In this document: piece by piece, positions 1-33,946 of the stretch | Layout of the letters: each line of letters begins with the position of its first letter | Numbering within the stretch: the stretch's first letter is position 1 | Assembly (NCBI GenBank): GCA_031264975.1 | Contig: JAISDH010000369.1 | Coordinates: 1 to 33,946, forward strand | Source: Bacteroidales bacterium | GTDB lineage: Bacteria > Bacteroidota > Bacteroidia > Bacteroidales > WCHB1-69 | Length of the DNA stretch: 33,946 nt | Reading direction: 5' to 3' | Translations under genes and position numbers: made by a program | The notes under the pieces: model-generated | Told to the model about the DNA's origin: nothing | Seen by the model: only the letters and a program-made list of their open reading frames with translations | Database searches by the model: none

Positions 1-96
1 CTCTTTTGTGCTCATGGAAGCAAGTATTTGCTTTGCTTTATTTGCCTTTTCAGGCTGTTTTTCGGGTTTTGACTGTTGCAGTTGTTCATTTTCCAT
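1..96 (-). CDS. 5' end of the next tra-operon gene (TraL/TraM position), truncated by the window edge
   Basis: There is an ATG at 96 on the minus strand, 2 nt past the traK stop. It reads MENEQLQQSKPEKQPEKANKAKQILASMSTKE... and runs off the left edge. Identity is inferred only from Bacteroidetes traK-traL/traM synteny. Confidence 0.35.
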   Translation of the reverse strand, partial: MENEQLQQSKPEKQPEKANKAKQILASMSTKE

Positions 97-98
97 AG

Positions 99-722
99 TT
101 AATTTCTTTTTTCACGTGATAATTCTTTATTTTCAAGCACTTTAAATTGTATAATTAAAAAACCGTGCGGATTATTTTCGCTGCGTACGGTGTTTTCCAA
201 ATAGCAAGCAGTAATGAGGCTGCGTGTGGTAACATTGCTGCCTCTTGTTATAAATTGTTGTGCATAAGTATGTGCCTCATACGGATACTGCTCGAAATTG
301 AATTTTATGCTGTCTACTTGTATCCGTTGTAGCGTGTTGGTTGAAATTAGCCGGCGGTAATACTCGGCCTCTTTCAGGTCATTGAAGTAGTCATACGCAC
401 TCCGGTCGGCTAAATACAGTGCACGCTGGATATTATGATTCAGCGCCGCATTATCCGGCGACAGGGTGAAAAATAACTCATGAAACATTCTTACATGATT
501 GTGCGCTTCGGCCGGCCGGTTTTGGGCCATATCCTGGGACAATGCCAACATTAATGATTTACCCTTGTCCAATACATATATTTTCTCGCGCTCCTTTGCA
601 ATCATTTTATCGGAAGAATATTTAATATAAATGACAATGACAGCACATGCCACTACTGTTATTATACTTAACAGTCTCGTTAATTGAAACGCTGTTTCGA
701 TATTTTTTAAAGATTTAAACAT
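99..722 (-). CDS. traK: Conjugative transposon protein TraK
   Basis: 207 aa with an N-terminal TM helix. Blocks KIYVLDKGKSLMLALSQD, RMFHELFFTLSPD, YPYEAHTYAQQFITR and NPHGFLI match the conserved Bacteroidetes TraK family as I recall it. It directly follows traJ. Confidence 0.88.
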   Translation of the reverse strand: MFKSLKNIETAFQLTRLLSIITVVACAVIVIYIKYSSDKMIAKEREKIYVLDKGKSLMLALSQDMAQNRPAEAHNHVRMFHELFFTLSPDNAALNHNIQRALYLADRSAYDYFNDLKEAEYYRRLISTNTLQRIQVDSIKFNFEQYPYEAHTYAQQFITRGSNVTTRSLITACYLENTVRSENNPHGFLIIQFKVLENKELSREKRN

Positions 723-723
723 T

Positions 724-1779
724 TCACTTTTTAAATTTACTGACTATATTTTTAACACCTTCTTTAATACTTCCGGACATTCTTCCACTGGCAGCAGCTC
801 CTGCCCCGCCGGCAATTAAAGCGGCTTTTCTTGCACCCTGCAAGGTGCTGCTTAATTCCATAGCACTTGCACCGCCCTGCACTGCCCATGTTGCAATGGT
901 AGGAACCGACAAGTAAGAGGCAATACCAATTACATAGAAAATAATGAGCACAGTGCCAATAGACCAGGCGTTATCTTGAGAAAATGACAGATTGTCCATC
1001 ATCAAACATTCTATTTGAGATAAAACGACGCCAATAATATTACAAACAGGCGCCCATAAGTAAATACTAATATATTTTGCAAACCAGTTCGACAAACTGC
1101 CCTCAAAACTTGGGAATAAACTTAGCGTAAATGCTATTGGCCCAATCATTCCCAAAATGATCAAAAAAAATAATCGCAGACAATTTATAACAAACCAGAC
1201 CACATCTTTAGCCAATGAAAGTACGGAGATTAAAATTTCCATCACAGCGCCGGCTAAAGTGAAGCCATCAAAACCCAAGTAAGATAATATGGCTTCGTCG
1301 CTAACGCAGTAGAGGATTTCATTTACGGGGTCACTAACGTATTCTTCAAGGAAATTATTAACACGACCACTCCAGCTACGACTGTTAGCCGCTCTTAATT
1401 TTTCTTTTTGTTCTCTTTGTAATCTTTCTTTATCAGCTTTTGCCTTATCTTGTATTTGTCGGTATAGGGCTGCATGTTCTTGCACGACGTTATCTCTCAA
1501 TGTTATAGTATAGCTTCTGAGTGGTGCTAAGATATAATGGACAGGCGTAATTACGACAGTATAAAAATTCAGGCATAGAAACACAATTACTAACGGTTTT
1601 AGAAGAGGGTATAAGTCAATAGATTCATTTCGGGCCAAAGCGCCCCACGTCTTCCATGCAAAATAAAATAATGCTCCTATACCGATGATGCCGGCCACTA
1701 TGGAACCTATATCAGCTATCCTTACGGATAGTTTATCAAAAATGTCTTGAAATGTTTTTTCAAAGTCTAAATTAAACAT
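724..1779 (-). CDS. traJ: Conjugative transposon membrane protein TraJ
   Basis: Multi-pass membrane protein in the traI-traJ-traK position. The ORF-track start at 1845 overlaps traI. The ATG at 1779 (MFNLDFEKTF...) lies 2 nt after the traI stop and is preferred. Confidence 0.8.
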   Translation of the reverse strand: MFNLDFEKTFQDIFDKLSVRIADIGSIVAGIIGIGALFYFAWKTWGALARNESIDLYPLLKPLVIVFLCLNFYTVVITPVHYILAPLRSYTITLRDNVVQEHAALYRQIQDKAKADKERLQREQKEKLRAANSRSWSGRVNNFLEEYVSDPVNEILYCVSDEAILSYLGFDGFTLAGAVMEILISVLSLAKDVVWFVINCLRLFFLIILGMIGPIAFTLSLFPSFEGSLSNWFAKYISIYLWAPVCNIIGVVLSQIECLMMDNLSFSQDNAWSIGTVLIIFYVIGIASYLSVPTIATWAVQGGASAMELSSTLQGARKAALIAGGAGAAASGRMSGSIKEGVKNIVSKFKK

Positions 1780-1781
1780 AA

Positions 1782-2717
1782 TTAAAATAAAAATAATTCT
1801 ACTATTGAGCCAAGTATGAATATAGTTAAAGCAGAGGTGAACCATATAGCGGCTGTTTTACCCAGCCCGTCCTCTTCGAGGTTAAACTTGCGATATACCC
1901 GAAAAGCGCCAATAAGTGCGACAAAGGCAGATAGTGCAAAAAATAGTTTTTTAAAATTATCATATAAATCCGTGGTTTTTTTTGCAGCGCTTCTGGCAGT
2001 ACTTTCAACAGATTGTGTATCTGGAATTGTCTTGTCCACTGCTTTTGACACAGCATAAACAAGTTCCGCACCAAGTGTCAGCCTTCCTCCTTTATTTATG
2101 TAGTATGATTCCGCTACGCCAAACAAATTATTTTTGTTCATATAATCTATTTTCCTGCGTTGCTCAATAGCGCGTTTCATTTGTTCTTGTATAAGCCACA
2201 GTCCCGCCTCAATTTCTCCTGTTTCTCCGGCAGCAGCCTCAACAGCCTCTTTCCTTTCTTTATCTGTAAATCGCCATTTACCTGAAGTCACATAATCTTT
2301 AATTTTTCCTACATTCCGTGTTCCTTGTTCGATGGCGAAATTTAAATAGTCCATGAAATATGTCAATTCGTTCAAATTAAACATATTTGACCTTACTGCT
2401 TGTTTATAAATATCCGATGCTCTTTGTATTATGTTTATTAAACTTTGCGCCGCATCAATTATTTCCTGTATATCATAGATGTACTGGTTTATTTTATCAA
2501 AAGTTTCTTTGAGTGATTTCATATTCTCATAGGTTTGTTTCAAAACCGTCAATTGATTGAGCAATTGAACGCCACTCCTTATTGATTCTTCCAAACTTTT
2601 AAAATGCCCCAATACACTGGCGGCAGTATGTCCAGGGTCTGATACGACCATTTGTCCCGAAGAAGGCAACAATGGCGTAAACGAAAGTAATAATACAGCA
2701 ATAATTTTTTTCATCAT
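1782..2717 (-). CDS. traI: TraI-like (DUF4141-type) secreted/membrane-anchored conjugation protein
   Basis: Signal peptide MMKKIIAVLLLSFTPLLPSSGQ, followed by MVVSDPGHTAASVL and a coiled-coil region. This resembles the 'VVTDPGNLAQ' start of Bacteroides TraI. It has an extra C-terminal two-TM extension. Its start overlaps the traG stop by 4 nt. Confidence 0.55.
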   Translation of the reverse strand: MMKKIIAVLLLSFTPLLPSSGQMVVSDPGHTAASVLGHFKSLEESIRSGVQLLNQLTVLKQTYENMKSLKETFDKINQYIYDIQEIIDAAQSLINIIQRASDIYKQAVRSNMFNLNELTYFMDYLNFAIEQGTRNVGKIKDYVTSGKWRFTDKERKEAVEAAAGETGEIEAGLWLIQEQMKRAIEQRRKIDYMNKNNLFGVAESYYINKGGRLTLGAELVYAVSKAVDKTIPDTQSVESTARSAAKKTTDLYDNFKKLFFALSAFVALIGAFRVYRKFNLEEDGLGKTAAIWFTSALTIFILGSIVELFLF

Positions 2718-5197
2718 TTTATTTTTTGCTCATTAACCATATCTCTGATAGCCATTTCTAAATCCCCATTATAACGCTCATTAGCAAGATTAAACAGGGT
2801 CGTTTTTTCTGTTTCTTCCGTACTGTATGTTAAATAGGCCTCCGGCGAAACTTCTACCCCATACACCGCCGAGTGCGCACCATTCAAATCAATATATATT
2901 TCCCGATATACACGGTGTGGATCCAAGTTTTGATTAAGTGACAGTACTTGCGCCTTCTGCTTTTCCGTCAATCCAAGCAAAGCTTGTATATCTTCAAACC
3001 TGTTCATATATTTTCGCTGGTCGCATAATATTTTGCAGTCGGAATTATTAATGATAGATTGCTTTACTATTTCCGAGTGGATAATATCCTCGACTTCCTG
3101 CGTGACAATAATAGCTTCGCCGAAGAATTTGCGAACAGTTTTAAACAAGTATTTTATGTATTCAGCCATCCCCTCCTTGGCGATGGCTTTCCATGCTTCT
3201 TCGATTAAAATCACCTTGCGTATGCCTTTTAACCGGCGCATCTTATTGATGAATGTTTCCATGATGATAATAGTAACCACCGGAAACAATATTTTATGGT
3301 CTTTAATGTTATCCAACTCAAAAATAACAAACCGCTTGTTCAATAAGTCTAATTGTTTATCGGAGTTCAATAAATAATCATATTCCCCGCCCTTGTAATA
3401 GGGTTCAAGGACATTTAAAAAATTGTCGATATCAAAATCCTTGTCTTTTATTTTTTTTCTAACAACAATTTCCCGATAGTTATTGCCGACATATTCGTAA
3501 AATGTGTTAAAGCACGGAATGATGGACTGGTCTCTTTTTATAAGTTCGAGATAGCCGTTTACCGCATTGGATAAATTAACTTCTTCAGCCCGTGACGACG
3601 TTTCCGTGTCCTTTTTCCATAACGCATAAATAAGCGCCTTAATACTCTCTTTCTTTTCAATGTCAAAAATACCGTCATCCGTATAGAACGGATTGAATGT
3701 AATGGGATTTTCTTCGGTGTAAGTTAAATAAATCCCATCTTTACCGCTCGTTTTTTTATTTATTAACTGACATAGTCCTAAATAACTGTTGCCGGTATCT
3801 ACGAGGACAATGTGCGAATTTTGCTCGTAGTATTGTCGCATGATGTGATTGGTGAAAAAACTCTTGCCGGAACCGGACGGCCCGAGTATGAATTTATTCC
3901 GATTTGTTATTATCCCGCGTTTCATCGGTGCATCCGAAATATCTACATGTAACGGCTTACCGGTATTTCGATCGGTAAGTTTAATCCCGAATGGAGACAG
4001 GGAATCCCTTTGGCACGTTTCATAGGTAAGGAAACAAGTAGCGACTTCCAAGAAAGTCATAAAAGTGTCTTCACTTGGAAAATCCGCCGCATTGCCCGGC
4101 ATACCTGCCCAAAATAGCACAGGTGCATCAACAACATTATGGCGGGCCTTACAGTCCATTGCCGTGATTTGAGAACCCACATCATTTCTCACTCGTTTAA
4201 GCTCGGCATCACTATCTGCCCATGCAACCACATTAAAATGCGCACGGATCGTTAAATGGCCTCCTTCGTGAATGGCATTTAAAAAGCTTTCTATTTGCTC
4301 GTGATTTACCATGTTAGAGCGGGAGAGGCGGGACAGTGAAAACATCCGTTTGCTTTGTGATTCTAATTTGCGAATATTGTCCTGATGGTTGTCAATAAAG
4401 ATATACTGGTTATATGTATGATTGCATGGAAGTAATAATCCTACCGAAGCAGCATAGCTGAGCGTACAGTCACTTTTATCGGTAGATAATTTTTCATACT
4501 TGCAATCCGGACTAACCGTGAATGGTAAATCGTCTATATCTGACAATGTATGCACACATACTTTTTTATCACCAATGACAATATTTTCTGGATTAAACTG
4601 AATATCTTTGAATACTACTTTTTCTGTCGCGCCGTCAAGGGTAATGTATTTATCCAATAAATTACAGATGTCGACTTCATCGGTTAATCTCTTCATTTTA
4701 AAATAAGTACTTTCACTTAAAATACTGGCAAACTGCCCTACAGTCTCTTCAAAACTGTTTATCACATCGGATGAAAGCATTTCGCGAGGGACCAGCCGCC
4801 CCCGACAGAGTGATGTGGTCAAGGACATTTTACGAGCATTGTTTTTCGTGGTTTTTGTGATAAACAAGTAGCACTTATGTGATAAATATGGGCGCTCAAT
4901 AAAATGCATCTCATGTGTTTTTGTTAAAAAATCACTGGATTCATGATGTGGCGTGTAAGTTTCTTTAATAAACCAATCCTGCTTATGGACTACGGTGTAA
5001 TCCGGGAGTATTTTTATAGCCTTGGTAAAGACCGCATGAATGCTTGCATACTCTTCCTGTGTAAGCGTAAATATTTCCGGCAGATCGACCACAAATGGAA
5101 TTGTTATATCCGCGTATTTGGATATAATAAATCCATTTTCTATCTTGTAGATAGGGTTACGGTTTTCAACAGTGCTGGTTGGCAGGATATTTTTCAC
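2714..5197 (-). CDS. traG: TraG, VirB4-family conjugative ATPase
   Basis: 827 aa. Walker A is GPSGSGKS and Walker B-like is VILIEEAW. Size and position after traE/traF are typical of the Bacteroidetes T4SS VirB4 homolog. Confidence 0.9.
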   Translation of the reverse strand: MKNILPTSTVENRNPIYKIENGFIISKYADITIPFVVDLPEIFTLTQEEYASIHAVFTKAIKILPDYTVVHKQDWFIKETYTPHHESSDFLTKTHEMHFIERPYLSHKCYLFITKTTKNNARKMSLTTSLCRGRLVPREMLSSDVINSFEETVGQFASILSESTYFKMKRLTDEVDICNLLDKYITLDGATEKVVFKDIQFNPENIVIGDKKVCVHTLSDIDDLPFTVSPDCKYEKLSTDKSDCTLSYAASVGLLLPCNHTYNQYIFIDNHQDNIRKLESQSKRMFSLSRLSRSNMVNHEQIESFLNAIHEGGHLTIRAHFNVVAWADSDAELKRVRNDVGSQITAMDCKARHNVVDAPVLFWAGMPGNAADFPSEDTFMTFLEVATCFLTYETCQRDSLSPFGIKLTDRNTGKPLHVDISDAPMKRGIITNRNKFILGPSGSGKSFFTNHIMRQYYEQNSHIVLVDTGNSYLGLCQLINKKTSGKDGIYLTYTEENPITFNPFYTDDGIFDIEKKESIKALIYALWKKDTETSSRAEEVNLSNAVNGYLELIKRDQSIIPCFNTFYEYVGNNYREIVVRKKIKDKDFDIDNFLNVLEPYYKGGEYDYLLNSDKQLDLLNKRFVIFELDNIKDHKILFPVVTIIIMETFINKMRRLKGIRKVILIEEAWKAIAKEGMAEYIKYLFKTVRKFFGEAIIVTQEVEDIIHSEIVKQSIINNSDCKILCDQRKYMNRFEDIQALLGLTEKQKAQVLSLNQNLDPHRVYREIYIDLNGAHSAVYGVEVSPEAYLTYSTEETEKTTLFNLANERYNGDLEMAIRDMVNEQKIK

Positions 5198-5529
5198 GGT
5201 TTATTTTTCGTTTTAATAAAACTTATAGAGAAAATATGTTTAAAACTCTTTCTGGAAATCAAAAAGCGAGGACATCTGCGTCGCGCCTGTTTTTTCATCA
5301 ATCCATATTGACCATATTTGGAGTTCATGCGAAATACAGAAACTATAAGCATAAGCGCCAGTCCAATAACAGTGATAAGGCTACCCACAATATTCACATT
5401 AAACAGACGAAGTATTATAAAGAGCATAAACAGGATAATAATACCCACGACGAAATATACCAGATATTGCGCCCGTAAACCTTTAAACTCAACAGTTTTG
5501 TTTATGCCCTTAAATACTTGATATTCCAT
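5194..5529 (-). CDS. traF: TraF-like small membrane protein (DUF4133 type, VirB3-like position)
   Basis: The preferred start is MEYQVFKGINKTVEFKGL at 5529, 2 nt after the traE stop. The ORF track extends it to 5562, overlapping traE. It has two TM helices and a basic tail. Its stop overlaps the traG start by 4 nt. Confidence 0.7.
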   Translation of the reverse strand: MEYQVFKGINKTVEFKGLRAQYLVYFVVGIIILFMLFIILRLFNVNIVGSLITVIGLALMLIVSVFRMNSKYGQYGLMKKQARRRCPRFLISRKSFKHIFSISFIKTKNKP

Positions 5530-5530
5530 C

Positions 5531-5869
5531 CTACAAGAATATTGCTTTAATAAATACACCAACGGCTGCTAAAAACAGTGCTGCGCCAAACCATGCCGCG
5601 GCCAATTTCGTCGCATTGGGGTCTCCACTACTCCACTTTGAGTAAACAATAAAACCTCCAATAATGCCTACAATCGCAGCAATCGCAAGCAATGCCTTGT
5701 ATGCTGTATCATAAAGGCCGGACACCTCTGATGTCGTCGTGTTCAACGCCGTTTTCGCTTTTGCGATACCAGAAGTCTGCGCGGATAGCTCTGGAACGAG
5801 CAGCACAATACAGAATGCCACGAGTAACGTAGCGTAAATTTTAAATAATTTGTTTTTGTTTTTTTTCAT
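5531..5869 (-). CDS. traE: TraE-like pilin-type protein (DUF4134 type, VirB2-like position)
   Basis: 112 aa with a signal peptide ending ...ELSAQ and two C-terminal hydrophobic helices (AIAAIVGIIGGFIVY, AAWFGAALFLAAVGVFI). This is the typical Bacteroidetes TraE layout. Confidence 0.7.
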   Translation of the reverse strand: MKKNKNKLFKIYATLLVAFCIVLLVPELSAQTSGIAKAKTALNTTTSEVSGLYDTAYKALLAIAAIVGIIGGFIVYSKWSSGDPNATKLAAAWFGAALFLAAVGVFIKAIFL

Positions 5870-5886
5870 TTTTTTTAAATTTAGAA

Positions 5887-6378
5887 TTATTGATTAATAT
5901 TATTAAGTATGTCATCTATACGTCGCGATATCTCATCTTTAGTTTTTATCATCTTTTCAAAAAAATCCGTGTCTTTTATTTGTTTAATGGTCTGTTTTAC
6001 ATCCTCTAAATTTTTATTGTCAAAATCAGATAACGGTTTATCATTGTCAACCACAGTGACCATTTGCTGTATTTCTTCAAACCCGACAATACTTCCTTCT
6101 TGGGTGTTATTATCAATGTTGTCATCATCAACCATAGCTTTGTCATCAATCTCAATACTGTCATATTCCACCTCAAAATTGTCTTCCGATAAATCATTCC
6201 CTAATGAATCTGAGATATTATCTTCCACTGTTTTTTCTTTTTCCAACTGAAAAACATCATGTGCAATACCCATCAGCCCATCCACCGGCTCCTGCTTTTC
6301 CTGTTCCGAAAAAAGCAAGGTTTTTACAAGAATACTAACTAAAATCCAAACCGACATAACACCGATAATATAAATCAT
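5887..6378 (-). CDS. traD: TraD-like acidic membrane-anchored protein
   Basis: 163 aa with an N-terminal TM helix, a long Asp/Glu-rich middle and a helical C-terminus. It has the same architecture and operon position as Bacteroides TraD. Sequence conservation is weak. Confidence 0.5.
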   Translation of the reverse strand: MIYIIGVMSVWILVSILVKTLLFSEQEKQEPVDGLMGIAHDVFQLEKEKTVEDNISDSLGNDLSEDNFEVEYDSIEIDDKAMVDDDNIDNNTQEGSIVGFEEIQQMVTVVDNDKPLSDFDNKNLEDVKQTIKQIKDTDFFEKMIKTKDEISRRIDDILNNINQ

Positions 6379-6384
6379 AAAAAA

Positions 6385-6822
6385 TCAAAATATTGTGACC
6401 GGCCTTTCTGCAAGCCACACTTCAAAATCCTTCTTGTATTTGTTAAAATGCTCCAAAAGAATATTATCTATGTATGCGCCTACGGCTACTTTATTATCGA
6501 AAATACGGGCGATAACACGCTCGGCAATACATAATGTTTCCTTGCTAATTCCAACGTTGCTTCTATAGACTCCGTTAATAGTTCTACTTAAAAACCTTTC
6601 CTCATACATATTTTTTTTCCCATTCCCTCCATTTCCGTTACTATGAATTTCCTTTGAGGGAAATGGCTGATTTGTGTTCTTTTCTTTTTCAGGAAATTCA
6701 ACAGGATTTTCTGTAGTAGTAACCGCATCTGGCATTGCTTCTATTTTCTCAGTTTGCTTTTGAAAACTACCAGCCATACGTGCTAAAACTTCTGCCTCAC
6801 TCAGTTGATTTTTTTTAGCCAT
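6385..6822 (-). CDS. DUF3408-type conjugal transfer protein (TraB/TraC position)
   Basis: 145 aa. The C-terminal block YEERFL...VGISKETLCIAERVIARIF...YIDNILLEHFNKYKKDFEVW matches the DUF3408 pattern from memory. It lies between traA and traD. Confidence 0.6.
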   Translation of the reverse strand: MAKKNQLSEAEVLARMAGSFQKQTEKIEAMPDAVTTTENPVEFPEKEKNTNQPFPSKEIHSNGNGGNGKKNMYEERFLSRTINGVYRSNVGISKETLCIAERVIARIFDNKVAVGAYIDNILLEHFNKYKKDFEVWLAERPVTIF

Positions 6823-6844
6823 AAATCCATAAATACTTTAGTTT

Positions 6845-7597
6845 TCACTTGTTTATTATCTCGAATATTTCATTACATAAATAGCCGACATGGCTACTGG
6901 AAAGCATGGAGCGGGTAGGTGCAAGTAAAGTTGAACGAAAAATCCCTTCCTGAGAATAATCGGCAGCTTCCTTATGGAACCGCAATAAGTAAGGTATCTT
7001 AGTTTCAAGAACCGGAATTTTATATTCCAATAGCAACTTATTGTATGCGTTATACAAGTTCGTTTTCTCTCGACCATCCACCATATTCCAAAACGCATAT
7101 GATTTCACCTCACTGGAAAGTTGCTTAAGCATCAGAAGAAAACTTAAGGAACTTTCCATTACAGTCCTGTCTGCCGAAATAGGCGTGAAGATATAATCCA
7201 TTTGTTGAATCAGGCTCAAAATGCCAGGCTGATTAACTGTCCCTGGAAGGTCGAAAAATACGTAATCCAATTTATTTTGTCCAGCAGTGATTTTTTCAGC
7301 CATTTCTATCGCTGCAGTTGTAGTAGCAGTTTCAACGGCATAAGATGATTTATTATGTTCTGAAAATTTTGTCACTGCAAGTTTTTTTAATGTTTCGTTT
7401 TTAGGAAGGTTTTCCAGCTCCCGTTTCCGCATGTTTGCAATGGATAACTGCGGGTAGTCGCAATCAATGATTGCAGCATCACATTTTAACACATAATGGG
7501 CGATACTTGCCACAAGTATGGTGAAGCTTGATTTGCCCGCTCCGCCTTTCTGCGTTGCGAAAGAGATATAGACAGGCTTTTTGTTTTTATTACTCAT
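6845..7597 (-). CDS. traA: ParA/MinD-like ATPase TraA
   Basis: 250 aa with a deviant Walker A, FATQKGGAGKSS. It is the first gene of the tra operon and diverges from the mob genes. Confidence 0.85.
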   Translation of the reverse strand: MSNKNKKPVYISFATQKGGAGKSSFTILVASIAHYVLKCDAAIIDCDYPQLSIANMRKRELENLPKNETLKKLAVTKFSEHNKSSYAVETATTTAAIEMAEKITAGQNKLDYVFFDLPGTVNQPGILSLIQQMDYIFTPISADRTVMESSLSFLLMLKQLSSEVKSYAFWNMVDGREKTNLYNAYNKLLLEYKIPVLETKIPYLLRFHKEAADYSQEGIFRSTLLAPTRSMLSSSHVGYLCNEIFEIINK

Positions 7598-8033
7598 AAA
7601 TGAGGTTTATTCGATTAATATTTCCGCAAAGATAATAATTAAGTTTGATATATACAAACACAATATCATCTACTTGTATAATATATTATGTGTTGTGATA
7701 TTTAAAATATTAATAATTAAATATTTATTATATAAACAGAAAATAAAATTACGTATTTTTATAAAATAATAAATTAATTTTATATACCTTTGCATAAAAA
7801 TAAAAATTATGCACTTATTTTATCATTTATTCTTTAAATTTTTAAATTATGAAAAATTTTAAATTGTACTACGAAAAGGAGAACTTCTCAAGAAGTTTGC
7901 AAGGTATGTTTTTGTAGTACAACGTTCCGTTTGTCCTACAAAAACCCTTGCTCTGCGAGGCTGAAAATTTACTCCGAAGTCGTAAATTTTGACTAATAAA
8001 ATGGATGATTTTTGAAAAAAATAATACTTTTTT
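7598..8033. promoter_or_regulatory. Divergent traA/mobA control region, candidate oriT
   Basis: 436-bp non-coding, very AT-rich gap between the divergent tra and mob operons. In CTnDOT-type elements oriT lies next to the mob genes. It contains the nested inverted repeats listed separately. Confidence 0.55.
7864..7945. repeat. Nested/alternative inverted repeats (candidate oriT core)
   Basis: TTGTACTACGAAAA (7864-7877) pairs with TTTTTGTAGTACAA (7909-7922) with one G:T mismatch. Inside it is an inner perfect hairpin, AACTTCT-CA-AGAAGTT (7882-7897). GTTTTTGTAG (7908-7917) can alternatively pair with CTACAAAAAC (7936-7945). Confidence 0.6.
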
Positions 8034-8417
8034 ATGGCATTACATAGAAAATACAGTATCCGCTTTACGGAAAAGGAAAGCATCGAATTAGATTACTTAT
8101 TGAACAAATATAACTTCAAGAAAGTGTCTTCATTTATAAAAAAATGCATTTTTCAGAAGGAACTTCATGTGATTACCTATGATGAAAGTTTATATGACGT
8201 CATTGACAAACTCAATGAAATTTTATACCAATATCGAAAAATCGGTACAAATTACAATCAAATAGTGAAGCATGTCAACAAGACTTTTGGTGAAGAAAAA
8301 GGCAAACAATTATTGAGTAGGGTGGCGCAAAACATGATTGACCTTGTGCAAATCACAGAAAAAACGGTCGTACCAGTAGTAAAAATGTTGGAGGGAAAAT
8401 ATGATAGCAAAAATTAG
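8034..8417 (+). CDS. mobA: MobC-family relaxosome accessory protein (Bacteroides MobA)
   Basis: 127 aa. The motif YRKIGTNYNQIVKHVN is the MobC-family signature (IGxNxNQIA). It overlaps the relaxase gene by 17 nt. Confidence 0.8.
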   Translation: MALHRKYSIRFTEKESIELDYLLNKYNFKKVSSFIKKCIFQKELHVITYDESLYDVIDKLNEILYQYRKIGTNYNQIVKHVNKTFGEEKGKQLLSRVAQNMIDLVQITEKTVVPVVKMLEGKYDSKN

Positions 8418-9558
8418 CACCAGCGATAGTCCGAGAGGTGCTCTTATTTATAATTGTGAGAAAGTAGAAGAAGGACACGCAAAAATTTTATGTACAAATA
8501 AACTTTGGCAAAAAGAGGACACTATTGCCGCCAATCAATTTGCTCGAGTACTTGAAAAGAAAGCTGCAATCAATAAAAATACCAAAAATGCATTTGTTCA
8601 CATATCTTTAAATCCTAGTCCTGAAGACAATTTAACCGATGAACAGTTAAGTGAAATAGCTCAAGAATACATGCAAAAAATAGGCTATGGGGAACAGCCC
8701 TATATTATATTCAAACATGAGGATATTGACCGACATCATTTGCATATTGTAACAACAAATATAGATTCACAAGGCAAAAAAATTACAAACGAGATAGAAA
8801 AGAAATACAACCTGCATCCGGCAGATATGAAGAAAGATTTAAAAATATGGGCGCCGGGTAAAATAGACCCCACTAAAAATGTATCAAGCCAAATTCGATA
8901 TACCGTAAAACACTTAATAAAAAACTATAATTTTCAATCGTTTAACGAATTTAAAACATTGCTATCATTATACAACGTGGATGCGCAGGAATTGAAAGGT
9001 GAAGCGAACAGAACGCCTTATAGTGGAATAGTCTATTTTGCCACGGACGACGAAAAAAAAAGATTGGCTAATCCTGTTAAGTCATCCATACTTGGCAAAT
9101 TTGCTGGAGTGGCTAACCTCTCTAAAAAATATGCCAGTTCTTTTCCATTATTAAAAGCATCATCCGAACAGCTAAAGAATACACTTTCCAATGCAATGAA
9201 AATGGCAAGCACAGAAAATGACCTTACGGTCATCTTAAAGAGGCGTGGCATTGATTTAATTTTACGAAAAAATGACAATGGGCGCATATATGGAGTAACC
9301 GTAATTGACCACAACTCAAAATCGGTAATGAACGGGTCCCGTTTAGGTAAAGAATTTTCTGCAAATCGTTTCCAGGAATTGTTCTCAGTGCCGGACAATG
9401 CTCAAAAAACCACATCAGAAAAGACAGTAGTTTTAGAACAACCGATATTTTCTTTCATCTCAGACAATGTGTCTGTCAGTTTAATGCCCCGGTTTGCAGG
9501 TAGCGGGCCATTTGTCCCTAAGAAGAAGAAAAAAAGGAAAAAAAGGATGATAACATAA
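8401..9558 (+). CDS. mobB: Relaxase/mobilisation nuclease (Bacteroides MobB)
   Basis: 385 aa. The N-terminus is MIAKISTS...ALIYNCEKV, followed by HISLNPSPED and the His-cluster DRHHLHIVTTNID typical of relaxases. It has a strongly basic C-terminal tail, KKKKKRKKRMIT. Confidence 0.85.
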   Translation: MIAKISTSDSPRGALIYNCEKVEEGHAKILCTNKLWQKEDTIAANQFARVLEKKAAINKNTKNAFVHISLNPSPEDNLTDEQLSEIAQEYMQKIGYGEQPYIIFKHEDIDRHHLHIVTTNIDSQGKKITNEIEKKYNLHPADMKKDLKIWAPGKIDPTKNVSSQIRYTVKHLIKNYNFQSFNEFKTLLSLYNVDAQELKGEANRTPYSGIVYFATDDEKKRLANPVKSSILGKFAGVANLSKKYASSFPLLKASSEQLKNTLSNAMKMASTENDLTVILKRRGIDLILRKNDNGRIYGVTVIDHNSKSVMNGSRLGKEFSANRFQELFSVPDNAQKTTSEKTVVLEQPIFSFISDNVSVSLMPRFAGSGPFVPKKKKKRKKRMIT

Positions 9559-9571
9559 AAAGCAAAAAAAA

Positions 9572-10099
9572 ATGAGAATAACTTTACTAGAAGAAGAATA
9601 TGAAACTGTGAGGGTGGGCAATTTAGAGATATTAAATAAGAATATCTACAGTCCAGATATAGCCGTTGAATACGATGGTAACTGCTATTTTGACTTTATA
9701 GGCGTTAAGGTAATTAGCGAACTTTTAGAAGGACAAGATACAAAATTTCGTGTACCTACAGATGATGACTTTGAATATCTTTACAACCTTGGCAGTCGAT
9801 GGGTGGAACAAGGAGAAGTGGGTAATAATCTTGCCGGGCGGTTTTTTGGGAAAAAGGCAAACATTGCAACAATGGACGATTTAAAAAACTGTATATTCTT
9901 GCCAGCGACAGGCTACTGTGACCCTCTTGCTGCGCTCGTCAGCCAAAATAACACTGCCTACTATTGGAGTAGTACGTGCTATAACAGTAGTAGTAGATAC
10001 GTCCAATGCTTCAATAATAACCTCGTGTATTCGTGGAACTACTACCACAAGGGCGACGGATTTTCCGTGCGTTGTGTTCGAGATGCTTATGGCTCATGA
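9572..10099 (+). CDS. FISUMP-type (Fibrobacter succinogenes major paralogous) domain protein, no signal peptide
   Basis: 175 aa. The blocks TVRVGNLEILNKNI, FRVPTDDDFEYL, IFLPATGY, YYWSST and GFSVRCVRD match the TIGR02145-type domain as I remember it. The N-terminus MRITLLEEEYE is not a signal or lipoprotein sequence. Confidence 0.55.
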   Translation: MRITLLEEEYETVRVGNLEILNKNIYSPDIAVEYDGNCYFDFIGVKVISELLEGQDTKFRVPTDDDFEYLYNLGSRWVEQGEVGNNLAGRFFGKKANIATMDDLKNCIFLPATGYCDPLAALVSQNNTAYYWSSTCYNSSSRYVQCFNNNLVYSWNYYHKGDGFSVRCVRDAYGS

Positions 10100-10191
10100 A
10101 ACAAAAGAGAAAGAACATTGAGAATACCATGGCGCCGACAGCCGTTCCTACGGCTTCTCTGTATGTTTAATTAAAAACTTAAAAATAAATC

Positions 10192-12204
10192 ATGAACATA
10201 GAAGATGAAAAATTATTAGGAAAAATCCTGAATTTTATACGGATGGGAAGTGTTTTGCTACTAGCTATGCACTGCTACTGGTTTTGCCACAAGTTATTTG
10301 TAACATTCGGGCTATATCATTCGTTTGTGGACAATATATTTGTTAAACTCCAAAACTCATCCGGTGTATTTGATGATTTGTGGATAACAAAAGTGTTATG
10401 TGTCCTGTTATTATTTGTTAGTTGTATAGGTAATAAAGGGAAAAAAAATGAAAAGATAGAAATCAACACCATCGCTTTTAGAGCGATACTTGGAGCAATA
10501 TTCTTCTTTTTCAATTTCTTAGTATTTAAATTAACCGGAGTATCCATTATGAAATACAGCATTTATTGTATTGCATTGATAACAGGGTATATATTGCTTC
10601 TTTCCGCTGCAATGTTAATTTCCAGACTCATCAAACACAATTTGATGAAAGATGTATTTAATGCTGAAAATGAGAGTTTTATGCAAGAGCAGAAATTGAT
10701 GGTTAATGAGTACTCTGTGAATATACCCACAAAGTTCTATTATCACTCACGTTGGCATAATGGATGGATAAATGTTGTAAATCCTTTTCGTGCAAGCTTT
10801 GTATTAGGAACTCCAGGTTCCGGCAAATCATTTGCCGTCATAAATAATTACATCAAACAACAAATTGAAAAAGGATTTGCTCTGTACATTTATGACTATA
10901 AATTCCCAGATTTGACTGAAATTGCATATAACCATTTACGTCTAAATTCGCAGGGTTATAAAAATGGCGTTACGCCTAAATTCTATATTATCAATTTTGA
11001 CGATCCGAGAAAAAGCCACCGGTGCAACCCCATACATCCGACATTCATGACGGATATCTCTGACGCTTACGAAAGCGCCCATGTCATCATGTTAAATCTC
11101 AATAAAACATGGATACAGAAACAAGGCGATTTCTTTGTGGAATCGCCAATTATCCTGTTGGCAGCTATTTTTTGGTATCTGAAAATTTATCAAAATGGGA
11201 AATACTGTACCTTCCCACACGCAATAGAATTTCTGAACAAAAAATATGCAGACATCTTTACCATTTTAACCTCATATCATGATTTGGAAAACTACCTGTC
11301 ACCGTTTATGGACGCATGGGAAGGTGGAGCGCAAGACCAATTACAAGGACAAATCGCATCTGCCAAAATTCCTCTTTCAAGAATGATTTCGAAACAACTT
11401 TACTGGGTAATGACAGGCGATGATTTTACACTTGACATAAATAATCCCCAAGAACCGAAGATTCTTTGTGTAGGAAACAATCCCGACCGTCAAAATATTT
11501 ACTCTGCAGCACTGGGCTTATACAATAGCCGTATTGTAAAATTAATCAATAAAAAAGGGCAACTCAAAAGTGGCGTTTTAATTGATGAGTTGCCGACTAT
11601 TTATTTTCGCGGATTGGATAACCTGATTGCCACAGCACGAAGTAATAAAGTGGCTGTTTGCCTCGGTTTTCAGGACTATTCACAACTTACACGCGATTAT
11701 GGCGACAAAGAAAGCAAGGTGATACAAAATACTGTTGGGAACGTTTTCTCCGGGCAAGTTGTTGGTGACACTGCCAAAAACTTGTCTGAAAGGTTTGGGA
11801 AAATTCTTCAACAAAGACAATCAATCAACATTAACCGACAAGACACAAGCACCTCTATAAGCACCCAAATGGATAGCCTTATTCCGGCAAGTAAAATAGC
11901 AGGTCTTTCACAAGGTATGTTTGTTGGGGCCGTTACCGATAATTTCGGAGAAGAAATAGAGCAAAAAATATTTCATGCAAAAATTCTTGTAGATGTAGAA
12001 CGGGTAAAAGCTGATGAAAAACGATATGTGAAATTACCCATTATAACATCATTTGTGGATGATACAGGAATTGACAGGTTAGATGAAATGATAGATAAAA
12101 ATTATGAGCAAATTAAAATTGATGTTACAAATATCGTAAATTCAGAATTGAATAGAATTGCGAATGACCCCAGCTTGTCGCATTTGATTGAAAAACAACA
12201 GTAA
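10192..12204 (+). CDS. mobC: Type IV coupling protein (TraG/TraD family; Bacteroides MobC)
   Basis: 670 aa with N-terminal TM helices. Walker A is GTPGSGKS and Walker B-like is VLIDELP. It is the last gene of the mob operon. Confidence 0.85.
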   Translation: MNIEDEKLLGKILNFIRMGSVLLLAMHCYWFCHKLFVTFGLYHSFVDNIFVKLQNSSGVFDDLWITKVLCVLLLFVSCIGNKGKKNEKIEINTIAFRAILGAIFFFFNFLVFKLTGVSIMKYSIYCIALITGYILLLSAAMLISRLIKHNLMKDVFNAENESFMQEQKLMVNEYSVNIPTKFYYHSRWHNGWINVVNPFRASFVLGTPGSGKSFAVINNYIKQQIEKGFALYIYDYKFPDLTEIAYNHLRLNSQGYKNGVTPKFYIINFDDPRKSHRCNPIHPTFMTDISDAYESAHVIMLNLNKTWIQKQGDFFVESPIILLAAIFWYLKIYQNGKYCTFPHAIEFLNKKYADIFTILTSYHDLENYLSPFMDAWEGGAQDQLQGQIASAKIPLSRMISKQLYWVMTGDDFTLDINNPQEPKILCVGNNPDRQNIYSAALGLYNSRIVKLINKKGQLKSGVLIDELPTIYFRGLDNLIATARSNKVAVCLGFQDYSQLTRDYGDKESKVIQNTVGNVFSGQVVGDTAKNLSERFGKILQQRQSININRQDTSTSISTQMDSLIPASKIAGLSQGMFVGAVTDNFGEEIEQKIFHAKILVDVERVKADEKRYVKLPIITSFVDDTGIDRLDEMIDKNYEQIKIDVTNIVNSELNRIANDPSLSHLIEKQQ

Positions 12205-12233
12205 TTAGAACGTCGAATAGAAATCAATCCGAA

Positions 12234-12267
12234 ATCACAAAATATTATAAGATTTTGTGATGTTTTT
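12234..12267 (+). terminator. Rho-independent terminator of the mob operon
   Basis: ATCACAAAAT (12234-12243), an 8-nt loop, then ATTTTGTGAT (12252-12261). This is a perfect 10-bp stem followed by GTTTTT, 30 nt after the mobC stop. Confidence 0.7.
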
Positions 12268-12284
12268 CATATTTATAAATTAAA

Positions 12285-12312
12285 AATTATTAATATTATA
12301 ATATTAATAATT
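12285..12312. repeat. Perfect 28-bp A/T-only palindrome
   Basis: AATTATTAATATTA|TAATATTAATAATT is a perfect reverse complement about its centre. It sits in a tract (12271-12415) where I count four G and no C. Confidence 0.9.
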
Positions 12313-12389
12313 AATATATTAATATGAATTTATGATTTTAATGAATAAAATATTATATTAATTATAATAAAATATAAATAATATATTAT

Positions 12390-12397
12390 TATATTTG
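12390..12397 (+). promoter_or_regulatory. Bacteroidetes -7 promoter box (TAnnTTTG) for the 12416 operon
   Basis: TATATTTG lies 19 nt upstream of the ATG at 12416 and downstream of the mob terminator. Confidence 0.45.
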
Positions 12398-12415
12398 TAA
12401 AAAAATATAATAATT

Positions 12416-13555
12416 ATGGAAAACAACATAAAAAAAGAAAACAATCCTAAAAAAGAAAAAAAGGAATCAAAACAAACGATAGCGGAAGCACTATTTGGCG
12501 TTACTGTCGATGAACGCGACGGATTAATCAATAACGCGTATCGAAATTTCATGGAGAAATATCATCGTGAGCCCAGAATTCCGATAGACAAATTCAAAAA
12601 GATGTGGGCAGATTTTGAAAAACTCGGACTTACTATGCTTAAATTGCAACAAGCCGAAGCCATGCCACAGCTTATTGACGGTAAAACTACTGAAAAAGTT
12701 TTACCAATCACGATAGAAGTGGCTGGAGCCAGAATAGACACAGAGGGAAAAATTGTTTTGCATAAAAATAAAGACGGTGAAGTTTCTTTGAAATTATATC
12801 CAATAAAAAACGAACCGAATTTAAAAGAGTATTTCGGACATGTTTTTACGAACGAAGAGCGTGAAAATATTCTAAAAACAGGCTCGCCGGGCACAGTAGT
12901 TTATGCTGAGTTTAATAAGGAAGAAGGTAAAGTGCCGGTTCTTTTAACACTGGACAGAGATACTAATCATTTTGTTGCACAACGAAAAGAATACATTAAA
13001 ATTCCTGACACATTCTTCCAAGTAAAATTGTCGGAAGAACAAAAACAACAATTGAGCGAGGGGAAGATTGTCAGAATAGAAGGTATGAAATCACTTGAAA
13101 AACAGAAAGCCTTTTCCACAAATGTGGTATATAACGCTCAAAGAAGAGGGCTTGAATTACTGTTTGAAAATCAAGCAAAGAAACTTTTTCCGCCAAAAAA
13201 AATATCGAATATGGAACTAACCGAACAGCAGCAAGACGCTTTGAAAGGAGGTAAGAGCATATTTGTGGAAAATTTGACAGATAAACAAGGACGAAAGTAC
13301 GATGCTTATATAACGTGGAATAATAAGAATGGGATGCTGAATTTTTCATCAAAAAATCCGAATGATGATACTATAAAGAAAACTGTAACACCTGAACACA
13401 AAGTTCAGGTGGCTGCTAACAACGATGGCCATAAACCGGAAGCCCTGAAGAATGTAAAAGGAGCTGTAGAAAAGAAACAGCCTGATACCCCAACGGCAAA
13501 ACAAAAGCAAGAAAAAACTGCTATAACTCCGAAGAAAAAAGGCATGAAAATGTAA
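12416..13555 (+). CDS. DUF4099/DUF3945-type conjugative-element protein
   Basis: 379 aa. It has repeated modules of the form [hT-EQ..L..GK.I.h....K.GK.Y.A.h], namely VKLSEEQKQQLSEGKIVRIEG... and MELTEQQQDALKGGKSIFVENLTDKQGRKYDAYITW. The N- and C-termini are Lys-rich and the tail is TPKKKGMKM. Confidence 0.6.
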   Translation: MENNIKKENNPKKEKKESKQTIAEALFGVTVDERDGLINNAYRNFMEKYHREPRIPIDKFKKMWADFEKLGLTMLKLQQAEAMPQLIDGKTTEKVLPITIEVAGARIDTEGKIVLHKNKDGEVSLKLYPIKNEPNLKEYFGHVFTNEERENILKTGSPGTVVYAEFNKEEGKVPVLLTLDRDTNHFVAQRKEYIKIPDTFFQVKLSEEQKQQLSEGKIVRIEGMKSLEKQKAFSTNVVYNAQRRGLELLFENQAKKLFPPKKISNMELTEQQQDALKGGKSIFVENLTDKQGRKYDAYITWNNKNGMLNFSSKNPNDDTIKKTVTPEHKVQVAANNDGHKPEALKNVKGAVEKKQPDTPTAKQKQEKTAITPKKKGMKM

Positions 13556-13622
13556 TAAATTCAAATAGAGAAAACGGCCGGAAAGAATAACACATTGAAA
13601 TTATAGAGCATCATAATGCAAG

Positions 13623-14282
13623 ATGGATGGAGTAAGCAATATAGAAATAATAAATTCCCGATTCAACGACGAGTTGCAACGGCAAATTGCCGGAATGCTA
13701 CCGAAGGTACATACTTACCAATTAGGAAATGCCGGAGATATTTTGCAGTCGGCATCAATTCCAAACCTTCCCGTCGAACTACAGGCATCGCGCCTTAGTG
13801 ACAAGTCCATGCAGGAAAACCATCCGTTTGATTTATCGGAGATAAAGGATTTACCTAAAGCAATTCAAAATCCCATGGCCGTACTTCGTAGTGCCACCCA
13901 TATTGGAAGCTATGTGATTATGACTGAAATTGAGCACGAGGGGAAGAATTACGTAGTCGCGTTACAAGCTAATAAAAGAAAAGGAAGTATTGAAATAAAC
14001 GATATAAGAAGTGTCCACTATCGTCGGACAAATGCTCATATAGCCAATTGGATTGATGAAGGATTATTGGAATATGCTGATAAGAAAAAATTAACCGGTT
14101 GGATTAACAAACAGCGGTACAATTCCGCTGAGGTTACTAATTCAACCGGTAATCTATTTAAACATGCAGCAAAGATAATAGAAAATTTTGAAAATCCAAA
14201 ATTATTGGATACAAATTTACATCATTCTGCTGAAAACTCTTTAAATAAAAAAAAATATGGTAATTTTAAACAAAAATGGTGA
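13623..14282 (+). CDS. Hypothetical protein, possibly a polyvalent-protein-associated (MuF-C/PBECR-like) domain
   Basis: 219 aa. The block HPFDLSEIKDLPKAIQNPMAVLRSATHIGSYVIMTEIEHEGKNYVVALQ...INDIRSVHYR resembles domains found at the ends of phage/ICE polyvalent proteins. This call is from memory only. Its 3' end overlaps the next gene by 26 nt across an A9 run. Confidence 0.45.
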   Translation: MDGVSNIEIINSRFNDELQRQIAGMLPKVHTYQLGNAGDILQSASIPNLPVELQASRLSDKSMQENHPFDLSEIKDLPKAIQNPMAVLRSATHIGSYVIMTEIEHEGKNYVVALQANKRKGSIEINDIRSVHYRRTNAHIANWIDEGLLEYADKKKLTGWINKQRYNSAEVTNSTGNLFKHAAKIIENFENPKLLDTNLHHSAENSLNKKKYGNFKQKW

Positions 14283-15126
14283 GCGTGAAGTCATCGTTCC
14301 CAGTGACCCCAAAACGTCTCTTGAAACACTTACGGTGTTGGCAAAAGATGAAGACGTGGCCGTTCGTCGGGCTGTGGCTGAAAATCCCAATGCACTGGCG
14401 GAAACGCTTGCGACATTGGCAAAAGATAAAGAAGGATTGGTGCGCATGCGTGTTGCTGAAAATCCCAATGCACTGGCGGAAACGCTTGCGACATTGGCAA
14501 AAGACAAAGATGTGGACGTTCGCCGGACTGTTGCCGAAAATCACCATACGCCGGCTAAAATGCTTGCAACACTGGCAAAGGACAAAGAGGTGGGCGTTCG
14601 CCAGGGTGTCGCGAATAATCCAAGTACACCAGCTAAAATGCTTGCAACACTGGCAAAAGACAAAATGAATAATGTCCGTGCGGCTGTTGCTAAAAATCCT
14701 ATGACACCAGTTGATGCACTTATTGCATTAGCAAAAGACGAAGATTCGGACATTCGATGGGCAGTCACTAAAAACCCCTATGCTTTTCCTGAGTTGCTTG
14801 CAATATTGGCAAAAGATAAAGATTTAGGTGTCCGTGTATCTGCTACTCGTTCTGATAATTTTGTACCACCTCACATCCCATCCAAGATTGGAAATGTCGA
14901 AATAACTGCTGAGCAACGCTTGGCATTACAAGAAGGAAAAGGGATTGAGATAAAAGGAATAAAAGATAAAGCAGGGAAATTATATGATACCACTTACGTT
15001 ATTATTGAACAAAAGACAAATAAAATCAAATTACTACAGCAACAGGATAAAAATAAATTTCAAAAAGCACAAATTAAGTCTGCTGCTAAAATTGCTCCGA
15101 TAAAAAGAAAAGGAATAAAAATATAA
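14257..15126 (+). CDS. LRV/HEAT-like repeat protein with DUF3945-like C-terminal module (paralog A)
   Basis: 289 aa. Seven 26-aa units have the consensus NPNxxxExLAxLAKDxDxxVRxxVAx. They are followed by IGNVEITAEQRLALQEGKGIEIKGIKDKAGKLYDTTYVII and the tail APIKRKGIKI. Confidence 0.8.
   Translation: MVILNKNGEREVIVPSDPKTSLETLTVLAKDEDVAVRRAVAENPNALAETLATLAKDKEGLVRMRVAENPNALAETLATLAKDKDVDVRRTVAENHHTPAKMLATLAKDKEVGVRQGVANNPSTPAKMLATLAKDKMNNVRAAVAKNPMTPVDALIALAKDEDSDIRWAVTKNPYAFPELLAILAKDKDLGVRVSATRSDNFVPPHIPSKIGNVEITAEQRLALQEGKGIEIKGIKDKAGKLYDTTYVIIEQKTNKIKLLQQQDKNKFQKAQIKSAAKIAPIKRKGIKI
14305..14850 (+). repeat. In-frame 78-bp tandem repeat array (7 units)
   Basis: The period was measured directly: AATCCCAATGCACTGGCGG occurs at 14383 and 14461, and the next unit starts at 14539. 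Units are 60-100% identical. Confidence 0.9.
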
Positions 15127-15143
15127 TCAATTCAAATAATATT

Positions 15144-16040
15144 ATGAGAAAAAACATGGAGAATATAGAAAATTTGCCTGCTGAAATGCTTATGACGTTG
15201 GCAAAAGATGAAGACGTGGCCGTTCGTCGGGCTGTGGCTGAAAATCCCAATGCACTGGCGGAAACGCTTGCGACATTGGCAAAAGATGAAGATGGGCGTG
15301 TTCGCACGCACGTTGCTAAAAATCTCAACACATCGGTGGAAGCACTTGCAACGTTGGCAAAAGATGAAGATTGGGAGATTCGCATGCACGTTGCCGGTAA
15401 TTCCAATGCACCGGTTGACATACTTGCCGCATTAGCAGAAAACAAAGAGGGATTGGTGCGCATGCGTGTTGCTGAAAATCCCAATGCACTGGCGAAAACG
15501 CTTGCGACATTGGCAAAAGATGAAAATTGGCGTGTTCGCACGCACGTTGCTGAAAATCTCAACACACCGGTGGAAGCACTTGCAACGTTGGCAAAAGATA
15601 AAGATCCGAATATTCGAAAGAGTGTTGCTGGACATCTTAATACATCTATTGATGTACTTGCAGAATTGGCAAAAGACAAAGAGGCGATGGTACGCATAGC
15701 TATTGCTAGAAATCCCAATGCACCGGCGGCAACGCTTGCGACATTGGCAAAAGATGAAGATCAGGATGTTCGCATGCGTGCGGAAACACTTGCAAAAATC
15801 CCATCCAAGATTGGAAATGTTGAAATAACCGCAGAGCAACGCTTGGCATTACAAGAAGGAAAAGGTATTGAGATAAAAGGAATAAAAGATAAAGCAGGGA
15901 AAGCGTATGACACCACTTACGTTATTATTGACCAAAAGACAAAAAAAATCAAATTACTGCAACAACAGGATAAAAAGAAATTTCAAATTAAGTCTGTTGC
16001 TAAAATTGCTCCGATAAAAAGAAAAGGAATAAAAATATAA
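15144..16040 (+). CDS. LRV/HEAT-like repeat protein with DUF3945-like C-terminal module (paralog B)
   Basis: 298 aa with about eight 26-aa units. The C-terminal 80 aa are nearly identical to paralog A and the tail is the same, APIKRKGIKI. Confidence 0.8.
   Translation: MRKNMENIENLPAEMLMTLAKDEDVAVRRAVAENPNALAETLATLAKDEDGRVRTHVAKNLNTSVEALATLAKDEDWEIRMHVAGNSNAPVDILAALAENKEGLVRMRVAENPNALAKTLATLAKDENWRVRTHVAENLNTPVEALATLAKDKDPNIRKSVAGHLNTSIDVLAELAKDKEAMVRIAIARNPNAPAATLATLAKDEDQDVRMRAETLAKIPSKIGNVEITAEQRLALQEGKGIEIKGIKDKAGKAYDTTYVIIDQKTKKIKLLQQQDKKKFQIKSVAKIAPIKRKGIKI
15174..15782 (+). repeat. In-frame 78-bp tandem repeat array with a 234-bp higher-order duplication
   Basis: The block starting at 15237 recurs at 15471, an offset of 234 = 3 x 78. 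I count about six mismatches over the first ~135 nt. Confidence 0.85.
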
Positions 16041-16085
16041 TTCCATAATTCCACTACGTACGGTTACAAGATTTATTGAGGAAAA

Positions 16086-19000
16086 ATGGCATACTCTAAA
16101 AAACATCAACTGCAACAAAATGTTGAAGTAATAAAACAATTATTGTTGCTCGAAATTCTAAAACAAAAAGCTATTCCTGAGCAACTTGATTTATTTAAAC
16201 GTTTCTCCGGGTTCGGAGCGCTAAAATGTATTTTATTACCGACAGAAAAGGAAGAAGACAAACAGCACTGGCCGAAATCAGAACTTGAACTATTTCCTTT
16301 GGCTCAAGAACTACACCGTGTTCTTGCAACACATGAACTACAAGGGGCGGGGGACTACAAGCGTTATATGGATAGTATTAAAAACTCCGTACTCACAGCG
16401 TTTTACACATCATCGGAGATAGTGCAATCTATTGCGACTTCACTGTCCGCAGCGGGCATACAGGCAACAAACATTCTTGACCCCTCCGCAGGTGCTACCG
16501 GGCAGTTTGTCCAGGACTTCAAAGCAGTTTTTCCGCAAAGTAATATTGTAGGCTATGAGAAAGACCTTATTTCAGGGAAAATTTTGCAACATCTATACTC
16601 CAATGAGAAAATACACATAGCAGGCTTTGAAACTATCCCGGGGGGGAGTAATGACCGTTTCGATATTGTCGCTTCTAACATCCCCTTTGGGGATATTTCT
16701 GTGCCTGATACTGCGTTTCATTTGAGTAAGGAGCCCACTCGGCAACTGGCTGCCCGGCATATTCATAATTATTTCTTTCTTAAAGGTATAGATACTTTGC
16801 ACGAGGGTGGGATACTGGCTTTTATTACTTCACAGGGTGTGGCTGACGCTCCGGCGAACAAGCCCATCCGGGAGTGGCTGATGAGCAAAGCTAACCTCGT
16901 TTCGGCAATACGGTTACCCAATAACTTGTTTTTGGAAAATGCCGGCACGGAAGTCGGGAGCGACCTGATTATTTTACAGAAAAACTCCCGCAAAGCGCAG
17001 CTTTCGGATAATGAAAAACAGTTTATAGAAACAGGACAAACCAAAGCGGGGATTGGCATTAATAAGTATATTTATAACCGGGCAAATTTAATTTTTACTG
17101 ATACTAAAATCGGAACAGACCCCTACGGCAAGCCTGCCGTTATTTTGACCCATAGCGGTGGCGTTCCCGGTATCGCCGCAGATTTGAAGAAAAACCTTAT
17201 TCGTGATTTTTCGGGAAAATTGGATATTAGCCTGTACCAGCAACATGCATCCGTTAATGTCAATCAACCACAACCAAAGCAACAGGCGCCATCATCAGAG
17301 CCAATATTGACGCTCTATGACCTGTTCGGGTTCTCGACCCCATCTGCGCAGCAGGCAATTTTGCCGAAGCCACCCGAACAGGCGGCAGACCCCAAACCAC
17401 AATCGCAAAAATATACCGGAAAAATTGCGGGATACCATAAACCCGGCGCCCTGGTCAAAAATGACCGGTCGGAAGTGGGAGTATTAAGTACGGATGCAGA
17501 CAATAATTTTATCTTTACTCCGCTACTATTGCAGGAAAACAGGGACAAAATCGCACACTACATTGACGTCCGTGATGCTTACTATAGCTTGTATTCTACC
17601 GAACAGATTACACAAACTGAAAATCAAAGCGGGCGTGAGCGCCTGAACCAACTTTATGATGAATTTATTGCACGCTATGGTGTGCTCAATAGCAAGGAGA
17701 ATCGCACACTTGTTGATATGGATGCCAACCGTGTCGAGATGCTTGCTGTCGAGCGTTTGAAAGATGAGCATTACGTTAAAACTGATATTTTTCACAGACC
17801 GGTTGCATTTGCGCAGCACGTTGAAATTGCCACACCCGAAGAAGCCTTGCTCGCCTCGCTTGACAGATACGGTGAAGTACGGCTTGACTTTATTAGCAAA
17901 GAGGTTAACATTTCTGAAGAGGAAGCGTTCCGGCAGCTTGAGAACAAAATTTACTATAATCCGCTCAGTAAGGCAAATTACGAAATTGCTGCTAAATTTC
18001 TATCGGGCAATATCGTAGAAAAAATTGACGCATTTTCCGATTTTGTACGACGGAATGGCGAGAGCGAACAACTCGCAAATTCCATCGCTGCTTTGCAGAA
18101 GGTTATTCCCGAAAAAATTCCGTTTGAATTATTAGAGTTCAACTTCGGGGAGCGTTGGATACCGGGGAAAGTATACAACGAATTTGCAACTCATTTGTTC
18201 CAAACTGAAACGGAGGTGCGATACTATACAGCATCCGATGAATTTGTAGTAAAAGTACAAGGTCATGCTACGGCAGAAATTTACAACAAGTATAACATCC
18301 GTACAGAGGCTCGCAATTATAACGGCATAAAATTAATGCAATATGCATTGCATAATACCACGCCCAATGTGACGAAAACCGTTGAAATTAATGGCGAGGA
18401 ACACAAGGTGCGCGACACACAAGCAATACAGCGTATAAATGCAAAAACTGAAGAAATTCGCAATGAATTTACCAAATGGCTGAATCAACAACCGCAGGCA
18501 TTCAAGGATGAAATTACGGATTTGTATAATCGAAAATTTAACAGTTTTGTAAAAGCGACGTATGATGGCACGCATCAAACCCTGCCCGGTTTATCCTTTG
18601 AAAAGTTCAAGTACAAATCCCTTTATGATAGCCAAAAAAATGCCGTTTGGATGCTCAAACAAAACGGCGGTGGCATTATAGACCACGAAGTGGGCGGTGG
18701 GAAAACAATGATTATGTGCTGTGCTGCTCATGAAATGAAGCGGCTCGGCTTAGCCAACCGCCCGATGATTATCGGGCTCAAGGCCAACATACAGGCGATT
18801 GCTGAAACCTACCGGGACGCCTACCCTGACGCTAAAATTCTGTATCCGGGCAAAGGTGATTTCACAGTGAACAACCGGGAAAAATTTATCAATAAAATAA
18901 AAAACAACGATTGGGACTGTGTTATCCTGACGCATGAACAATTCGGGAACATTCCGCAGTCGCTGAAGGTGCAAAAGAGCATTTTAAACGAAGAACTTGA

Positions 19001-21815
19001 TGCTGCGGAAGAAAATTTATCAATAGCCCAAGGTGAAGACGGTGCAAGCAAAGCCCAGTTACGCGGATTAGAACGGCGCAAGGCTTCGATAGAAACACGC
19101 CTTGCGGTCGTAAATGAAAAAATAAACATCAAAAAAGACAATGTGCCGGATTTTGAGGAATTGGGTATTGACCATATTTTTGTTGATGAAAGCCACCAGT
19201 TCAAAAACCTGACGTTTGCAACCCGGCATAACCAGGTTGCCGGGTTAGGCAACCCGACCGGCAGCGGGCGGGCGTTGAATTTACTTTATGCTATCCGCAC
19301 TATTCAAAATCGCACAGGCAAGGATTTGGGCGCCACATTTCTGTCGGGAACTACTATCAGTAACTCTTTAACCGAGTTATATCTCATTTTTAAATATTTA
19401 CGTCCAAAAGCCTTGGCAGAGCAGAGTGTTCACTCTTTTGATGCTTGGGCGGCCGTGTATGCTAAGAAAACTACCGACTACGAATTTTCTGTAACTAACC
19501 AAATCGTCCAAAAAGACCGCTTCCGGCACTTTATCAAGGTGCCCGAACTTGCCGCTTTTTATTCCGAAATTACCGACTTTAAAACGGCTGCGGATATAGG
19601 TGTTGAACGACCGGAAAAAAACGAAATCCTTTACAACATTCCACCCACGCCGGAACAGGAACAATTCACCAAAAAATTAGTGCAATTCGCCAAGACAGGC
19701 GATGCTACCATACTTGGCCGAGAACCGCTCTCGGAGAGCGAGGAAATGGCCAAAATGCTGTTGGCGACCAATTATGCTCGCAAAATGTCGCTTGACATGC
19801 GGCTAATAAGCCCTGCATACGAAGACCATGTGGATAACAAACTATCTCATTGTGCCAATAAAATTTTTGAGTACTACAAGAAGTTCGACACACAAAAGGG
19901 GACACAATTCATATTCTCCGATTTAGGCACGTATAAAAGTGGAGAGTGGAATGTTTATGATGAGCTAAGACATAAATTAATCGACAAGGGGATTCTTGAA
20001 AAAGAAATAAAATTTGTCCACGAAGCCACGACAGACAAGAAGCGGGATGAGATGTTTCAGGCAATGAATGACGGCAAAATTCGTGTGCTTATAGGCTCCA
20101 CTCAAAAACTGGGAACAGGGGTAAATGCCCAGGAGCGTGCTGTAGCCGTTCATCACCTTGACACGCCCTGGCGCCCATCCGACCTTGAGCAGCGCACAGG
20201 CCGTGCCGTCCGTACCGGCAATAAAGTTGCCAAGCAATTTAACGACAATAAAGTGGATGTGTATATCTATGCTACCGAGCGTACGTTAGACACTTATAAA
20301 TTCAATTTATTACAAAATAAACAGACATTTATTTCCCAAATAAAAAACAATAAATTAGGTTGCCGTAGCATTGACGAAGGCAGCATTGATGAAGCTTCCG
20401 GGATGAATTTCGCAGAGTATGTTGCAATCCTGTCAGGTGACACCAATTTGTTAGAAAAAGCTAAATTAGAGAAGAAAGTTACTGTTTTGGAGAGTGAAAG
20501 AACGATGTTTTATAACGATCGTTATAAAACATCCAAGCAAATAGAGGAAATCAATGGAAAAATAGAAGAAAATAATACCATTATTTCCCGTTTAAAAAGC
20601 GATTTAAAAGCTTTTCAGGAGCAACAGCGTAAATTTCCGAATATATTGCCAAATATTGAACCAGGGGGAGAGGGCAGCAACTTGGAACATATTGCCAAAC
20701 AATTACACATTATCAGGGAAACAGCAAAGACGAAGGGCAGTTATCAGCCCATCGGAACACTGGGCGAGTTCACCTTGCTTGTAAAAACAGAAGCATCAAT
20801 GAAGGAGGGTTTTGAATTTGTAGAAAACCGTTTTTTTGTTGAGCATCCACAGAGCAAAATTAAATATTCATATAATCATGGCATTCTTGCCCAAGATGCC
20901 GAAAAAGCTTGTGCAAATTTTATCAATGCCCTGAATCGCATTCCCGAAACTATAGAAGACTATGAACATAGAAATGATGATTTAATAAAACCGCTACCGG
21001 TGCTACAGGAAATGGTAAGTAAAGAATGGACGAAGGAGGAGGAACTTCGGGAGTTGAAAGGTAAATTGTCGGGGCTGGATGTTACCCTTCAGGGTGTTGT
21101 GGAGCAGGAGCATCCTTCCGGCGACCACGAGGCTGCCCTCTCTCAATCCACTCAAGATTACAAAGCGCCAGAAATCGCTGCTGCGGATCCCGAAACATCT
21201 GTTGAAGTATTAGCGGAACTGGCAAAAAATAAAGATTGGCATATTCGCGAAAGTGTCGCAAAAAATCCCAATACATCGGTGGAAACGCTTGCTACATTGG
21301 CAAAAGATGAAAATTCGGAAGTGCGGGCGGCGGTGGCCGGAAATCCCAATACACCAGGAGAAACGCTAGAACTACTGGCAAAGGACGAACGAGGGTTTGT
21401 TCGTAATAGTGTTGCCGGTAATCCTAAAACACCGACTGAAGTGCTGAAACTGCTGGCAAAAGATGAAGGTGTGCCTATTCGCGATAATATTGCCAAAAAT
21501 CCTAACACTCCTGTTGAAACTCTTACAGAGCTGGCAAAGGATAAAAATGTATTTGTTCGCATATATGTTGCCGACAACCCCAACACACTGCCGAAAATAT
21601 TGGCTGAGTTGGCAAAGGATAAAGATGAGCGAGTTCGCAAAGATGCACAGTATAACATTCAGAAACAAGGACTTGATTTGGGACATCCCGAGATTAAGGC
21701 ATCGGGAAAAATAGAGCCGAAAAAAGCCCCATCGCCGGCATTGGCATCGGCCATCAAACGGCAACCGGTAGCAGGGAAAACGGCCGGAAAGAGAGTGGGA
21801 AAGATAATGCACTGA
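16086..21815 (+). CDS. Fused N6-adenine DNA methyltransferase + SNF2/DEAD-type helicase (P1 DarB-like) with C-terminal LRV-like array
   Basis: 1909 aa.
- **MTase motifs:** FYTSSEIV; motif [13 protein letters not shown] (from nt 16473); motif IV NIPFG (nt 16677).
- **Helicase motifs:** motif I GGGKTM (~18689); DExH as VDESHQFKN (~19185); motif [13 protein letters not shown] (~20189).
- **C-terminal part:** a coiled-coil region, then six LRV-like units, then the basic tail [10 protein letters not shown]. Confidence 0.88.
21186..21656 (+). repeat. In-frame 78-bp repeat array (about 6 units) at the 3' end of the methylase-helicase gene
   Basis: The translated units are [61 protein letters not shown]... 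They have the same consensus as the two upstream paralogs and are visibly related at DNA level, for example AATCCCAATACATCGGTGGAAACGCTTGCTACATTGGCAAAAGATGAA. Confidence 0.85.
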
Positions 21816-21819
21816 AATT

Positions 21820-21871
21820 ATAGTAATTACTATTTTTAATATTAAAAATATGAATAAATATCTATTCATAT
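21820..21871 (+). terminator. Three consecutive AT-rich hairpins after the 1909-aa gene
   Basis: ATAGTAATTACTAT (21820-21833) and TTTTTAATATTAAAAA (21833-21848) are perfect palindromes. ATATGAATA-6 nt-TATTCATAT spans 21848-21871. They begin 5 nt after the stop. The stems are weak (A/T only), so terminator function is tentative. Confidence 0.4.
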
Positions 21872-21895
21872 TAAAATAAATCATTAACTTTGCAC

Positions 21896-22099
21896 ATGAA
21901 TAAAAAAGAAGTTGGCAATAAAATTCGTAAATTGCGCATAAAAAACGGTATCTCTACTTATTTATTAAGACAGGAAGGATGGTGTAGTAATACGATTACT
22001 AATATTGAAAAGGCAAAATCTAATTACACTATTGATAATATACTCAAACTGTGTGACAGGATAGGTGCAGAAATAAATATTCAGGAAAAAGAAAAATAG
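21896..22099 (+). CDS. XRE-family helix-turn-helix protein
   Basis: The protein begins MNKKEVGNKIRKLRIKNGISTYLL..., with NTITNIEKAKSNYTIDNILKLCDRIG matching the Cro/C1-type HTH pattern. The ORF-track start at 21890 is a TTG, so the ATG at 21896 is preferred. Confidence 0.6.
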   Translation: MNKKEVGNKIRKLRIKNGISTYLLRQEGWCSNTITNIEKAKSNYTIDNILKLCDRIGAEINIQEKEK

Positions 22100-22121
22100 A
22101 TTTATTAAATAAAAAAATATC

Positions 22122-22619
22122 ATGGAAACGAAAAACTTCACCACAGTTGCCGAAGTTGCGCAAAAAATAGGGTTAAATAATCTTGCACTTAGGCTATTAG
22201 AATATCTCAACCAATATCATCCGGATTTAGCCTTGGATTATGACTTTATTATGGGACGAGCCGGCTATGCCGCCACCGTCCGGGATGATATGATAAGGAG
22301 CAGTGATGGGAATCCGGCGTTGCAACAGAAGGCTGAAAGCGAATGTAATCGCGTCCTGATGGCCGACCTTGAGTTTTCCGAACATTCCATTATTTTTGGA
22401 ATTATAGATGAATACTATTATGAGCAGGGTCGCACGAAGAAACCCGCGGAAGTGAAAGGCCTGGCTATAGAACTGCGGCCGCATTTAAAGAATATTTTTG
22501 CGAAATATCCTACCGATAATCCCGAATTTACGGCAGAGGTGGAGTATGACGAAATGGTCGAGGAACTGCAAGAAGAAATAGAAAAATTGTTGCAGAAAAG
22601 AGATGAGTTGCCGTTTTGA
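22122..22619 (+). CDS. DUF1896-type protein
   Basis: 165 aa. The pattern LRLLEYLNQYHPDLALDYDFIMGRAGYAA...ECNRVLMADLEFSEHSIIFGIIDEYY resembles the DUF1896 family. In Bacteroides CTns that family usually precedes a topoisomerase gene, and none is present here. Confidence 0.55.
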   Translation: METKNFTTVAEVAQKIGLNNLALRLLEYLNQYHPDLALDYDFIMGRAGYAATVRDDMIRSSDGNPALQQKAESECNRVLMADLEFSEHSIIFGIIDEYYYEQGRTKKPAEVKGLAIELRPHLKNIFAKYPTDNPEFTAEVEYDEMVEELQEEIEKLLQKRDELPF

Positions 22620-22655
22620 TTTCGTAAATTTGTCAAATATTCAAAGCATTAAATT

Positions 22656-23483
22656 ATGATAGAACAGCAAATTGAGAAAACGATTAAAGAATATAAAGCG
22701 CTTAATCTTGATGAAGTAATTGATTACGAAAAACACAAATTGTATTCAATCGTAGCAAATTCAACAGCCCTTGAGGGATCTACGCTCACAGAAGTTGACA
22801 CTCAATTATTGTTGGATGAAGGTATCACGGCCAACGGAAAACCGCTTGAACACCACTTGATGGTGAAAGATAATCACGAAGCAATGAACCAGGCACTACA
22901 GTTGGCTAATCAAAAAACGCCCATAACGCCAGGACTCTTACAGACAATTAATGGATTAAATATGAAGAATACGGGCGAAATTGTTCATTCTGCACTGGGC
23001 ACTGTAGATGGGACAAAGGGAGAATTTCGAAAGGTTCAGGCACTCTCGCAATATCTCGGCTATTATCTTGCCCCAACAAAAATTGATGCTGCCGTGGATG
23101 CATTTTGCGCCGAAGCCCAACAATACATGCAGGCAAATCATTTTCCTTCCGAAGCGTTAAAATTTAGTTTTGCGGCACAGGCAAAATTAATAATGATACA
23201 CCCCTGGCAAGATGGCAACAAACGCACATCCCGGATTATATCAAATTATGTACAGCAATATTTTGGATTACCTTTAGGTAAAGTAGATAAATCTGACGGG
23301 CGGGAGTACCTCGAAAACCTGAAGATTTTTAAGGAAACCGGGAATATAGAACCATTCACCAAATTTATGTCGGAAAAGTATATAGAATTGCTTCAAAAGG
23401 AAATTTGCCAAAATAAGGAAAACCTAAATTGGGATATGCCGAAAGACATCACTCCTCGAAAAGTCAGTAAGTTAAAATTATAA
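22656..23483 (+). CDS. Fic/Doc-family protein
   Basis: 275 aa. The active-site motif is HPWQDGNKRTSR, of the form HxFx(D/E)GN(G/K)RxxR. An upstream STALEG fits the (S/T)xxxE(G/N) inhibitory-helix motif. Confidence 0.85.
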   Translation: MIEQQIEKTIKEYKALNLDEVIDYEKHKLYSIVANSTALEGSTLTEVDTQLLLDEGITANGKPLEHHLMVKDNHEAMNQALQLANQKTPITPGLLQTINGLNMKNTGEIVHSALGTVDGTKGEFRKVQALSQYLGYYLAPTKIDAAVDAFCAEAQQYMQANHFPSEALKFSFAAQAKLIMIHPWQDGNKRTSRIISNYVQQYFGLPLGKVDKSDGREYLENLKIFKETGNIEPFTKFMSEKYIELLQKEICQNKENLNWDMPKDITPRKVSKLKL

Positions 23484-23517
23484 AAATAACAAAAACTTGA
23501 AATCATGAAAAAATCAT

Positions 23518-23541
23518 TATCTTTGTACCAAATTTGGTACA
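23518..23541 (+). promoter_or_regulatory. Promoter -7 box plus palindromic operator of TA pair 1
   Basis: TATCTTTG (23518-23525, the TAnnTTTG consensus) overlaps a perfect 18-bp palindrome, TGTACCAAATTTGGTACA (23524-23541). The palindrome ends 14 nt before the antitoxin ATG. Confidence 0.55.
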
Positions 23542-23554
23542 CAAAATATAAATT

Positions 23555-23821
23555 ATGAATATGGAAGTATTGGAAGTTACAAGCCGGCAATTTCGGGAAA
23601 AGCAAAAAAACTTTTTCGATATGGCAGACACTGGTCGTCAAATAGTCATTCGCAGGGGAAGAAAGCAAGCATACTTCCTCTCACCTGTTGAAGAGGACGA
23701 TTTTGTCGTTACACCCAAACTTTTGAAAAAATTAGAACAAGCCCGCCAGGAGTTCAAAGATGGGAAAACAACAGTATGTAGAACGTTCGAGGAAAATGTA
23801 AAATTTCTTGACTCTTTATGA
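23555..23821 (+). CDS. Antitoxin partner of the Txe/YoeB-type toxin (pair 1)
   Basis: 88 aa. It overlaps the toxin gene by 4 nt (ATGA). It is a paralog of the 32346-32600 product, sharing SREFR..Q..YF....G..I...RG...AY.L, FTPE/TPK and SLKFLESL/NVKFLDSL. Confidence 0.7.
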   Translation: MNMEVLEVTSRQFREKQKNFFDMADTGRQIVIRRGRKQAYFLSPVEEDDFVVTPKLLKKLEQARQEFKDGKTTVCRTFEENVKFLDSL

Positions 23822-24093
23822 CTTACGAAATACATTACTCGAAAGAAGCTTCGACGGCCATTGCAAAGTACAAAAAGTCAAACCCCGCCGCCTATAAAAA
23901 ACTCACATGCCTGCTCAAGGAACTAATGGAACATCCGAGGGCAGGGACAGGTCACCCTGAGCCTTTGGTAAAAGGAAATTCAACAACATATTCAAGACGT
24001 ATCTCAGCTTCCGCAAGGGTCATTTACGACATTTATGACGACATTGTTGTAGTTTTGATTATATCCGTAGAAGGACATTACAATGACAAATAA
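23818..24093 (+). CDS. Txe/YoeB (RelE-superfamily) toxin (pair 1)
   Basis: 91 aa. The blocks EIHYSKEA...KYKKSNP..YKKL..LLKELMEHPRAGTGHPEPL...YSRRI...RVIYDIYDD.VVVLIISVEGHYNDK match the Bacteroidetes Txe/YoeB addiction-module toxin pattern. Confidence 0.8.
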   Translation: MTYEIHYSKEASTAIAKYKKSNPAAYKKLTCLLKELMEHPRAGTGHPEPLVKGNSTTYSRRISASARVIYDIYDDIVVVLIISVEGHYNDK

Positions 24094-24144
24094 AAATTAT
24101 AAAAATAAATACTATTTTTGCAAAAATAACAAAAATTTGAAACT

Positions 24145-24435
24145 ATGAAAAAATTATTATTCAATTCAACTCGGTTAGCTTTATGCTTTGGTTTATTGTT
24201 TATTGTAGTATCATGCAATAAAGATGGAGATAATGAAGACACAAGTGCGAGTATTTGCTATACGTGTATATCTACCACTACTACTATAATCTCAGGTGTC
24301 GCGCAAGACCCGACGACGACACAACAAACAGTATGTGGAGTTACTGACGTAGCGGCTTTAGAAAGATCAGGTACACACAGCGCCACATCAGGAGACATCA
24401 CAAGTAATACAGTGATGCACTGTACAAGGCAATAA
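24145..24435 (+). CDS. Small Cys/Thr-rich lipoprotein
   Basis: 96 aa with a signal peptide and lipobox VVS|C (LLFIVVSCNKDG). A TAnnTTTG box, TATTTTTG, lies at 24113-24120, 24 nt upstream. Confidence 0.6.
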   Translation: MKKLLFNSTRLALCFGLLFIVVSCNKDGDNEDTSASICYTCISTTTTIISGVAQDPTTTQQTVCGVTDVAALERSGTHSATSGDITSNTVMHCTRQ

Positions 24436-24484
24436 GGGTGCTTCATGACATTGTTACATCAATCGTTTTTATCAATTTGAAATC

Positions 24485-25612
24485 ATGAAAAAATCACTAT
24501 TACTTGTTATTGTTTGCTTACAATGCAGTATTCCCGCCTTTACTCAATCGCAAAATAATGAAATAATTAAGTGTATTAATAGCTTGGAAAAAGGCGATAC
24601 GATTCAATTTGGCCCTGCAAGCGGTCATTTTAATTATTACACTTATACAAAAAAAGATGCTGGCTTCGGGGGAGGGCTTAATGTTGAGCTGATTAAAGAC
24701 GACGATTTGATATCAAAAAAATATATAATTAAAAACCTTTTTATAACATACGATTACGTTAAAAAAGAATTTTATACAGAAACCAAACAAATAATATCTT
24801 TCGGGAAAAAAGGAGGAATTTTTGGAGTTACTTACTACGCCGATATATATGGTGCCATAAAAAGTGGAGAAATTATTCTTCAAAAGAAAAAGCAATTGAC
24901 CAAAGAGAATGAGTCGGTGGATATAAAAAACACCAATAACGAATTAACCGATACAATTGCATTCTTATATTATGTAAACGGAATAGGTTCGTCTGATAAA
25001 TTTGTTGAAGAATATTTATTTCGATATATGAATGACACATATATTCAAGCGAAAAATGACGAATTTGAATATAATAAGGCGGTAAAAAAGGCAAAAGAAC
25101 AGCTGTTACAAAATATAAAACAACAGGTGGTCGCTGATAAAAAGTTTAGCATATACGTGGGATTTACTTTGGGCAACTACGACTTTGAAAATGGAGGATT
25201 CCCAATACAAGAAGATAATCCCGCATATGTAGTAGTCCCGCGAGGAGAATATGATTTTTTCAAATATTTTAATTTCATTAGTCTTACATTTTCAAATTTT
25301 ACAGATTTTCGATTTGTGAGAGTGCCTGAGGATAATGCAAATCAACTAATAAAAAGAAGAAAAGACGAATATGGGAACATAGATAGAGAAGTGCATGCCT
25401 TGATAAATTTTAGAATTACCCAGTCATTAGATCAATCGAATGCCAAGTCAGAACCGGATATCCGCACCGAAACGGAAAGAAAAATTGATTATATGAATAC
25501 AGGGCGTACGGAAAAAGATTACGAACGACAATTCATCGGGGAAATAATAAGTATTGAAATGTACGAATCCAAGAGATTTATTCCAGAAAGTCTGATAGGA
25601 ATTATAGAGTAA
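24485..25612 (+). CDS. Secreted protein of unknown function
   Basis: 375 aa with a signal peptide, MKKSLLLVIVCLQCSIPAFTQSQ. I recognise no catalytic motif. The stop abuts the stop of the convergent gene with zero spacer. Confidence 0.6.
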   Translation: MKKSLLLVIVCLQCSIPAFTQSQNNEIIKCINSLEKGDTIQFGPASGHFNYYTYTKKDAGFGGGLNVELIKDDDLISKKYIIKNLFITYDYVKKEFYTETKQIISFGKKGGIFGVTYYADIYGAIKSGEIILQKKKQLTKENESVDIKNTNNELTDTIAFLYYVNGIGSSDKFVEEYLFRYMNDTYIQAKNDEFEYNKAVKKAKEQLLQNIKQQVVADKKFSIYVGFTLGNYDFENGGFPIQEDNPAYVVVPRGEYDFFKYFNFISLTFSNFTDFRFVRVPEDNANQLIKRRKDEYGNIDREVHALINFRITQSLDQSNAKSEPDIRTETERKIDYMNTGRTEKDYERQFIGEIISIEMYESKRFIPESLIGIIE

Positions 25613-26116
25613 TTAACTACAATTATCTTGCTGTTGGTTTTTTATTGCCTGTTTCCGCTCTTTGGCGATGTCATTAATAATGTTGACAATTTGATGAAAT
25701 TCAGCATCATTGAGTGCTATATTAAATACAGGCAATGTTAAAAAACCATCTCTAAAAGAATAATAACTTCGCCATAAATCGCTTTTTAACTGGTTAGGAT
25801 TATTAGCATGTTGCGAACCATTAACCTCGATATACAACTTCGCAGCAAGTATGGCTATATCTACAGTTTTATATTCATCCTCATGTTCCAATTCCGGGTC
25901 CCAATTCCGAGCCTTAAGTGCTAAATACAATTTTTTTTGTTCAGGTGTTATTTCTCTTGTTACGCCTTTTTTAGATTGCCTTTCTTGTATATCATCTATT
26001 AGAGCACGCATCTCCTTGATGTTCGCATGGCAAGAGGGGCACTTTGGCCATTGTTTATACCCATCATCAAGTTGATTATCGCAAATTTCACATCGTTTTA
26101 TTGATTCTGCTTCCAT
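25613..26116 (-). CDS. Zn-ribbon + DUF559/Vsr-like (PD-(D/E)xK) endonuclease-domain protein
   Basis: 167 aa. The N-terminus has CEIC...CPSC. The C-terminal half, LYLALKARNW..ELEHEDEYKTVDIAILAAKLYIEVNGSQH......SDLWR..Y....GF.TLPVFN, follows the DUF559 pattern (E...D...E-V-D/N-G..H...D..R...L...G). Confidence 0.55.
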   Translation of the reverse strand: MEAESIKRCEICDNQLDDGYKQWPKCPSCHANIKEMRALIDDIQERQSKKGVTREITPEQKKLYLALKARNWDPELEHEDEYKTVDIAILAAKLYIEVNGSQHANNPNQLKSDLWRSYYSFRDGFLTLPVFNIALNDAEFHQIVNIINDIAKERKQAIKNQQQDNCS

Positions 26117-26158
26117 ATCTAAACTGTTTGGTTTTTAATTATTTGTCTTATTTTATCC

Positions 26159-26179
26159 CCATTCCTAAAAATTCAAAAT
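26159..26179 (-). promoter_or_regulatory. Shared 21-bp upstream motif, copy 1
   Basis: CCATTCCTAAAAATTCAAAAT on the plus strand lies 43-63 nt upstream of the 26116 start. It is identical to 26810-26830. Confidence 0.5.
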
Positions 26180-26193
26180 TAGGTTGTTTGTTC

Positions 26194-26760
26194 TTATAAT
26201 GGATTTTCATCTAACAATTTTAATCTTTTCATTTTTTGTAAAACAGTAATGGAGTATCCTAACTTGAATGGAAGAGCTACCGCATATAAAACGTATGTAA
26301 AAACAAATCGAACGAAAACCCCAATAATTTTAAAAATTAATGATAAAATAGGAGCGTCATACTCTGCCATAACTTCTCTTGCTTGCTGCTTTACACTCTT
26401 TTCACTATCTGGAGTAGGAGTGAATGCTTCTTTTATTGCAGCCCCTATGCCTGATATCCCCCAAATAAGCAAAGCACCAATCGTCCCAATAACAAATTCC
26501 TTGCTAATAGATGTTCCAATAAATATAAACATGCCTGGCGCAAATAAGATAGAGAACCAAATTATACGTCGTTTATGTCTGTTATACTCTGCAATAATTT
26601 TCTCCCCCTCTTTCACATGTTTTTCCGCATTGCAACGTTTACAAAGAGCCTTGGATTCTACTCTGAACTTACTCGTTATTTCACAATTTTCACACAATCC
26701 TGCGCCACAAATACCGCAGGTTGCAACAGCGTCTTCAATTATGTGATGAATACATTTCAT
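26194..26760 (-). CDS. Zn-ribbon (B-box-like) membrane protein
   Basis: 188 aa. The N-terminus has CIHH...CGICGAGLCENC...CKRC. About four hydrophobic helices follow (IIWFSILFAPGMFIFIG, IGALLIWGISGIGAAI, ILSLIFKIIGVFVRFVFTYVLYAVALPF). Confidence 0.6.
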   Translation of the reverse strand: MKCIHHIIEDAVATCGICGAGLCENCEITSKFRVESKALCKRCNAEKHVKEGEKIIAEYNRHKRRIIWFSILFAPGMFIFIGTSISKEFVIGTIGALLIWGISGIGAAIKEAFTPTPDSEKSVKQQAREVMAEYDAPILSLIFKIIGVFVRFVFTYVLYAVALPFKLGYSITVLQKMKRLKLLDENPL

Positions 26761-26809
26761 GGTTCTAATGTTTGGATTAAGTATTATAAGTATTTCTTTG
26801 ACTTCGCCA

Positions 26810-26830
26810 CCATTCCTAAAAATTCAAAAT
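26810..26830 (-). promoter_or_regulatory. Shared 21-bp upstream motif, copy 2
   Basis: CCATTCCTAAAAATTCAAAAT lies 50-70 nt upstream of the 26760 start. It is identical to 26159-26179. Confidence 0.5.
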
Positions 26831-26872
26831 ACCGACATTTTTCGGGCAAAATGTCCACAATTCTACTATTAC

Positions 26873-27298
26873 CTACCTCGCAACACGGCGTTGTTTTACC
26901 GCAGGGGCAGTAATATCGTTTTTTGCCCCTTTCTCTTTCAGTACCTCCGTCAATGCTGCTATCTGTTTATCCTTTTCCTCCAATTGTTGTTTTAATAATT
27001 CAAATATTTGTTTGGCCGGTATTGGCTCATCTTCCTTTTCTTCTTTTACAGGTTGGGTGTATTTTAACATTTGGCCATTTCCTGTGAGTAACCATTCGGG
27101 ATTGATTTTTTCGTAATATAGTAATATTTTATATATTACATCTTCCCCTAAAGATCCCCTGTTTTTAGCCATTTTGCTAAAATAGCTGTTGCTTAAGCCG
27201 ATATTTGTCGCTAATTGGCTAAAATTACCACCTTGTTTGTCAAATATATATAATAATCTATCAATTATTTTCGTATTATTTTCATTATCTTTTTGCAT
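26873..27298 (-). CDS. Phage CI-repressor-type HTH protein with coiled-coil tail
   Basis: 141 aa. The blocks IIDRLLYIFDKQGGNFSQLATNIGLSNSYFSKMAKNRGSLGEDVIYKILLYYEKINPEWLLTGNGQML match the Phage_CI_repr-type HTH common in Bacteroidetes. It is a paralog of 32783-33181. Confidence 0.7.
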   Translation of the reverse strand: MQKDNENNTKIIDRLLYIFDKQGGNFSQLATNIGLSNSYFSKMAKNRGSLGEDVIYKILLYYEKINPEWLLTGNGQMLKYTQPVKEEKEDEPIPAKQIFELLKQQLEEKDKQIAALTEVLKEKGAKNDITAPAVKQRRVAR

Positions 27299-27300
27299 AA

Positions 27301-27333
27301 ATCGTAATATAGTTATATCTTTGCATCGTAATA
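27301..27333. promoter_or_regulatory. Direct repeats in the divergent CI-like/Bro-N promoter gap
   Basis: ATCGTAATA occurs at 27301-27309 and again at 27325-27333, an offset of 24 bp. The copies flank a TAnnTTTG box, TATCTTTG (27316-27323), on the plus strand. Confidence 0.35.
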
Positions 27334-27395
27334 CAAAATTTTGTCACAAAAAACTATTATAAGCAACTTGTAAAGATAAAAAAAATATTGTGATT

Positions 27396-28559
27396 ATGGC
27401 AAGATTACGACCGACTGTAATAAATAAATTGAAAAGAACACCAAAGTGCCGCAAAAAACTTGCGCTAACACTGAATGTATCCGAAGGCACTGTCTGGTAT
27501 AATCTCAATAAAAACCACGACAATAACAGCCTTACAAAAACCGATGCTTTGTACTGTATTCAAGAGTTATTAGGTGTAAAAGAGACCAAACAATTATTAG
27601 ATATGCGTTCGAACAACAAACAGTCATTAGAAATATGTACGGACATCCCGTCATTTGAAGATATATGCGCAGATACTAAATTCGAGATAATACACGGTAA
27701 GGAAAAACCACGGTCAGTAATACTAAAACACGGCTGGAAAAAAGAATTGGCAAAATTGGCAGATTGCTCGTCCGCCACGGTTTGTGGTGCATTGTATAAC
27801 GGCATAAGCGGCAAAAAAGCTGACCGCGTGCGGAAACTTTACAAAGAAAAGTACAGCCATATTGAGATAATACCCGACGAACCTGAGCCGCGTCCTGACA
27901 CTAAGATCGACGAGGTTGTGAAAATTGAAGAAAATTCAAATAACAACTTAGATGGACGCCTGTTTACTTTCACCCCAAGCAATCAAATTATCAGGGTTGA
28001 AACTGTCAATGGTGAGCCCTGGTTTGTCGCTAAGGATGTGTGCGATATTTTGAACCATACAAATCCAAGTATAGCGGTTCAAATACTTGACGAAGATGAA
28101 CTGGCTAAGAAAAGTTTAGGGCGTGGAAATCAAACAACTGGGAACGATATTGCGTGGTTTGTTAATGAATCAGGTCTTTACAATCTCATCTTCCGCAGCA
28201 ATAAACCGGAAGCTCGTGTCTTTCGGAAGTGGGTCACGTCGGAGGTGTTGCCGGCATTGCGGAAGACAGGGGGGTATCAGATAAAGAAAAGAAGCCATCG
28301 CAAACCTGTTCCTGAAAATTCCGACATTGCTCGGCTACTTCAGCTAATTGCAGATAATTTGCAAAAAAACGACAAAAAAGCGATAGCAAAACAACTGGGT
28401 ATAAATCCTGCGTCCGTCTCACAGATATTATCCGGGACAACAAGAAGCAATGATATTTTACAGGCACTGTACGAAAAAGCGTTGGAAAACAAGCAAAATG
28501 GTTTTGTAAGTGCCTACTCCAGCGAGTTCGTCACTACTGCAATCACAAAATTAAAATAA
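27396..28559 (+). CDS. Bro-N domain (prophage antirepressor-like) protein with additional HTH-like modules
   Basis: The ORF-track start is a GTG at 27390. The ATG at 27396 (MARLRPT...) matches the paralog at 28571. The Bro-N block is FTFTPSNQIIRVETVNGEPWFVAKDVCDILNHTNPSIAVQILDEDE...ESGLYNLIFRSNKPEARVFRKWVTSEVLPALRKTG. A C-terminal HTH-like segment reads IAKQLGINPASVSQILSG. Confidence 0.8.
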   Translation: MARLRPTVINKLKRTPKCRKKLALTLNVSEGTVWYNLNKNHDNNSLTKTDALYCIQELLGVKETKQLLDMRSNNKQSLEICTDIPSFEDICADTKFEIIHGKEKPRSVILKHGWKKELAKLADCSSATVCGALYNGISGKKADRVRKLYKEKYSHIEIIPDEPEPRPDTKIDEVVKIEENSNNNLDGRLFTFTPSNQIIRVETVNGEPWFVAKDVCDILNHTNPSIAVQILDEDELAKKSLGRGNQTTGNDIAWFVNESGLYNLIFRSNKPEARVFRKWVTSEVLPALRKTGGYQIKKRSHRKPVPENSDIARLLQLIADNLQKNDKKAIAKQLGINPASVSQILSGTTRSNDILQALYEKALENKQNGFVSAYSSEFVTTAITKLK

Positions 28560-28570
28560 ATCAATTAGCT

Positions 28571-28783
28571 ATGGCAAGATTACGGGCCGAAGTAGTAAGG
28601 AAGTTAAAGTTGACGCCGGAGTTTCGTCTGAAACTCGCATTAAGTATGAATTTATCCGAGCATGCAGTGATGTATAATCTCAAAACAAACCATAATAACA
28701 ATAGCCTTACAAAAATAGATGCACTAAACTGCATCAAAGAATTGTTAAGATTCGATAATATAGAACAATTGTTGGAGAAATAA
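28571..28783 (+). CDS. Stand-alone paralog of the N-terminal domain of the Bro-N protein
   Basis: 70 aa. MARLRAEVVRKLKLTPEFRLKLALSMNLSEHAVMYNLKTNHNNNSLTKIDALNCIKELL aligns end to end with residues 1-60 of the 27396 product, at roughly half identity by eye. Confidence 0.6.
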   Translation: MARLRAEVVRKLKLTPEFRLKLALSMNLSEHAVMYNLKTNHNNNSLTKIDALNCIKELLRFDNIEQLLEK

Positions 28784-28787
28784 ATTT

Positions 28788-29000
28788 ATGAGACCAATCA
28801 CTAACAAAACCATACAAGTGCATGAACAATGTGTCTGTGGTTATAATTCCGTATATACATCATTTTATCCTATTCGGTGGAGAGATTTAGGTTCCCATGG
28901 GATTAAACGCAAGAAATATCGCCATAGCGGCAAACCTCTTTTGTCGTATAATATGGTTATTGACCAATGCGAAGGGCATGACCTCAATGGATATGAATAA
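28788..29000 (+). CDS. Hypothetical small protein
   Basis: 70-aa ORF that fills the gap before the primase-like gene. I see no recognisable motif. An opposite-strand ORF of similar size also exists, so coding status is uncertain. Confidence 0.3.
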   Translation: MRPITNKTIQVHEQCVCGYNSVYTSFYPIRWRDLGSHGIKRKKYRHSGKPLLSYNMVIDQCEGHDLNGYE

Positions 29001-29012
29001 AAAATCATCACT

Positions 29013-29960
29013 ATGGAACAACAAGATTTAAAGGCAATTAAACAAATTTTCATCTCTCAATATCTCTCAAAGTTGGGAATAGAGCCGGTTAAAAGGACTG
29101 GCCGGACATTACTTTATCATGCCCCATACAGAACCGATAATCATCCCTCTTTTGCTGTAGATATGCAAAAAAATACCTGGCATGATTTTGCCACCGGAGA
29201 AGGAACAAGTATCATCGACCTCGTGATGAAAATGCATAATATTGACTTTAAAGAAGCCATTAGCCATCTCGGCGGGCAAAATAGTATGATGCCAGAACAG
29301 GTCTATCAACAATACCCAGTCACAAAAATAGAAAAAGAACCGGGCATAGTTATTTTAAAAGAAAAACCACTTAATAATCCGGCTCTCATTGCTTATTTGA
29401 AAGAGCGCTGCATCGATATAGACATTGCCCAAAAACACTGCAAAGAACTCTACTATATGGTTGGGGAGAAACGATACTTCGGTATCGGATTTAAAAACGA
29501 TAGAGGAGGGTATGAAATCAGAAATAAGTACTTTAAAGGAGCGACATCGAAAGACATTACTACCATTTGCCACAAAGACGCTTATGCCTGTCATATTTAT
29601 GAAGGCTTCATGGATTATTTGTCACATCTTACCATCGACAAACATAACATGACAAATAACAGTAAATACTGGTTAAAAACCAGGCCGGGCGAGAATGTCA
29701 TTATTCTTAACTCTGTGACTAATGTTAACAAGGCCAAAGATTTTTTAAAAAGCGAAAATCAACATAGGGTTACAATTTATTTAGACAACGATAATGCCGG
29801 GCGAAGAGTCACAAAAGAACTTCGAGATTTTATGATTCCTGAACATCTAGCTATCGACGCTTCTGTCTGCTACCAACCGCACAAAGACATAAACGACTAT
29901 CTCATGTCTTTGGGCAAACAACAAAAGAATACAGTAACACCAAAAATAAAACTATCATAA
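29013..29960 (+). CDS. Toprim-domain primase-like protein
   Basis: 315 aa. The N-terminus is a degenerate CHC2-finger-like region lacking the Cys ligands (LYHAPYRTDNHPSFAVD..NTWHDFATGEGTSIIDLV). The C-terminus is Toprim-like (VIILNSVTN...IYLDNDNAGRRVTKEL). Confidence 0.65.
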   Translation: MEQQDLKAIKQIFISQYLSKLGIEPVKRTGRTLLYHAPYRTDNHPSFAVDMQKNTWHDFATGEGTSIIDLVMKMHNIDFKEAISHLGGQNSMMPEQVYQQYPVTKIEKEPGIVILKEKPLNNPALIAYLKERCIDIDIAQKHCKELYYMVGEKRYFGIGFKNDRGGYEIRNKYFKGATSKDITTICHKDAYACHIYEGFMDYLSHLTIDKHNMTNNSKYWLKTRPGENVIILNSVTNVNKAKDFLKSENQHRVTIYLDNDNAGRRVTKELRDFMIPEHLAIDASVCYQPHKDINDYLMSLGKQQKNTVTPKIKLS

Positions 29961-29971
29961 TATTAAAAATC

Positions 29972-30187
29972 ATGGACGAAAAGGAAAAAATCAATTTGCA
30001 ACAAGAAATTTCTTCTTTAAAGGAACAACAAACGGAACAGGCGAGGCAACAAAATGTTTTATTAGAGCAACTCACTAAAGTCTGTGACCTTATTAAAGAA
30101 TTGGCGGAAATATTAGTTATAGAAACAAAACAAAATATAATTACAGCATGTCAGCAAAGCATAAAACAACTAAGGCAAAAAAAATAA
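29972..30187 (+). CDS. Small coiled-coil protein
   Basis: 71 aa with a heptad-like Gln/Glu/Leu-rich sequence. It is tightly packed after the primase-like gene. Confidence 0.45.
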   Translation: MDEKEKINLQQEISSLKEQQTEQARQQNVLLEQLTKVCDLIKELAEILVIETKQNIITACQQSIKQLRQKK

Positions 30188-30408
30188 AAACACTTTTTGT
30201 TTTTGGACTTTTGTGCATCATTTTTCTTTTTTCTCTTTTTGTGAGCAATAAAAAGGATGAAGAAGCTAATAATGAGCAGTATTATCCGCGAGAAGTGGAA
30301 ACAGCCATGGATTCTTTGTCGGAATTTCTCGCCAAGGTTGATAGCACGCTGAATGTTTTAAAAGATAGCCTTAAGGTAGAATCGTATGAACAAAGAACAG
30401 GTAAATAG
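30148..30408 (+). CDS. Small single-pass membrane protein
   Basis: 86 aa. A basic N-terminus is followed by the TM helix LFVFGLLCIIFLFSLFV. It overlaps both neighbours, and the start is uncertain. Confidence 0.4.
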   Translation: MSAKHKTTKAKKIKTLFVFGLLCIIFLFSLFVSNKKDEEANNEQYYPREVETAMDSLSEFLAKVDSTLNVLKDSLKVESYEQRTGK

Positions 30409-30739
30409 CGCTCCCGTAATGATGGTTCCGATGGTTGTTTTACCACAAACCGTATGGCAAGAAACAACTGAAAAAATAGATAAGTTATTGCATTTGGTGG
30501 ACGGCAGCCAGAGGGCAAATCCCACAGCGCAGCAGGAACGTATTCCGTTAATTCAATTTAAAAATGACAAAAAATTACAACGTCGTTACGGACTTACTTA
30601 TTCTCAAGTGAGAAAAATCGCTAATGATAACCTTTTATGTTCATATTGCGATTCCGGCCGGCAACGATATAGATGGACGACGCATGAAGATATAATAAAT
30701 TATCTTAATCGAATAAAAATGTCAGGTATCAAGCAATAA
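30386..30739 (+). CDS. Putative small DNA-binding protein (excisionase/HTH-like)
   Basis: 117 aa. The segment LQRRYGLTYSQVRKIANDNLL looks HTH-like. It lies immediately upstream of the Rep-like gene. The assignment is weak. Confidence 0.35.
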   Translation: MNKEQVNSAPVMMVPMVVLPQTVWQETTEKIDKLLHLVDGSQRANPTAQQERIPLIQFKNDKKLQRRYGLTYSQVRKIANDNLLCSYCDSGRQRYRWTTHEDIINYLNRIKMSGIKQ

Positions 30740-30749
30740 CATAACTGTT

Positions 30750-32003
30750 ATGGAGCACCCTCTAATCCGAATAGACAAAAATATTGCACATAATATCGAC
30801 CTTTTTATAAATATAGATATTATAAGCAATGAGGACAAGGCATTGATAAAAAGTTTAATTTATTATTTTTGTTTTTCCAGGCAGACAGACTTGTTTGGGT
30901 TTGGGACATTAGATCCGAGGCGGTTTGCAGCAGCATTGAATTACAATGAAGGCTACTTGCGAAAGAGGCATCCAAATCCTTTGCAACTGCAAAAACTGAC
31001 AGCAGAAGAAAAAAAGTTTTTGTACGAGCAGGAAAAAAGAAATCCGGCATCAAAAATTTTCGACTCCTATCTTGAAAACGCATTGTATATTTTACACACA
31101 ACTGCGCTAAGGTTCTCCCGTACTGCTAAAGAAGTTATTTTTGAAAATAACACGACAAAATATACAAATATTTCAAAAGCATATATTTTGTTGCCGGAAT
31201 TGATTACAACCACTGTCAAAGGGAAAGGATCCCCTAAAATATTCTATACCTATGACATTAACGAAAATTTCATCACCAATCTTTCACTTTATTTTCTGAA
31301 ATTTAGCAAAGAGGCATTAATTACATTACGTCGTGCCGGACTTGATGACCTGTATTTATATTTAAAAAACTTCAAAGAAATCTTGCAAGAAAAATCAAAG
31401 ACATCAACAAAAATTGATGAAATTGACCGGTCATTAAATTTTAATCACCTATGTAAAATTGCCCGAATACCACTTCAAAAGAAAGACGGTTCGGAATTTA
31501 AGAACCCACGAGATATAAAGCAAAAACTTATAGATGCCTTTGACTCCATAAACGAACAAACAGACTTGAAATTTAGAGTGGAGTGGGTTAAATCAAATCC
31601 AAATACAAGGTGGAAATACTTGCCATTATTTTTCTTTGAAGACGAGACCATAGGGATGAAATTTGCACACAATATAAGTCGCCGGCAGGAACGAATAACT
31701 ATTTTTAAGGAAAATCTTAAGTACGAACTTCTAAATTGTTTTAAACAGCATAATAACGAACGAACAGAACAATGCATGATAGAATGGCTAAAAAGTGACC
31801 GAAACATTGCTGAAAAAGAACTGGCGTTCCGTACCGCCCAATATAAAACTTTTGGTAAAATCCATCATAACATTGACAAAATGACCAAAGCATGGCTTAT
31901 TTCGCTTCCAAAAGAAATAATAAACAGTCTTCAAGATTATCTAATGTCAAAAAATACAAGGTCAGCAACTTCCGATTGGTATAACGAAATGTATTCTATG
32001 TGA
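30750..32003 (+). CDS. Putative replication initiator (Rep_3/RepB-like winged-helix layout)
   Basis: 417 aa. The segments ...ISNEDKALIKSLIYYF..., ...LSLYFLKFSKEALITLRRAGLDDLYLYLKNF... and ...LNFNHLCKIARIPL......F.NPRDIKQKLIDAFDSINEQTDLKFRVEWVKS resemble the two winged-helix blocks of Rep_3 initiators. This is pattern-level recognition only. Confidence 0.4.
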   Translation: MEHPLIRIDKNIAHNIDLFINIDIISNEDKALIKSLIYYFCFSRQTDLFGFGTLDPRRFAAALNYNEGYLRKRHPNPLQLQKLTAEEKKFLYEQEKRNPASKIFDSYLENALYILHTTALRFSRTAKEVIFENNTTKYTNISKAYILLPELITTTVKGKGSPKIFYTYDINENFITNLSLYFLKFSKEALITLRRAGLDDLYLYLKNFKEILQEKSKTSTKIDEIDRSLNFNHLCKIARIPLQKKDGSEFKNPRDIKQKLIDAFDSINEQTDLKFRVEWVKSNPNTRWKYLPLFFFEDETIGMKFAHNISRRQERITIFKENLKYELLNCFKQHNNERTEQCMIEWLKSDRNIAEKELAFRTAQYKTFGKIHHNIDKMTKAWLISLPKEIINSLQDYLMSKNTRSATSDWYNEMYSM

Positions 32004-32073
32004 TAATTTCAAAAAATTCAGTGGCTTTGAATGCATCGGCGGAAATGGGCATCAAGGTATTGTAATTATTTTC

Positions 32074-32349
32074 TCATGTATCGTTATAGTGCCCTTTCGC
32101 AGTTAATACAAGTACAATTATCCTGTCCTCATCTATTCGATATACGAGGCGGTCTTTTTTCGTTATCCGGCGAGACCAGCAACCGGCGTAGTCGTGCTTC
32201 ATTAATTCGGGCTTCCCGGTCCCTGTGCGTGGGTGTTCGTGCAATTCCCTGATGAGCCTTATTACTTTATTATAAGATTGGATATTCGTTCTTTTCAGGT
32301 GTGTAATATCATTTATCGCTTCCGGCATGTATTTCACTTCATAAATCAT
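32074..32349 (-). CDS. Txe/YoeB (RelE-superfamily) toxin (pair 2)
   Basis: 91 aa. It has the same pattern as pair 1: LIRELHEHPRTGTGKPELM...WSRRITKKDRLVYRIDEDRIIVLVLTAKGHYNDT. It is clearly paralogous to the pair 1 toxin but well diverged. Confidence 0.8.
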   Translation of the reverse strand: MIYEVKYMPEAINDITHLKRTNIQSYNKVIRLIRELHEHPRTGTGKPELMKHDYAGCWSRRITKKDRLVYRIDEDRIIVLVLTAKGHYNDT

Positions 32350-32600
32350 AGCGATTCGAGGAATTTAAGCGATTCTTCATGCGTTTTGCAAGCGACCCCC
32401 TCTCCACGCTCGGCTTGTGCTATGGCCCTATCTATCCTGGCGAGCATTTCGGGAGTAAAATACATATCGTCTTCTGTAACCGATGCAAGGGAATAGGCTC
32501 TGTTTTTTCCCCGTTGCACAATAATTTGCTCACCATTGTCAATGTGGTTAAAATATTTTGCCTGGTTATCTCTAAACTCTCTACTGCTAATAACTAACAT
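32346..32600 (-). CDS. Antitoxin partner of the Txe/YoeB-type toxin (pair 2)
   Basis: 84 aa. It has a 4-nt overlap with its toxin gene and is a paralog of the 23555-23821 product. Confidence 0.7.
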   Translation of the reverse strand: MLVISSREFRDNQAKYFNHIDNGEQIIVQRGKNRAYSLASVTEDDMYFTPEMLARIDRAIAQAERGEGVACKTHEESLKFLESL

Positions 32601-32602
32601 AT

Positions 32603-32630
32603 CTTTGTGTACTATTTTGGTACAAAGATA
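32603..32630 (-). promoter_or_regulatory. Promoter -7 box plus operator of TA pair 2
   Basis: The minus strand reads TTATCTTTGTACCAAAATAGTACACAAAGAT then ATG. It contains TATCTTTG and TGTAC-N7-GTACA half-sites. It is nearly superimposable on the pair 1 leader, TTATCTTTGTACCAAATTTGGTACACAAAAT. Confidence 0.5.
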
Positions 32631-32782
32631 ACGATATTTTCGAAATATTCAAATCTTTTTGCTCCAAAAAAAAGCAATTTACAATCGGTGTGGATTGAAA
32701 TAAACAGCCTTTCGGGTTGTGTCTTGATTGCATTTTGAAATTTTGTGGTAACTTTGTGCGGAAGTAAAAATATTCGAAGAAT

Positions 32783-33181
32783 ATGCCTGCACAAAAAAAA
32801 CACAATACAACCAATGATATTTTAAACCGACTGGAAGAGTTCTTGCGAACCGTTGGAGATACCTTAATAAACATTACCGAAAGAATAAATGTTTCTCGTG
32901 GTTATTTCTCTACAATTCGAAATAAAAAAGCAGAAATAGGTGTAGATAAAATTGTTGGAATATTATTACTGTACCCACAGCTATCCGGCGATTGGCTACT
33001 AACTGGGGCTGGACTTATGCTTAAAGCGGCTACTTCTTTAAAAGAGCAATCGGAAATACTTGCAAAGGAAGAAGCTTTAAAAATTACTGTTGCTAAGATA
33101 GACGATATTCAAAACCAGCTACGACAACTACACAAACAAATATCCAAGCCCAAAATAAAGCCAAGAAAATTGATAAAATAG
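32783..33181 (+). CDS. Phage CI-repressor-type HTH protein with coiled-coil tail (second paralog)
   Basis: 132 aa. The blocks ILNRLEEFLRTVGDTLINITERINVSRGYFSTIRNKKAEIGVDKIVGILLLYPQLSGDWLLTGAGLML match the CI-type HTH. Two similar 15-bp sites, ATATT(T/C)-N3-(A/G)AATAT, lie at 32634-32648 and 32770-32784. The second overlaps the ATG. Confidence 0.7.
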   Translation: MPAQKKHNTTNDILNRLEEFLRTVGDTLINITERINVSRGYFSTIRNKKAEIGVDKIVGILLLYPQLSGDWLLTGAGLMLKAATSLKEQSEILAKEEALKITVAKIDDIQNQLRQLHKQISKPKIKPRKLIK

Positions 33182-33419
33182 GGATTCCCGATCATTTTTA
33201 AGTATGAATGCCGGCACATTTGTAAACAACGGAAGATGTACCATTGCTCGCCGATGGCAGGGTAGCGGTGACCACTGGTAAAAACCATGAGCCTGCAAAA
33301 TGTAATTTTCGGAATTATATTGGGTATTAAAAATGAAAATAAGTCAGAATATAGCCTCGCTATTTTGAAAAATAAATTATCTTTGCGTTATGAAACAGTA
33401 ATCGTAATTCAGATTATCT

Positions 33420-33946
33420 ATGAGTACAAAGTATTTAAGTCGGGCTATCGACCAAGAATTGATAGCTTGGAAAAAGGCTGCCAAACATAAACCTTTGTTA
33501 CTGCGCGGGGCGCGTCAGGTCGGAAAATCCTCGACAGTAAAAGAATTGGGGAAACAGTTTGATTCTTTTTTGGAAATCAACTTTGAGGCAAAGGGTAGTG
33601 AGAGTGCTAAGGCTGTATTTGAAAGAAGTTCCAACCCTAAACAGATATGCGATGAATTATCGCTTATATACGATATACCTGTTGTTCCGGGGAAGACTTT
33701 ATTGTTTTTGGATGAAATTCAATCCTGCATTCCTGCCATTTCTTCATTGCGTTTCTTTTACGAAGACTATCCCGAGCAACATATTATTGCAGCAGGTTCA
33801 TTGTTGGAATTTGCATTGGAAGAATTACCCTCTTTCGGGGTAGGCAGAATCCGTTCGCTATTCCTGTACCCGTTTTCATTCGACGAATATTTACGGGCAA
33901 TGGGAATGAGTCTGCTTGCGGATGCCATACAAAAGGCTTCGCCCGA
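33420..33946 (+). CDS. AAA-family ATPase (AAA_14/DUF4143 type), 5' part, runs off the window
   Basis: This ORF is absent from the track because there is no stop codon in the window. My translation is MSTKYLSRAIDQELIAWKKAAKHKPLLLRGARQVGKSSTVKELGKQF...GKTLLFLDEIQSCIPAISSLRFFYEDYPEQHIIAAGSLLEFAL... It has a Walker A (GARQVGKS) and a Walker B (LLFLDEIQ). A TATCTTTG box lies at 33378-33385. Confidence 0.8.
   Translation, partial: MSTKYLSRAIDQELIAWKKAAKHKPLLLRGARQVGKSSTVKELGKQFDSFLEINFEAKGSESAKAVFERSSNPKQICDELSLIYDIPVVPGKTLLFLDEIQSCIPAISSLRFFYEDYPEQHIIAAGSLLEFALEELPSFGVGRIRSLFLYPFSFDEYLRAMGMSLLADAIQKASP

Follow-up and report, generated by a model that had tools for sequence, protein, structure and literature searches.

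Gene content of the window

The window, by which we mean the whole stretch of 33,946 nucleotides analysed here, carries a Bacteroidota conjugative element of the CTnDOT type (MPF_B), as assigned from its Pfam gene set. Its T4SS operon is partial and occupies 99..7597 on the minus strand, with Pfam matches to P-loop_TraG (2e-207), DUF3875, CtnDOT_TraJ, DUF4133, DUF4134, DUF3408 and CbiA/MipZ. The gene order is TraK-like, TraJ, DUF4134, TraG/VirB4 ATPase, DUF4133, DUF4134, unknown, DUF3408 and ParA-like TraA; the TraG/VirB4 ATPase (DUF3875 and P-loop_TraG), TraJ, the TraE/TraF-like DUF4134/DUF4133 proteins and the ParA-like TraA were all present, and the relatives L081 and L087 have the same CTnDOT-type T4SS set. 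All C-termini of the operon products were read and scored as PWM percentiles, and none of them bears the tail described below.

An AT-rich gap at 7598..8033 (GC ~0.32–0.34), flanked in the ORF map by the divergent tra and mob operons, is the presumed oriT region, a placement that we assume on the model of CTn341/CTnDOT. The mob operon lies on the plus strand. It encodes a MobC_2 relaxosome accessory protein (8034..8417, Pfam MobC_2 1.7e-27), which ends in ...KYDSKN and has no tail, a MobA/VirD2-type relaxase (8401..9558, Pfam Relaxase 2.3e-24, tail codons 9520–9555) and a TraG/VirD4 type IV coupling protein with a YWFCY domain (10192..12204, Pfam YWFCY 1.1e-38, TraG-D_C and T4SS-DNA_transf), which is itself tailless.

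On the same strand follow a protein with DUF4099, two DUF3945 and Toprim_Crpt (12416..13555, tail codons 13532–13552), a MuF_C ORF (13623..14282, Pfam MuF_C 4.8e-26), the LRV/HEAT-repeat proteins LRV-A (14257..15126, Pfam LRV 3.5e-25 and DUF3945 4.5e-6, tail 15103–15123) and LRV-B (15144..16040, tail 16017–16037), a 1909-aa N6-adenine methyltransferase with SNF2-type helicase and LRV repeats (16086..21815, tail 21789–21812), a Fic protein (22656..23483, tail 23460–23480) and a primase with CHC2 zinc finger and Toprim (29013..29960, tail 29937–29957). The domain labels given in an earlier, sequence-only reading of this DNA agreed with these Pfam assignments.

C-terminal tails of the window proteins

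The consensus tail is [KR]-[KR]-G-(hydrophobic or R)-[KR]-(M/I/L/V/F)-COOH, located at the free C-terminus. The DUF4099/DUF3945 protein ends in ...TPKKKGMKM, in which KKKGMKM is a canonical tail at PWM percentile 100. Both LRV proteins end in ...APIKRKGIKI. In LRV-A, LRV/HEAT repeats are combined with a DUF3945-like module and a linker, and its tail is KRKGIKI (PWM percentile 99.8); LRV-B is its tandem paralogue with the same module, linker and tail. The two are recent duplicates, and since their last ~85 aa are almost identical, their tails were treated as a single observation. A relative in L081, an LRV protein of 742 aa, ends in ...KKDKGMKI. The tail of the methyltransferase-helicase, KRVGKIMH, is degenerate and fits the consensus only when the final His is dropped (PWM percentile 97.9, or 99.6 minus His). 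The translated C-terminus of the relaxase, KKKKKRKKRMIT, is polybasic, of a related but distinct type (PWM percentile 92.5, or 99.1 minus the last residue).

The MuF_C ORF, which sits between the DUF3945 protein and LRV-A, ends in ...NFKQKW and has no tail as read. By frame analysis, shifting the frame by 1 nt within the A9 run (14247–14255) would join it to LRV-A; the two ORFs probably represent a single gene broken at this run, of which the MuF_C ORF would be the N-terminal part. Its homologue in L002 (69% identical) bears a tail of its own, ...NNNLKI.

Each of the five tails quoted in the sequence-only reading was recovered in our translations. Its proposal that four consecutive products share one ending was right in that the tails are real; however, the MuF_C ORF interrupts the run, the LRV pair counts once and the methyltransferase-helicase tail is degenerate. 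Two candidates had been missed. The Fic protein ends in ...PRKVSKLKL and is a possible, ambiguous member of the tail family on its sequence, and the primase ends in ...VTPKIKLS, i.e. the motif plus one extra residue (percentile 98.6 minus the last residue).

Specificity of the motif

Tails that are merely basic abound: 226/1117 control ORFs (20%) have three or more K/R among their last 8 residues, and a plain Lys/Arg-rich tail does not rise above this background. On the other hand, G-hydrophobic-[KR]-hydrophobic at the very end occurred in only 2/1117 controls, both of which were the LRV proteins of the window, versus 24/66 and 10/50 in two tail families (Fisher p ~4e-36). The five-residue motif occurs inside proteins at 8e-5 per residue.

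A strict regex, [KR]-G-(hydrophobic or R)-[KR]-hydrophobic-COOH, was then counted on dereplicated sequences, with other ORFs of at least 150 aa as controls. It matched 18/61 methyltransferase-helicases, 21/46 DUF4099-DUF3945 proteins, 29/68 element-borne primases and 8/15 MobV relaxases, versus 1/624 and 0/391 of the other ORFs; no match was found in topoisomerase III (0/35), coupling proteins (0/21) or DUF1896 (0/42). In the PWM, Gly is strongly preferred at position −4 and Lys/Arg at −2, and 33/61 methyltransferase-helicases lay beyond the 99th percentile. The PWM of one family detected the other in cross-validation (AUC 0.96 and 0.79, p 1e-28 and 6e-16). When the PWM from two families was applied to an independent set of 80 primase loci from metagenomes, it picked 39/68 primases, 9/15 MobV relaxases and 2/3 DUF5712 proteins, versus 3/391 others.

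These values bear on the idea that the likeness arose from chance composition and common descent, given an AT-rich, Lys-rich proteome in which genes have been duplicated. In its favour, one could cite the frequency of basic tails, the recent duplication of LRV-A and LRV-B, and the individually weak matches of the window methyltransferase-helicase, Fic, primase and relaxase tails. Such an explanation is very improbable in view of a strict motif found in 0–1 per ~1000 controls but in 30–50% of four unrelated families, a cross-family AUC of up to 0.96, and tails retained while linkers diverge. The enrichment over other proteins that had been suggested as a check was absent for basic tails and clear for the strict motif.

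Conservation of the tail on a diverged linker

For comparison of orthologues, we used 22 DUF3945 proteins (34–85% identity) and ~190 methyltransferase-helicases (120, plus 74 from genomes). The last ~50 aa could not be aligned between subgroups of either set, but the last 4–5 residues converged despite the divergence of the linker (KGFKL, RGIKL, KGVKI, RGMRM, KGRKM and similar). The homologue alignment proposed earlier thus gave a tail kept across orthologues next to a diverged linker. The tail caps a disordered Lys/Gln/Pro-rich linker of 30–60 residues; residues 321–379 of the DUF4099/DUF3945 protein, for instance, had AF2 pLDDT < 50, and the hydrophobic fraction at −36..−7 was 0.19 in tail-bearing proteins versus 0.35 in the rest (p 7e-51). 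The tail is located at the extreme, unstructured C-terminus, as expected of T4SS translocation signals.

The DUF3945/Toprim_Crpt module upstream is beta-rich in the AF2 models. It had been proposed as the docking domain for the coupling protein, but a DUF3945-like module was present in 39/39 topoisomerases, all of them tailless, and in only 1/74 methyltransferase-helicases, about half of which bear the tail. Since module and tail are separable, the module is not a required docking domain.

Families that carry the tail

Carriers were found in at least 5 unrelated families, namely methyltransferase-helicases, DUF4099-DUF3945 proteins, LRV proteins, Toprim primases and MobV relaxases/Tn4555 Mob, along with single tail-bearing cases among MuF_C, PBECR3, DUF4116 and ArdC proteins. 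The orthologue family of the methyltransferase-helicase is a main bearer of the canonical tail; a clear tail is missing in about half of the methyltransferase-helicases and primases, among them the window methyltransferase-helicase and its nearest relatives. In L002, one variant, K-N-x-L-K-[LI], is borne by at least 6 different proteins (DUF4116, Toprim, PBECR3 x2, MuF_C and others).

Relaxases are obligatory T4SS substrates. The tail is present on such proven substrates, the MobV relaxases (KDRGMKL, QNRGIKL and KNKGFKL) and the Tn4555-like Mob protein (...ERKSRGFKL) of Bacteroides mobilizable elements, and because relaxases must be transferred, the strongest case for a signal of translocation, or of recognition by the coupling protein, comes from the tail on Tn4555-like relaxases. 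The pMMCAT relaxase ends in KRKRGVGF. Elsewhere on these small elements, the tail was missing from the integrase, excisionase, helicase, SSB and resistance genes. A Gram-positive MobV relaxase ends in ...KRSKGRSI, so part of the motif may predate, or be independent of, the Bacteroidota T4SS.

The MobA/VirD2-type relaxases of ICEs have polybasic tails (KKKKRRRKL, KRKRRRKRKL, KKKKKGSRL), of which 0/13 matched the regex and 4/13 passed the PWM cut. The suggestion that the window relaxase has the same tail as its neighbours was not borne out, its tail being of this other, polybasic type. The ICE-type MobA/VirD2 relaxase is the one certain substrate of this element, yet it mostly has this different tail.

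The prevalence of DNA enzymes among the carriers could be explained by a short basic/hydrophobic anchor that binds nucleic acid or membrane and has no role in secretion. It would keep these enzymes on DNA or at the inner membrane, in the manner of the MinD membrane-targeting sequence or of the Lys-rich tails that some topoisomerases have. Topoisomerase III and relaxases also have basic tails, the tail follows topoisomerase-type Toprim_Crpt/DUF3945 repeats in several proteins, and Fic tails such as KKGFSLIL resemble small membrane anchors. However, the DNA binders topoisomerase III (0/35), integrases, HU, SSB and excisionases do not have the G-hydrophobic-K-hydrophobic ending, whereas proteins unrelated to DNA (LRV repeats, MuF_C, DUF4116) do bear the tail. 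Moreover, for DNA binding the residues would not have to keep a constant distance from the free carboxyl end, nor would an invariant-like Gly be needed, and two hydrophobic residues are insufficient for a stable hold on the membrane. We therefore regard an anchor as quite unlikely.

The Fic family has a family-wide tail, basic-G-F-S-L-I-L, and this related tail also occurs in ordinary chromosomal settings, in one copy without ICE genes nearby. Co-variation of tails within elements was weak (BLOSUM p = 0.025; identity not significant). Both observations would suit a conserved, host-wide reader, such as an AAA+ protease like ClpXP for which the tail would be a degradation or unfolding tag that holds potentially harmful element enzymes (nucleases, methyltransferase, relaxase, primase) low or remodels their complexes. 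The model is C-motif-2 of MuA transposase, ...RRKKAI-COOH, which is recognised by ClpX; the tail resembles it in having basic residues clustered ahead of a hydrophobic last one, at a free C-terminus on a flexible linker. This leaves unexplained why the tail is restricted to proteins acting on incoming ssDNA, with integrases, TA-pair toxins and resistance proteins of the same elements tailless, and why one element puts its own variant on six proteins; the preferred Gly −4 and Lys/Arg −2 are also foreign to the MuA motif. A degradation tag thus appears unlikely to us.

Comparison with known signals

Positively charged C-termini serve as T4SS signals, and many plasmid proteins are moved by F-type systems (PMC11288057, PMC8406263). 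In general, Cre was transferred when supplied with a cloned C-terminus of positive charge (PMC11288057). Like those signals, the present tail is extremely C-terminal, net positive and unstructured, and is found on relaxases and recipient-acting accessory proteins, presumably to be read by a coupling protein. In contrast to them, it is much shorter and sharper, with five residues, a preferred Gly −4, Lys/Arg −2 and a hydrophobic end; Lys is no rarer in it than Arg, and it belongs to MPF_B, a phylogenetically separate (CTnDOT-type) system, and is known from sequence alone. The Agrobacterium-type Arg consensus R-x7-R-x-R-x-R does not describe the tails, which are 5–7 residues long with Lys >= Arg and a fixed Gly and terminal hydrophobic residue.

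In Bartonella, the bipartite signal of Bep proteins consists of a BID domain and a positively charged tail and is also found on some alphaproteobacterial relaxases. The tail studied here is likewise common to relaxases and effector-like proteins, including the window Fic, and often has a modular domain directly upstream. A Bartonella-type bipartite signal was rejected, with no BID match in Pfam and the DUF3945-like module and tail occurring independently. T9SS C-terminal-domain cargo was also rejected: the N-termini are hydrophilic (e.g. MENNIKKENNPKK...) without a Sec signal peptide, and the C-terminal region is disordered with ~5 conserved residues, as opposed to a folded domain of ~80 aa.

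Polyvalent-type domains are predicted to be delivered along with DNA (Iyer et al. 2017, PMC5512222). Their repertoire also appears here by Pfam (MuF_C, PBECR3, ART-PolyVal, LPD3, ArdC-N with MPTase, and a large N6-methyltransferase-helicase, comparable to the DarB-type methyltransferase-helicases of phage P1), and the predicted logic is the same, i.e. delivery with DNA to defeat recipient defences. Neither 'C-terminal tail' nor 'secretion signal' occurs in PMC5512222. Unlike the giant polyvalent fusions, many domains here have an ORF and a tail to themselves; multidomain proteins do exist (the methyltransferase-helicase-LRV protein, an LPD3-ART-DUF3945 protein in L084 and the putative MuF_C-LRV fusion), but most carriers are single-domain ORFs.

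The plasmid primases ColIb-P9 Sog and RP4 TraC are both known to be transported to recipients; Rees and Wilkins 1990 is among the works cited in PMC5512222. The primase here is likewise a DNA primase of a transmissible element, needed on the incoming single strand, although its architecture and the T4SS type differ, and we know of no short C-terminal tag on Sog or TraC. ClpX C-M2 (MuA) and class II PDZ ligands, the latter being hydrophobic-x-hydrophobic-COOH, have the same format, with a hydrophobic residue after a few basic ones at the free carboxyl end; their readers and biology are different, and neither explains why it is relaxases, primases and anti-defence proteins of conjugative and mobilizable elements that carry the tail.

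A putative export tag of conjugation

The comparisons support a tail that behaves like a C-terminal signal which is under selection, can be borne by different proteins and is linked to conjugative transfer. To this extent the earlier idea of a T4SS export tail is partly supported, without its docking module and shared relaxase tail. We consider it probable, from sequence comparison, that the tail is the tag by which the conjugation machine selects proteins for the recipient. The MPF_B (CTnDOT-type) apparatus would recognise this C-terminal short linear motif, most likely through the YWFCY-TraG coupling protein, and send its bearer into the recipient. The cargo would comprise relaxases of mobilizable elements, travelling attached to DNA, primases for complementary-strand synthesis, and pre-made anti-defence or 'polyvalent-protein'-type enzymes (methyltransferase-helicase, DUF4099-DUF3945, LRV/MuF_C, PBECR3 nuclease and ArdC), which would have to act at a stage when no gene on the incoming single strand can yet be expressed. 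On a broader claim we are evenly divided: here the five-residue [KR]-G-hydrophobic-[KR]-hydrophobic-COOH would serve Bacteroidota MPF_B T4SSs as their general export signal, common to relaxases, primases and a large set of anti-defence/effector proteins of ICEs and mobilizable elements phylum-wide. Since all carrier families are element-borne, 'element-specific' and 'T4SS-specific' are inseparable by genomics alone.

In the human gut, resistance and fitness genes travel chiefly on conjugative and mobilizable elements of Bacteroidota. In the literature searched, we found no earlier description of this tail, and neither substrates besides the relaxase nor a recognition signal for this T4SS type; the string 'Bacteroid' is absent from a 2025 T4SS review. 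If the export tag is real, the 'injected proteome' of gut Bacteroidales conjugation would become readable straight from genome sequence, and it would explain how a 1900-aa methyltransferase-helicase could shield DNA ahead of its own expression and how mobilizable elements plug into the coupling protein of a helper. It would also offer a handle for blocking transfer or for building protein delivery tools in Bacteroides, and a tag usable to deliver chosen proteins between gut bacteria.

Tails in the conjugative element of the window

The window is a portion of a CTnDOT-type Bacteroidota conjugative element, whose closest relatives are metagenome bins of Prevotellaceae and other Bacteroidales. 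Its T4SS genes, encoding a TraG/VirB4 ATPase (DUF3875 and P-loop_TraG), TraJ, DUF4133, DUF4134, DUF3408 and a ParA-like TraA, lie on the minus strand (99-7597) and are followed by an AT-rich gap (7598-8033). The plus-strand genes then begin with MobC_2 and a MobA/VirD2-type relaxase, continue with a small Fib_succ-like protein, a YWFCY-TraG coupling protein, a DUF4099-DUF3945-Toprim_Crpt protein (DUF3945 protein), a MuF_C ORF, two LRV-repeat proteins (LRV-A and LRV-B) and an N6-methyltransferase/SNF2-helicase/LRV protein of 1909 aa (methyltransferase-helicase), and end with DUF1896, Fic, a toxin-antitoxin pair, BRO-N, a CHC2-Toprim primase and others.

All five C-termini that a sequence-only reading had quoted for the relaxase and four further products were reproduced upon translation. 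Those four products had been described as consecutive; they do bear tails, but the MuF_C ORF (13623-14282, ending ...NFKQKW) separates the DUF3945 protein from LRV-A (14257-15126). The tail of the methyltransferase-helicase is also displaced by one residue from the consensus (GKIMH), and the relaxase ends in a polybasic run rather than in a tail of the same type. The last ~85 residues of LRV-A and LRV-B (15144-16040) are near-identical. The MuF_C ORF overlaps LRV-A by 26 nt in a different frame, and since deletion of one A from an A9 run (14247-14255) lets the MuF_C frame continue into LRV-A (...NKKNMVILNKNGE...), the two are probably one gene with the order MuF_C, LRV, DUF3945-like module and tail; a sequencing error, phase variation and programmed slippage are all candidate causes of the interruption. 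A MuF_C homologue in L002, the closest genome locus, is 69% identical to that of the window and bears its own tail.

Several other features of the element were recorded. The Fib_succ_major/Lcl_C-like small protein (9572-10099) is oddly located between relaxase and coupling protein; in the related locus L081 this position is taken by genes for an N6_N4 methyltransferase and a PAPS reductase, together with an unknown gene. Two paralogous two-gene cassettes (23555-24093, plus strand; 32074-32600, minus strand) with matching ends (...FLDSL / ...GHYNDK and ...FLESL / ...GHYNDT) are probably duplicated addiction modules, their counterpart in locus L084 being annotated as PhdYeFM antitoxin and YoeB toxin. 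DUF1896, of which the 80 loci hold 51 copies (window 22122-22619, L002 22108-22620, L082 13280-13759, L084 8921-9418), almost always adjoins the methyltransferase-helicase. In the window lineage it ends ...KRDELPF or ...YELPF, which recalls the acidic tail of SSB (...DDDIPF) that recruits partner proteins; in other lineages it ends ...EDHELQ.

Definition and specificity of the motif

Orthologues of the DUF3945 protein (34-85% identity) end in KKGMKM, KRKGVRI, TGIKI, KKGRKM, KRMKM, SKLKL and the like. Among the best 120 orthologues of the methyltransferase-helicase (50-87% identity), the last 50 residues are unalignable between subgroups, yet the ends converge on KGFKL, RGIKL, KGVKI, RGMRI, RGVRM, KGLRM, TKIRI, VRPKF/L/M and AQFRV, some with one additional terminal residue; in both families the tail is thus kept. 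The weight matrix (PWM) has G at −4 (3.2 bits), M/V at −3, K/R at −2 and M/I/L/V at −1. Because the ends of divergent orthologues converge, the candidate signal is, as read from these alignments, [KR]-[KR]-G-(hydrophobic or R)-[KR]-hydrophobic at the free C-terminus, and not simply a basic stretch.

Specificity was evaluated in 80 Bacteroidota genome loci around methyltransferase-helicase orthologues, in which ORFs were called and clustered in this analysis. The Lys/Arg-rich tail, as loosely described before, is not special: at least three K/R among the last 8 residues were found in 226/1117 control ORFs, 14/14 relaxases and 33/39 topoisomerases. The sequence-only reading had named equally common tails among random proteins as a refutation, and for the loose description this refutation holds. 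A terminal G-hydrophobic-[KR]-hydrophobic was found in 24/66 methyltransferase-helicases and 10/50 DUF3945 proteins versus 2/1117 other ORFs (Fisher p about 4e-36), and these two were the LRV proteins of the window itself. A PWM trained on either family recognised the other (AUC 0.96 and 0.79; 38/50 and 22/66 above the 99th percentile of the controls). After dereplication, the motif expression matched one of the 624 control ORFs of at least 150 aa, and none of 35 topoisomerases, 21 coupling proteins and 42 DUF1896 proteins. For a reverse scan of metagenome DNA for codons that encode the tail, about as many chance matches as true ones were to be expected, and this route was rejected. A purely chance origin is excluded by the rarity of the strict motif in controls and by the cross-family recognition.

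Tails on primases and relaxases

We also collected 150 representatives of the family to which the primase of the window belongs, at 34-48% identity. Their catalytic domain closes with ...KDLNEFL, where about half of them terminate; the others add a linker of 15-30 residues ending in RSRGLKL, QKRGFRL, RRKGLRM, KNKGIRM, KPKRMKM or KKRGLKM. In a second, independent data set of 80 metagenome loci around window-family primases, 39/68 dereplicated primases exceeded the PWM cut, against only 3/391 other ORFs. Dividing tail-plus and tail-minus primases by conjugation markers was not discriminating, as tail-minus primases also adjoin Tra genes and the marker set misses many relaxase types, and the phage-encoded homologues, amounting to only 9 unannotated faecal 'Bacteriophage sp.' contigs, did not make a clean negative control.

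The marker comparison led to the tail being found on neighbouring relaxases. Many primase loci belong to the small integrative mobilizable elements that encode an integrase, a DUF5906/VapE helicase, a primase and a relaxase; here a Mob_Pre/MobV relaxase or a DUF5712 protein directly 3' of the primase has the same tail (KDRGMKL, QNRGIKL, KNKGFKL, RSKGFKL, QRKGLKI, TSRGRRM, NRAGFRM, KRRGLRL). The DUF5712 proteins that take the relaxase position (L097 11723-12628, NRAGFRM; L102 11728-12630, KRRGLRL) may represent an unrecognised mobilization or relaxase family. Annotated Bacteroides plasmid records gave corresponding C-termini: a mobilization protein of a cfxA (Tn4555-like) element ends ERKSRGFKL, the primase and MobV relaxase of a pBUN1 element end PKKRGLKM and RQNRGMQL, the relaxase and primase of another element end KKKKKRLKL and RQKRGRGI, and the relaxase of pMMCAT ends KRKRGVGF. 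No similar tails occur in these records on integrases, excisionases, ATPases, regulators, beta-lactamases, HU and SSB.

Further carrier families

L002 (Bacteroidia bacterium PG1894_199) has its own variant, ...KPKN[ST]LKL / ...KNNNLKI, on at least six different proteins (3966-24801). Carriers of this K-N-x-L-K-[LI] variant are a DUF4116 protein, proteins of 201 and 244 aa, Toprim (KNTPKL), a PBECR3 nuclease and MuF_C; a second PBECR3 protein ends ...KKNGKKI and the methyltransferase-helicase ends SILRPKL. The likeness continues for ~12 residues ahead of the variant, a pattern that would fit the spread of a tail cassette via recombination inside the element. Elsewhere, the LRV protein of L081 ends KKDKGMKI, an ArdC-N/MPTase protein of L040 ends RRGMHR, and in L084 an LPD3-ART-PolyVal-DUF3945 protein adjoins the methyltransferase-helicase. 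The domains listed for these four loci are those classed under 'polyvalent proteins', predicted to enter a new host with the DNA (Iyer et al., PMC5512222).

Architecture of the carriers

In an AlphaFold2 model, the DUF3945 protein has a confident fold at residues 30-320 and no structure at 321-379, and in both data sets the 30 residues preceding a high-scoring tail have a hydrophobic fraction of 0.19 versus 0.35 in other proteins (p 7e-51). These two properties indicate that the tail is a short linear motif held on a flexible tether. Since the N-termini of the carriers are hydrophilic, export by Sec or T9SS was ruled out. Within its disordered C-terminal part, the DUF4099-DUF3945 family has a second conserved linear motif, ...TQVAANNDGHKPEALKNVKG..EQKQPNTPT... 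(window 13400-13500, residues ~328-362, 20-50 residues upstream of the tail; alignment A2), of which the ...VEQKQP... portion is common to the LRV protein of L081.

A role as docking domain had been proposed for the DUF3945-like module. With a jackhmmer profile, this DUF3945/Toprim_Crpt-like module was detected in 50/50 DUF3945 proteins and in 39/39 topoisomerases, which all lack the tail, but in only 1/74 methyltransferase-helicases; module and tail occur independently, and this role was rejected. The AlphaFold2 model gave no significant match in the PDB (best E 5.5e-3, TM about 0.1; PrgE E 0.1).

Interpretation of the tail

Relaxases need to be recognised by the coupling protein of the helper and to pass through the T4SS. 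Judged from sequence, the motif is under selection, portable among unrelated proteins, confined to proteins of conjugative or mobilizable elements, and present on relaxases. For these reasons, and because the carriers fit such a function, we favour a role for the tail in the MPF_B system, the CTnDOT-type T4SS class, as a signal for translocation or for recognition by the coupling protein, and consider this fairly probable. Several observations count against it: the variant on ICE-type relaxases is polybasic and not canonical, a clear tail is missing from about half of the methyltransferase-helicases and primases, and within-element co-variation between methyltransferase-helicase and DUF3945 tails is weak (p = 0.025 when scored by BLOSUM, and no significance when scored by identity), so that it was dropped as support, leaving the L002 case as an anecdote. 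A ClpX-type degron or unfolding tag is an alternative but unlikely reading of the tail.

The Fic family (P0145-P0263, homologues of window 22656-23483; L089-L091) likewise speaks against a T4SS signal. Its conserved tail, a basic cluster followed by G-F-S-L-[IVF]-[LF] (KKGFSLIL, RGFSLFF), persists in a plain chromosomal copy whose neighbours are fucose, PFK and G6PD genes. With its longer hydrophobic type and one homologue among housekeeping genes, Fic was not accepted as an independent carrier, and this Fic tail may serve to anchor the protein in the membrane or act as a signal of a related kind. For the element tail itself, a DNA or membrane anchor seems slightly less likely still than a degron. 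A further counterpoint is a Gram-positive MobV relaxase (L175, S. pyogenes pRW35, 554-2056) ending ...PKRSKGRSI, near the Bacteroidota consensus; this type of tail may be older or wider than the Bacteroidota T4SS.

If the tail is a T4SS signal, the relaxase would recircularise the transferred strand, the primase would start the complementary strand, and the defences of the recipient would be countered, before incoming genes are expressed, by the methyltransferase-helicase, ArdC, nucleases and further effectors. The relaxase operon enters the recipient last in other systems; by analogy, the tail-bearing genes would lie on the late-entering side, where delivery as protein would be more useful. 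Our literature search returned nothing on a Bacteroidota T4SS signal, on DUF3945 function or on the present tail. Positively charged C-terminal T4SS signals are already a known kind; the tail described here, if it is one, would be a new and unusually sharp variant that belongs to another T4SS lineage and whose predicted cargo is broader than expected.

Follow-up and report, generated by a model that had tools for sequence, protein, structure and literature searches.

LRV-type repeat arrays in three consecutive genes of a CTnDOT-like Bacteroidales conjugative element and probable recombination between two of them

The LRV repeat is an ordinary, already-known family, represented by PDB 1LRV, a protein from Azotobacter vinelandii. 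1LRV itself is not known to have an assigned function, so it offers no functional lead. Recombination among tandem repeats is represented by the TAL effector repeats and the ankyrin-repeat genes of Wolbachia, with near-identical blocks amid diverged repeats, changes in unit number and exchange between paralogous arrays, all of which have likenesses at the locus described below. The Bep effectors and relaxases of Bartonella carry a bipartite type IV secretion signal, composed of a BID domain and a positively charged tail. Conjugative elements of the Bacteroidota dominate gene flow in the gut, and their protein co-transfer and anti-defence functions are poorly known. Polyvalent proteins, in which a single polypeptide encoded by a phage or conjugative element unites multiple effector domains with conflict-related roles, were surveyed by Iyer et al. 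(2017; PMC5512222). P1 DarB belongs to them; the survey makes no mention of LRV, HEAT or DUF3945.

The window considered here, the whole 33,946-nucleotide contig JAISDH010000369.1, derives from a metagenome-assembled genome (MAG), so that assembly could have affected the order of the repeats. Pfam searches identified tra genes of the Bacteroidota type (TraG/VirB4 with DUF3875, DUF4133, DUF4134 and TraJ), as well as a Mob relaxase and a YWFCY coupling protein, a gene content by which the element is classed as a CTnDOT-like Bacteroidales conjugative element. The window contains no integrase, and the two ends of the contig share no overlap; the element may be an ICE or a plasmid. The type IV coupling protein gene (YWFCY + TraG/TraD; 10192..12204, + strand) lies directly 5' of a cluster whose first gene (12416..13555, +) encodes DUF4099, two DUF3945 domains and Toprim_Crpt, with a tail of the kind also present in A and B (see below), here ending in PKKKGMKM. 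A MuF_C (PBECR) gene (13623..14282, +; Pfam MuF_C E = 4.8e-26), with homologues that are mostly stand-alone proteins of 185–210 aa, is located directly upstream of gene A and overlaps its start by 26 nt, and a run of nine A (14247-14255) occurs in this junction region. Genes A, B and C are consecutive, all on the + strand, just 3' of the coupling-protein gene.

Gene A (14257..15126, +; 289 aa) encodes seven LRV units (Pfam LRV, E = 3.5e-25), a DUF3945 domain (E = 4.5e-6) and a basic tail ending in KRKGIKI, and gene B (15144..16040, +; 298 aa) encodes eight LRV units (E = 2.2e-35), DUF3945 (E = 1.4e-6) and a tail with the same ending. The segment of A that holds the linker, the DUF3945 beta domain and the basic C-terminal tail (14851..15126, +) presents 94% nucleotide identity to its counterpart in B (dS 0.19), and A and B are tandem paralogues with a common order of LRV array, DUF3945 beta domain and basic tail. 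Gene C (16086..21815, +; 1909 aa; Pfam Eco57I, SNF2-rel_dom, Helicase_C and LRV) joins an N6-methylase and an SNF2 helicase to six LRV units near the C-terminus, followed by a basic tail. Its domains, together with its match to phrog_10089, 'DarB-like antirestriction' (E = 1e-290), identify it as a DarB-like methylase-helicase with a putative anti-restriction role.

The repeat unit comprises 78 bp (26 aa), with the consensus NPNTPxExLxxLAKDxDxxVRxxVAx. The preliminary description had listed arrays of seven, about eight and about six units with this consensus, and they were recovered with Tandem Repeats Finder (TRF; period 78 at 14338-14710, 15194-15777 and 21478-21627), a unit table and a unit HMM (7 units in A, 8 in B and 6 in C), the ends shifting by a few bases: array A, units A1–A7 of 78 nt each, at 14305..14850; array B, units B1–B8, at 15165..15788; and array C, units C1–C6, at 21186..21653 (all +, direct repeats on one strand only). 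The LRV/HEAT-like assignment was likewise upheld. Pfam LRV (PF01816) matched all three proteins (E 1e-24 to 1e-35), scoring 87, 119 and 84 bits for A, B and C, respectively, against a cut-off of 21.6, and LRV_2 (PF25591) also exceeded its own cut-off. The AlphaFold model of protein B (pLDDT 89.9) presents a 16-helix solenoid (residues 13-217), a beta domain (230-273) and a disordered tail (279-298), with two helices per unit (helix 1, positions 6-12; helix 2, positions 18-26). When this model was searched with Foldseek, 1LRV was the top match (E = 1.4e-8, TMt 0.68, rmsd 3.0 Å over 202 columns, 28% identity), followed by PP2A HEAT repeats and alphaRep binders. By sequence profile and predicted structure, the three arrays are thus LRV-type alpha-solenoid repeats.

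Two blocks of near-complete identity link arrays A and B, at exactly the positions first reported. Block 1 (14337..14427, +) is identical at 91/91 nt to B 15197-15287, neither end being extendable, and pairs the second half of A1 and first half of A2 with the second half of B1 and first half of B2. Block 2 (14434..14503, +) matches B 15450-15519 at 69/70 nt and pairs the second half of A2 and first half of A3 with the second half of B4 and first half of B5; the sole mismatch (G/A at 14479/15495) gives E vs K. Three-way comparison placed a recombination junction in the 6 nt between them (14428..14433, +), where the conserved LAKD motif is encoded; A tracks B at offset 860 on the left side of this junction and at offset 1016 on the right. 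The blocks are non-adjacent in B but joined in A, which points to out-of-register recombination. The longest exact runs, 91 nt at offset 860 and 45 nt at offset 1016, exceeded the maxima of 37 and 40 nt, respectively, in column shuffles (20000 shuffles; run-length permutation P < 5e-5). The remaining unit pairs average just 60–67% identity. Half-units also have discordant nearest relatives in the half-unit matrices, the first half of A2 equalling A3 and B2 (39/39) and its second half being nearest to B4 (35/39). The blocks agree at 160/161 positions and the paralogous tails at 217/231 (Fisher P 0.006), which makes the blocks significantly younger. A break in GC3 inside gene A (P 8e-5) is further evidence of recombination. 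Recent gene conversion or unequal recombination, the origin first proposed, is therefore the best explanation for the patchy identity between A and B. Within-array recombination is likewise evident from the repeats, beside the A–B exchange: array A contains an exact repeat of 50 nt, the half-unit allele NPNALAETLATLA is present in five units (A2, A3, B2, B5 and B8), and array B holds a three-unit higher-order repeat in which B2–B4 resembles B5–B7 (TRF period 234 at 15231-15758, 84% matches; B2 vs B5, 74/78). The breakpoints, some of them out of register, lie in LAKD, where conservation within the unit is greatest; in consequence, half-units have been shuffled, NPNALAETLATLA has spread to five units and the number of units would change.

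The window is a MAG contig with exact repeats of 50–91 nt within and between the arrays, and a short-read chimera of strain variants, or mis-threading of the 78-bp repeats, could have yielded blocks and a unit order present in no single molecule. This is rated improbable, since A and B keep intact frames, complete units and full-length tails, typical reads are longer than the blocks, the three-unit repeat in B is orderly, and like unit shuffling was found on independent contigs from other samples. Somewhat less improbable, but still unlikely, is a single past event, in which A was recently duplicated into B or a B-like segment was imported from another element, after which the other units were replaced or diverged and the arrays became static. 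In its favour, the 94% identity of the tails implies a fairly recent duplication, GC3 breaks within gene A (0.45 in A1–A4 vs 0.23 in A5–A7; P 8e-5), suggesting separate sources for the two sets of units, and in the related locus L004 the gene immediately 5' of C is A-like, B being absent from that position. A single event is disfavoured by the younger age of the blocks relative to the tails, by the internal three-unit duplication in B and by at least three exchange signals (the two A–B blocks in different registers, the 50-nt repeat in A and the five-unit half-unit allele). Programmed hypervariation, whether through a diversity-generating retroelement or through an invertase-driven shufflon, would suit locally variable repeats on a mobile element; it is considered very improbable, as a scan of 36 ORFs of the window revealed neither a reverse transcriptase nor a recombinase domain, the arrays are all direct repeats on one strand and the block difference is a single G/A instead of adenine-specific template/variable-repeat mutagenesis. 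A diversity-generating retroelement target was accordingly rejected as a candidate. Recent homologous recombination of A with B remains the preferred reading.

The preliminary description had extended the mosaic to all three genes; the repeat family is indeed present in A, B and C, but the exact blocks link A and B only. The C units have mean nucleotide identities of 0.60 to the A units and 0.61 to the B units, no A–C exact match of at least 20 nt was found, a single 22-mer was the only such match between B and C, and A vs C gave no significant run in any register. Overlong identity tracts with discordant flanks at the breakpoints were observed between A and B and not with C, and array C has had no recent exchange with either. 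Similarly, the claim that the same array is fused to a DarB-like enzyme stood for the enzyme, while array C is a diverged, different array of the family. Homology of C to its closest homologue (L001, 87% identical) stops after ELRELKGKL, before the array, and L001 has RadC + DUF3945 where C has the LRV array; judged from this alignment, the C lineage acquired array and basic tail at the site occupied by RadC-DUF3945 in its closest relative.

Variation of the arrays was judged from a handful of related loci and thus rests on few comparisons, which agree with the suggestion that array content and unit number vary between related elements. The orthologue of A in L004 has eight units instead of seven, one of them of 22 aa, and its N-proximal units differ; since the C homologue of L004 is 80% identical and the two elements have diverged, this contrast is not one between near-identical copies. 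Units A5–A7 are orthologous to L004 units 6–8 (72, 64 and 66 of 78 nt), and A1–A4 have no orthologue in L004. On this comparison the N-proximal units turn over, and the last three A units and the tail behave as stable orthologues. In L005, a MuF_C domain and seven LRV units share one 425-aa ORF; in P0005, pentapeptide repeats precede three A-like units and an A-like tail; and DUF4116 heads likewise precede LRV units among the relatives. The tail family itself is rare, with 55 relatives in a set of 1.84 billion representative proteins, and lies C-terminally, behind RadC, ArdC-N + MPTase, DUF4116, pentapeptide or LRV heads, with the LRV-DUF3945 architecture in about one quarter of its representatives (2 to 9 units). 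These arrangements support LRV arrays as an exchangeable module between differing heads and a common C-terminal tail, which fits the adaptor or recognition module, instead of a filler, proposed at the outset.

The highest entropy was found at unit positions 18, 19, 22, 23 and 26, which form one face of helix 2, and the same positions are those randomised in the binding face of alphaRep proteins (PMC3754942). Any solenoid, binding or not, is expected to vary at exposed positions. The diversifying pressure suggested in the preliminary description is not borne out: dN/dS for A5–A7 vs the L004 units was 0.27, or 0.42 at the variable positions, and below 1 in all position classes, values that for the nearest orthologue pair speak for purifying instead of diversifying selection. 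A decoy role, also suggested there, is pure conjecture. That dN/dS stays below 1 at every position class in this closest pair, that no partner is known and that L001, L002 and L003 dispense with the arrays would all suit inert spacers or solubility/stability domains lacking a specific partner, whose variability reflects neutral drift of exposed residues. This seems rather unlikely, because B (and A, if stand-alone) consists of array and tail only, leaving the array as the functional head, because LRV-DUF3945 recurs in the tail family with differing unit numbers, and because the variability is confined mostly to a single face of the helix, a pattern shared with engineered binders. In the reading favoured here, the array would act as a binding or adaptor solenoid on proteins with a common DUF3945 domain and basic C-terminal tail, and resembles an exchangeable module for binding, carried by proteins travelling with, or acting on, transferred DNA.

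The last 20 residues carry a net charge of +6 to +7 in the four proteins encoded from 12416 to 21815, and of +9 in the relaxase. A G-x-[KR]-[MLIV] terminus is present in 20/55 members of the tail family, and of those with the motif 18/20 have K at position -7, compared with 2/56 LRV-only controls. The basic tails, the conserved motif at the terminus and a location beside the coupling-protein gene are circumstantial hints that these proteins may be type IV secretion substrates. The DUF3945 model had no match in the PDB, and neither an experiment nor a known homologue links LRV, DUF3945 or the C-terminal motif to a function. In the mechanism we propose, the solenoid would be a protein-binding surface with its specificity on the exposed helix 2 face (positions 18, 19, 22, 23 and 26), and DUF3945 with the basic motif would be a common module for targeting to the conjugative type IV machinery or the transferred single strand. 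The LRV proteins and LRV-bearing enzymes would then operate at, or together with, the incoming DNA, where the arrays might capture host factors or bring in the anti-restriction enzyme, and recombination between arrays would yield new combinations of binding units. As a whole, this explanation (LRV solenoids on a conjugative element, A–B recombination and a presumed binding and delivery function) is considered reasonably probable. A bolder version is unlikely: DUF3945 with the extreme C-terminal motif K-x-x-G-h-[KR]-[MIL]-COOH would serve the Bacteroidota conjugative type IV system as its substrate signal or as a T-strand tether, marking LRV, RadC, ArdC-like, pentapeptide, DUF4116 and DUF4099 proteins sent to recipients, while the LRV arrays would amount to 'programmable binders' of natural origin, like alphaRep, their helix-2 face neutralising recipient defence or host proteins and inter-array recombination continually making new specificities. 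If the functional inference is true, DUF3945 and the terminal motif would provide a sequence tag for proteins sent with, or targeted to, element DNA, the arrays would be a natural binder scaffold diversified by recombination between paralogues, and LRV would be a new module in the polyvalent/anti-restriction protein network; if it is wrong, what is left is clean but unremarkable recombination of repeat arrays within a known family.

Compared with 1LRV, the arrays belong to the same HMM family and form a right-handed solenoid of paired short helices, but they occur on a conjugative element, where they precede DUF3945 or a basic tail, or extend a methylase-helicase; A and B have no further domain beside array, DUF3945 and tail. 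AlphaRep and HEAT-like proteins share the two-helix repeat solenoid, as the structural matches indicate, with a unit of 31 aa in alphaRep against 26 aa here, and natural variation among paralogous units is no proof of binding. The likeness to Bep effectors and relaxases is by analogy, a folded domain and basic C-terminus behind interchangeable heads in a conjugation-derived setting; DUF3945 has no sequence or structural relationship to BID, and the type IV system here is of the Bacteroidota class. Compared with the TAL and ankyrin repeat genes, fold and host are different, and the exchange involves two adjacent genes of a mobile element with no linked phenotype. A and B also differ from polyvalent proteins in being small two-module proteins (LRV array and DUF3945 only) instead of large multi-enzyme polypeptides, and A, B and C contain no processing peptidase. 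Nevertheless, C qualifies under the polyvalent definition (methylase, helicase and LRV) and resembles P1 DarB in combining a DarB-like methylase with an SNF2 helicase, relatives join LRV to MuF_C or pentapeptide heads, neighbours and relatives carry hub domains of the polyvalent network (MuF_C/PBECR, RadC and ArdC-N + MPTase; PMC5512222), and modules are swapped between close relatives, as in polyvalent proteins.

Three consecutive plus-strand genes of the window, A, B and C, each carry an array of 78-nt (26-aa) LRV repeats forming a solenoid; A and B have recently recombined unequally, the arrays are exchanged in modular fashion among relatives, and C joins a DarB-like enzyme to an array of its own. 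The genes lie on a 33,946-bp contig from a Bacteroidales metagenome-assembled genome (MAG) with a Bacteroidota-type conjugation system aboard, in which TraJ, DUF4134, TraG/VirB4 with DUF3875, DUF4133, DUF3408 and a ParA-like ATPase are encoded on the minus strand, and MobC and the MobA/VirD2 relaxase on the plus strand. The YWFCY-TraG coupling-protein gene (10192-12204, plus strand) is followed by a tight run of five same-strand genes: a gene with DUF4099, two DUF3945 and Toprim_Crpt domains (12416-13555), a MuF_C/PBECR gene (13623-14282; NCBI locus tag LBL13_10295), A (14257-15126), B (15144-16040) and C (16086-21815). Genes for DUF1896, Fic, two YefM/YoeB pairs, a Bro-N protein and a primase lie further downstream. 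No integrase was found within the window, comparison of the contig ends gave no overlap, and promoters and terminators scanned for across 12.0-22.3 kb were not enriched over shuffles. An extremely AT-rich tandem repeat (12269-12414, period about 33, 3.7 copies) between the coupling-protein and DUF4099 genes may hold promoter or regulatory elements of the cluster that follows. The YefM/Phd-YoeB toxin-antitoxin pairs (23555-24093, plus; 32074-32600, minus) are separate and oppositely oriented on the same element, and a small protein encoded between the relaxase and coupling-protein genes (9572-10099) matches the Fibrobacter succinogenes major domain weakly, below the cut-off.

Period-78 arrays were detected by TRF in all three genes, and in protein register A holds 7 units from 14305, B 8 from 15165 and C 6 from 21186, with unit-to-unit identity averaging only 60-67%. 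Pfam LRV matched all three proteins far over the cut-off, and LRV_2 and HEAT matched too. The AlphaFold model of B (pLDDT 89.9), which rests on 26 sequences, predicts 16 helices, two per unit, then a small helix-plus-beta domain (residues 230-273), and at the end a basic tail that is disordered. Its best PDB match was 1LRV (E 1.4e-8, TMt 0.68), followed by PP2A HEAT repeats and alphaRep binders; assignment to an unrelated fold, an objection raised in the preliminary description, is thus answered by the Pfam LRV/HEAT and 1LRV matches. Within the unit, L9, L12, A13, K14, D15, V20, R21, V24 and A25 are invariant or nearly so, and entropy peaks at positions 18, 19, 22, 23 and 26 (2.6-3.4 bits), which map to one face of helix 2 in the B model. 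P0059, one database gene call for A, is confined to the last 153 aa, so that annotation of these arrays is unreliable. Long antisense ORFs on the minus strand stay open across all three arrays (14241-14547, 15086-15718 and 21158-21658), probably a by-product of repeat composition. In one alignment (P0001-P0028), many unrelated metagenome LRV proteins have a conserved domain at the N-terminus, with the consensus ...AYPKRIAFKNGKLFAFSAG..KQHVEWWDR... and, in several of them, assignment to Pfam PF10098; the window proteins lack this domain.

A and B are tandem paralogues whose linker, DUF3945 domain and basic C-terminus, together termed the tail, are 94% identical in DNA (dS 0.19, dN 0.03). Their arrays share two blocks, 14337-14427 with 15197-15287 (91/91 identical) and 14434-14503 with 15450-15519 (69/70), and the coordinates first reported for arrays and blocks were all confirmed. 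With offset taken as the B minus the A coordinate, the longest exact run was 91 nt at offset 860 and 45 nt at offset 1016, against shuffled-column maxima of 37 and 40, respectively (20,000 trials). The blocks are only 6 nt apart in A (14428-14433, within the LAKD motif); A tracks B at offset 860 on the left of this gap and at offset 1016, two units further on, on its right, a switch that reads as the product of an out-of-register crossover between units. The blocks are significantly more alike than the tails (160/161 versus 217/231; Fisher P 0.006), and tail-level divergence would leave one difference or none in 161 nt with a chance of 5e-4. From these comparisons, at least the A-B tracts are younger than the A/B duplication. 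The two halves of the units give discordant histories: the first half-unit NPNALAETLATLA is found 39/39 in A2, A3 and B2, 38/39 in B5 and 37/39 in B8, and among second half-units A1 equals B1 (39/39), A2 is nearest B4 (35/39) and B2 nearest B5 (36/39). Within B, sets of three units also form a higher-order repeat (TRF period 234, 84% matches), and A has an internal exact repeat of 50 nt; given the separate tracts, discordant halves and internal repeats, several exchange events are needed. GC3 within A (14305-15123) breaks from 0.45 in A1-A4 to 0.22 in A5-A7 and the tail (P 8e-5), which would fit either another source for the N-proximal units or conversion biased towards GC. A foreign origin of the arrays was rejected, the raised G+C sitting in codon positions 1 and 2 and the array GC3 (0.33-0.37) being like that of neighbouring genes.

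The preliminary description had extended the mosaic to all three genes; arrays are indeed present in each, but exchange is confined to A and B. No exact match of at least 20 nt was found between A and C, and no significant exact run in any register, while B and C share one 22-mer only. The C units, about 60% identical to all others, C units included, show no sign of recent exchange.

Few relatives of the cluster were retrieved, a contig scan of genome_contigs with the enzyme part of C giving only 4 loci. In the closest (L001; C homologue 87% identical), homology ends just before the array, and a RadC/JAB domain with a DUF3945-like tail takes the place of the LRV units of the window; the homologue (93-6508) is also broken up in that MAG, into ORFs at 93-4376 and 4388-6508. 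In L004 the C homologue is 80% identical, and the gene next upstream of it is an A orthologue; nothing resembling B separates the two. This orthologue carries 8 units, among them a short one of 22 aa; the last three match A5-A7 at 72, 64 and 66 of 78 nt and the first five are without counterpart in A (at most 58/78). Protein P0005 consists of pentapeptide repeats, three A-like units and an A-like tail (72% identical to that of A), and locus L005 encodes a MuF_C domain and 7 LRV units in a single 425-aa protein without the DUF3945 tail. No LRV units were found in L002 and L003 or in the viral contigs with MuF_C homologues (L007-L016). Array length and content thus vary among relatives, contrary to the constancy that had been named as an objection to recombination, and, as the replacement in L001 also shows, LRV arrays are exchanged as modules, on the basis of a few diverged elements and not of variants of the same element.

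The window being a MAG contig, an assembly chimera is possible; it is unlikely, as the frames are intact, the structure is orderly and similar shuffling occurs on independent contigs. The presence of several separate tracts makes a single historical event less likely than repeated exchange. Action of a DGR or shufflon on the arrays is also unlikely, since no reverse transcriptase or recombinase was found among the 36 window ORFs scanned and the repeats are all direct. That the array is an inert spacer is made unlikely by B, which consists of array and tail alone, and by the recurrence of this architecture. The interpretation given in the preliminary description is supported in part: recombination, confined to A and B, and modularity are upheld.

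An A9 run (14247-14255) lies at the 26-nt overlap of the MuF_C gene and A (region 14247-14282), where loss of one A would join both frames; L005 (1466-2743) has MuF_C and LRV units in one protein. That A is the C-terminal portion of the MuF_C gene, set apart by a frameshift, is unlikely, as most MuF_C homologues stand alone (185-210 aa) and no simple indel relates the L005 fusion junction to the window. The boundary is probably real given these stand-alone homologues, with slippage a possibility.

When 1.84 billion representatives were searched, without a profile, for proteins resembling the A tail (83 aa), only 55 were found. In about a quarter of them 2-9 LRV units immediately precede the tail, and others are headed by RadC, ArdC-N plus MPTase, DUF4116 repeats or pentapeptide repeats. 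In almost all, the tail domain sits at the C-terminus. Full-length B as query gave mostly generic LRV proteins, and plasmid tblastn gave only generic LRV/HEAT matches outside Bacteroidota, none covering the tail. A metagenome scan with the tail alignment yielded 600 pattern matches, none confirmed; a custom degenerate DNA pattern for the tail matched both window copies and nothing in metagenome_contigs or viral_contigs; a word-indexed search with the tail matched the window's own truncated gene call alone; and exact-sequence look-ups of B, P0059 and P0112 gave no record. Within the tail family 20/55 proteins end in G-x-[KR]-[MLIV], 18 of these 20 with K at -7, against 2/56 LRV-only proteins. 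The end motif K-x-x-G-h-[KR]-[MIL]-COOH is frequent in C-terminal DUF3945 proteins (window 12416-21815; P0059-P0111) and might mark proteins for secretion or targeting by Bacteroidota conjugation systems. The C-termini are PKKKGMKM (gene 12416), KRKGIKI (A and B) and GKRVGKIMH (C), with a net charge of +6 to +7 over the last 20 residues (relaxase, +9). The DUF3945 tail model (pLDDT 68.6) had no fold match in the PDB at E below 0.4. DUF3945 and Toprim_Crpt matches overlap on one stretch of P0070, and gene 12416 has both, a hint of a nucleic-acid-binding relative. No relevant literature was found on DUF3945, on LRV in a conjugative setting or on type IV signals of Bacteroides.

The diversifying pressure proposed earlier was not demonstrated, dN/dS being 0.27 for A5-A7 versus L004 and 0.42 at variable positions, and exceeding 1 only in a saturated, more distant comparison. 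The solenoid may serve as a binding or adaptor surface through its variable helix-2 face; the most variable unit positions are those randomised in the alphaRep binding face (PMC3754942). The DUF3945 domain and basic terminus could direct the proteins to the coupling protein or the transferred strand, in which case they would act with incoming DNA and resemble anti-restriction and polyvalent proteins, in whose survey LRV and DUF3945 go unmentioned (PMC5512222). The repeats belong to a known family and recombine in a known way; new is their occurrence inside a Bacteroidota conjugative cluster, behind a rare module of DUF3945 and basic terminus.
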